Shown: positions 1 to 63,816, numbered from the whole stretch's first letter. The stretch: DNA of 63,816 nucleotides, filler included, from Ministeria vibrans ATCC 50519 (GCA_943704425.1; 5 parts of 5 records of this genome joined end to end with filler, not necessarily neighbours in it), one strand, 5' to 3'. The notes: generated from the sequence alone by a model not told the origin. Numbers and translations: made by a program.

Positions 1-113
1 TTTTTTTTTTTTTTTTTTTTTTTTGCATTTCTTGTCCGTCCGTTTGACTCGTTCTGTCGCGCCTTTGCATCGCATTGCACTTACTTCTCTGTGGCGCCTG
101 ATGTTGTGTGCAG

Positions 114-1678
114 GGGAAACTTCCGCCGGCGGGATCGGTCGCCGCCAGGGTCGTACGAGCGACGCAGACGCGAACGGTCGCCGCCACCGCCTCTGTCGCA
201 CTCGTACGGACGATCAGGGCCGCCGCCGCCGCCGTCGTCGTCGTCCACCGAGGCGCACTTGCGGCCTGCTGCGTCGGCGGTTGGCCAGGGCGTGTCGCCT
301 CTTGCCGCTCAGCCTCGGTCGGCCAAGTACGCTCAACACACTTGTGGAGAGAATGCTCACACGCTCCTTGCCCCATCAAAATTCCCCTCATTTTCTTCTC
401 TTTTGTGCAGAGTCATGACCTTCAAACAGTGGCTGTCCAATCAACCAGACGACATTGATGATGATGTAGCTCTTGTGGAGTACAATACGTACAAGCGAGC
501 AGCACAGCGAGCGGTGTACGACTCGTTTTTCGCGGCGCACAAAAACGATCAGTGGTAACGAACGAAAACACCTGTGCCTGCCCGTTTTTTCGTTCTTTCT
601 TATTTTAATGTGTGCTTTTTGTGTGTAGGTTTATTGAGAAATACGACACAGAAATGGCACGTGCTGACCTGGAAGCGAGAAATGCAGCGACACAGCTGGC
701 AGCGCGTCAGTTTCACGCCGAGTTGGCCAAGGGCGCGGAGTTTGAGCTGACCGAACTGGGCGCAGCGGACGCTGTGCGATTCATGGTGAGCGTAGAGCAA
801 GCGGTGTACACGGAGCGGTTTGGAGAGGTGCCCGAGGGAGAGGCGGTGAAGGGGTCGACAACAACGACAACAAGGGCGGATGGCGATGATGATGGCAAAG
901 ATGACGAGGATGAAGAGGGCGCCGTGCCAATGGAGACGGAGGAGCGCGAAGAAGGCGAAGAGGAAGGGCAAATGGCACCTGCAACGGAGGCTAAGGCGAA
1001 ACGACAGCGAGGCAACACTGTGTTGGTGCTCAAGTCGATCTCACCGTCGGTCGCGTCGAGTGACATTGTTGCCGCATGTCGTGCCAAGATTGACGCGCTC
1101 AAGACGGACAAGGGCGACTCGTCGTCAAGTGGAGTCCTTGACGTGTTCTTCAGCGAGCCAAACCCCACCAAGAAGTTTCATCGTCTTGCATGGGTGGTCT
1201 GCGATGTTCATGTTGATGCGTACAAGGCGCTGCGTGCACTTGACAAAACGAAGGTGATAAAAAATTATTATGAACACAATAATATTTTTATTATTATAAT
1301 TATTTTGATTGAATAATAATAATAATGACTATTTAGGTCGGCAACTTTGAACTTCACGTGGGTCTTGAGAAGCGACAACAATCGACGCATGCGCTGACAC
1401 CTGCTGTGTCGTTTATGCCTGACCGGGCACGCAAGGATCTTGAGCTGGCACTGAGTGTGGCGCGCGAGGCGGACAATCGTGCGGGCGTTGTGGGGGTGTC
1501 ACAGGCACTCTTTGATGCTGCTCAGACGGCGCTTGAGACCAAGACGGACATCTTCAAGGTATGTGAATTGTAATGGATTTGTGGCTGTGATGTGTCGATT
1601 GAATTTTATGGAGTGATTGTGAGTGATTGTTTATTTTTTTGTCGTGATTAATTTTATGGAGTGGTTGTGAGTGATTGT

Positions 1679-1717
<39 letters not shown>

Positions 1718-2892
1718 TTTAATGCGTGTTTTTGTGTAGGTTCTGGATCGTCTTGTGTTGTACTTGCGTGTCGTGCATTTTTACTGTCTGTACAGTGGCC
1801 ACTCGTCGACGAATGCGTTTGCTCTTCAGCGACTTGCCGGGCGCATTTACCTGCGCGGCAACAACGCAACGGTGGACAGCACCGAGTTTACGCGACGGAT
1901 GGAGAAGTGTGCTGAGATGCTACTGAGCAGCGAGGTGGACAATGAGACGGCAGAGAAGCTGGGATGGATTGAAGGGGAGGCGGCACTGCAAGCACGAAAG
2001 GACGAGTGGGTGCGACGGGACTCAGTCAATGTGGTGGAGGAAGGAAAAGTGGTGGGCTGTCGTCACTGTGCAAAGCTCTTTCGTGGTGAAGACTTCTTGT
2101 TGAAGCATTTGAATAATAAGCATCAGGATGTCATTGAGCGCATTCTCAAACAGGTAATTTAAATTTTTATTATTATTACTTTTATTATTATTATTATTTT
2201 GTTTTATTATTATTATTCATGGCTATGAAAAGTCATGTGAAATTAAACTGTCAGTATAATTATTGTTGTGATTCTGACACTGAAAATATCGTAGGTTATC
2301 ATGTTCAATAACTACGTCAAGGACCCCAACCACATGTCCGCCGAGACGGCATCTGCCTCAATCGCTGCTGCTCAGGCGGCGTCTACCGGCCGTCCCATGT
2401 CTGGTAAAAAAAAATCGACTAGCTACTAGCGCTATCCCTTTTCCCTCACACACACTTAATTAATGTTAGTTTATATAAATTATTATTATAATATTATTAT
2501 TAGTATTGTTGTTAAATTTATTCCTCCACTCACACTCTTTCTATCACTTTGTTTCTCACCCCCCCCNNNNNNNNNNNNNNNNNNNNNNNNNNNNNNNNNN
2601 NNNNNNNNNNNNNNNNNNNNNNNNNNNNNNNNNNNNNNNNNNNNNNNNNNNNNNNNNNNNNNNNNNNNNNNNNNNNNNNNNNNNNNNNNNNNNCCCCCCC
2701 CTCTCCGTAGGTTTCAACGGACGTCGTCGTAGCAGCCCTAGCGGCAGTGGTGGGTCGTCCTCGTTCGGCCGTGGCGGCCCCCCTCCCCCTTCCCACCAGG
2801 GGCCATTCCAATACGTTGATCTGGACGCCCCTCCCCCTGGCAGAGCCGCCATCCACACTTCGCGCACGATCCTCTCGTACACTGATCTTTGA
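114..2892 (+). CDS. SRRT: Serrate/Ars2 RNA effector protein (multi-exon, 5' end outside window, internal N gap)
   Basis: Spliced exons give MTFKQWL..DDIDD..A..EY..YK....FF..HKNDQWF.EKY, FFSEPNPTKKFHRLAWV, LDRLVLYLRVVHFYCLYS, the C2H2 finger CRHCAKLFRGEDFLLKHLNNKH, MFNNYVKDP and a C-terminal YVDLDAP..YTDL; all match Ars2/Serrate. Confidence 0.92.
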
Positions 2893-3077
2893 GCCTTTTT
2901 TTTCGTGTTTTCTCCTCTTTTCTCTCACTCACACACACACACACACTCTCTCTCTCTCTCTATCGTCTCTTTGATACACTTACGATGTTGAATTTCTTAT
3001 GACATTTGAGCTTTACTATTTTTTTTTGTTTTCTTTACCATTTTACAATGCGAGGATTCTTATTCATTCTTTGTGAG

Positions 3078-4750
<1,673 letters not shown>

Positions 4751-5985
4751 CGAGATTGCCAGCGAGAAAGACCGTTGGAACGCCACGCAATGGGTGTGTG
4801 CTTGGAATGGGAGCAGACAGGCAAGCTCGGAGTAGACACGAATGGAAAATCGATTAATTTTTAATATTATTAGAAAAAGAAGGACATTTCCAATTTATTA
4901 TCAATCGCAAACGAAAAGCGACAACACAAACAGCTCAGAACCACTTTCTAAGCTACAGAAGCGTCGAGATCGAGCAAAGATGTCATATGAAAGACAGGTG
5001 TCAGGTTGGCTGATGGCTAGACAAGTGACGCGATAGGCGCCAGATGCAATAGACATGAAATATATAAGGCACTACAAATTTGGGGGGGTTTTTTTTAATG
5101 TTTACTCAGATTTTTTGTTAAACTTTCTCGTTGCTTTGTGAATTCGCACGCTTCTCAACTATCAAAGTAAGCTACATACATATAACTTATAAGGGGGTTA
5201 CGTGCGTCAGTTTTCGGGGGTACGCATGCGCGGGATTGGCGAGGATCTACGCCCAAACAAAAACATGTCGGAAAAATATTGTGAAAATTGTGAAACTCGC
5301 CTTTCTGTACGCATCTCAACGCTCGCGGTCAGTCACATATGTGTCATGGGGTTGTATGCGTCCGTTTTCGGGGTCGGCGGTGGCGTTCATGCGGGATTCA
5401 CCTGGGTCTACGTCCCTCAAAAACCGAGAAAAATTGTGGCTCTGACAGTCTGACTCACTCTGTGAATTACTCCGTACGCTTGCTCGTCACCAAAAAAGCG
5501 AAACCGAGATATACTTCTAACTAGCATACGCTTCGTGCAAGATTTATGCTGCCCGCAAGGGATTGAAAGCAATTGCTGCATTATTTTTTAATCGGAGAAA
5601 TTCCTTCGAAAGGAGTGCACGATTATGCTTGTGCTTGATGCTTGACGCCCTCCTCGCCTCGGCTCCTCATTCTTGTTTTCCTCTATCCGCATATCAATTA
5701 TAAATTATCTGGGGGGCAAATATTCTGCTTCCGAGGTGGGGGGGAGGAGGAGGGGGGGTTGCTTCGGTTTGGCATTTGCGTCCTTTTTTCCTCTCTCTCT
5801 CTCTCGAAAAATGAACAAAAAATACCTTTTTCCCCTTTCCCTTTGCATGCGTTTCAAGGTGGGGTGGGCCAAAAGTGTGAGGACAGTCTCTGCTTCACAA
5901 GGCTAGAGTGAGGGTTGGAGCGAGATTTTTCCCTCTTCTTTTTCTTAACAGTTTTTTTCTCCCTTCCCACAGGGGCACAACGAAA

Positions 5986-6531
5986 ATGTGTGGCGGTCCT
6001 CAAAATATTGCAACGGGCATTGTCTGGGAGAAGGACACTCCCTACGACTTTGGTTACTGTACATCAACGCACTTGTCGGTGTACTCGAACCCTGAAGTGA
6101 CATCTCATGTCGTCTCCGCCAACAACGTCCCCATTGTTCTCAACGACGAAGCTGTCCGTCTCATTTCGTCAAAGTACGATGGTCGCCCGTTGAGGGTGTC
6201 GTTTGTGGTCGCCGTCAAAAAGCCCGACTGCTGCAGTGCGTATGGATGCAATTGCTGCAGCTGCAGCGATGGCTGCTGCAGCTGCTGCAGCTACGTCAAA
6301 CCGACGTACGCCGCCTCCTCCGTGGTGACGGAGATCTGGTTCGCAAACAAAACGGAGGAGCCCAAGTACACGGGGGCTATGGCGTGCTTCCTCTCGTTCT
6401 GCTGCGGCACGTGCGTCACTTTCTCCAACATCCGACACGCGCGTTACGTTGGCATCCCATCCAGCTGGGTGAAGCAAGCAGATTCTTTTAATCTCACCAG
6501 CATGGTCAACACACAACCCGGCGAACAGTGA
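5986..6531 (+). CDS. Cysteine-rich hypothetical protein (~181 aa)
   Basis: Uninterrupted ORF with coding-like composition starting MCGGPQ; CCSAYGCNCCSCSDGCCSCC cluster and a hydrophobic MACFLSFCCGTCV segment; upstream acceptor-like CCCACAG at ~5972. Confidence 0.65.
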   Translation: MCGGPQNIATGIVWEKDTPYDFGYCTSTHLSVYSNPEVTSHVVSANNVPIVLNDEAVRLISSKYDGRPLRVSFVVAVKKPDCCSAYGCNCCSCSDGCCSCCSYVKPTYAASSVVTEIWFANKTEEPKYTGAMACFLSFCCGTCVTFSNIRHARYVGIPSSWVKQADSFNLTSMVNTQPGEQ

Positions 6532-6964
6532 CCCCCCTCCCCGCGATTTTAAAAAAAAACATTAAAAATGCCGCAAAAAGTATAATTAAATTTAAAATAA
6601 TAATAGGAGTCATATCGCTTCAAAAATATTATTAGCAATAATTAGTTTTGAAGATGAATATTATTCATGCAACCCATTTATTCATGATGCAGTCACCATG
6701 GTCTGCGAGTCACGGAATCACCACAAAATGAATTCTTCGAGCGAAGAATCTATCACATTGCTTAATAAGCCCGCCCATAATTTAAGTTTCACACGCTCAG
6801 CGAACAGATGAGCCAATGTCGGGCGTAGTAGCCCGATAGCGAGGGGCATAAGAGACTTGCTTGCTGTACTCTTCTCTGTCTCCGAGACACCAGAGTTGTG
6901 TGCAGAATCTCACTGGCCTTCGAATTTACCGAAGCGCGCCTGATGCGCGTGCCTCTTGTTGGCT

Positions 6965-9900
6965 CGAAGTGGACTTCACTCCCCTCAGGTGGACAAAATA
7001 AAAATGAGCCGTCGGACCTGGTTGGTTGGTAAAGATATTCAAAAACCCTCTTTAGATGCTTCCATACCACAAAGCAGCTACTATAGTAATGCATAAATGC
7101 GATACAAGGCCAAGTGATGGTGTAAAGATGGAAGAAAAGTACAAATTTGAGACCAAATATTTTGACGAAAATTTTGACTGAGAAAGCCAGGGAGTAATAC
7201 TTTGTTTGTACAACTTGCACAGTACATTTTACAAATCATTGAAGGTCCTTGTCGAGATCGTCGACAAAGTCGCTCATTGCACTCGCCTCAAGCCGCAGAG
7301 TTTGGCCCCGTTCTCCTGCACCAGCGCGCGGCGGCCTGGAGGATGACGATGTCGACGAGTTCACACTCGGGGCCAGCATCCCTTGCTCAGACGCGGGCAC
7401 GGTCACCGCGGACTCCTCGACATCTTCTTGTCCTTGCAGCGCAGGTGTGGCAGTACTCGCTGCTGAGTGTGGCTGAGGCCGCTCGGCGGCCAGCTTGGGA
7501 ACAGCTTGCATCTGCCGCTCGAGAATGGCAACGATTGATTCGCCAGCAGCCGACTTGACGCGTTCCAGCTCACGCACCGACAATGACACATCGCAAACAG
7601 CGACCACGGAAGACAACTCCACCGTCGTCATCGCGCTACCGGCCCTCCTGCTTGTTCCCAGGCCGTGCGCCAGATTGACGACTACGTCGACAGCCTCGCA
7701 CTGTTGCTCCAGCTCGCGCTCGGTGCTCAGCTGCCACGCAAATGCACTGGGCGTGGGCAGCTCGTCGATGTTCCGTGGCGTGTGCACCTCTGTTGTTAAC
7801 GATCCTCTCAACTCCGTAATGGAGACGCTCACGCAATGCCGATCCGCCGCGCTGGAGAGCAGCGCGCTATCTAACCCAAAAGTCCGCTGGTGACCTGCAC
7901 GACCAGGTATACTCTTCGTCAGAAGCACCACGGCACCAAATTCCACTCGGAAAGACTGGATCTGTGCGTTGTCTACCTGCGGCTGCGCGAGCTCGTCGTT
8001 CACGAAGAGCATCGCCACAGTGCAGCCAAGGCTAATCAGGTCATTCTCAGTCTTTGGCGCGTCGTCGTCGACACCGTCGGTAGCACGCGGGGCGGCATTG
8101 CCGAGCGCCGGCGGTGCCGGACGAGCAGGTGGACGTTCTCGGGGAGTTTGTGTCGCTTGGACGCGAGAAAGCCGCGACGCGGACGTTCCGGATGCGGACA
8201 CACGACTTGCGATGGCGCTGGAGAGCTTCGCGCACCACACGAGCTTCAGCTCGCCTCGCTTGCCGTCACTACGGAGCAGATGAGCACCATGGACTGCACC
8301 CCCCTGCTCTGCATCGCCATCTGCCGACGCCATGCCGGTCGCCGTAGCGCGACCCTTAATCAGCTCCTGCGCAGCACGGAGGCCAAGTACGACAGAATGT
8401 GCATCCACAGCCTGGTCTTCCACGCTGTTGCCCACGCAGACAGGCGCGTCCCCTGGCGCGTCCCCTGGCGCGTCCCCTGGCGCGTTCAGATCAGTCGCCT
8501 CGTCCGCCTCGTCCGCCTCATCTCCCAGCTCGTCCTCGACGTCAGCTTCCTCGTTCTCCAAGCGGCTGGGATCCGCGCACCCCGACGAAGTCTTGCGCGC
8601 GAAACTGTCCACGTCGTAAAACGTGCACGCGAGCGCCTCATCATCGCGCATGGTGCGCAAGAGCTCGGCGAACGCCTCAGTTTCCCCGTCCAAACACAAT
8701 GTCGCCAGCCTCGTGCCGTGATCGCAGCCGGCGCAAAAGCCGAAGTTTAATTCACCCACCAAATTGCTGACAAAGTCGCCACTCTGCTGCATGAGCTCGA
8801 TGGAGAAACCTCGCTCTTCCCAGCCGCGCCGGCGCCACCAGTCCTCGTCTACGGCGGCTGCCAGGCGACCCCACTCGTGACTGCGCCCGCTGTTGTTGCC
8901 GCGCTGCTCGAAAAGCTCGAGAGTATCGAGGTGGCCGTTCACTCCAAACCGCTTCCCCATGCCACTCAAGTGCGTGGAGAGCACATGGAGAGCCTCCGTT
9001 GCGCTCACGTTGGCCGTGTTGCGGTTGCCAGAGCGGATCACTCTAAAAGTTGCCTCAACCGGATCGCTCGAGGCAGCGCGGTCGGCGTCGAACGCGGCGA
9101 CTGCGGCGGGCCCACAGCGAACGCCCAAGTGAACGAAAGTCACAGCAAGCGTGCCCACGCAGCGGAGAATGTCATCAAGGGTCTGGTTGGTGTAGAACTC
9201 GCTCGCGTTGCGTCGGGCCTCGCGGAACGCTCTCAAGCTGCTCCACACAACGCCGCATCGGTACAGCCGGCCTCTCACGGACAAGTTGCGGTTGCCAAAT
9301 GCGTCCGCAAACAGGCAGTGGATGCTCACCATCGCCAGCACGCCACAAATAGGCACACCCGAGATGCACGCGCCATGCTCTTGCACTGCTTCCAGGAGCG
9401 CACCAAGCAGGCGAGGAGAAGCGCGAATGAGTGCACGCGACACGGACTGACGGTCGCCCTTATGAGGCAGGCTCTCGCTCGTCAGCAGCTTGTTGCCCGA
9501 GGCGGCGTGCACGAGCGTGAGAACGGCTGAACACAGCGGCTGTGCGCCGAAGAAGCGCATCTTGATCGCGTCGAACATGCCCGATGCGCGCTTGAGAACA
9601 TGGCGAACATCTTGGAGGTGGAATTGCCCGAGAACAACAGCGACGGGATCAACTCGCGCGCCTTGAAGAGCGTTGCACAGCCGAACGAGACGGTGGATCA
9701 GCTGCTCGTGAAGATGCCGCGTTTGACGAGCGCCGCTGGCGTCGCTGCCGGTGGCCGACCACTCGTTGTGCCAGTCGCTGATTCGCGCAGAGCAATCGTC
9801 GACTCTGAAATCGCGCTCCAGAGCTCTGCCGCGCAGAGCGATCTGCTTGCGCGACACGGCGACGCACCGCGCATCTCCATCTGTGTCGACGCCTTGGACA

Positions 9901-12796
9901 ACGATTCCAGGCACGTGCTGCTGGAGTAGACGGATGGCGGTGAACGCAAGGTGCTCGTGTGCGACGGTGTCGAAGTTGTTCGCGGAAAGTGCAACGACAA
10001 AAGGAATGGGGCTCAGCAGCCGCTCGGTGAACAGCTTGTCATTGTAGAGTTGCGGTTGCACGGTGACGAGCGTCAGGTGGGACGAGAAGGCATAAGCTGA
10101 CGTGTAGTTACCGTCATCGTCCACCTCGAGCACCTTGTTCAACATCTCCTCCGCCTCCGCGACAGTTCTCGGGACCTCATCGGGCTGCTTGCCGTACGCA
10201 GTGGAGCCAGCGTTGGAGCCGAGGCCATCTTGCTGCGCACCAAGGAGGAAGAAGCGCGTCGAGGTGGCCGGTGTGCTGGTGTCTTTCATGGCGTAGGCTT
10301 GGACACACGCGCGAATGTTGGTTTGGTCGATGGCAATGGTGACGGGAACGAGCATCTCGCCGCAACTTGGCACAGTCCAACGCGGAACCGACGTTGACAC
10401 GAGTTTGCGCACTTGCTTTGCTTGCGCCACCACAATCGGCCCAGTGAGCTGCAGCACTTGTCGCTCCGACAAACCCGGCATGATCTACACATGCATAGAA
10501 AATTAGCAAAGTCATCACATTATCTTTAAAATACCTTGCACGACCCAAACAGCTTGCTCCACCGGCACACCGTCGCCACGGACACATTGGCCACAAACGT
10601 GTTCACGACAGTCATTGCGGTGCGTAAGTTTGTGTACGTGACCAAATTGGCACAGAGGTGTTTGAGGTTCAGCGGGTAGCGTCGGCCGCGAGACTTTGTC
10701 TTGCGGTTGGCGGTGAGAGTCTCCAGCAGCATCGTGTACAACGCCGCCAATCGCGCGTCTTTGTCACCGAGGCCCTTGACGAGAGTTGTGAGCTGCTCCT
10801 GCACAGCTGTCTTGTGCTTGCTCAGCGCTTTGTCAAAGCGCCGCTGTTCATCCTTGCCCCGCGTCGGCTGCAGCTCGCGGTCGTCGCCAGGACACCAAAG
10901 TGCTGCACGAGCGACGCCGTGACCTTTGCGTACAACCCGCCGTTACTCGCACCAGCTTGCGATTTGTTGGCGTTGACCAGCAGCAGTGCACACTGTGAGC
11001 ATGTCGTACGCTGGGTCCTGTCTAGCTGAGAGCGTGGGACGGACGCGTCGCAATGGCTGTGACGAAGAGCGACTGGGTCGTAGCGAGCGCCGAACCAGTC
11101 AGCGGCGCTGCTGTCAATGTCAATGCGGAACGCTGTGTCGCGAGAACCTCTCCCAAACGCAAACGAATGCGTTTCAAGCTGGAGATCACCGAGATCGGTA
11201 AGAGCACGGGCAACGGCCACGCCCGCCTTGCCCCTGTTGATGATTTGTCTGATGGAGACGCCCATGCACCTGGCAGTGTCGGGTTTGTCGATGGGCCGCT
11301 CGGGGGCATCATTGAGGCGGCCGGTTGGCTGGCGCGTGGACTTTGGTGACGGGAGCATGATCGCCGGCGTGGCTGTCGTTGGCGCATGCGCGGGTGCCGA
11401 CGCGCGCCAGTTGTCCATGAAAGACCTCATCTTTGCCGCCGACTTCGCCTCGGCGACGCTCGAGGCACTCGCAAGAACAGGCGAGGTGTGCTTCGCGTTC
11501 GTATGCGTGATGAAGCGCCCAACGACAAGGCCAGCCGTCGTTCCTCGAGCGCCGACGAATGTCTGGTCGCACAGACCACACGACACCTCGATCGTGTCAC
11601 TTGTGAACGTGGCAGTGGGTAAGGCACGCAGGCGCAGCGAAGCGAGGCGCTCGTTGAAGAGGCGCATGAATTTGTCATCGCCATTTCCACCGCCAGGACC
11701 AATAATGACCGTCACGCCGCCCGCCTCCCGTCGTTCGCTAGCAGTCTCCTCGACGTCGTCGCTGCTGCTCGCGGCCGCGTCCGAGTCACCGTCGCCGCCT
11801 CCAGCTTCAGCTTCGTCGCCGACGACCGCCTCCCGGCGTTCGCTCCCTGTCTCCTCGACATCGTCGCTGCTGCTGTCAGCGACCAAGAACACGTCGGTGG
11901 GGTCGTGGCGAAGGCGTTTCGACACTTCGTCGTCGCCGCTCGACTGTGGTCTTTTTTTCGAGTCGGCGCTTTCGTCGCCGCTCTCCGCTCCCGTGCGCGA
12001 CCGCTTCGACGGCTGCTCGTTAGAGGCATCGTCTGGGGCGCCGCGTAACCGCTTGTTCGCGTCTGTGCCGCTGCTGGCGTCGCTTTCACTGGGTGTGCCC
12101 TTTTCGCCGACAGCGAACAGAAAGGACACGAGCAGCTCAGGAACGTCTTGCGCCGCACACTGGCTGGCCCAACGCCGCAAAGACCGTGCGTTGACTGTGC
12201 TGAGGACAATCTCGCGCATCGGTGGCGGCCGGACGATCTCAGCGGTTTCAATTTGCGCGAGATTTCCGAACCTTTGACGTAGGATGCGTCGGATGTCCCT
12301 GTCGGCATGATCTGGCCCAATCACAGACTCAAGCAAGACTACAGCAGTGAGTACAGCAGTGAGTGCAGCTCGGTTGAAGAGCATGGGGATGTTATGCGAT
12401 GTTTACCATCGATATTTGGCACTGCTTCAGTATTTATGAAGCGAATGTACACATCAGTGCCTTCGTTAATGTCCTGTGACATACCCGAAAGCGTTGAGTG
12501 GACGTTAAGACATGAAATTTTTGCAATTTGATCAAATCTTGCGAATTTCGCTACATTTTCTGTTGAGGGAAAATGATCAATTCACATAGTTTTTTATTGT
12601 TTAAATGGGCTCCTCACGTTCACAGACGGCATTGATCATCGTGATAGCCACTGATAGGTCATTTTAGCCCTTTTACGACGTTATTTATGCCAGGTGGACA
12701 GCACAAGAAATATTTTTTCTGACCTGGTAGGTGGTATTATACGCGTGGATTATTTGAAAATATTTTTGGTTTAATTAGGGAGTGAAGTCCACTTCG
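6965..12796 (-). mobile_element. DNA transposon, P-element-superfamily-like, bounded by 19-bp perfect inverted repeats
   Basis: CGAAGTGGACTTCACTCCC (6965-6983) is the exact reverse complement of GGGAGTGAAGTCCACTTCG (12778-12796); the pair encloses a DDE transposase gene. No target-site duplication visible. Confidence 0.8.
7236..12384 (-). CDS. P-element-like DDE transposase (three ORF segments, ~1,680 aa if joined)
   Basis: KSRGRRY..LK...A.L......SVATVCRW (P-type HTH region), IAIDQTNIR (first Asp), VQGVDTDGDAR (second Asp), LIHRLVRLCNAL (H..K..RN-like), KGDRQSV, SSDPVEATFRVIRSG (catalytic Glu, cf. QDxLENFFxxIR). Clear GT-AG intron at 10534-10485 with branch-like GCTAAT. The ORF1/ORF2 junction needs a 56-nt intron (10923-10868) or a frameshift. 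Confidence 0.75.
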
Positions 12797-12904
12797 TGAT
12801 CGGCCGACGTTTGCAGAGGTGGAAGACCGCCTGCGAGCGCTTGTCGTGAGCCAGACGCCGGTACGCGACCTAGGAGTTGCACTCCTTGAAATAGAGCAGC
12901 GGCT

Positions 12905-13004
12905 NNNNNNNNNNNNNNNNNNNNNNNNNNNNNNNNNNNNNNNNNNNNTTAATTAATTAANNNNNNNNNNNNNNNNNNNNNNNNNNNNNNNNNNNNNNNN
13001 NNNN
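12905..13004. other. Artificial contig linker (N-run + TTAATTAATTAA + N-run); also at 35778-35877, 46505-46604, 62671-62770
   Basis: The same six-frame-stop 12-mer is centred in a 100-nt N block at four positions. Confidence 0.95.
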
Positions 13005-13114
<110 letters not shown>

Positions 13115-13140
13115 TTTCTTTATTCATTTCCTATTCACAG

Positions 13141-14020
<880 letters not shown>

Positions 14021-14106
14021 CAAGAACTCTCTCCCCTCCCGTTTCTATTTTGAGTGTGAAAGAAAATAAACATCAATTTTTATAACAATAACAAGCTGTA
14101 TTGGTA

Positions 14107-15188
14107 TCATTGTAGTGTGTTGGTTAACGACAGTTTCCTCTTTGCGACACTTTCCATTGCTGCTTGAGCCAATGTGATGGAACGATTCACTCGCTCGCTC
14201 TCGCTCTCTCTCTCTTCCTTCTCTTTTTCTTCTTCTTCTTCTCCTTCTTCTTCTCCTTCTTCTTCTTCGTCTATTCCTCTGAGCTTATTCTGCGCATCTG
14301 CACTGATCTCAATGATAGATCGACTGCGCTGCGAGCCACACATCGACACGAGTCGACGCGCACTCTCTCCTTCTCGGTTCTCCAGTGAGTCGTCCACGCG
14401 CGCCCCATGCGCGACCAGCAGCTCGAGCACCCGCGCGTGTCCGTCACTGCTGCCATCACTCGCTGCACACATTGCTGCAGTGTTTCCCCATGTATTGCTG
14501 CAGTGGATGTCCACATCCGCCTGTACAATCAACCATCAATATAAGCTTAACATACCACACTTGAGTACCTTGAGAAGTGCCTCGACTACGTCTGCATGAC
14601 CCCGCGCACTCGCTCGCATCAACGGAGTCCATCGATGAAGGTCCTTTTCGTGTGCTGCCCATGGCGCTGCTTCAATGAGTGCTGCAACTTCGGTGGCATC
14701 GCCATTTTCAGCTGCCTCTCTCACACGCAGCCCAACCTTGAGCATCGCGACACACTCAGCATTGTCAGTGTCCGACGCCATAGCCACCTTCACCGCAGAG
14801 TCTCCCCACTGATCAGTCTTATTAGGATTCGCACCTCCTCCCAAGAGCAGCGAGACACAGCGCGTGTGTCCAGCCGTCGCGGCCTAACCAACGCAAAAGT
14901 CAACATGAATAATTATTAATGATTATCAATCGACTCACAGTGACATAAAATGAACAGTGTGTGTCTCACCGCCATAACGGGCGTCGTGCCCCATTTATCG
15001 CCGGCATCCACCTCTACACCAGCGGCCAAGAGTGCTGCCACGCACCCCGAGTGCCCTGCCTTGGCCGCAAGGTACAGCGCCGGCTCTCCCTTGTCGTTGC
15101 GCTCATTGGCCGAACTTGTCTTCTGCACCAGCAAATCCCGCAGCCCTTTGTCGTCTCCTTGCGCTGCCGCCTCGCAGATACTCGTCAT
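14107..15188 (-). CDS. Ankyrin-repeat protein with acidic C-terminal tract
   Basis: GEPALYLAAKAGHSGCV, GTTPVM, GDSAVKVA, RWTPLMRASARGHADVV, GNTAAMCAA; multi-exon. Confidence 0.8.
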
Positions 15189-15368
15189 CGTTCTACGTAG
15201 TGGCAGTAGGGAGACAGAGTTGCAAAATTTCTCAGGTAAGAAAGAAAAAAGAATTTTGATTGAAATCATTCATAATAATTATTAATGGTACTTTTCATTA
15301 TCGATTCTCTATTAATTATTTTTCTTTGTTTTAAATTATTCGACAATTGCTTTTATTGCTTGTATTGT

Positions 15369-17124
15369 TTACGAAAATCGCCGACAAAAGGAATCAACGT
15401 CGAACTTTCGGCGACAGCCATTGAAATTCATAAAGCGGATTTTGCCGAAGATGGGCCGTTCCTTCCACCCCATATCGTGTGTGCCACAGATAGCCCACAG
15501 AATCCCCACATAACCATTGGGATCACGTCCGTCGAGTGAATACCGATCGTTGAGCAAAGTTGCAATCTCAAGTGCACTCTGAGGCGTCGCAGTCCACTCT
15601 AGAATCTAAATTATCATAAATCATTAGCTCCCTCCTACCACTCGATACTATTTACACACACATACATACACACCACATGCAAAAGAGCCACAAGTGGGGA
15701 TAAGATAGAACTATCAGAAATTACTATTGATACCTTCTTGGCCCAGTACATACGCAAGAAACCGTGCATGTGTCCTGTTGTGACCAACTGACGCTGTGCT
15801 GCGTTCCATAGAGGATCGTGCGTTTTTGCCTGTGTGAACTGTGCCTCTGTGTACACATATTCACGCGCGTCCGCTGTGTGGCGTGTGAGTGTCTCGCGTG
15901 CCCATTCGGCTGTGGTGTCCGCTGAGAGCACTGTCAGCGGACCGCTCGCCACTGCGCCGTTTGTGAAGAAGCAGTAGTTGTCGGCGAGCTCACGGCGCAC
16001 AAAGGCTTCCTCGACAAAGCCTTTGACCCCTTCGCGACAGCGTGCACTGGCAGCCCCCCGCTGCTCCACTGCCAGCACGGCCCGCTGTGCGCTCAACTGC
16101 CCAAAGTGGAAGTAGGCACTGAGTCGGGATGTTGCATCCGCAAGCGGGTCGTTACGGTGTGTCCCGTAGAGCCCAAGACGCTCCTGCGTGCAAAATTCCT
16201 CAAGCGCTGCATGTGCAGCACGAACCCCGGCAACAGGCTTTGCCAGTGGTGCGACAGAGCAGTCGACAGTGCGCGAGACGCGTTCCAGCTCGGCAGTCCA
16301 GTCGACTGCCGCCGCACTGGCGCCCGTGTCACACCGACAAGCGGCCGGCATCTCAAGCGGTGTCGTCGGGAAGGCAACGAGAAACTCCTCCTTCAATGCA
16401 TTTAGCTTGGGGCGCAACGTGCGTGCCCCGACTTCACGTTTCACCGACGCATGCCAGACGGGCACAATGTTGTGAGCGTCGACCTGTCAGTCAAACAGCA
16501 CAGAGTCAGAAGAAGCAACAGAGCGATCCCCCCCTCCCCCTGCCCTTGTGTGACTCTCACCTGAACTGTGGGAACTTCGATTGCGGCAGCCACAGACGCA
16601 ACCGTCTGCCGCGCCGAGGGCATCGGGGACATGTCCGTGACAAGCAGACCCGCCTTGACCGTCTTGACAAACGATGGAACCGTTTCCGCCGCATCGCCGC
16701 GCAAAAGTCGAAATCCTATGCCTACAGAGAGATAAGGTAGTGTGGTTGATCAATATATGACAAGGCGTCCCCGATGCCTGTCGTCTGTGCGACGGGAGAT
16801 CGCGACAAGTTCACTTTGCTCACCCAAACTTGCAAGTGACGATGACACCTCCGCCAGCCCTTTAAACATGAAATCGTACGCCCGCAAGGTGGCGTTGGGG
16901 AACTCTGGGATCAGGTTGAACACAACGTGCAGCGGCACTTCCCACAAGACGGCCTGTGAGCGTGCGAAGAGCAATGCCCAGTTGTCTTCGACGCGCTGGT
17001 CACGACTCATCCACAACACAACAGCCTGAGGACGCGGTGGGGGTTTCGTCACCGCACCAATCGTTCTCATGCGAGCTGGATTAAACCATTCTGGTCGCTG
17101 TACACTCAGACGTGCTCGCTTCAT
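15369..17124 (-). CDS. PHR: Class II CPD photolyase
   Basis: [115 protein letters not shown]. Confidence 0.96.
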
Positions 17125-17338
17125 CTGGCGTCGAAAATCTGTGAAGTGTCTGTGAATAATTCGATCAGTAGTGTTCAAATTTCACAACTCAAAAGTCAAT
17201 AAAATATATTTCTTGTCTTGTCCCCGACAGGAGCCACAACCTCACTTTGGCGCCGCTGCGTGATTCCAGTGTTCCCTTGACGATCCATAGGCCCCCCCGG
17301 TCGAGCGCGCCCGCCCCTGCGTCCGTCCCACCAGCGCC

Positions 17339-19191
17339 ATGGCCGACTCGCAGTCGTCGGCGATCGTCGCTGGCGAGCGCGTCTGGCTCCCCAACGCAAA
17401 GACAAGCTTCTCGCTGGCCACCGTCCGCGCCGTCGACCCTGCCAACGACACCTTCCAGGTACACCCCCCCCCCGAGCTCCGCTTCTCTCTTCCCTCTTCA
17501 TTTTCTCCCAAATCACTTTTTCTCTTTTTTTTTTTTTTCGAGTCTTGTCTTTTTTCAAAAAAGTCTCATTTCCCTCCAAATTCGCAAACCGCATGCGCTT
17601 TTCTTCGCACTCGACTCGCTCCGGCGCTGCTATCCCCCAGACACTTGCAAACCCCGCGCTAGCCTCTCGAATAGCCCTGTGGCGACCGAGAAACGAAATC
17701 TGTCCAGTCCAATCTCACATTCCAGTCACTTCCGAAACACACGCGCTTTCCCTCGCCCTCCCATGCCACCGCTGCCTATCGTAGGCCTCATTGCTATCGC
17801 ACCACCGCTCAGCAATTTCTCGCAGCAAAACAATACCAAAAGAGAGAAAAAAAAAAAAAAGACGGCAGAGCATAACCCCTTTTGGAACACATCATTTGGC
17901 TTATTTACGCCCACAGCTCACCAATGGAACGGTCGTGGCGCGCGGCAACGCCTACCCAGTCAACCCCACGTCGATGGATGCCGTCCCCGACAACACCATG
18001 CTGATGTATCTGCATGAGCCGTCACTGCTCCACAACCTGCGCGTCCGGTATGTAAACACACCGTCATTATTATGATTATATTTATATATATATATATAAA
18101 AAAGGATGGAGGGAGACGGACTGACAGATGAAGAAACACAAGATGAAGACGACATCGTCAGTGTTTTTATTAGAAAAGAAAAGAAACAAAGAAACAAAGA
18201 GAGATAATTATTATATACGTGAGAGAGTGGAAAAGCACCAGATAAAGTAGACATCTTCAGCTGAACTTGTTTTCATTCCGCTAGCTACGAGCGCGATGAA
18301 ATATATACCACAACTGGCTACATTTTGATTGCAATCAATCCGTACAAGCGTCTGCCCATCTACGACAACGATGTCATTTTCCAGTACTCGGGCGCCCCGT
18401 ACAACTCACTCAAGCCGCACGTGTACAGTACCGCTGATCGTGCCTATCGCTGTATGAAAGCCGCATCACAGGTTTGAACACACAAGACACAAAGAAGCCG
18501 GAAATGTTGGAGAATTGACCTGTGTGTGTGTATGTGTGTAGAAAGCGACACATGGCGACGTAGACCCATCTCGGCCCGTCAACCAGTCGATTGTCGTGAG
18601 TGGCGAGAGTGGCGCCGGCAAAACTGAGACATGCAAGTACATGATGCGCTTTTACGCCGTCGTGGGCAGCAGTGGCTCCATGGCCGGCATTGAGCAGCGC
18701 GTCATCGACTCAGTGCCGCTCCTGGAGGCCTTTGGCAATGCCAAGACTGTCCGTAACAACAACTCATCGCGCTTTGGAAAGTTTACCGAAGTCCATTTTG
18801 ACAGGTTTGATAAGAAACATGGATACTTTTGACTTGTAATACTAACACACACACACACACCAACACACCCGTCTCAAAACCAGCAAACAACGAATGGCGG
18901 GCGCTGCCATTGAGACGTATCTTCTCGAACGACCGCGCATTGTCCAACAAGCCCAAAACGAACGCAACTTTCACATTTTTTACCAATTGTTGGCGGGTGC
19001 AGAGTCGTCACTGCTATCGGTACAACCACACGCACTAACTACACATACACACACTAATTACACGCACACACTAACTACACGCGCGCACATCCACCCACCC
19101 ACCCACACACACACACACACACAACACTCACACAACACAACACACACACAACACAACACTCACACAACACAACACAACACACACACAACAC

Positions 19192-19254
<63 letters not shown>

Positions 19255-22200
19255 ACACTATAAGCATTAAGCACACAACCTCAATGGACGTACACTCACG
19301 TTTATTATTTTAACAGAAACTCGATCTGACGCGCGACGCACTGCACTACACATACCTCAACAGCTCAAAATGCGTTGCAGTCGATGGCATTGACGACCGC
19401 ACAGACTTTACTGATGTCTCGACTGCTCTCAACACCATTGGAATGTCTCGCGCTGAGCACGAAGACCTCTTTGGCATCGTAGCATCGCTCTTGCATTTGG
19501 GAAATGTTCTCTTTGATAAGCCTCGCCGGTAGGTCCTTTGACAAAGACACTGCAATTACGAAATTAATAATAATTTCAATTCTAGTGATGAAGGAGCAGC
19601 TGCAATTGCATCGTCGAGCTTGTCATCTCTGGCTGCAGCCGCACTCCGTCTCGGTATCAATCGCGATGAACTTGCTGACAAGCTGGTTCGCCGCACAATG
19701 AAGATGAGGGGCGGTCGAGGTGGCGACTCAGTCAAGTAATAACACAGTCACATTTTTATGCGTCTTTCATTCTTTTGTTTTTAAACGTCACTCATTTTTT
19801 CCAACAAAAGGATTCCTCTGTCGCGCTCTGACGCACAGATTGCACGCGACGCTCTGGCCCAGTTTGTCTACGGCACTACATTCAACTTCCTTGTGTCGCG
19901 TATCAACCAGGCCCTTCCCTGCCGCGACTCGGCCAGCTTTATTGGCATCCTTGACATTTCCGGCTTTGAAATCTTTGAACACAACTCGTTTGAGCAGCTC
20001 TGTATCAACTATGCCAACGAGAAGATCCAGGAGTGTTTCAACATGCAGATGCTGCTCCAGGAGCAGGAAATTTACGAACTTGAGGGTCTGCGCTGGAGAA
20101 AAGTTGATTTTCAGGACAACCGAGTATTTATCTCTTATAATACTTTTTTTTCACGCAACAATACTCATGATTATGTTCTTGTGTCTTTGTAGGGCATCAT
20201 TGATCTGGTGGAGGAACGTCATCGCGGCATTTTAGCCATTCTCGATGAAGAGTGCCGTGTGCCCAAGGCAACCGATCTTACCTTTGGTGCAAAGGTTCAC
20301 GCCACGCACGTCGGGTGCTCCTTCCTCACCAAACCAAAGGTAGGTGATGTGTCCTGCACTCTCACTCACATACACTGACTCAACACACGATTATTCACCC
20401 ACTCACACCCTTGACTCACTCGTCACATTGAATTTGGTAGGTTGGGAAGTCGCAGCGTCGTCTGTCGCCCGAGGAGGGCTTCATCATCAACCACTTTGCA
20501 GGCACTGTGCTCTACGAGACCAAGGGATTCCTTGAGAAGAACAACGCCGTATGCATTTGCTTTACAGAATCACACACTTACTGTTGTTGATCATTCTTTT
20601 TTGTAGACTCTTCACGACGACCTGTTGGGCACGTTGCGCAAGACGGAGAACGAGTCGATGCAACGCATTCTTCAACACCATCAAGAAATCACCAAAATCT
20701 CAACGAGTGGCAACGAGAAACGCTTCAAGTCTATTGGCGGTCGCTTTAACGATCAACTTTCGCTGCTCATGACCCGTCTGGCAAGCACCCAGTCACACTT
20801 TGTTCGCTGCATCAAACCCAATCAGCTTCAACGTCCCGGTGTCTTTGTCGAGCCTGACATTCTCGTGCAACTCCGCTACTCTGGCATGTGCGCAGTGCTT
20901 GTTCTCATGCAAAAGGGTTTTCCCACTCGCTGTACCTTTGAAGACATATATCAACGGTACACTTGAGCGCAGACGAATGCATCTCTCAACTGGTTCTTTT
21001 TCTCTATTTTCTCAGGTACCATCACAACTTTCCCGCCAAGTTTTTCGACCGCCTGTCTCGCGGCACCTTTTGCGAGGCAATTCTTGTTGCCCTCGACTTG
21101 CACGGTGGCAAAGACTTTCAGATTGGCCTCACCAAGGTAAGCTGCAATGCTACATAATTATGTATCTTGCTCACACCATGTGTTCGTGCTTTAGGTCTTT
21201 TTCAAGGCGGGCAAGATGAAGCTGCTTGATGACCTGGCGAATGCATCGAAGGAAAGCATTGATGTGGTTGTGAAAAAGGTGAAGAAGTGGCTGGCACAAA
21301 AGCGTTTCCGTGCCGCTGGTGTCGCCGTCATTGCGACCAACAAGCTTGCGCGTCGCATGCGCGGCATTCGCGCTGCCTATCGCTTTCGTCAGATGGTACG
21401 TGTGGTGCGTGTTGGCTGGGTGCTTTTTGCGGTGCGTCTGCTCAAGCGCGCTCGTCGCAAGATTGAGGAGCGCCGCCAAAAGGAGATGCTGTTGGCGCAG
21501 GACCAGCGAGAGAAGCTTGAGCGCGAGCGACTCGCGCGTCTCACCGAGGAGCAGCGTGCGCGCGAGGAGGAGGAGAAGCGTCTGCGTGCCCACGAAGAGG
21601 AGATTCAACGCCAGATTGCCGAGGCCGAGGAGCTTGCGCGTGTGCGCGAAGAGGCCAAGGTTGCTGCGGTGCGCAAGCAACTCGAGATGGAATTTGCGCG
21701 CAAGCAAGATGAGGCACGCGCTCTCGAGGAATCGCGTCGTGCCCAACTCGAGCAGAAGATACGCGACGAGGAGGCAAAGCGCGTCGAGGAGCTCCGTGCC
21801 GAAATGGAGCAGCTTACGCGGGGTGTCTCCGAGGAAGAGGTTGCGCAAATCGAGCAGGCGACACGCGATGCGGTCGAGCAGGAGTGTGCGGCACGCGAGG
21901 AGCGCAAGTTGCGCGAGCAGACGGAACAATTTGAGACGGAGTTTGCCAAGCGTGAGGCGGCGGTGCGTCGCGAGGAACGTCGTGCCCTGGACGACATGGA
22001 GAACACGTGGCAGCAAAAGATGGCGACGGAACGTCAGCGTCTGGCAGACTTGGAGAAGCAGCACTTGCTTGAGTTGCAGACCAAAATGACCAGTGACTGG
22101 ACCACACGTGAAAGTAATTTGCGTGGCGAGGAACGCAAGCGTCTTGATGAGACTCGCGCGCGTCTCGAGGAGCGACTCAACGAGGAGCGTGAACGTCTGC

Positions 22201-25200
22201 TGGCGCACTCGTCCAAGAAGGAGCAAGAGCTGGTAGCACAACTTGAGGCGCTGCGTGCCTCATCGACAAACAGCGACCAGAAGACACGCAAGCTAGCGAA
22301 GCAACTCAAGGCGGCAGAGCGCGCCGCCGAGGAGGCCAAGTTCAAGTTTGAAGATCAAGAGGTGGCACTGAAGCGCGAGGCACAACGTGTCGAGGCACTC
22401 CAGGCCGAGGTGCGCGATGCGAATGCCGCGGTGGAGGAGCGTCAAGAGAAGCTGATGCGCGAACTGGGACGCGAGCGTGAGGCACGCAGTCGCATCGACG
22501 AGACGCTTCGGGAGCTGCGTGAACGCGTGGAGAAGGAGGCCAAGGAGAAGTCCGAACTGGGCTCGTCCGTGGTCGACTTGCAGGCCCGCCTGCGCGATGA
22601 GATTGAGGCTCGCAAGCGATGGGAACACAAAGCTCAGACTCTCCAGGCGCAAGTGGACTCGATCACGGCCGACGCCGAGACTACGGCGAGCCAGGTGCGC
22701 GAACTCGAGAGTCGTTTGCGCCGCGAACGCGACGAGACCCAACTTATCAAGGAGGAGCTTGTCGAGACCAAGGGCCAACTCGAAATGGCACGTTCCGAGA
22801 CGTCTAATGCCAGCGACCAGACACGTGCCTTCCAACGTCAGCTCGACGACGCACGCAAGACACTCGAGTCCGAGCTGGCGACTGCAGCCGCGGACAAACG
22901 CCAGGCACTGGAGCTTGCCGAGAGCCGTCTGCAAACGGAACGGGCGGCACGCGAGCAGTTTGAGGCAGAGCAGAGCACCGCTCAGCAGCAGGCTCGTCAG
23001 TTGCAGCGCCAGGCGGTTGCCAAGGCCGAGGATGCCGAGTTGGCTCTGGAGAATGCCGTACGCGACGCCAACGAGAAGGAAAAGGCTGCCGAGCGACGCA
23101 TTGCAGGTCTCACAGCGGAACTTGATGACCTCAAGGCACAGCGTGAGACACAAAAGGCCGAACTTGAAGAGGCGCGTCAGTGCGAGGCCAAGTGGCTGCG
23201 AGAATACACTAGCACCAATGCACAGCTGGAGACTCTCCGTGGCGAGATGGAAGGCACCCAAGTGGCCAGTTCGGCCATTTCGGAGCAGCTTCGTGAGCAG
23301 CTCGTGAGCACAACGGCCAAGATGACGGACGCTGTGTCGCGCGCCGCCGATCTTGAAGTGCAGTTGCGCATTGCGCAAGACTCTGGCGAACGTAAGTTGG
23401 CACAGGCGTCGGAGCGAGCCGAAGATCTTGAGACTCAACTGGCGGCGGCGCGCAAGGACCTTAACGGTGCTATGGGCCGTGTGACAACGCTGCGCGAGTC
23501 AGTGGCGAGTCTGGAGGACGAGCTGGCACAAGAGTCGTCGTTGGTGGAGCGCAGTCAGCGTATGGTTGACGAACTTACAGCGAGTGGCGCCGAGGAGAAG
23601 CGTCTGTTGGAGCAGGCACACAAGGACATTGAGAACCTCGAGGCGGCGCTGGCGGCAACCAAGGCCGAGGCCGCAGAGCTCCAGTCGGGCCTCGTGGGAA
23701 ACCACGAACAAGTGTTACAGTCGGTGCGCAGTGAGCGTGACGCGGTACTTGCCGAACATCGTGATCTCAAGGAACAGCTGGCGCGTGCTACCGCCGAGTT
23801 TGTTGACCTCACTTCACGCTTTGAAGCGTCCGCTACGCGTGCCACCAGCGATGCCGAGGAGGCCGCGGCAAACATTGCCGACTTGGAACGACAACGACGC
23901 GAGCTTGAAATGTTGGTGGCGAAGGAGAAGCAGTGCCACGTGGAGGACGCGGCGGCGGCCGAAGAGCACGAGCGGGCGCTCAAGGAGAAACTCGCTGAGC
24001 TTGAGCAAGGGTTGGCGGACGCGCAGGCTGAGCAGCAGAGTACAACCGCACGCGAGGAGACTCTCACGCAGCGCTTGAGTGCCGTCGAGACGGCGGCCAA
24101 GACCACAGAGGAGTCACTGGAGGCGGTGCGCGCCGAGCTGCAGCAGGCGCGACGTGACCATGCACAGGAAATTGAGGCGCTTGAAGAGGCCAATGCCAGG
24201 CTGCAGCAAGAGAGCGAGCAGGCGAAAGAGTCGGCGGAGGCGTTGCAGGTGCAAATGGACAGTTCCAAGGAGCAGTTGATGGTGGATTTCGAAGAGGAGC
24301 GTGAACGTTGGCGTCAGCAGACGGAACGCCATGAGAATGAGTCGCGTGTGCTGCGAGCTGAGGCGGACGGTCGGTCTGCAGAAATGCTCGAACGCATGGC
24401 CGTTTTTGATGCAAACAACCGTCAGATGATGGACGAGACGAATGCGCAGCTGGAGGCCGCCGTGAAGCGGCTGCAAGAGGAGCGAGCATCGACACGATCA
24501 CTGCAGGACGAGTGCGATGGACTGCGTCAGAAGCTCGAGCGTCAGCGACAGTACTGCGAGACTGCCGAGGCGCAAGTGGCGTCGCTGCGTGAGACGATGA
24601 ACAACGAACGGACGGTGCGCGAAGCAGAGCGAAATAAATCTCGTCTTGCCGTGTCCGCATCGGTCGCGTCGGCCACGTCGGCTGTGGCTGCCTCGTCGTT
24701 GCACGCCGCCACGGCCGCGCGTGAGGTTCTCGAGGAGCGTCTGGCCATTCAGCGTGAGCACAATCGCGACCTGGACCGTCGTCAGGTGGAACTGGTGCGG
24801 CGCAACGAGGCCGCACAGAACACCATTCGGCTGTGCAAAAACGAAATTTCACGTTTGGAGACCAAACTCAAGGAGGAGAAGGCGGCCGCCGAGACTATTC
24901 GACTGGCACTTGACACGGAAGTGCGCGAGAAGGACGTTCTGCGGGCCAAGGTGGCCGAGCGATCACAGCAGCTGCGCACGCCGTCACCACGCAAGAAGCG
25001 TTTTGGTCGCAGTCGCACGCCCGGTGACAATGAAAATGGAAGCGGCAGCGACGATAATGGCCTACCGAAACTGGGCGAGTTGTACCGCTGTTCGCAGTGT
25101 CTCGCCATGGACAAAGATCCCATGGGACGCACGCCGATGCATTTTGCCGCAGCCGAGGGAAACGTCGAACTGCTCCATCGACAGCTCGCCCAAGGCGGCA

Positions 25201-28200
25201 TGGTAGTGGCGACGGCCCAGATGCGCGATGGCACGACCCCTCTCATTGAGGCGGCGGTGCGTGGCCATGACGCCTGTGTTAACGTACTGCTCAAGTTTGG
25301 TGTGGACGTCGACACGGCGACACACGATGGCTCGACTGCGCTGACTCGTGCCGCTGGGAGCAGCGAGGCCAAGACGAGCACGCTCAAGCTGCTTCTCGAT
25401 GCCACGGCGAATGTGGACACGCAAACCAAGGCGGGTGCAACACCGCTGCATCGCGCGTGCGAGGCAGGCAATCTTTCGTTTGTCACGTTACTGCTCGAAT
25501 GGAGTGCCGAACTCGAGCTGACTAATGACCAGGGTTGGACGCCCGCGTACACGTCGGTGTTTTACGGCAACCGTGAGTGTCTGGTGGAACTGCTCGATCA
25601 CAAGGCTTCGGTGAACCAGTCAGACTCGCAAGACACGCCCATGCTGCACCGTGCCGCGGCCAGTGGTAACTGCGAAATTGCCAAGCTGCTGCTGCAGCAC
25701 CACGCCGCAACTGCAGCGGTCGACGCGCAGGGTAACACGGCACTGCACGTTGCTGTGGAGCGTGGCCACACCGACATGGCACGTCTGCTACTTGAGGAAG
25801 GCGATGTGCCCGTGAACGCTATCAATGCTGACGGTGAGACTCCCTTACACAGCGCCTGCACGTCTGGCATCCCTGCGTTGCCGCTGCTTCTGCTGGGAAA
25901 TGGGGCTGATGTGGACGCACGCAGTGGTGAGGGACGCACGCCGTTGCACTATGCTGCCTCCGACGGCCACGACGAGATTGTGCGTCTTTTGGTGCGCGAC
26001 TTTGGCGCCGATGTCGAGTCTCACGCCAACAATGGTTGGACACCGCTGCACTGCGCCGCTGATGAAGGCAAGGATACGTGTGTCGAGGTGCTTCTTAAGG
26101 ACTGTTGTGCTATGGTGGGTGCACATGCCGAGAGCAGCGTGATGCCCGCCATGGCTGACGGCGCAACCGCCCTACACCTCGCCGCTGCCGGTGGTCATAT
26201 TGGGTGTGTGGCACGCCTGGTGGACGGTGGTGCAAGTGTGAATGCGCGCTCGCGACGCACGGGCGCCACACCATTACACGAGGCTGCGCGCACTGGCCAG
26301 TCGGACACGTGTGCTCTGCTGTTGGACCGCCACTCGAGCATCACCACGCTGGCCGACAACCACGAGACGTCGGCTCATTTTGCGGCTATGGGTGGGAGCA
26401 CACAGGTACTCGAGCTGTTTGACGCCGCCTACTGTCGCGCCACAGACAAAGTGGGTTCGAGTGGCTCATTGCACTGGTGGGATTCTCCGGACCGACTCAA
26501 GCACACGCCGCTGCTCTACGCTGCAGCCAATGGTCATGCGCGCGCTGTCATCTGGCTTCTCCGTCATGGTGCCAACGTGAATGCGCGCAACAACGTTGAC
26601 GACACGGTGGTTCACCTGGCAGCCGGGTCCAACTCGGTGGAGACCATGCAGGCGCTACTGAGTGCCGGCGCGTCCGCCGATCAACTCAATGTGCACCACC
26701 AGTCGCCACTTCACTTTGCCTGCGCCACCGAGAATGGCTCACCTGAGATTGTTGCGCTGCTACTCAATCAGAATGTGCCGCTTGCGCTTGCCGACGAGCA
26801 GGGCACAACGGCGTTGCATCTCGCCGCTGCAAGTGGACACACGAACAGCATCAAGGTGCTGCTTGCACCCAACGTGGAGCAGCCATTGCTGCGCGAAGAG
26901 ATGGTACTGGCACGCGACCGGGCAGGTCTGTCGCCGCTTGACCGTGCCATTGAAAGTGGTCATGAGGATGTCGTCCTTGAGCTGTTGCGAGCGCATTCGG
27001 ATCCGAACCAGCACGCGGATGACGGCTGCTTCCCACTGCACCGCGCCGCGGCACTGGGTCATGTGGAGATTGCACGCATGCTCTTGCGCACTCATGCCGA
27101 GGTGAATGCGCGAGCCTCTGCCGCCGGCGAGACTGCCCTGCACTGTGCCGCTGAGTGTGGCGAACTGGAGATGTTAGAGTTGTTGCTGAGCAATCAGGCG
27201 GATGTGAGCATTATGGACTTGCAAGGACACACTGCGCGCGATTTGGCGGCGCTCGAGAATCACACTGAGTGTGTGGCGCTGCTGGACCGTGCTGCTGACG
27301 AGGAACATTCGAATGGCGAACAGCAGCAGCAAGTGCGACGCCTGGGCAGCGTGGACGGCACCGCGACCCCCGAAATGACACGACGACTGTCGCAAAAGGA
27401 TGTCAACGCGAACAGGGAGGGGGGGCTCATTCGCAAGCTGTCGGGAAGTGGCAAAAGCGTCACGGAAGCTCCTGTGCCGTTGCGACCGACCTACGATGCG
27501 TCTGTGGCGCGTTTGGATGCGCAGCTCAAGTCGATCAAGGAAGGCAAGGGCGGTCCTGTGCAGGCTGTGGGACCCGCTGGGGGTGTGTGGGCAGATTTGG
27601 TGGATGTGCTGGGCTCACCGCCGGCCGAACAGGTCGTGTCGCACTTTAAGCGTGTTCGGTTCACCATTGAGGACGAAGGTGCTGCCGAGTCGTCGCCACT
27701 GTCGCTGCCCGCCCAAGGTACCCGACTTGTCATGACGACCGATTCGGACGACGATACGCCCGAGAGCCGTCACTTGCCGTCCAAGAGTGGCGGTCGCGCT
27801 GATGATGACGATGAGATGGTGTATTCGGACGATGAATACGACGACGATGAGGACGAAGACGAGGAGATTGTTGCTGCCCTTGACTTTGATCATGACAATG
27901 GGGCATCGTCGTCGCGTCGTCGTGCAGGTGGACGTCGCCGGGATCGCGCGAACAAGGCGAGTGTGGCAGAGGCGGCGGCATTGTCGCGCACGCTTGAGGC
28001 CGAGATGTTGTTGGATAGCACACAGGCGGCGTTGCGTCAGTGTCGCAATGAGGCGGTGCTGGAGCAACTGATTGAGGCGCGAGATAGTGCGCGTGTCAAG
28101 TTTATCAACGAAACCATAGAGTATGTGGAGTTGGCGGACTCGCCATCGACGCGCGCGCGCGCCGAGCAGGTGGAGCGACTTATGGACACCCTGCGCTCCG

Positions 28201-30257
28201 TGCTGCACAATCTCCCTGATGGTGGTGAGCTGCCCTTGTCGCCGCGTCACGGCCGTGGTGGAGTTGGTCGTAGCATTCTGGGTGGCGATGGGCGTGTGCG
28301 TGTGATGATGGGTTCGACGACTGCAGCTGCCTCGAACGATGTTGCCACACCGCACACGGGTGGTGGTCGTGGGGGGGGGGCACGCAGCGTGGAGACGGCG
28401 AGTGGCGCCGATCGGTTTGTGAGTCCGGCGACGTTGCGGGCGGGTCGATCTCGTCTGGCCATTGTGACAACTGCGTCGCCTATGGCGGGTGTGACGCCGG
28501 GTGTCCAGCCACGCCAAGCAGACAAGTTGCGGCAGTACATGGCTAAGGGTGCGCTGACACTGGACGAGCTGCACAGCAGTGGTGCAGCGCCGACGGAGAG
28601 CAGCGGGTACGGGTCGCCAACGCAGATGCTGGACGCACCTATGATGGACAAGGTGCTGATGCGCGATGTGTTGCGGGCCGCCATGGACGAGTACAATTCG
28701 TGGAAGGAGGAAGCAGACGTGGAGATTGCCGACAAGCGAGCGGCGCGTCAGAAGATCCAGAAGCAACTGAGCGAGGCGTTTCGTGTTGCGAGCATGCGTC
28801 TTGTCTCGGGTGGCACGGGCGCCTCGCCGGCACCGTCGCCTGCGTTTGGTGAAAGCATGAGTGGCAGTGGTGAGGTGATAGCGCAGAGCAGCAACCGACG
28901 GGCAGACATTGAAGAGCTGCAGCGACGACTGGCCGACTCGATTGACGTTGAACGACGTGCCGTGCGTACTGTGAGTGGATCGCATCGGTTTCCCGCGCGT
29001 CAATTGCTTCTTGCGGCCCATGAGGTGCTGGCTGCGTGCGAGCTGGAGAGTCAGCAGTTTGCCCAGCGTTGGGCCGAAGTGGACCGACTGCGCACACGAC
29101 TTGACGACATTATCCAGCATTGTGGTGAGCTGTCGGATCCATCGCCGACATTGGATGCGCTGCATGAGGCGCAGACTGCACTGGACGAGGTGAAAACTGT
29201 GCTATATCGCGAGCAGACGGAGTACAAGATTGCCAAAAGGGGGCGCAACGAGAAGCTCAAGGTGCACGCAGAGCGACAGTACCGCGCAGCCGCAGCCAAC
29301 GTGCTTGAGGCGGCGAAGCGCGAGGAGCGTGAGTGGGTGCGCTTGTGCACTCTGGCGCGCACGCACTATCCTGAACTGCTGGTGCGCAATGCGACACTGG
29401 CGCGTGTGGCCGAGCTGGGCATTGAAGGTCTGCTCAAGTCGGGCCGTGATCTGATGCAGTACGAGAATCGCCGCTTGCTGTACCGCAGCAGTGAGTCGTC
29501 GATGCACGCGGCCGAGTACGATGGCATGGACTGTCTGCTGCTGGAGTTCCCGCTCGACGGCACAGATAGCTCGTGGACGCGCGTGCAGGCGCGTGTGGGT
29601 GCAATGCGACCGCTTTTTGACCACCCGTGCATTCTTGGGGTGGAGGCTATCTTCCGTGACGCTGACCAAGGACTGGCATATGTGCAGCAGCCAGGTCTAG
29701 CTGACAAGCTTACTCTGGATGTGTGGCTTGAAGGTGAGCGAGCGCGCCAGCAGCAGCGACATGGCAGTGGCATGGCCATGCCGGTCAAAGGGGTGCTTGC
29801 GGGGATTCTGCAGGCGCTCGAGCACATGCACCGCTATGATTATGTACATGGCAACGTGTCGCCTGGCGTGATCTACGTGAGCAACGACAACGACGGCGAG
29901 GCTCAGCCGCTGGTGACGGGCCTGAGACTGGAGCACGATATGTCGGGAGCACCTCCGCTGCTCTCTGCGCAACACCGGGGCAGCCGAGGGGCCGCCATGG
30001 TTGCCGTGACACCGCCCGAGTGTCACTTGCAGGAGCGCAGCACGGCCACAAAGCACTCGGACATGTACCAGTTTGGAGCATTGCTGTTCCTAGCTGCCTT
30101 TGGCTCGACTTTACCCGCACCATCGCCCTCCGCCGAGCCTGTTGTGCCCTTCCACCCAGACACAGACCTTGTTGCGCTCATCACAGACTTGTTGGCGCGC
30201 AAGACGATTGCCCGGCCGTCTGCCGAAGAGGCTCTTGTCCATGGATTCTTCAAGTGA
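17339..30257 (+). CDS. Unconventional myosin: class-VI-like motor + SAH/coiled coil + 21 ankyrin repeats + C-terminal pseudokinase
   Basis: Motor over about 13 short exons: [96 protein letters not shown]. It is spliced in frame to a 9-kb terminal exon (21195-30257). Confidence 0.9.
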
Positions 30258-30521
30258 AGTATACCAGAGAGAGAGAGAGAGTGAGTGAGTGATATATAGT
30301 GAGAGCACGTGTGAATGAATAAGAGTGAAATGAAATCATCTATGTCAAAATAGTTTAAAAACAAACAAACAGCGGAATTGTTTTGGTGGTCGACTTGATT
30401 GATGAATAATAATAATAAATTAATATTAATTTTATTATTATTATTATCATAATAATATTAATTACGTTGTATACATCTCTGTAGAGGAGGGGGGGGNNNN
30501 NNNNNNGGGGGGGTGGAAAGA

Positions 30522-33500
30522 TCAGAGTTTCGGAAGAGAACCGCTTGAAACGTTGAGGTTGGAGGAAGGGGATTGGTACAGCAAAGGTTCGGCAAAGATG
30601 GAGGCAAGAAAGTTTGCGGCGACCGACTTGACCATGAAACGTTGGGTGATCTCTTCGAGTTTGCGACGGCGATTGACGTGTGCGCGCAAGTGAGCGTCGT
30701 CGTCGAGACGCCATCGACGAGCATAGCAGACGCACGTTTCGCGCACGAGAGGGGCAAGGCCACGACGAGTGACGACCATGCCGTCGGTGAGAGGCCCGAC
30801 AAAGCCCTTGGTAGGCACAGCCGATGGACGCACAGTGATGTGGTACATGCCCTATGAGAAAAGAGAAGACACAAAAAAAAAAAAAAAGAAGAGATAGAGA
30901 GACAGTCAGTGTGGGTGAAGAAGAAGGCCGTGTGAATGACGGATGAAATGTACCCATGGGAGTTGATAGATGAAAAGAACAGCACGGTCGCCTGCGAGTT
31001 GGGCGGGAAAGTAGTTTTTGTCAATGGGGTCTTCGAGCCAGACGACGACGAGGCCGGCACTGCAGGTAGCGGTGGTGTCGGAGAACTGCTCGGGCGTCAA
31101 AGGGATGAGGCCGGGCACGAGAAAGAGCAGCTCAAAGGCGCTCTCGCTGTAGTACGGGGCAGAGCCAGATGTGCACTGGGCGAGGGGCCCTTTGAAGCCG
31201 ACGTGGGAGGCGACGTCGATGGGCCAGCCGAGGGCGTGAAGGAAGGCCAGAAACTCGGGTGAGCGTTTAGCACCGTGGGTGGTCGCAATGTCTTCGGCCT
31301 TGTAGTGGTGGCGGGGCACGTAAAATACGGCGACAGTGTCGCATTCGCGTGCGCGGGTCAGGTCAAACGCCTCAAGAGCCGAGTGGAGCTGCTCGTTGGC
31401 AATGAGCTCGACGACGCGCGGGCGTTGTGACTGAACGGCAGAACCACCGCCGCCTTCGGTGGACACGCTCGGTTTGATGTTGTCGAGGGAGAACAGGCCC
31501 AGAGTGGCAGCGAAGACGCGTCCTGCTTGAAATTTGCTCTCGTGAAGGTACAGTTCGGCTGCGGGAGGTTCTTCAATGGTGAGTGAGGGGTCTGGGAAGG
31601 TGGAGGATGCGGACTGGAAGGCGGAAAGAGCGTCAGTCTCGGCCTGGCACTGCTGAGTAACAAGCTGGTTAAAGCAGTCCTGCTGGTCCTTGAGTGAGCC
31701 GGTGACGGTCAGTCTGGAGATCTCAGGGATGACAGAGGCGCCGTATGCGGGTGCATTGAGGTCGTACTCGTCGTCAGTGTCGACGGGACGCTCACCGGGG
31801 AGAGGAGCAAAGGAGGTGGCAGGAAGAGCCGGAGTTGGCTGGCCAATGGAAGGGTCGAGTGGGGGACGGGCAATGTGGTGGGGTGCGATGGTGTCACTTG
31901 TAGTCGGAGTCGTAGTGGCGGTGGTGGGGAGGTAGATCATGGAAGAATTCCAAGTGAAGCGGCCGGTGGTGTCACGGACAATGACGGAGACGCCGGGTGC
32001 ATGGGAGGAGGTGGGGCGTTCAATGAGGGTAAGGATGGTGGCACCGTCGACGGCAAAGAAACGCGTGTGGGATGGGTACTGGGGGTTTTGGTCGTCAAAG
32101 GCATTGGCGTGGTCATGACCAACGGCGCGAAGGGCACGCGCCTCGTCGACGAGCGAGCTGGTGCTGGCAGGCCCGCAGGTCGCCGGGAAGGACCCCAGGT
32201 GATTCAGCAGCTGTAGAAGAACCATTTCAGCAGCTTCTTTGACGCGCTTGCTGGCGGGTGTTCCCTTCTTGGTCTCTTTGGGCATGCCACTCTCGACGTT
32301 GAAAAAGCGGTCAAAGTCCTGACCGGGAAAGACCGGACGACGACGGCTCTTGTCACCGGTGATGCCCATTTCAATGGTTTCAATGACGGCACGCAGACAT
32401 TTTTGGTTCTTGGGCAACAAAATCCACTGGTCCGAGACAACCCAGCGAGCAACGCAGTAAAAGGCGCTGACAATAAGTGAGTGGTGTGTGCGTGTGTGGC
32501 GCTGTTTGGGCTGCGAGTGGAGTTCGTCAATGTAAGTGCACAATGCAAGGACCGTGTTTGGCGCATTCATATCGTCTTCCGAGTGAATGGCTGCGTGCAG
32601 ACTGCTCATGGAGCTGATGACGTCGAGTGCAGCGAGTGCAACCTCGGTGATCCACTGGAGCTTTACCAGACGCGTGCTGATGGCACGACACACGGTCGCG
32701 CCGGCAACGCCACGGTACGGAACCTCTTCAAAAGCCCAGGCGGCCATGCTGTAGAGCAGCATCTGCCAGTTGTGCGGGTCGGTGACGGTGTTGAGGGCGC
32801 CAAAAAGCACACCAGCCAGAGTGGGTTTGAGGTCTTCAAAGGTCTGGCTAGCAACGAGAGACGTCGTAGTCCGTGCGGCAGCTTTGGCCAGCGATGCAGC
32901 ACCCGACATGTCGTTCAGCGTTGATGAGCGCACACTCCCAGGTTCTGTGGTAGCCGAGCCTGAGTTTGAGCCGGAGCGAGTGGTAGCGGAGGCACTGTTG
33001 CTGCCACTCGCGTTGTTGCTTGTGGGCGAGCTAATGGTCTTGCGTGCCTTGGCGTGGCCATGCACACTGTGCTGAGCACTGCTTGTGGTGGAGGTGGCGG
33101 CGAGATTGGCGGCGAGAACGGCAGCGGCAGCAGCGGCAGCAGCTGTCTTGGAGACGCGTCCAAAGCTGACAGGGAGACCGTAGACAGGCGTGTTGCTGTA
33201 GGAAGTCATAGTGTCGGCGGTGGTGTCGATGTTTTTGTTTTCGTCGTCGCCGTTAGCGACGGCGGACGGTAAAAGTGACGACGCCGAAAGAGTGCGGCCA
33301 ATGGGGGACGTCATGGACTGCGATGGTTTGTTTGTGGTAAAGGACGCAGCGGCAAGTTGGGCGCCCGAGAGAGGCTGTGAGGTGCCCGAGGCAAGGTTAA
33401 CGGCGGCAGCGGCAGCGGCAGCAGCGACGGTCGCAGCGCCAGCTTCGTCGGGCTGCCAGGCGCACGAGCGGATTGGAGCGTGTGAGAAGTGGTTGGGCAC

Positions 33501-35410
33501 ATCGAGAAGGGTCATGAGAGTAGAGACAGCGGCACGACGCAGCTCGTGAACTGAATTCTCGTGAAAGATGGGGTGGACGGGCGCTGATTCATTGAGGACA
33601 CCTGAGAGAGCAGCTACGTAGTGCGGAGCGAGAATGCGCACACCGCACAAATTGAGGGTAAAGATGTGACGCGTGCTGAGCACGATGGCGGTCATAGAGA
33701 GCGTGTCCTGTTGAAGACCCTCACAGAGCGCGCGATAGAAGCGTGCAAGATAAATTGGCTCAAACTCATCGCGAATGGTCACTCCATCGTCCTCATAGTA
33801 CTGAGGGGCAGTGAAAATGCGACAAAGTGCACCATATGCCTCAGCACGACCACTTGCAAAAAGAGCATTCTTGGTGGTGCACGCTTGGAATAGCCAATGG
33901 CCCACAATGTGCAACAGTGAGTTACCTGGTGAGAAACACACAGTGCGTCAAAAATTGTAGGAGTCCTCAAAAGCGTTGTCAAAGCTCACACGCACACAAC
34001 GCACCACAAACACACTTACACACACTCGTCACACAGTCGTCAAACACTCGTCACACACTAATCACATTCGTCACACACTAATCACACACTAATCACACAC
34101 TAATCACACACTAATCACACATTCAGCACACACTAATCACACACTAATCACACACACACACTCGTCACACACTCGCAACACACTAATCACACACTAATCA
34201 CGCACTAATCACACACTAATCATACACTAATCACACGCTAATCACACACTAATCACACACATCACACACTTATAACAAACAGTTTCTCTTTCTCTCGGTG
34301 TGTATCGTACCCGAAACACGAGGAGGGCGGGTAGACTTGTCCGGGGTGGTACACTGAGAGCCGACGGCGAGAAAGGCATCGACACACTTGGACACGCCCG
34401 TCATGGCCTCGAGGAAGATGTCGGGGTCTTCGATGAGATTGGGGTTGGTGATGATGTGGAGCATGCGGAACCAGGCGTGGACGACGGCGTCGTTGGGTAG
34501 GTCCAGAGCGCGGTTGTAAAAGGACTTGCGACGGCCCGAGAAACTGATAAAGACAGCGGGAGTGCCCTCAGACTCACCGAAGAGCAGGCGAATGAGACGG
34601 TTTGTGAGTGCGTCGACGGAGGAGTTCCATGTCTTGATGAGGTTCATGCGGTGGCGCCAGCGCACGCATTTGGTTTTGAGTTCGGCCCAGAGGAAAGGGG
34701 CGGGGAAGCAGTACTTGCTGGAGTGCAAGAAGGTGTCAAAGAGGACGTGGACGAGTTTGGCGCAGAGGGCAATGGCGAGTTCGGAGCTGTTGTCGGCTGT
34801 GGGGGCACTGGAGCCCACTGAGACCGGAGTTGGTCCAAAGACGGCTGCACCGCCAGTCGTGACCGACTGCGGTGAGTTGAGTGGGGTGCTTGTAGAGGCC
34901 TCTGGGCGCAGAGTGGCTTCAGACGACGAGATGGCGTCCCACGACAAGTCTTCGGTCGCGACCGCGAACGAACCTTTGGTGTTCATGAACATCTCCGAGG
35001 GTCCGCTGATAGAAGCGCGTGGTACGGCAGTATGTGGGAGACTGGGTTCGCGTGCGAGAGCCGAGAACGTCTTGGAGACGCCAACGTGGCTCGGCGTTGG
35101 TGTTTCGGCGGGAGTCCCTGTGCCAATAGGGAGCGACACGAGCGAGTCGGTGACGCCGATGAGCACGCGAATGAGCACATCCCAGGTGTTCGCGTCGAGT
35201 TTGTCGCCACCGCTGTGAACCAGAGCCTGAATGACGTCGAGAGCGCGATTGCACAGTTGGACTTGCTTCTCAACGTTTCCACCTCGCGGAATGAACAGCA
35301 GACTGTAGTGTCTGATGATCGGCTCAACCCATGGAATGGGATCGTCCCGAATGCACTGTGGAATTCCATCGCTCGGAAACCATATGCACTGCAGCCATTC
35401 GGAGTAGAGC
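30522..35410 (-). CDS. RALGAPB: Ral GTPase-activating protein subunit beta (5' end lost at contig edge)
   Basis: NSLLHIVGHWLFQAC, GRAEAYGALCRIF, YLARFY, HHSLIVSAFYCV..W, CLRAVIETIEMGITG, PASKRVKEAAE, VIVRDTTGRFTW, FLHALGWPIDV..H.G, GPLTDGMVV.RR.L..LVRETC. Confidence 0.92.
34050..34270. repeat. Intronic minisatellite, ~11-bp unit CACACTAATCA
   Basis: Directly visible tandem array inside a RALGAPB intron. Confidence 0.85.
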
Positions 35411-35429
35411 TGAAACAAAGAAAAATTAA

Positions 35430-35678
35430 TTAATTAATAATAATAATACGTCTGATAATAATAATAATAATAATAATAATAATTATAATAATAATAATAA
35501 TAATAATAAGAAAATCGAGAGCTGTATTCAATGTCAAAACAAGAAGAAGAATAATAAAGATAATATAATATTAATATTAATAATAATAAGAAGAAGAAGT
35601 AATAATAATAATAATAATAAGAAGAAGAAGAAGAATACAACCCATTTATTAATAATAAGAAGAAGAATACAACCCATT

Positions 35679-35777
<99 letters not shown>

Positions 35778-35877
35778 NNNNNNNNNNNNNNNNNNNNNNN
35801 NNNNNNNNNNNNNNNNNNNNNTTAATTAATTAANNNNNNNNNNNNNNNNNNNNNNNNNNNNNNNNNNNNNNNNNNNN

Positions 35878-35975
<98 letters not shown>

Positions 35976-35990
35976 TATAATTATAATTAA
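35430..35990. repeat. (AAT)n microsatellites at contig ends
   Basis: Long AAT runs on both sides of the linker at 35778-35877. Confidence 0.95.
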
Positions 35991-36004
35991 TACATATATT
36001 TAGG

Positions 36005-36597
36005 CTGCCTCTCGAGATTTAACAACCGTTCAGATTCTGGCCGACGCTGGCGCACCCATTGATCAACCAAACCACTCGGGATGGACACCGCTCTTTTTCG
36101 CGGCGTACAGCGGAAAAACCGACGTGGTGGAGTACCTGCTGGCTCAGGGAGCTGATGCCACACGAGAGTCCAACTACCAGGACTCGCCATTGCACAGTGC
36201 CAGCGCCAAGGGATATACTCAAATAGTCCGCGCTTTGCTGGGAGCGGGGGCCAACCCAAACTCGGCAACGGGTGCGACAGGCACAACGCCCCTTCACTCC
36301 GCCTGTCGCTTTGGGCGCGTCGACATTGCTGCAGCTCTTCTCTCGGCCGGCGCTTCACCGTGTGCACGATTGAAATCAACTCAAGGGGCTCGTCCCTCCG
36401 ACCTGGCACGTGAAAACCACCACGACCGATGTCTGGCGCTGGTGGAGAATCCCCTCTTCCAATCTCTCAAGCATCTTTGTTACGTCAGGCTACGCTTCTC
36501 CGACAAGTCTTCCGATCGTGAATGGGCACGATGGATTGTTGAGCGCGGCTATTACGAACCGCCCGAGGTACCCGAGCAAGCGTTGCCAGGGCGCTAA
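36005..36597 (+). CDS. Ankyrin-repeat protein with C-terminal SOCS/BC-box-like motif (ASB-like), last exon
   Basis: GWTPLFFAA, DSPLHSASAKGY, TTPLHSACRFG, followed by FQSLKHLCYVRLR (BC-box consensus SLxxLCxxxI/L). Confidence 0.75.
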
Positions 36598-36683
36598 CAA
36601 AGAAAGTAGTTTCATTCATGATTCATAATAAAATTAATTAATCAGTTCTAATATCTATTATATTCTACTATTATTACTGCATT

Positions 36684-37648
36684 ATGATGCGACTTGCGCT
36701 TATCGCTGGACTCATCGCCGTTGCTGTGGCGGTCGACTCGACCTGCCACTCGTTTGGCGGCCAGGACGTCTACCCCGGCAACCAGCCGCGCGGCTCTGGC
36801 GATCATCAGCTTGTGCTGTCCAAGGCTCGCATCCAGAAGCCTGCGCCGCCGTTCAAGGCGACCGCCGTGGTGAACGGCAAGTTTGAAGGTACGCGAGAAG
36901 CGCCTGACGCGCCAGACGAACCAGTTAATGACTGTGTTTTTCCTTTTTCTTGCAGATGTCTCTCTGGAGCAATATCTCGGCTCCTACGTCGTGCTCTTCT
37001 TCTACCCTCTTGATTTCACCTTTGTGTGCCCGACCGAGGTGAGCGTGTGCCCAAGTAGCCTTCCGGATTTCAGCTGCATTGAATATTGTGTTTTTCTTCT
37101 GTTGCTGTTTTAGATTATTGCGTTCAGCGACCGATTTGCAGACTTTCAAAAGCTTAACACTGTGGTACTCGCGGCGAGTGTTGACAGCGAGTTTAGCCAT
37201 CTTGCGTGGATCAACACGGCGCGCAAGTCGGGCGGTCTTGGCCCGATGCACATTCCGGTCATCTCCGACCTGACCAAGAGCATCTCGCGCGACTACGGTG
37301 TGCTGCTCGAGGACCAAGGGGTCGCCCTGCGTGGCCTCTTCATCATTGACGACAAGGGCATTCTGCGGCAGATCACCATCAACGATCTGCCGGTGGGCCG
37401 TAGTGTCGACGAGACGCTCCGTCTGGTTCAGGCCTTCCAGTACACCGACAAGGCAAGAGACAAAAAACAAAGTGATAGACAAAGTGATAGAGAGAGAAGA
37501 AGAAGACGACGACTGTGTCGCTGACGTTGTGTTCTCTCTGTAAATGATGGTGTAGCATGGAGAGGTGTGTCCGGCCGGCTGGAAGCCTGGCAATCCGACG
37601 ATCAAGCCGGATCCAGAAGGCAGCCAGGAGTACTTTGGGTCGCAGTAA
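36684..37648 (+). CDS. PRDX4: Peroxiredoxin-4 (secretory 2-Cys peroxiredoxin)
   Basis: Signal peptide [16 protein letters not shown]; PRDX4-type [12 protein letters not shown]; [14 protein letters not shown]; [17 protein letters not shown]; [11 protein letters not shown]. Confidence 0.95.
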
Positions 37649-37707
37649 AAGTTCGTTTTTTTGCATCATTCGTTTACTCTTGGACAAAAAAAAACAGTCT
37701 CAAAGAG

Positions 37708-39542
37708 TCAACGAGTCTTCTTTCGGTCCGACGGGGCTGTTGCAGAGAGGGAAGTGCACTGAACACAGAGCCACTGACCGGCCGGCGGTTCATCGAGATT
37801 CATACAGTACGAGTGAGCGCCAATGTCACACAGATCGCACATCATCAGTTGCTCCTGCGCAGTGATGGTGAGTGATGCAGAGAGTAGGGCCGAGTACGAG
37901 TGAGGTTACCTCATCGCCTGCCTTGTGGCACACCGAACAAAGTTTGCACTGATGGCACTCCCACCCACCCTGTTCGTGGATGCGCTGTTCCATTGCTGGG
38001 GACAGCTCAAGACACGCCGCGTGCGCTGCAAACGAGACAGTGCGAAAACCAAGCGCGGAGTGAGTGAGTGAGTGAGTGAGTGAGTGAGTGAGTGAGTGAG
38101 TGAGTAAAGGGGAACAAGTGAGAACGAGTAAAACAACAGAATAAGCACAGTGAGAGAAAGTGGTGAGTGAGCGAGGACAAGTGAGAGACAAAGAGAAATG
38201 AGTTTGTTTTTTTTTTTGATTCTCATCATGTATAATATTGGTACCCTTTGAAGCGCAAGTCACACAGGTCAAAAGAGTCTCCCCATTTGCAATCTGACAG
38301 TGCGCACAGAGTGACTTGTTAAATCCTCTCAGTGAAGGCAAAAGCTAAGCCAATGCAAAAAAAAAGTTTAAATATGACTAATAGATAGTCGTCAGTTGAG
38401 CTTACTCTGCGTCGCGGTAGAGCCGGACTGGCACTGGATCGAGTTTCCTACACAAAATCAGCCAGATGAGTGGACCAGACATACGCACACATACACACAC
38501 TGTCTCTTTCTCGTACTCCTGCTTCTAGCACAGGCGCCACTCGACGTCGCTATAGGAAGAACTCAGTCAGTAAGAAAAGGATACAAAAACAAAAAAGGAG
38601 ATAATGTGCGTGTGCGTGTGTGGTTCGTGGTGATGGTGATAGTAGTGGTGTAAGTGGTGATGGTGAGATAAGAAGGTAGTACCTTTGCCGGAAGAGCCTC
38701 TTCGACAATGATATCGACGGGTGCAGACTGAGTGGACGTGACACGCGCGACCAGACTTGGCGTTTCTCGGCGCTCTGGTAGCTCAAACTCACCGCCAAGT
38801 GCGCGCGCTGCTGTCGCTGCTGCTGTGCCACGTGGTGGTGCGTCGACTGTCGTGCGCATGGAGGTCTTCTTGAGTTCGCTCGACGGAATACTGCAAATGA
38901 TGTGTCAGGATGGAAACACACACGCACTAGTCACTCTCATGGTGCTGTGACTTACATATGAAGAGGGTTGGCAAACTGCCGGGGCATGACACGCACGGGG
39001 CGTGCCTGTTGATGTACTTCGATGCCGGAGCTTGGCGCGGGGCGAGTGCGCGAGCGAGGTGCCTGCATGATGTTGGTGTTGGCGTCGAACCATACTTGGA
39101 CGCGACCGCCCTGCCGTTGCGCCGCTAGCTGAGCATTAAAAGTGCTTGTCGCGTAGCAGGCGTCGGCAATTTGCGAACGAAACAGCTCGGGAGGCCGTGA
39201 GAAGTCCTCGATGTCGGCGATGAAGACGGGCGCGTTGCGCTTGGGTCGGCCGCGACCGCGTTTTGGCGGCGACTGAACCTCCAGCTCGATCAGCTCGCCG
39301 TCCGCCTCGACAACCAAGCGCCCCTTCACGGCACTCCCCACGGAGGTGTCTGCGTTCGCAGCAGCCTCCAGCAGCGCCGCTCTGGCTGCTTCCGCGTCCA
39401 TCTCCTCCCCATCATCGCCCTCATCCTCTCCGCTTTTCCTTCTCTCCTCCACCGCCGCCGCCGCCGCTGCATCCTCTTCATCTTCCTCCTCTCTTCTCTT
39501 TCGTTTCCTCGACGCCTCTTCGTCGCCTTTTTTAGGGCCCAT
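37708..39542 (-). CDS. DPF/d4 (Requiem-domain) double PHD finger protein, BAF45-like
   Basis: N-terminal ACYATSTFNAQLAAQRQ...WFDANTNIMQ resembles the Requiem_N domain; AT-hook KRGRGRPK; tandem PHD CAHC..TCVTC..HAACL..WECHQCKLCSVC..EEQLMMCDLCDIGAHSYC..PPAGQWLCVQC. Confidence 0.8.
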
Positions 39543-39682
39543 TTCAGTGGTATATATCAATCAAAGTAATGATTTTACTCACGAAAATCCCAAGTTCGTC
39601 GGTCATTATTCCGTTTTCGTCATAAACAGCAAATTGCTCAAATAACTGATAACTCCACTTACTCCATAGTTTTTGTGTCTAC

Positions 39683-40560
39683 GATGGCAACAGCAGTGGA
39701 AAATAGCAGCGGAGCATCGAGCGAGCCGTCGTTTGGGGCGCTGGGAACGCTGGACAGTCATATGGCGATGGAGCGCCGAGTGTCAATTTCGACTCTGCCG
39801 CTCGATACAGAAGCACAGCGAGAGACAGCCGTTCTTCGCATGCTATCGGAAGCGGGCATTTCGTACACAGTGCACAGACACGAAGCGGTGCAGACGGTGC
39901 AGGAGCAAGCGAGTGCTGTTGAGGTAATGCTTTTACAAGAAGAAGAAAAAAAAGGCCATTAGAGTCTGCCAAAAGCGTCGGGAGCGCCAGGTCGCACCGG
40001 ACGGACTTGCGTAGACACCAATGTCTCATAGGACATGTACCAAGACACCCATGTGCCCCGCCCGTCGTCGTTACAGACGTGTGAACACCGAATTTTGCCA
40101 TTCTCGTCTCTTTTTTTTTTGGCGGTTCAATTTTGACAGGCGCTTCTGTTGTTACGCGTCCAATCCCTTCTACGTCCTTTTCTTACACCATTCCAGTCCT
40201 TGCGCGCTTCTCGCTGCTTTCTGCGTTCCCGTCGTGCTTTTGCAATTGTCACTGATACTATTTTTAGCGTCTTGGCGTTGACACCAGTCTGCTTCTGAAG
40301 AATCTTTTTCTCTACGACAAAAAGTCCAAGGCATATGTCCTTGTGACAGCGCGGCGAACGGCCACCATCGATCTCAAGGTATGAGCTTTTTTTTTTTTTT
40401 TTTTTTTTTTTTTGAAAACCTAGGATGAAAGCTTATTGGGTACTTCGCTGTACAGGCGCGCAGAGACGATCCTGCTACACTTTTTTTTTTTTGAACCCCT
40501 AGGCTAGGAGAAAATGCGACCAAGAACACGCAATCAAACGCCACCACCACCACCTCTAGG
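39683..40560 (+). CDS. YbaK/ProX (PrdX/PRORSD1-like) tRNA-editing domain protein, apparently C-terminally truncated
   Basis: LSEAGISYTVHRHEAVQTVQE and KNLFLYDKK..YVLV....TIDLK match the N-terminal half of ProXp-ala; the GxxxPF half was not found. Confidence 0.55.
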
Positions 40561-40769
40561 CCAGCCAACACCGCCATTACCATGCCAGCATCCACCGCCA
40601 CAGTCCCACGGTGTTGCTGCTGATACGCAGCGCTGTGTTGCTGTATTGTAGACTGAGAGTCTTATATTGACTTGTAGCAATGAAAAGTTAACTTAATAAA
40701 GTAACTTTTTTTTTTAAAAAAGCTCAGCGATTATTATTATAGTCAATGAAATAATTGCCAGCAGTTCTT

Positions 40770-43039
40770 TCAACTATACAACTCTCTTAACAGACTTGCC
40801 TGACTATTATCCAAAGCGCCACACACTTTCACTAGATGCGCATCCAATGCTACAAGACGGAAGCCGGTGAACCCCATGCGTGCACTCGATCTCCCTTTAT
40901 CATAGACCCACCCACAACACTTGCACATTTCTTTCCTTTCTTCCCTCTCTGTACCTTTTCGATTGTCCCGCGTGAGCATCATTAACGTCATGGCAAAGCG
41001 CTTGGTCTTGGCGACGGCACACAGAACCTGAAAGCAGTGCTCGAGTGGGAGAGTCGACTCGGCAAGTGCCGTGGCAGCAGCAGCGACAACCGCAAGCACA
41101 AAGGGAGCGTCAAGGAGGGTCGTGAGAAGCGACGGAAGAGTGCGGATAGGCCAGACACGCAGATATGCACCAAATGCAGACTTATTCGCGCCAATGGCAC
41201 GGTAGGTGTTGAGCAAGTCTACTGCAGTGCGTGGCGCGTGGTATGTGGTTGTAGTCGTGTCAAGGTTGTTGCGCAACGTAAGCCCATTGAGACGCGCAAA
41301 GGTTGTGCGAGCGTGCGAGTCGCTTGGAACAATTTTGAGAGCGTCACGTACGTCAGAAAGTGCACTATCAAGCTGCGCCAGTCGCTCGTGGGCCTGTGCG
41401 CGTCGCATGTAGCAGCGCAGTAGCATGGATGGTTCAAATTGATCCGGACCCGACCGCACCAGTTCAATGGCACGTGAGTAGTCTACAACTGCGTCAGCGA
41501 CTCGAGACACGTTGAGCCGACAGAGACCACGATTAAGCAGACTCAGTGCCAGTGTGACTGCATTGGCAGTTGTCGCTTGCTCCACCACACGCGTGTACAG
41601 TGCATCCGCAAGCACCCACTCTCCCACCTGAAAGTGTTCGTTCCCATTCACACGCACTCGATCCAGTTCTTCCTCAGTATTCCCCCCATCCTCCTCGTCG
41701 TCCTCCTCGTCGTTATCTACCTCCACAATCGCCAAACGGGATACATTTGTTGAACCTCCTTCACTCGCTTCCTCTTCTTCATCCTCTTCTACCTCGACAA
41801 TGTCGAGTCGTCGTCCCTTCCCGTCCTCTTTTGTCTGCCCCGCCACATCCCCCTCCCTCCCCATCTGATCGAGTAATCTCGTTGCAATGCCATTTGTCTT
41901 GTCGTGAATCAATACGGTGCCACAGATGCCACGCGACTCGCTGTACCGTCCCAGCGCGTAGAGTGCACTCGCATGGCGCACAAGAGCCTTGACATTGACT
42001 GGCTCGCTTTCAAGCACGCGAGTCGTGTCTGCAAGAGCGGCCGCCGGCCGACTCATCTTTAGGTGTGCCTGCGCGCGGTTGTTGAGTGCCACCAGCGTAA
42101 AGTGGATTTCCAAACTGCGCGAGTACGCCTCGACAGCCTCCTGGTACTTTCCGCCGCGAAACAACTCGTTGCCCTTGTCTTTTTCGGCCAGGGAAAGCCG
42201 CTCACGATCGACTGGGTCACGCACGGCCATAGCAGCTGCCGGTGCCTTTGACATCGTCTTCTTTTTCGCCTTCTTCTGCTCTTGCTCCGCCTCTTCCATC
42301 TCCGCAATTACCTTGTCTGGATCGTACTTGTCCCACGCGCGAAAGTCTGAGCCGGCAATGCGCTTGGGAGTCGACGTCGTAGTTGTGGTTGAGGTTGAAA
42401 CATCTGAGACAGCAATGCGTGTCGCAGTGGAAGTCGTCGTTGTGGTCGGTGTAGATGAAGGTTCAGCTTGACTCGCTGGAGCGACGGTCGCTTGTCGAAC
42501 AGGCGGGAGCTGTACTTCGCCGGTGCGGGCTGACTGGGTGTGCACTCGATCCTCAGCAGAGATGCTGGCACTCCAGGCACCCAGCGAAGCAACGAGGCCC
42601 GCCGGCGACGAGTCGGCGGGGACAGAAGAAGAAGAAGAAGAAGGAGAAGGAGAAGGAGAAGGAGAAGAAGAAGAAGCAGACGTTGCAATGTCAGCTTGCA
42701 GTAAGGAGCTATGCGGCATAAGCTGGCGCAACCGTTCTTCGGCAGCTCGTAGCAGGTCGGGATAGCTACCCTGGAACAGGAGAAGCAGTCAAGACACTCG
42801 ATGGTCGTTGCGATTCATTGTGTTGTCATGGTGAAACGGAACACATAAAACGAGTGTCTTACGTCAACGCCCGTTCGCAAACGTGCCACTACACATTCCA
42901 AATTTTGCGCATCGGCGGCCTTGGCGTCCCTGACAAAGCTGTAATCGAGCCATTCGACGGGGACTTGATCGACCGACATGACAAGTCGCGTTTCGCCCGT
43001 GCTGCGCGCCAGCATGTTCTCAACATCCTTTGACGACAT
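40770..43039 (-). CDS. SPAG1: SPAG1-like TPR co-chaperone (dynein arm assembly factor)
   Basis: N-terminal VPVEWLDY..V....LE.VV..LRTG..GSYPDL...AE.RL..L; RI.GSDF.AWDKYD; two TPR clusters (EKDKGNELF..., RVNGNEHF...); RPAP3_C-like end (PRTAVDL...KRF.MTLMML). Confidence 0.8.
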
Positions 43040-43168
43040 AATTCACCAGCCACGCCCCCCAATGATGTATTGGATGATGCGGAATGTACAAAAATCAATT
43101 ATTTAATATTGTAGAGCAAAATAGAAATCAAATGAGATGATCACACAAATACAAATTTTATTCTCAAT

Positions 43169-44268
43169 ATGGTAAGCGCCACACTGACAGTAGCACCGCG
43201 GAACACCCACCCCATGTCTCTCTAGGCCAACGTGGAGCTGCTGTCGCCCGAAGGTATGCGACGCAGAGACCCGCCCTGTCTTTACTCACGAGCGTAGGTC
43301 TTCGAGTCGATGGACGACGTGCGCACGAACTGCGCAAGATTTCCGCAAGCACCGGGGTGTTTGACCAGGCCGACGGGTCGGCCTATGTGGCCCATGGAAA
43401 CACCAAGGCCATTGCGACAGTCTACGGTCCACGAGAGGTCTGCAAAGAGATGCTCGTTTTTTTTTTTCGTTTTTTAGCTCATTGCTTTCGGGATTGTTTT
43501 CAGGCCCCAAGAGATCGAATGAACCCAACACGGGCGACAGTCAAGTGCGAATTGAGCACGGCACCCTTTAGCACTGGCGAGCGGAAGCAGCGGTCAAAGG
43601 GTGACCGGTAAGCGAAAGGAGGAGCTTCTGTGCTGATCCTTGGATGTCTTCCTGACTCAGACGCACACTTGAGTTTGAAGCACTGCTGGAAAAGGCACTG
43701 TCCGCAAGCATCATGGTTGACCTGTACCCTCGCTCGACCATCTCAGTGTTTGTCCAGGTGGTGCAGTCGGATGGTGGGTACCGCAGTGCGTGCATCAATG
43801 CGGCGTCGCTTGCACTTGTCGACGCCGGCATTCCTATGCGCGACTTTGTGTGCGCCTGCTCCGTCGCCTGTGTCGATACTACGCCAATTCTAGGTGCCAA
43901 ACTACATGGATACCTTCGCGACGTGCTTTTGTGGTTCTGACTTGTGTGTGTTGGCCCTTCTGTGTTAGATATCAACTATGTGGAAGAGTCAGTTGGCGCG
44001 CCTGAACTCACCATTGCCATGTTGCCCCGCTCCGAGAAACTTGTCGCACTTGAGGTACAACAGAAAGGAGACACAGAGGGAATGCAAACAGTCGAGTCTC
44101 TCCCTCTCTCTGTGTGTGTGCGTGTGTGTGTAGTTGGACTCGCGATTGCATGTTGACAAGTTTGACGGACTGCTTGCGCTGGCGATGCAAGGAAGCGGAC
44201 AAGTGTTCCGCACGCTCAAGGATGTCGTTGTGCGAGACTGTGCCGCCCTCTTGAAGAACGTCTCATAA
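43169..44268 (+). CDS. EXOSC4: Exosome complex component RRP41
   Basis: M|ANVELLSPEG|LRVDGRRAHELRKI, ADGSAYV.HGNTK....VYGPRE, PFSTGERK, LYPRSTI, DGG....INAASLALVDAGIPM.D, DINYVEES. Confidence 0.95.
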
Positions 44269-44322
44269 GGGCTGAGATATGTATGTGTGTGTGTGTGTGT
44301 GTGTGATTGTACTCTGAGTTGA

Positions 44323-45331
44323 TTATCTGTGTGAGTATTGGGCACGGTATTCTGTCTGAGGTGGAGTCGGGCGATGGGGGCGGGTGGGTGCGAGAGAACG
44401 GTCACGGAGGAAGACGTTGGCGGAGAGGCGCACCTGGGACGGGGGAAGGCGGGTGTTGAAGGAGCGAAAGCGCACGGGGTCGGGAGCGGATGTGTTGGCG
44501 TGTCCGTATGGCACAAATGGAGGGCGGCTGAGGAGCGCACTCCGAGCTTCCTGCTCCTGCTGCTGCTGTAGATGGCGCAGGTGTGCAGCTCGCGAAGCAT
44601 GGTGAAAGAGTGACGAGTCGTTGGTGGCCGGCTTTGGCGACGGGAGAGCCACCGGGCAAGGGACGATGGCTTGTTCACGGACTACCATGGGGGGTGGGGA
44701 GGCGTCGTGGCATGCGTTGCTGGTGTCGTCGATCGAGTCGTCATCGCAATCGTTCTCGTCGTCAATGTCCTCGACAGCAAGGGGCGCTTCTGTCTGCTGC
44801 GCTTGTTTACGAGAGTGACAGTGACAAGCGCAAGAGCACGGGGGGTTCTGCGGTGCATTTGCCTTGCGTTGCAGTTGCGGTTGCGCTGTTCGAGCGTAGC
44901 AAGGGTCTGCCGGTTTCTTTACCCTCACAAACTCCTTTGCACGCTCTGCTTCACGCTGTTTTTCAGGCATCCTTGCCTTTCTTTGCGATTCCGGGAGCAC
45001 AAACGGCTCTTCATCGTCGCTTTCGGGCGGTGCGCCCCACTGAGTAGAAAAGTGTTTTACTCTTTTGTTTTTGAAAATTTGTCGCATTCAATTTGAACGA
45101 ACCTGAATCAATGCCTTAACCGAGCCAGTGTATTCTTCATGGCGTCTCCTTCGCATTTCGACACAGCGACCAGCAAATTCGTCAGCGATTTCTAGGCATA
45201 CAGCAAAGAGAGGTTTGAATCGAGTTGAATTTTCGACACAGATTGATTGAAAGGAACCCCAAATCACCTTGGAGAGTCTCTGGCTGGCGTCTCCAACGAG
45301 GATGTGAATATGATCTGTGATACTCTGACAT
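44323..45331 (-). CDS. CCSAP-like (centriole, cilia and spindle-associated) protein
   Basis: N-terminal SEYHRSYSHPRW (cf. SEYMKRY..PRW), PPFVPYG....SFN......V..SA and terminal TEYRAQYS (cf. TEYMRCYS); low-complexity middle. Confidence 0.6.
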
Positions 45332-46193
45332 TCTAGGAGACAGAAGCGAAAACGGTAATTAAATTAAGTTTACTTTTACAGTTACTTTTTTGAAACTTTT
45401 TTACGGTGTTGAATCAATAATGAGCGATTAACGCAATTTACCGACTTGCGAGAGTCCGTAGAACTTAATCTGGTCTTAGCTCTTAAGAAGCCAGATGTGA
45501 GACGTGAGCCTTAACACCGAAATAATTACAAAAATTGTGTGTTGTGTGTGTATTTATCTCTCAATCAAATTGGAAATGTCTTCTTCTTCAATCTCTTAAT
45601 CACATCAAGAATGTGAATTGGACCACTTCTGTAGATAGACAGTAGACGCCAAAGAGAACAAGCTTCACCGCAGTTGGAGTGGCCCGAGTGGGGTGTGGTA
45701 AGAATGGTATGCGATGGAGCGCATTCCAGATCGTTCCGTACCTAAAGTGAAAAGAAGAACGTCCCAAGCGGAACCGATGTTCCGTGGACTATCCAGTCAG
45801 GCAAATCAGACAATCGCATTATCTCGCAAGAATGAAAACTTATAAATGACTTATTGCCGTTATGATAAATATGGGTTGAAAAATAATTATTAATGGAAGT
45901 GATAGTATAGAGCTGTCCAGGCAAGGTCGAGCGAGGAGTTCCTGACAAACAATTGGTCGAGCGTTTTCCGCACTACGTCGTGTTTTACTGACCAAATGAG
46001 TACGCCTGTCTGCTGGAACGAACAAGCAACGATGGCTGTGGAAATGAGAAATCGGACGTGAGAAATTGTTGCGTCAGCACTCCCAACTATAAAAGCGCCA
46101 ATTCAACCACTTTTTCAATCAGAAAAGTTTCGTCTTTTCTCTCCCCACTCACTTTCACTCAACCTCCACGCACACACACTTCCACTTAAACTT

Positions 46194-46265
46194 GCCCTCG
46201 CGGTCCGATGGAACGGATTTCGCCCTTTCAATGCGAAGAAGCGAGATCGAAACTCGCCTTGGGCT
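46194..46265 (+). tRNA. tRNA-Glu(TTC)-like gene, atypical (possibly pseudogene)
   Basis: GCCCTCG/CTTGGGC acceptor (2 mismatches), D-stem GTCC/GGAT, anticodon arm TCGCC-CT TTC AA-TGCGA, T-arm GCGAG-ATCGAAA-CTCGC. Confidence 0.65.
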
Positions 46266-46282
46266 CTCTTTTGTTGTGATTT

Positions 46283-46353
46283 GGGACTGTATTGTAACGG
46301 TAGCATTCGACGTTAGGAACGTCGAGGAGGTGGATCGTCCCCACCCAGTCCCC
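46283..46353 (+). tRNA. tRNA-Pro(AGG)-like gene, atypical (A37, T10-T25, T-loop ATCGTCC)
   Basis: Perfect stems GGGACTG/CAGTCCC, CGACG/CGTCG and GGTGG/CCACC; anticodon loop TT AGG AA; discriminator C. Confidence 0.8.
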
Positions 46354-46411
46354 CCCCACATCATTGTATTGTTTTGTGCATTTTGTTGTTGTTTTTGCTT
46401 ATTGGGTGTGC

Positions 46412-46482
46412 GGGACTTTGTTGTAATGGAAGCATTCGTTGTTTGGAACTACGAGGCGGCGGTTCGATTCCGCCAAGTCCCC
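46412..46482 (+). tRNA. tRNA-Pro(TGG)-like gene, atypical (A37, T10-T25)
   Basis: GGGACTT/AAGTCCC acceptor, CGTTG/CTACG anticodon stem, loop TT TGG AA, T-arm GGCGG-TTCGATT-CCGCC; discriminator C. Confidence 0.8.
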
Positions 46483-46604
46483 CCTCGATTGTTGTTGTTG
46501 TTGCNNNNNNNNNNNNNNNNNNNNNNNNNNNNNNNNNNNNNNNNNNNNTTAATTAATTAANNNNNNNNNNNNNNNNNNNNNNNNNNNNNNNNNNNNNNNN
46601 NNNN

Positions 46605-48041
46605 CCGCCTTGCACTTGCACCAGTAGCGGTTTGTCTCGTCGAGGCATGTGCCGCCGTTCTTGCATGGGTTGGATGCACACTCGTTGATGGGTGTTTCGC
46701 ACATCCTGCCAGTAAAACCGGCCTTGCAATTGCACCAGTATCCATTCGCTTCGTTACTGCAGGTTCCGCCATTGCGGCACGGGTTCGACAGACAGGGTAA
46801 TATTGAGCGTCGACGCGTAACGCGGCGGCGAGTGACGGGTGGTGGTGGTGCACGACGACGAGTAACGGGGGCGCGACGGCGAGTGACGGGTGGTGGTGGT
46901 GCACGACGACGAGCCACGGGAGTGCGACGGCGAGTAACGGGGGCACGGCGGCGAGCCACAGGAGCACGACGACGAGCAACGGGTGCACGACGACGAGCAA
47001 TGGGTGGCGGTGGAGGAGCACGACGACGAGCAACGGGTGCACGACGACGAGCAACGGGTGCACGGCGACGAGCAATGGGTGGCGGTGGAGGAGCACGACG
47101 ACGAGCAACGGGTGCACGGCGACGAGCAACGGGTGCACGGCGACGAGCAACGGGAGCACGACGGCGAGCCACAGGAGCACGACGACGAGCGACGGGTGCA
47201 CGGCGACGAGCAACTGGTGGTGGTGGAGCACGGCGGCGAGCAACTGGTGCACGACGACGAGCAACTGGTGCACGACGACGAGCAACGGGTGCACGGCGAC
47301 GAGCAACAGGTGCACGGCGACGAGCAACGGGTGCACGGCGGCGAGCAACGGGTGCACGGCGACGAGCAACGGGTGCACGGCGACGAGCAACGGGTGGTGG
47401 TGGAGCACGGCGGCGAGCCACAGGAGCACGACGACGAGCAACTGGTGGTGGTGGAGCACGGCGGCGAGCAACGGGTGCACGACGACGAGCAACTGGTGGT
47501 GGTGGAGCACGACGGCGAGCAACCGGAGCACGTCGGCGAGCAACGGGAGCACGGCGACGCGCAACGGGAGCACGGCGACGCGCAACGGGAGCACGGCGAC
47601 GCGCAACGGGAGCACGGCGACGCGCAACGGGAGCACGGCGACGCGCAACGGGAGCACGGCGACGAGGAACAGGGGCACGGCGACGCGTTACGGGAGCACG
47701 ACGACGAGCAACAGGGGCACGGCGACGGGCAACGGGTGTCCAACGGCGGGAGGAACGATCATCGCGTTCCAAAAGAGCATCGTCAGAAATGACCTCACAG
47801 CGTTCACCTTCGAATCCTTCGACGCAAAGACATTCGACGAGACCCGATTCGGCCATGGCACAAACACCATCATTTAGACACGACTGCTTGGCGTCGTAAC
47901 ACGAGAGCGCTATCGAAAGCGACAAAGGAGATAGAATAAAAAACCGAGCAAACTCGCACAAAAAAGAAACGACGCGCTCTTACCGGCAGCTGCAGTCGTA
48001 AAGGCCGCAAGCGCAGTAAAGGCCAGCAGAAAGACTCGCAT
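46605..48041 (-). CDS. Secreted EGF-domain protein with long (PVARRRA)n polycationic repeat; 3' end lost at contig edge
   Basis: Exon 1 encodes signal peptide [19 protein letters not shown] with a GTAAGA donor; exon 2 encodes EGF ([19 protein letters not shown]), the repeat, then Notch-type EGFs ([12 protein letters not shown].., [15 protein letters not shown]) in one frame. Confidence 0.85.
46808..47742 (-). repeat. Coding tandem repeat, 21-bp unit (30 bp with PPP insert), about 40 copies
   Basis: Unit approximately CCCGTTGCTCGTCGCCGTGCA, with mostly third-position variation. Confidence 0.95.
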
Positions 48042-49131
48042 TTGATTGTCACGCAAGCTAGCGGGAGAGGGAAGGAATGATTAAAAGTGGTTTTCGGGAG
48101 GGGCGCTGTCTATCAATGTCATTTCGGCAAACATCCTTTTGACGTCACACAAATTCCAATGAGAGCGTTTTCGCAATCCGCAGAGTATTCCCGCGCGCGT
48201 TCAGCCCAGCGGTACTACTGGATGCATGGTATACGCATGGGACGCATAGGGGAGAGCGAGAGGGAGGAGAGAGCAATACAACAGCTTCGGGGATTTGATG
48301 TCGTTAGAAATGCATACGCGTTTAAACATTTCCCAAATGACACCTTCCAGTTCCCCCAGACACGACAAGCGACTTGCGTCGACGTTGAGCGTTGCCAATT
48401 ATGCCAAAGCACCCCCTTGCAGCCCTGGGCTACTGGTTGCGGGCGAGGGGAGCCTGAGCGGTTGCCAGGGACGCCGTATCAACCAAGTGCCGACGTACAT
48501 TGAGCGTGACATCCCGACCGAATTTTTAAAATTCCGACGCACATTGCAAAATACGATGCAAACATCAACGGTCTCGAGGCTGATGATTGACGCGCAACGA
48601 TTGGTATTCGCTCATTGAACCTCTTGCCACTCAGTGTTCCGTTTTATTTCGCGTACCGATTTTTAGCAGAAGACAAACAAAAAGTCTGATTATCTCATCG
48701 AAAAAAAATGGTAAGTCCACATTTCAATTTTCACAAGCTTAACTCATAAACTCGGTAATTTACAATGATCATTGGTCAAAGACAGGTCAATCATTATTCA
48801 TTAATTTGATTGATATGGTCTATCATACTCAATAATAGTTCATTATGAAATTACTCTCATTATTTCGTTTTGATGTTTGAATAAATTATTATGAATGAGT
48901 ATTGGTTGACAACATAACTATTAACATTCTCGTCTTGAAGTCTACACTCTACGCCCTACGGCGGAAGTATTGTGCTGCTCATTGTTTTCTTTTTCGTTTG
49001 TTTTAACATTGAATACAGCTCTCGATTCTCTATTAATTATTTTGACAATAATCAAATAAATCAATAATTCAATATTTCTTTTCCACTTTTAACGAGTCCA
49101 AAATAGTTGTACATCCATCCGCCGTCGGTTG

Positions 49132-50149
49132 ATGTACCTAGCCGTGTCATGGGTCTTCCGGCTGTGGGACTCGCAGGCGGCCTCTGAGGGCCTCACCGAT
49201 ACGTTTTCCGCCGACGAAGTATGTTGACCATTTCTGTGCTTGTCGCTCACCCTGCACCGCTGCGTCTTCCACAGACAGCGACAGTTGCGCTGGACTGGGG
49301 TGTCGGCGAGGCGGGGTGCTTTGAATCGCTTGCGGGTGCTGCCGAGTGGCGCACGGGCGTCGTCTGTGCCGACCCCACCCACAGCGACACGCTCAGCCTC
49401 ACTGTCGGCGATCTGGCCGCCGCCTGGGCCGCCGTTGTTGGTCCGTTTGAGACGCGCCTCGTCCCTTGCCAGGGTGTCTTTCTCAATCGCTCTCTGTTTC
49501 CCTGTAGAGAGAACCGACGAGCGCAGACTTCTGTCCCTGCTTGCGCTGCACCAATGGCTTGCTTCACCGTCCAGCCACGTTGGCTCGGCTGCTGCGCCAC
49601 ACCTCCACCTCAGACTGGTTGTTGTGCTTGCCACTACGGAGCTCAGCCGTTTGGATATCCTCTGGAATGATCGTCTGCGAGTGCTCATTGCGCGTCGCAC
49701 AGCCGCCGACTACCTTACGGCCTGGCTCAGCACTCTTGGCGGTGCCTACTCCTCCCTTGGCGACTCAAACCACGAAAAGGTCGGTTGTTGATGACAGCAT
49801 GTTGATTGATGATAATCCTATCAAACGTCGTCATAGGCTCTCGAGGCGGAGCGCATTTCAAAGCGCCAAATCGCTCTGGCGCGCTCGCTTCAAGACGAAT
49901 CTCTTCTCTCGCGCGCCCGACTCTTTTTGTCGTACGCCTACATGCAGTTGGGACGTCTCGAGGTAGGGCAACGGAAAGAGAGAAAGAGGAACTGACGGGA
50001 TCGCGTAGGCCGCACAACGAGTTGTCGATGAAGAAGGTCGTCGCGCGAAATCACTCAATGTCGAGTCGGTCTATCGCGCAGCAAAGTATCGTCTCGATTG
50101 TGAACTGAGTAGGAGGTTACTGGAGAACTCGCCTCAGAATGTTCATTAA
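49132..50149 (+). CDS. DUF4807-like conserved protein
   Basis: Spliced WLSTLGGAYSSLG....|ALEAERISKRQIALARSLQDESLLSRARLFLSYAYMQLG matches the recalled DUF4807 signature. Confidence 0.6.
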
Positions 50150-50332
50150 TAATGTATTTTTTTTTGTGATTTGTGCTGTAAAGAAGTATACATACAAAAT
50201 CTGCAACTAAACAAACTGATTTTTGGTTTTTGTAATTTCGACTTTTGTAGTTTGTTTTGTTTACAATTTATATTAATTATCCTTTGGTTGGCTTTCTTTC
50301 CATTGCTAGCCTTGCACCCTGCGAAGCGTCTC

Positions 50333-53928
<3,596 letters not shown>

Positions 53929-54085
53929 AAAGAAAACCCATCACAATGAATCGTATATTTTTTCTCTGGTTGATAAGCGAGAGAGAGAGAGAGAGGAGGG
54001 AGAAAGAAACAAAGTGATAGAGAGAGAGAGAGAGGAGGGAGAAAGAAACAATATGATAGAGAGAGAGAGAGAGAGAGAATGGAGA

Positions 54086-55096
54086 TCAGAGAGCAGTCCC
54101 ACGCTCAAGGTCCGCCTTGATTCCGGCGGTGTGGACACCATAGGCGCGGTCGAGACGCCGGTTGAAGCGCATGTTCCCGTCGTTGATGTGGTCCACGTTG
54201 GCATCCGGATCCCGCAGCTTATGCTTCCCCTTCCGCTTCTTGTCAGCTTCCCGCGCCACCATCGTCGCCAGTCGGTCTGCAGCTCCGTCCGTCACCTTTC
54301 CGTGTGTTCCGTGCGACAGTGAATCCGCCTGCGCATAGAAATCATCGCCCCATTCCGCTTTCGCCCGCTTGTACGCTTGCATGTCGGGCCGTAATGAGTC
54401 CGTCTTGCGCACATACCGTCGTTCGCCGTTTGCCGCATCACCTGTTGCCCCGCAAACAAACAAACAAACAAACAAACAAACAAACAAACAAACAAAAATA
54501 AAAGTGAACACAGAATGAGTGGCGTGTCGTTGAGCGGGTCGCGTTGGCTCACCGGCAAACTGTTCTTCGGATGTGTTGCGACGCTTTGCGTCTGCTGCAA
54601 GGCGCTCTGCGTCAACGACGCTCGTCTTTAAGTACTGTACACGCTCGTAGGAGACTCCCTTTGCCTCGGCCGCCTACAGACGAGGCGTTAGGGCGAAAAG
54701 AGGGGCAGAAGGAAAAGGACAAGAAAAACGAACCTTCTTGGCTTCCTCTTCTTGCATTTCCCACTCAACCTTGCGCTTCTTCGCCTCCCAGTTGGACGGA
54801 AGCTTGGCTCGCTTGTCCTCCTCGACCACCTCGACGTGGTTGGCTGTCTTGGCGGCAGTCTACAGTGGGTTGAGAGGAGCGACAGAGTCAGAGCGACGCG
54901 TTTCGCTTGCGCTGCTCACCCGCTTGGCCTTGAGCGCCGCCAGACGCGCCAGCTTGGCTGCTTTTTTACTGTCTTTGGGAGGGTCGCCGAGGGCGGGCGT
55001 GGGAAGCGCGCTTTCATGGAGGGCGGCCTCGTCGGCTGAGTCAAGAGGGATTTCAGGGGAGTCGTACGCAGGCGCCACGGCGTTGTACGACGCCAT
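54086..55096 (-). CDS. SYF2: Pre-mRNA splicing factor SYF2
   Basis: [70 protein letters not shown]. Confidence 0.93.
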
Positions 55097-55285
55097 GCTG
55101 GGGAGTGTTGGGCCCTGCTGTGGTGTACTCAGCCAGTGAAAATAATGATTTATAGCAGTTCATTATTATCATTTATCAATTTTTCATTATTCATTGATCA
55201 GACAGAGTACGAACGAAAGACGTTTTCTGTTATTCTTCTTTCTCTCTCTCTCTCTCTTTCTCTCTTCAAAGTTGCTCGCGGGAAG

Positions 55286-55695
55286 ATGGCGAGCGGGGGT
55301 GCAAAGAAGCAGACGCTGACGTACGAGGCGCCGTGGCCCATCTACGGGCTGGACTGGAGCGACCGGCCCGACAAACCGTTTCGTCTGGCGCTCGGCTCCT
55401 TCATCGAGGAATACGCGAACAAGGTGCCCGCCCCCGTGCCCCGCCCTGCCCTTCCACTCCCTCCCGAACTCTCCGTCCTCTTTCCTCTCTCCACTCTTTT
55501 TTTTTCTGTTCTCCTTTTTTAAAAAAATAATTTATTATTGTGTCGAAGTGGAGTTTTTGCTCAAAATGGCATTTTGCGCTTTTCAGGTGGACATTGTACA
55601 GCTCAACCCCGCCACGGACACCCTGGAGCGTGTGGTGGGCTTCGACCACCCGTATCCGACGACAAAGATATCGTGGATTCCCGACAGAGTACGCA

Positions 55696-55731
<36 letters not shown>

Positions 55732-56216
55732 CGAGAGAGAGAGACGAGAGAGAGAGAGAAGAGAGAGAACGAAGAAGAAAAACCGACACAGAATGGTGAA
55801 GATTGTGCTGGTTTGGGGGGGGGCGGGGGGGAGGCTTGTCTGTGCAGCGCTGGGTGGCGCATTGCGTGTGGCGTGGCTCATTGTGTCGTTTTGCGGTGTA
55901 GACGGGAAGCAGACCGGACTTACTGGCGACGACGGGCGACTACTTGCGGTTGTGGGAGGTCAGCAAAGAGGGGGAGACAGACAAGTCGGTGGGCCTCAAG
56001 TGCCTCTTAAATAACGTAAGTGCCTTGACTTCTCTCTGGCTCGCAACGGTTGAGCTTTTGCATCTGTAGAACAAGAACAGTGAGTATTGTGCGCCGCTGA
56101 CGTCGTTTGACTGGTGCGAGTCGGATCCGGAGACCATTGGCACATCGTCCATTGACACTACATGCACAATCTGGGATGTGGAGGTAACCGATAGGCAACC
56201 AAGTGAAGAAAAAAAC

Positions 56217-56252
<36 letters not shown>

Positions 56253-57191
56253 TAGAAACAAACGGTCAAGACACAGCTGATTGCACACGACAAAGAAGTG
56301 TACGACATTGCATTCTCACGCAATTCCAATGTGTTTTCATCAGTGGGTGCAGACGGGTCAATGCGTAAGACAGAAAGAAAGTGAGAGTGAGCGACCGTGG
56401 ATGAGTAACTGGTCTTCTATGGTGAATAGGAATGTTTGATCTGCGCACTTTGGAACATTCGACTATCATCTATGAGAGTCCGAATCTTGTGCCTCTTTTG
56501 CGAGTCTGTTGGAACAAACAAGTAAGCATTATGTTGACTCTTTATTAATATAGTTTGGTCTTTTCTTTTAGTAGTTTTGATTCATTCACTCACTTTTTTT
56601 ATCACAGTTTTTTTCGCTCTCGCTAACCCATTCACTCACTTTCCTTATGACTCTCTCTCTGTTTTAATTACCTCTCCTGGTGTTTTTTTTTCGCTTTCTT
56701 CTTTTTCTTCTTGTGATTTATAAATGTTAGTCGCTTGTTTTTTCACTCTTTTTCCTTTTGCAACTCTCACTCTCTCTTTACGACTCTGGTTTTACTATTT
56801 TTCCAGTTGACCCTGTTTGTTTGTTTCGCTCACTTACTCTCCTTCTCAGAATGAAAACTATCTTGCAACGTTTGCCATGGACTCGCATGAGCTGCTGCTG
56901 CTCGTCTTCGACACGCGCAACCCCACAATGCCGGCTGCGGCGCTGGGCAAGCACGAGGCGCCCGTCAACAGCATCTGTTGGGCACCTCACACGGCCGACC
57001 ACCTGTGCTCGGCAGGCGACGACGCTCATGCCTTTATCTGGGACGTCAAACAGCGACTCGACGAAGACCGCAAGTGCCCCATCCTCGCCTACCGCGCTCC
57101 CGCTCAGATCAACCAGCTCAGTTGGTCCCGTCTGCAGCCCGAGTGGATCTCCATTTGCTTTGAGAAGACCCTTCAGGCTCTCAAAGTCTAG
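55286..57191 (+). CDS. DCAF7: DCAF7/WDR68 WD40 scaffold
   Basis: [109 protein letters not shown]. Confidence 0.97.
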
Positions 57192-57438
57192 CTCTTACCA
57201 GTTTTATTTTATTTTCGTTGTTTGTGGTTTGTGTTTTTGTTGTTGTTTGACAATGAAAAAAATTGAATGTCTTTTTCTGTGGACGACTAATTTCACATCG
57301 TGAGTGGAGTTGTTTCGATGGGAAGGATAAAAGGAAAAACAACGGAGCCATCTTTTTTTTTTTATTATTCAAACTTTCAATAGTGAGTGAATAGTGAGTT
57401 TCATTGACACAAGCCAGCATTAATAATTTCTCTCGGAA

Positions 57439-58856
57439 TGTCCGCTTCGGCTCATGTGAGGGTGAAGCAGCCGCTTTGGATGGTTAGATTGATTGTCTTG
57501 TACAATGAAGCTTTTGCCCCAGGACTTCCAAAAACAACTTGTCTTGTTCTATATGAAGCTTTTGCCCTAGGAGTTCCAAAAAAAAACAATGCTATGCAAA
57601 CCACTCCTTATCTCTATCCCACATCGTTTTTTTTTGTCGTCCCAGTGTCTTCCATCTGTCCATTATCTTCTCTCTCGGGTCCGCTACTCATATACTTTGA
57701 GAGCTACCCGCGCTTCGCGTCCACTTCCGTTGAGCACCAACGTTTGACGGTCGACACAGCCTATTGCTCTTGTCTTGGGCCTCAACTTCAAAAATAGGGA
57801 CCGTTGCATCTGTTCACTTGGTATCAAAAACATCTACTGTGTTGTTAGCAGTATACCCTGCTTTGTTCGTCTTCACTTGTAACGCGCTATGAGAAACTTT
57901 ATTAACCAGTGCGAGCGTTCCATATTGTATTATATTTTGTCAAATTAAAACTTTCATGCGCCTTGCATTTATACTAGCCAACACAAGACACTCAGTCCTA
58001 CTATTTATTAAACCCGTCAGAAGAGCCTTTTCTGGCAAGGCTTCCGCCACCCACCAATGGGTTGAAATTAAGCCGGGTGCTTAAATTAAGCTGTATTAAT
58101 AATGCACTCAATTTCGCGTATCATTATACATACGTTTACACTACGCTCATTATATACTTCATACGCCGAATATCAAATACAAATCTATTATCACTATATT
58201 GATTAATACGCGAAATAAGAGCATAAAATGAAAGCTTTATTGCTATTTTTTTTGGAAGTCTTTTAAAAGCTTCATTGTACAAGACAATCTTAACCATCCG
58301 AAGCGGCTGCTCTACTCTCGCTTAAGCCGAAGCGGACAAGTACTTGCATGCAGAGCCGCAAGTGAAACGCTCAGCGGCTAAAGACGTATCCTGATTTTAA
58401 ACTAAATGGGTGCCTTAGGTGGGTCTTCTTGGGCGTGCAGGGTTGCTATTGACACGCAGTTTTGTAATCTGAGAGTCTTGTGTTGGCTTGCATCAACAAA
58501 AGGTTACCTGAAAGTTTAATTAAATATTTTTAAACTAAAATCTCGCACATAAAAAGGGAAGAAGAAAAAGAAAGAAGGAAAATGCAAAAGAGGAAAGGGA
58601 AAGAAAGGAAGGAAAGAAAGGAAAAAGACAAAAAAGGAAAATTATTCACCAGGAGCAGGCAGCAGTCTGATATCAGGCCGCCCTGATGGTGCCGCCGCCA
58701 CTCCCTGTAGTGCTCATACGCCCTCTCAAGGCACTGCTTTTCGATCGCTACAGCATCTTTGCGAGCTTTTTTTTTTTTGGAAGTCCTAGGACAAGGATGG
58801 TTAGATTGTCTTGGTACAATGAAGCTTTTGCCCATAGGACGTCCAAAAAAATGCTT
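57439..58856. repeat. Degenerate non-coding inverted-repeat complex (MITE/foldback-like)
   Basis: Unit A (~95 bp) at 57439-57534 is inverted at 58249-58338 with a partial direct copy at 58796-58856. Unit B (~53 bp) at 57943-57995 is inverted at 58469-58521. Confidence 0.75.
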
Positions 58857-59149
58857 GCCAGTCTCAGGTTGTGTCTCTTGAGGCAGTTGAAGATGGTGTC
58901 GCTGAGCGACGACTGCCCCCCTCGCGTTGCCCCAGAGGTTGCCAAAGTAATCGCCCACCCACTGGGCCACTGGACAAGGTGCTACCGTCGCTGTACCAGG
59001 CGCCCGAAAGCCGCGTGGTCGTTCAGGCGTGCCGTGGCGTGTCTGAGAAATGCTCACGTCAGCGTCTGTGAGGGCTTTTTCAGGCCCAGGCTCGCTCGCC
59101 TCTCGCAGGCTAATGATGACCTGTGTGCACATGTCACGAACGCAGACCT

Positions 59150-59870
59150 GTCGAAGCGAGTCAAATCTGCGCGATGTTTGCCAGAGTGGGCGAAAGTATT
59201 GCCGTGAGTATTCGCCAAGAGGAGAAGATTGTTGTTGAGCCTCATCTGAGCTCTCGCAACAGCGGGTTGTGTGCAAAGAGATCAGCAGGAAACGACGTCG
59301 CTGTGAGATGGTAATGATGAAGACTCAATGACCAGAGATTTGGCATGTTGGCAAATGCGTTCGCTGGGAGCGACGCAAGTGTGGTGTTGGCCAAGCAAGT
59401 CAAGCCACAAGCAAGGGTTTCCCTACAGCGAAATGTTCAGAAGTGCCTCGGGATATAGGAGTCAAGAGGATTGCCGCTCAAATACAGAATAGAGAAGTTT
59501 GGATTGGATGCAAATGCCAAGGGATCAATGGCGGAAGCTGCTAGTTGCGAATTGAGCCCGCATGTCGTAAGTTTGGGTGACGAAGAAAACGCATTCGAGA
59601 ATCCGCAAACCCCAAATTGCGCGTAGTTCGTCCACAAGGGGAAGGGAAAGCAAGAGCCTCGGGAATGCCTACGAGAGAGTTCTGATTGAGCTCAAGCGTG
59701 TTGAGCATGGTGAGTCCATCAAACGCGTCGAGCAATGGCGGCAGTCTGATTTCAGTCTGATTCTGCGACAAGTGCCATGTCGGAGTTGTGCGGAATGCCG
59801 GAGGGTAAGTACCTGTGTCCATCCAAGTTCAACACATATTACAGTGACAGTGTGTTTGCAATGTTGGAGC
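59150..59870 (-). pseudogene. Degenerate leucine-rich-repeat gene fragment
   Basis: AFDGLTMLNTLELNQNSL..IP, AFASNPNFSILYLSGNPL and LASLPANAFANMPNLWSLSL occur in different frames, separated by frameshifts and stops. Confidence 0.65.
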
Positions 59871-60049
59871 TGTCCAGACACCGTGAATAGTGTGGAAGGG
59901 TTAGTGGATTCTGATTTCCGAAATTTCCTCTCTGTCCTTTTTTTTTTTGAATTTTTTGAATTATTTTATTTTATTTTTATTTTAAAATTTAAACACTCTC
60001 TTCCGCTCTCTTCGTCCGTTTCTCGCCGACGGGCAACGGAAGGGCAACA

Positions 60050-62145
60050 ATGGCTGCTTGGTGGCCCGTGGGTCTCTTCTTGCTCGTGCTCCTCCACTCT
60101 GCAAGCGGTCAAACTAAAAATCTCCGGCTCCTTCTTGAGAGACGCCTGCGCGCCCCTGAACCCTACCAGGCCTTGTCACAGACCTTCAGCCACTTTGGCT
60201 TCTTGCAAAACTACATCTCGACTGAGTGCGGCAGCTCTTCACTGTTCAAGTGTATCTGCGTCGCTCTGCACCAAAGACCGAAAATTCCCCTTCGCGGTCA
60301 CTGCTTGTAAGTGAGTTTGCACTACTCCGTATTTGTGTTTGATTGTTTCCAAATCTTTGTTTTGTATATAGTTTTGTTTTTACATCGAGTACAGCTCTCG
60401 ATTCTCCATTTATTTTCTTATGGTTTCCAAAACGTAACCTTTCTTTTCTTGTCCTCATTCAGACCACCATCTCAATCCCGTTTTCTTGAAAATGATATCG
60501 ACGAAACGGAGACAATAGACGTCATCGACAGCCTGATGGAGCTCTACGATCATGTGGGTGACAACGATTGGAACACGTTCATGCAGAAAACACTCTCTGT
60601 CAAGCACCAAACTGAGTTCGCCAACAACCTCTACTGGCTCATGCCGTCCCACCAACTGCTCATGCCCGGCGCAAATCACACCCGTGCAGGAGACAGAATG
60701 GTCCACCCCGCCGACTCAAAGGCCTGGGCCGATCTAGTCAGAGCCATCGACGACGCCACTCACCCGGAAGACCTTCGTGCGGACGCCATGTACACCGACC
60801 CGTGCGCATATGCACGCTGCGAATTGGATGCTGCCGAGGAATTCAGGCGAATCACGGTCATCATCTTCACCTTCCACAACGTCCGCCGCACAAAAGACAC
60901 CGTTGTCGTGCCCCATTCTGTTGGTCAAATGACGCACCTGCGTGTCCTCTACCTTTATCTTGCCCCCTTCTCTTTTGCTCTCCCCCCAAACATCAACCAA
61001 CTGCAACATCTCCACACTCTCTTCATCTCCCTGCAAACACCAACCTCTCTTTCGGCGCTCGCCAAGGCCGTCCACGGTCTCTCTTCCCTTCTCTTTCTGT
61101 GCATGTCGAATACCTACGAGGGGGATGTACCCCTTCAACTTGACGCCACTCCCGCATTCTTCAACAGCATTTGCTCCCTCAAAAACTTGCGTGCTCTTCG
61201 CATGTCCGCCCCCATGTTCCACACCTACCAAGCGCCCCAGTGCATTGGCGAGTCTCTCCATTCCCTCGAGTACCTTCACATGGTCGGAACGCATCTGCCG
61301 GGTTTCCTGCCCGACAACTTTGGCAATCTTCGTCAGCTCAAGGTGAGAAAACGAAACGTAGTTCAATTCGTAAACTATTTTAAAATTAATATAATATCCG
61401 TATTTTTCTCTCTCTCCGTAGGTGTTTGTTGCCTTTGAGAACGGCATGCAATTCACCAAAAAGTACTCGGACTGTGAATTTTCGTACAAGGCCAGAGCTC
61501 GCTGGCGTAAGTGTTTACCATGAATTGGAAATCATTCAGACTCATATCTACAATCTCTGTTTCAGTTACGGAGGACACCTTCCCCTTTGTATGTCCAAGC
61601 TCAGCCATCAGCGGTCACATTCCCAACTCGTTCAAAAAACTCTCCAACATGCAGAAATTCTGGGTTGGTAAGCTCACTTCAACAATCGAATGCCAAGGGG
61701 TTATTTAAATATTTCTACATCATTAATTGTTGCAGACGCAAACGCCTTTAATGGCTCCATTCCCGACTGGATTGGGACCCACTGGCGCAAACTGCGAGCT
61801 TTGGACTTGTACAATAACCGCTTCACCGGCACCATCCCTCGCTCGCTCGCCACCCTTCCACTGCTCGAGACGCTTCAGTTGCAGGACAACAGACTCTCGG
61901 GCCCCCTCGACCCAGCCTTCTTCAAAATGCCCCGACTTCAAACGTTACTGGTTGACTCCAATCCAGGGCTGCACGGCAACATTGTGACGGATGCCCTTCC
62001 GCACGAATTTGCCGCCTGCCACACACGAGTGCGGATATTTGCGGGTAAAGAATTGCGAGCTTTTTGTTCATGGCAATCCATCCTTTTGCGCGTGTGTCTG
62101 GCTAACGAAAGCAAGCGCCCCATTCACCACCGTCATCTCTGTTGA
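60050..62145 (+). CDS. Secreted/cell-surface LRR protein with plant-type LRRs (3' end uncertain)
   Basis: Signal peptide MAAWWPVGLFLLVLLHSASG; LPGFLPDNFGNLRQLK, ISGHIPNSFKKL, NAFNGSIPDWI, LRALDLYNNRFTGTIPRSL, LQLQDNRLSGPL. Confidence 0.8.
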
Positions 62146-62404
62146 GCAGAGTAGCAGATACACACACACACAAAAAAAGAATAAAAAAGCGCATGTACTG
62201 GAGCAAGACTGCTGGTTGGACCATTTATAATTTTTTCTATTCAACCAGAAGTCTCCTTGGTCCCGACCAGGCGCCTTAGTAAAGCCCAGACGGAATGCGC
62301 GACGAACAAAATAACAAAGGCCGAATGTTTCATTCAACTTCTCTCTCCCACACACTCTCTCCGAGCTCTCTACTCTCTCTCAATTCTCCCTCGATTCTCT
62401 GCAC

Positions 62405-62670
62405 CTACACTTGAATCGCCGAAAAATCAACTGTCCCATCGAAACGATCGCCGTCGCCACCCGACTGGTCAACAGACACCTCAATCTCCTCAACCAACTG
62501 CTCCGTCGCACCCACACCCTCAACAACAATGCCTCCACCACTCTCGCTGCTCGCACCTTCCTCACCCTCATCAATGTTGTCCTCGGCGCGATGCATTCCC
62601 ACATTGCCATACATGGGATTCTCCTCCATGTCGCTGGGCACCACCGAGTCAAACTCGGACGCCACCGCGC
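62405..62670 (-). CDS. Acidic C-terminal fragment of an unknown gene, with NPxY motif
   Basis: Frame open from the contig edge: ...EENPMYGNV...acidic...SAIQV*; coding-like composition. Confidence 0.45.
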
Positions 62671-62770
62671 NNNNNNNNNNNNNNNNNNNNNNNNNNNNNN
62701 NNNNNNNNNNNNNNTTAATTAATTAANNNNNNNNNNNNNNNNNNNNNNNNNNNNNNNNNNNNNNNNNNNN

Positions 62771-63207
62771 TGTGGTGGCGCGGGTGCAACGTGCTCGTCA
62801 TCTGCGACTTCTGCAACTCTGGCGCGCTTGTCAAGAACGACATTGGCGCAGATCTGGCCGCACCTAGGCCAGGCTATGCACGTCAGATTCTGACCAGTTC
62901 GCTCGACGACGCGAACGGCTACCTCACGATGGACCGCTCACAGACGCAGTTGACGGAGCTTCTGGTGCGCGCACTGGGACCGACACACGAAGGGTTTGCG
63001 CCCGGCGAGACTGTCATCTCTGTGCGCGACCTGCGACGACGACTGCAGGCGATGGCTCCCGCCGACATGGAGCAGGCACTCCTAGCAGGTCGCATCTGGA
63101 GTGATTGGGACGACCCGCCCAACGAAGGTGACATTCTTCTGTACCGCGAGGGCAATGGCGTCGTCGGCGCTTCAACATCGGCTCCTACGCACACACCAAC
63201 ACCGTAG
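62771..63207 (+). CDS. Caspase/metacaspase-fold (peptidase C14-like) domain, C-terminal fragment
   Basis: VLVICDFCNSG (DxCxSG catalytic Cys motif), RQILTSS, LTELLVRAL, ISVRDL, EGDILL follow the order seen in bacterial-type caspase domains. Confidence 0.6.
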
Positions 63208-63297
63208 TTCTCACAATGTGAACTTTTTATATGTTATTCCTAATCAAAATAAATATTCATTTTTATTTTTGTCACCATTCTATCCCGTCACGTTACA

Positions 63298-63767
63298 ATG
63301 GCTACCCGGCGCGTCTTTGTTGCTGGTGTAGGCATGACCAAGGTGAGAAGGTGCTGCTGATGGCGCTCACACTCATACACACACACCCACACACTCAGTT
63401 TGAGAAGCCAGGTCGTCGCGAAGACTTTGACTATCCGCAAATGGCCAAGGAGGCGGGCACGCATGCTTTGAACGACGCCGGGATCTCGTTTGACCAGATC
63501 CAGCAGGCGTGCGTCGGCTATGTTTACGGTGGGATGCGCTTCCGCTCAATTCCCTTCGAGTCGCTTCTCACCCCTCTCCCTCCCTCCGCACCGCACGCAG
63601 GCGACTCCACATGCGGCCAACGCGCCGTCTACGAGCTGGGGCGCACGGGCATCCCCGTGTACAACGTCAACAACAACTGCAGCACAGGCAGCACGGCGCT
63701 TTTCATGGCGGCCCAGCTGGTGCGCGGCGGACTCGCCGAATGTGTCCTTGCCCTTGGCTTTGAGAAG
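63298..63767 (+). CDS. SCP2: SCP-x type peroxisomal thiolase, 5' part
   Basis: [12 protein letters not shown]|[27 protein letters not shown]|[37 protein letters not shown]. Confidence 0.95.
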
Positions 63768-63816
63768 GCACTGCTGCCCCTCCCTTGCCGTTCACTCGTC
63801 GCTAACCCCCCCCCCC

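Follow-up and report, generated by a model that had tools for sequence, protein, structure and literature searches.

Gene structure at the locus

The window, meaning the whole stretch of DNA analysed (63,816 nt, filler included), comes from Ministeria vibrans ATCC 50519, a marine single-celled relative of animals whose 29.7 Mb genome is assembled into 2,860 contigs. On its plus strand, a gene of 13 exons and 12 GT-AG introns is predicted at positions 17339-30257. The predicted coding sequence of 11,301 nt, with a lone stop at its end, yields a protein of 3,766 aa (∼417 kDa), close to the ∼3,800 aa proposed in a first-pass annotation of the sequence. GC content is 0.28-0.49 in the introns versus 0.54-0.61 in the exons. 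A photolyase gene lies divergently upstream on the other strand, and a RalGAP-beta-like gene, also on the other strand, lies downstream. Because the photolyase gene starts only ∼160 bp away, no extra 5' coding exon is expected.

Exon 1 (17339-17458) opens at the first ATG past an in-frame stop (17288-17290), ends before a donor GT at 17459 and encodes the first half of an N-terminal SH3-like domain. Exon 2 (17917-18047) supplies the remainder of this domain as far as the motor; its junction (LHNLRVR/YERDEIYT) is typical of myosins, and it shows 62-68% identity by tblastn to the paralogs C141 and C2184, also encoded in this genome. From 18265 to 20963, the motor that follows was recognized in nine stretches free of stops, all of them matching Pfam Myosin_head (E = 4e-6 to 3e-41, far above chance) and collinear with positions 22-633 of the 679-position profile. 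Exon 3 (18285-18471; E = 5e-19, profile positions 22-83) is followed by exon 4 (18542-18804; E = 3e-34), which contains the P-loop GESGAGKT (18602-18625) and switch I (18755-18781), and by exon 5 (18884-19019; E = 3e-15, profile positions 163-219), set by its splice sites. Exon 6 (19317-19528) spans the class VI insert-1 site without the insertion, and exon 7 (19586-19735), a variable motor loop region with no Pfam match alone, is delimited by frame-consistent GT-AG sites. [quoted passage not shown] Exon 12 (21016-21136) encodes the converter; it has no PDB match alone and is collinear with the consensus of VI and VI-like proteins, FCEALLVALDL..DFQ.GLTK.

A canonical 58-nt phase 0 intron (21137-21194; GTAAGC donor, TTTAG acceptor) joins exons 12 and 13 as GLTK/VFFKAGK, the same in-frame splice that had first been read here. 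Exon 13 (21195-30257) consists of 9,063 nt in an unbroken frame with its stop at 30255-30257, and it encodes the last motor residues, the neck, a rod, an ankyrin array, a linker and a pseudokinase. The 3013-aa ORF of the first-pass annotation is recovered within it: it runs from 21216 to 30257, in a frame open from 21195.

Transcription was gauged as the share of sampled words of positions 17300-23299 present in public sequencing runs. A polyA RNA-seq run of a marine sample contained 0.33 of these words, and two runs of unrecorded type, taken as DNA, contained 0.98-0.99. Four further runs gave 0.71-0.72, close to the 0.66 expected for spliced mRNA, and this share of 0.72 could also be DNA from a ∼1% divergent strain.

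A myosin-VI-related motor outside canonical class VI

In an exon-by-exon comparison with the PDB, solved myosin VI was the best or near-best match, and the best on exons 8, 10 and 11. Exon 8 scored 112 bits with myosin VI versus 103 with myosin V, and exon 10 scored 30.8 bits with myosin VI and 25.5 with the next class, myosin VIIa; on exon 6, classes XI, I and II scored above VI. Within the genome, exon 8 is 69% identical to paralog C2184 and 67% to C141, the other myosins reaching at most 53% or giving partial-exon matches, and exon 12 is 69-71% identical to paralogs C141 and C1679. The SH1 region provides a further marker: VI and VI-like proteins read LMQ.GFP.R at this site, and the five other myosins compared from this genome read ...R(I/V)RRAG(F/Y)....

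A tree was built from the C-terminal third of the motor and the neck (∼219 columns), with the best matches of a paralog as reference set and five outgroups from the same genome. VI and VI-like proteins split from the genome's five other myosins with support of 100/100. The canonical class VI clade, 12 rows that include the genome's own canonical VI, was supported at 100/99 and leaves the studied gene outside. The smallest supported group that holds the gene is a 16-row VI-like set (99/93), in which its nearest row is a Capsaspora MYO6 variant. By its sequence, the motor is a member of a myosin-VI-related (VI-like) clade, outside canonical class VI. The first-pass label of a myosin-VI-like motor, for which a motor-domain phylogeny had been suggested as a check, is therefore sound in the broad sense, the gene grouping with VI-related protist myosins, and does not extend to class VI proper.

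Canonical class VI identity was rejected on three grounds, the first being this position outside the 100/99 clade. Second, insert-1, near the nucleotide pocket, is absent in the PDB alignment of exon 6, which runs unbroken over query residues 10-68 with myosin VI constructs lacking insert-1 and begins only at residue 21-25, downstream of insert-1, with wild-type myosin VI. Third, no C-terminal myosin VI cargo-binding domain (PF16521) was found in the 3013-aa ORF. Pfam MYO6_lever has no match at E ≤ 10 in the tail ORF, although it matches the genome's canonical VI at 2e-11; the signals from the lever region are mixed (see below). The genome has a single cargo-binding domain, on contig C1653, where the tail of the canonical class VI protein (G000:C1653:31288-33000) carries both the MYO6_lever and the cargo-binding domains. 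The canonical gene itself is seemingly spread across several contigs.

The region beyond the converter bears on a more specific possibility, that a genuine class VI myosin, moving toward the minus end, has here exchanged only its cargo tail, its reverse gear being retained and an ankyrin/pseudokinase cargo pulled inward on actin. The post-converter segment and neck (21195-21420) comprise a putative insert-2 equivalent, marked by a V..W motif (21267-21308), and, at 21378-21419, a degenerate IQ-like helix, with no Pfam IQ match in the segment. The post-converter segment aligns gap-free with canonical VI, insert-2 included, and with VI-like proteins; its V and W positions do not vary in any of the 43 rows. 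The neck leads into an ER/K-rich stretch, as in myosin VI. In an AlphaFold2 model of paralog C141, the converter is followed by a short helix, a break and a long helix, and 26 myosin VI structures lead the Foldseek matches of this model (ranks 1-27, E ≤ 3e-13; other classes no better than 8e-10), the best being constructs that contain insert-2. Its TM-scores are, however, too low for reading lever direction, and the match of the studied neck to solved myosin VI is at chance level (12.9 bits, E = 1.1), with myosin Va at 10.6 bits on the same piece. Together with the exclusion from the canonical clade, the missing insert-1 and a MYO6_lever profile that recognizes the genome's canonical VI and not this protein, these observations make a retained reverse gear less likely than not.

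Compared with canonical class VI (animal MYO6/Jaguar), the protein shares the motor superclade (100/100), LMQ.GFP.R, the collinear post-converter segment and the ER/K stretch past the neck, but it is three times longer and differs in its ∼900-aa coiled coil, its 21 ankyrin repeats and its pseudokinase. Whether VI-like proteins belong to class VI is disputed (PMC3942036 versus PMC5583752). The clade includes a myosin heavy chain of Fonticula alba and proteins from Capsaspora, choanoflagellates and amoebozoans, and members with a RUN tail occur in Rigifila, Diphylleia, centrohelids, Picozoa and haptophytes; its tails are diverse (PH, RUN, TPR, BIR, CAP-Gly, PDZ). The Capsaspora owczarzaki 'MYO6 protein, variant', a head with a PH domain, is 51% identical over 215 columns. 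In contrast to the studied protein, which is far longer, none of the 120 relatives listed (903-2872 aa) carries an ankyrin or kinase domain.

The ankyrin array and the C-terminal kinase fold

The ankyrin array (25113-27320; ORF residues ∼1300-2035) matches Pfam Ank_2 (E = 9e-127) and Ank (E = 5e-101). Motif spacing and inspection by eye gave 21 repeats with cores 33-46 residues apart, the number first annotated at ∼25110-27295. It is followed by a lineage-specific linker of ∼650 aa (27321-29249), in which no Pfam family, no paralog in the genome and no similarity to the relatives of the kinase domain were found. This linker had been described as helical; by composition it is mostly disordered and mainly Pro/Gly-rich, with stretches rich in Pro, Gly and Ser, some helical stretches and an acidic patch at 27801-27866, and helices are modelled only in the final ∼55 residues ahead of the kinase fold.

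This helical lead-in and the C-terminal domain occupy 29250-30254, with the first beta-strand at ∼29463. Pfam Pkinase matches the domain weakly, under its cut-off (E = 0.0027, 17.6 bits). A phmmer search with the domain nevertheless retrieved 162 relatives (best E = 6e-16), and the regions checked in them are Pfam Pkinase domains (E = 1e-22 to 1e-40). The AlphaFold2 model of the domain has a pLDDT of 87 and a pTM of 0.84, and all of its Foldseek PDB matches listed are kinases or pseudokinases, the top one being TKUL, a Leishmania mexicana HECT ligase with a regulatory kinase domain. The kinase-fold C-terminus placed at ∼29450-30254 in the first-pass annotation is thus solid by homology and fold despite the weak Pfam score. 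A family profile also finds the TKUL kinase domain as its nearest solved structure (E = 1e-65).

The beta3 Lys, alphaC Glu, catalytic Asp, catalytic-loop Asn and DFG Asp are all substituted (K2776L, E2793R, D2880N, N2885V and D2902G), while the sequence retains the HxD His, the APE motif, the Ser-Asp of alphaF and the alphaH-alphaI Arg. Among 31 aligned relatives, the same five residues are retained in 24 (beta3 Lys), 25 (alphaC Glu) and 30 each (HRD Asp, catalytic-loop Asn and DFG Asp). Because all five catalytic residues are lost and the structural ones are kept, the C-terminus is, as read from its sequence, a catalytically dead kinase fold, in agreement with its first description as a pseudokinase. 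WNK, CASK and some other 'pseudokinases' use non-canonical residues, and the domain might in the same way be an atypical active enzyme or a nucleotide-binding switch. Its compact, confidently predicted fold, its conserved structural residues, relatives that look active and the regulatory role described for the TKUL domain (PMC13196369) are compatible with this reading. It is nonetheless unlikely, as the five canonical positions are replaced together, by Leu, Arg, Asn, Val and Gly, and known atypical active kinases usually retain most of theirs.

The pseudokinase differs from its closest relatives in what surrounds it as well as in its residues. Seven of the 11 family members scanned with Pfam also have a HECT or PARP domain, which in such relatives lies downstream of the kinase; here no such effector domain follows, the last helix of the fold being also the C-terminus of the protein. 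An upstream ankyrin array, on the other hand, is frequent in the family, and was seen in Pigoraptor and in metagenome-derived proteins; 'ankyrin array then TKUL-like kinase' is a recurrent protist module. An ankyrin array followed by a kinase fold is also found in ILK, TEX14 and RNase L, where the kinase is dead, and in ANKK1, RIPK4 and TNNI3K, where it is active. This resemblance is one of design: none of these proteins is known to be joined to a motor, and the sequence relatives of the studied fold belong to another, protist family.

A composite tail and its probable role

Two paralogs place this architecture in the context of its own genome, which also codes for a conventional myosin II. 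Paralog C141 consists of a motor, a SAH, a coiled coil and ∼10 ankyrin repeats, in the same order as the studied gene but with no kinase-like domain. Paralog C1679 has a wholly different tail, with IQ-like helices, an ER/K stretch, TPR repeats and a CHAT domain after the motor. Both resemble the studied protein in exon 8 (65-67% identity), the neck (44-47%) and the converter (69-71%), although they pair with each other in the tree (99/98), apart from it. In both, the C-terminus of the motor and a long tail lie in one exon, and the fusion of a motor to a long tail is genuine.

The continuity of exon 13 also bears on whether two transcription units, a myosin with its rod and a separate ankyrin-pseudokinase gene, were merged in the model or joined by the assembly within the exon. 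Related protists do have stand-alone ankyrin and kinase proteins, and in an assembly of 2,860 contigs the gene for canonical myosin VI seems to be divided among several. Against this, an open frame of 3,020 codons runs across the supposed boundary, and GC remains coding-like throughout (0.58-0.62 all along the exon, 0.49 past the stop), with none of the low-GC, repeat-rich sequence of introns and spacers here. Paralog C141 likewise passes from rod to ankyrin repeats within a single exon. A misassembly inside the 9-kb exon had been raised as a risk at the outset; no long DNA repeats able to cause one were found within it. A merger of two units is accordingly very improbable.

Between the neck and the ankyrin array, the protein has two extended segments. 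The first is an ER/K-rich stretch of ∼280 aa (21405-22240; exon-13 residues ∼70-350), nearly free of Pro and Gly, with an E+R+K fraction of only 0.36-0.54 and, at z values between about -1 and +1, no heptad periodicity. Its residues ∼70-245 are SAH-like because they hold 15-18 i/i+4 salt pairs per 70 residues, and the whole stretch is predicted to be SAH-like, as first annotated. The second is a coiled-coil rod of ∼900 aa (22245-24975; exon-13 residues ∼350-1260), with heptad periodicity up to z = 9.5 and a/d positions that are 60-80% hydrophobic versus 12-30% elsewhere. Since the heptad signal begins only at residue ∼350, the ∼1,100 aa of coiled coil previously assigned to ∼21460-24975 are better read as ∼280 aa of SAH-like helix followed by ∼900 aa of coiled coil. 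Despite these heptad repeats and the conventional myosin II coded in the genome, a filament-forming, myosin-II-like structural protein, rather than a transporter or scaffold, is hardly credible: the rod has no charge periodicity at 28 (z = 0.4) or 28/3 residues (z = -0.5) and no Pfam Myosin_tail_1 match at E ≤ 10, and large globular and disordered domains follow it.

Myosin tails swap domains freely. Kinases or ankyrin repeats are joined to the motor in other classes too: an active N-terminal kinase in class III, N-terminal ankyrin repeats in class XVI and, in classes XXXI and XXXIV from stramenopiles, only a few ankyrin repeats in the tail together with PH or FYVE domains (PMC3942036, PMC2375034). 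Judged by the domains described for them, none of these classes pairs a long array of ankyrin repeats with a pseudokinase at the C-terminus. Class III identity was itself rejected: the SH3-like N-terminus is short and bounded by the neighbouring gene, and the dead kinase fold lies at the C-terminus. The rod, ankyrin and pseudokinase tail was found on no other myosin in these surveys (PMC3942036, PMC2375034) or in protein searches. The searches also returned no ortholog with the whole tail from another species, the closest kin being possibly under-represented. The architecture, first noted as unfamiliar, seems new as a combination, but it is less isolated than it had seemed, given the layout of C141 and the protist ankyrin-kinase module.

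The best overall account, and a probable one, is a single unconventional myosin with a VI-like motor, likely dimeric, acting as an actin motor or anchor that bears a non-catalytic docking platform. The heptad rod would form a two-headed dimer, and the ER/K stretch and rod, judged by their sequence, could put some 150-180 nm between heads and tail. Ankyrin repeats combined with a pseudokinase act as non-catalytic docking or allosteric platforms in ILK, TEX14 and RNase L, and by analogy the ankyrin solenoid and pseudokinase may do the same here. With such a platform, the protein would move a bound partner or signalling complex, or tether it to actin; the 'motorised signalling scaffold' of the first-pass annotation is a reasonable inference.

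A bolder extension, for which the odds are low, is that the VI-like myosins of this organism are lineage-specific 'motorised signalling modules' (ankyrin and pseudokinase, ankyrin, TPR and CHAT protease), the studied one being a force-gated scaffold. The ER/K helix, rod and 21-repeat solenoid would then act as a compliant spring, with actin tension controlling what the pseudokinase binds. If true, a unicellular organism closely related to animals would have such a force-gated scaffold, which might work in its actin-based filopodia and might be minus-end-directed like myosin VI.

As to the origin of the docking-platform tail, the most likely course is that a VI-like motor with its rod was fused to the 'ankyrin array and TKUL-like kinase' module common in protists, after which the kinase would have lost its catalytic residues. 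What seems new is the rod-ankyrin-pseudokinase combination on a myosin; VI-like motors with varied tails and the ankyrin-kinase module are known. In language-model features, the tail lies near families of ankyrin proteins with kinases or pseudokinases, the TEX14, ANKK1, RIPK4, TNNI3K and RNase L clusters standing at 0.95-0.97.

Gene model and expression of the giant myosin

One gene, at positions 17339-30257 (+), encodes an intact myosin-VI-related motor, and a single exon joins the motor end, the rod, the ankyrin array and a dead kinase. The piece that contains it (13005-35777) is eukaryotic DNA, in which the exons have 54-62% GC and the introns are short, poor in GC and rich in repeats. The 3013-aa open reading frame claimed in the first-pass annotation is present at 21216-30257, in a frame open already from 21195, and the GLTK/VFFKAGK junction described there corresponds to intron 12 (21137-21194, phase 0). 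Each upstream stop-free piece matched the Pfam Myosin_head family, with changing frames and with the profile covered in order from position 22 to 633 of 679 (E from 4e-6 to 3e-41). Exon borders were set using a full-length intron-free myosin from the same genome as a guide, followed by enumeration of frame-preserving GT/AG pairs. The model has exons 1 to 4 at 17339-17458, 17917-18047, 18285-18471 and 18542-18804, exons 5 to 8 at 18884-19019, 19317-19528, 19586-19735 and 19811-20123, exons 9 to 12 at 20193-20339, 20441-20548, 20607-20956 and 21016-21136, and exon 13 at 21195-30257, all on the plus strand. All 12 introns are GT-AG (57-458 nt, GC 0.28-0.49), and the joined coding sequence of 11,301 nt encodes 3,766 aa (∼417 kDa) with a sole, terminal stop. 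Searches were run exon by exon, and exons were joined by script only for the frame, length and mass checks and for one row of the tree. Intron 5 carries a CA/CACA-rich microsatellite (∼19040-19270); comparable CA and CT/GA repeats occur in other introns and spacers of the genome.

The gene is flanked on both sides by minus-strand genes. On the 5' side, a divergent DNA photolyase gene (15635-17178, -; first exon Pfam DNA_photolyase, E=5e-11) has its start codon only ∼160 bp from that of the myosin, so the two genes probably have a promoter region in common. On the 3' side lies a convergent RalGAP-beta-like gene (30906-35418, -; RALGAPB_N E=5e-29, Rap_GAP E=8e-7), with a spacer of ∼650 bp (49% GC) between the two stop codons. 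The contig also carries another, unrelated myosin gene ∼85 kb downstream (C408:118000-127000, piece L002); its Myosin_head exons, at C408:121081-123663, share 31-55% identity with the motor exons of the giant myosin.

The gene's stretch occurs in marine polyA RNA-seq and seawater metatranscriptome runs. Measured as the share of sampled 31-letter words of 17300-23299, four runs reached 0.71-0.72, one run recorded as RNA 0.33, and two runs with no type on record, taken to be DNA, 0.98-0.99. The computed expectation for the spliced mRNA is 0.66, and run shares near this value suggest, without proving it, that the gene is transcribed and spliced.

Placement of the motor among myosin VI relatives

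The ATPase motifs of the motor are intact (P-loop GESGAGKT, switch I NNNSSRFGK, switch II DISGFE). In exon-wise scoring against solved myosin structures, myosin VI ranked first for exon 8 (112 bits; best other class, V, 103), exon 10 (30.8 bits; VIIa, 25.5) and exon 11 (62.2 bits; best other class, 61.8), and stood behind another class for exon 4 (88 bits; XI, 91.6) and exon 6 (32.8 bits; best other class, 44.5). Comparison of exon 6 with the solved structures also revealed the absence of class VI insert-1, and exon 12 alone had no PDB match. When single pieces were searched against Pfam, exon 1, exon 12, the neck, the rod and the linker gave no match.

Within the genome, the loci nearest to this motor are on contigs C2184, C141 and C1679, with 65-69% identity over exon 8 (C1679 matches the second half of the exon only); the other myosins that match the whole exon reach at most 53%. 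The relatives of the exon encoding the C141 motor C-terminus and neck form two groups. The first comprises “MYO6-like” protist proteins, including the Capsaspora “MYO6 protein, variant” (53%) and sequences from Fonticula, choanoflagellates and amoebozoans, together with RUN-tailed forms from several other supergroups; animal myosin VI (36-42%) makes up the second. When the C141 segment was modelled with AlphaFold2 (pLDDT 79), 26 myosin VI structures headed the list of matches to the model (ranks 1-27, E<=3e-13), and the first non-VI class followed five orders of magnitude later.

A tree was inferred with IQ-TREE (LG+C20) from 45 rows and 219 columns spanning the SH1 region, converter and neck, with five other myosins of the genome as outgroups; the row of the giant myosin was assembled exon by exon, the split codon being written as X. 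The VI and VI-like rows split from the five outgroups with support of 100/100. Canonical VI, the genome's own copy included, forms a clade at 100/99, while the giant myosin falls within a 16-row VI-like set (99/93), where its nearest row is the Capsaspora variant. The C141 and C1679 paralogs pair together (99/98) and adjoin this set. Given the exon scores, genome-wide identities, tree and C141 model matches, the motor is a member of a myosin-VI-related clade and not canonical class VI. The first-pass description “myosin-VI-like” therefore stands as a statement of kinship, but does not extend to canonical VI, which is a separate clade, and the motor is without insert-1.

Whether VI-like myosins outside animals belong to class VI, with its reverse gear, is debated: proteins of this sort are counted as class VI in one study (PMC3942036) and not in another (PMC5583752). 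Because canonical VI and VI-like motors occur together in this genome, a direct comparison is possible. The canonical myosin VI tail was found on contig C1653 (Pfam MYO6_lever 2e-11, cargo-binding domain 2e-29), where only the converter end, lever and cargo-binding exons are present (C1653:31288-33022; L011:7289-9023, +). Upstream of these exons are a 29-T run and a minus-strand gene, and no motor exons. The N-terminal two thirds of a VI-type motor occupy C2184 (L013), a contig of 2,751 nt. The canonical gene is probably split by assembly breaks.

Neck, rod and pseudokinase tail

The post-converter segment aligns without gaps to canonical VI insert-2, with the invariant V and W positions present, and has no Pfam MYO6_lever match. 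The neck scored 12.9 bits (E=1.1) against the solved VI neck, no better than against the myosin Va lever (10.6 bits). Counted in the frame open from 21195, exon-13 residues ∼70-1260 are nearly free of Pro and Gly. The first part of this region (∼70-350) is ER/K-rich (0.36-0.54) and lacks a heptad signal, and residues ∼70-245 carry 15-18 i/i+4 salt pairs per 70 residues; because of this salt-pair density and the missing heptad signal, residues ∼70-245 are classed, by sequence, as SAH-like. Heptad periodicity marks residues ∼350-1260 (z to 9.5). A myosin-II-like rod was rejected for lack of both a myosin-II-type charge repeat and a Myosin_tail_1 match. A homodimer prediction for two copies of a 141-aa rod piece (23292-23714) scored 0.27, where the mark is 0.32, and counts neither way on dimerisation.

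Beyond the rod, Pfam ankyrin families match with E down to 9e-127, and motif spacing and inspection by eye place 21 repeats at nt ∼25113-27320. The array is followed by a linker of ∼650 residues in which Pro, Gly and Ser are abundant and 27801-27866 forms an acidic patch. This linker matched no Pfam family, had no genomic paralog and showed no resemblance to the kinase-domain relatives.

The last 335 residues match Pfam only weakly on their own (Pkinase, E=0.0027). An exhaustive phmmer search recovered 162 relatives of this C-terminal domain (best E=6e-16, 30% identity), and in those checked the matched regions are bona fide Pkinase domains. The AlphaFold2 model, built with 31 relatives as alignment, reached pLDDT 87 and pTM 0.84, and the matches listed by Foldseek against the PDB are kinases or pseudokinases throughout, including STRAD, the JAK1 and TYK2 pseudokinase domains, MLKL and STK40. 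Five catalytic positions that are Lys, Glu, Asp, Asn and Asp in the relatives, each in at least 24 of the 31, are Leu, Arg, Asn, Val and Gly in this protein. The HxD His, the APE motif, the alphaF Ser-Asp, a conserved Gly and the alphaH-alphaI Arg are retained. Such a residue pattern is typical of a pseudokinase that preserves the fold.

The family profile is nearest to the Leishmania TKUL kinase domain (E=1e-65), described as the regulatory module of a HECT ligase (PMC13196369). Seven of the scanned relatives have HECT or PARP domains, which follow the kinase wherever positions are given; in four, one of them from the filasterean Pigoraptor, ankyrin repeats precede the kinase. The relatives P0005, P0009, P0018, P0038 and P0080, of the same family as TKUL, are multi-domain, with the kinase followed by HECT or by PARP; some have ankyrin repeats and one has EF-hands. 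These TKUL-family proteins look like a widespread protist “kinase-regulated effector” design. The Pigoraptor protein P0058 was rejected as an ortholog; among the BLASTP matches listed it has generic ankyrin similarity only (26-31%) and nothing in the linker. By language-model features, the tail resembles families that combine ankyrin repeats with a kinase, among them TEX14 and RNase L, which are inactive.

Proposed working, novelty and paralogs

The tail of a myosin sets the motor's cargo and destination, and new tail combinations are common in myosins. Elsewhere, the combination of ankyrin repeats with a dead kinase serves as a docking scaffold (ILK, TEX14, RNase L). In the giant myosin, the rod would form a two-headed dimer, the ER/K helix and rod could hold the tail ∼150-180 nm away from the heads, and the ankyrin solenoid and pseudokinase may bind partners without catalysis. 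Given these three predicted properties, the protein might move a complex along actin or tether it there. The tail probably originated by fusion with an ankyrin and TKUL-like kinase gene, followed by loss of catalysis.

A C-terminal ankyrin array with a pseudokinase on a myosin was not found in two myosin surveys (PMC3942036, PMC2375034), nor was this tail present among the 120 closest VI-like relatives listed. In data that possibly leave out the closest kin of this genome, neither the tail (residues 2050-3013, E<=0.001) nor the neck (residues 1-100) had an ortholog among long proteins, and an exact look-up of the 3013-aa frame returned no identical record. The new element is the tail, which places a dead kinase after a long ankyrin array; the VI-related motor that bears it is of a known type. 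Myosin tails shuffle often, and a paralog already has most of the layout. Much of the animal myosin repertoire formed in unicellular relatives of animals (PMC3942036). The practical importance is modest, since the function is predicted and new tail combinations are frequent.

Both paralogs carry the same motor type on other long tails. The C141 paralog (∼56370-61290; L012:2568-7490, +) has a shorter version of the same layout: a VI-like motor end, an ER/K stretch, a ∼900-aa coiled coil and ∼10 ankyrin repeats, and no kinase-like domain. Because its reading frame appears to end by running on into an intron, the gene may have another exon. In the C1679 paralog (∼27900-33780; L017:3401-9283, -), one exon encodes, in order, the motor C-terminus, IQ-like helices, an ER/K stretch, ∼12 TPR-like repeats and a caspase-like CHAT domain (Pfam CHAT, E=4e-13). 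To our knowledge, no protease-type CHAT domain on a myosin was previously known. Together, the three genes represent a VI-related motor re-used with several signalling-type tails, a compact case of domain shuffling around one motor.

Light-harvesting proteins were not found in the genome, a weak blank that hints at heterotrophy. The assembly (29.7 Mb, 2,860 contigs) contains ∼35 myosin loci, two of them myosin II, and three integrin-beta genes. Together with the canonical myosin VI and the marine runs, this gene content suits a unicellular marine holozoan, plausibly a filasterean such as Ministeria, for which 39 myosins and a striated-type myosin II have been reported (PMC3942036).
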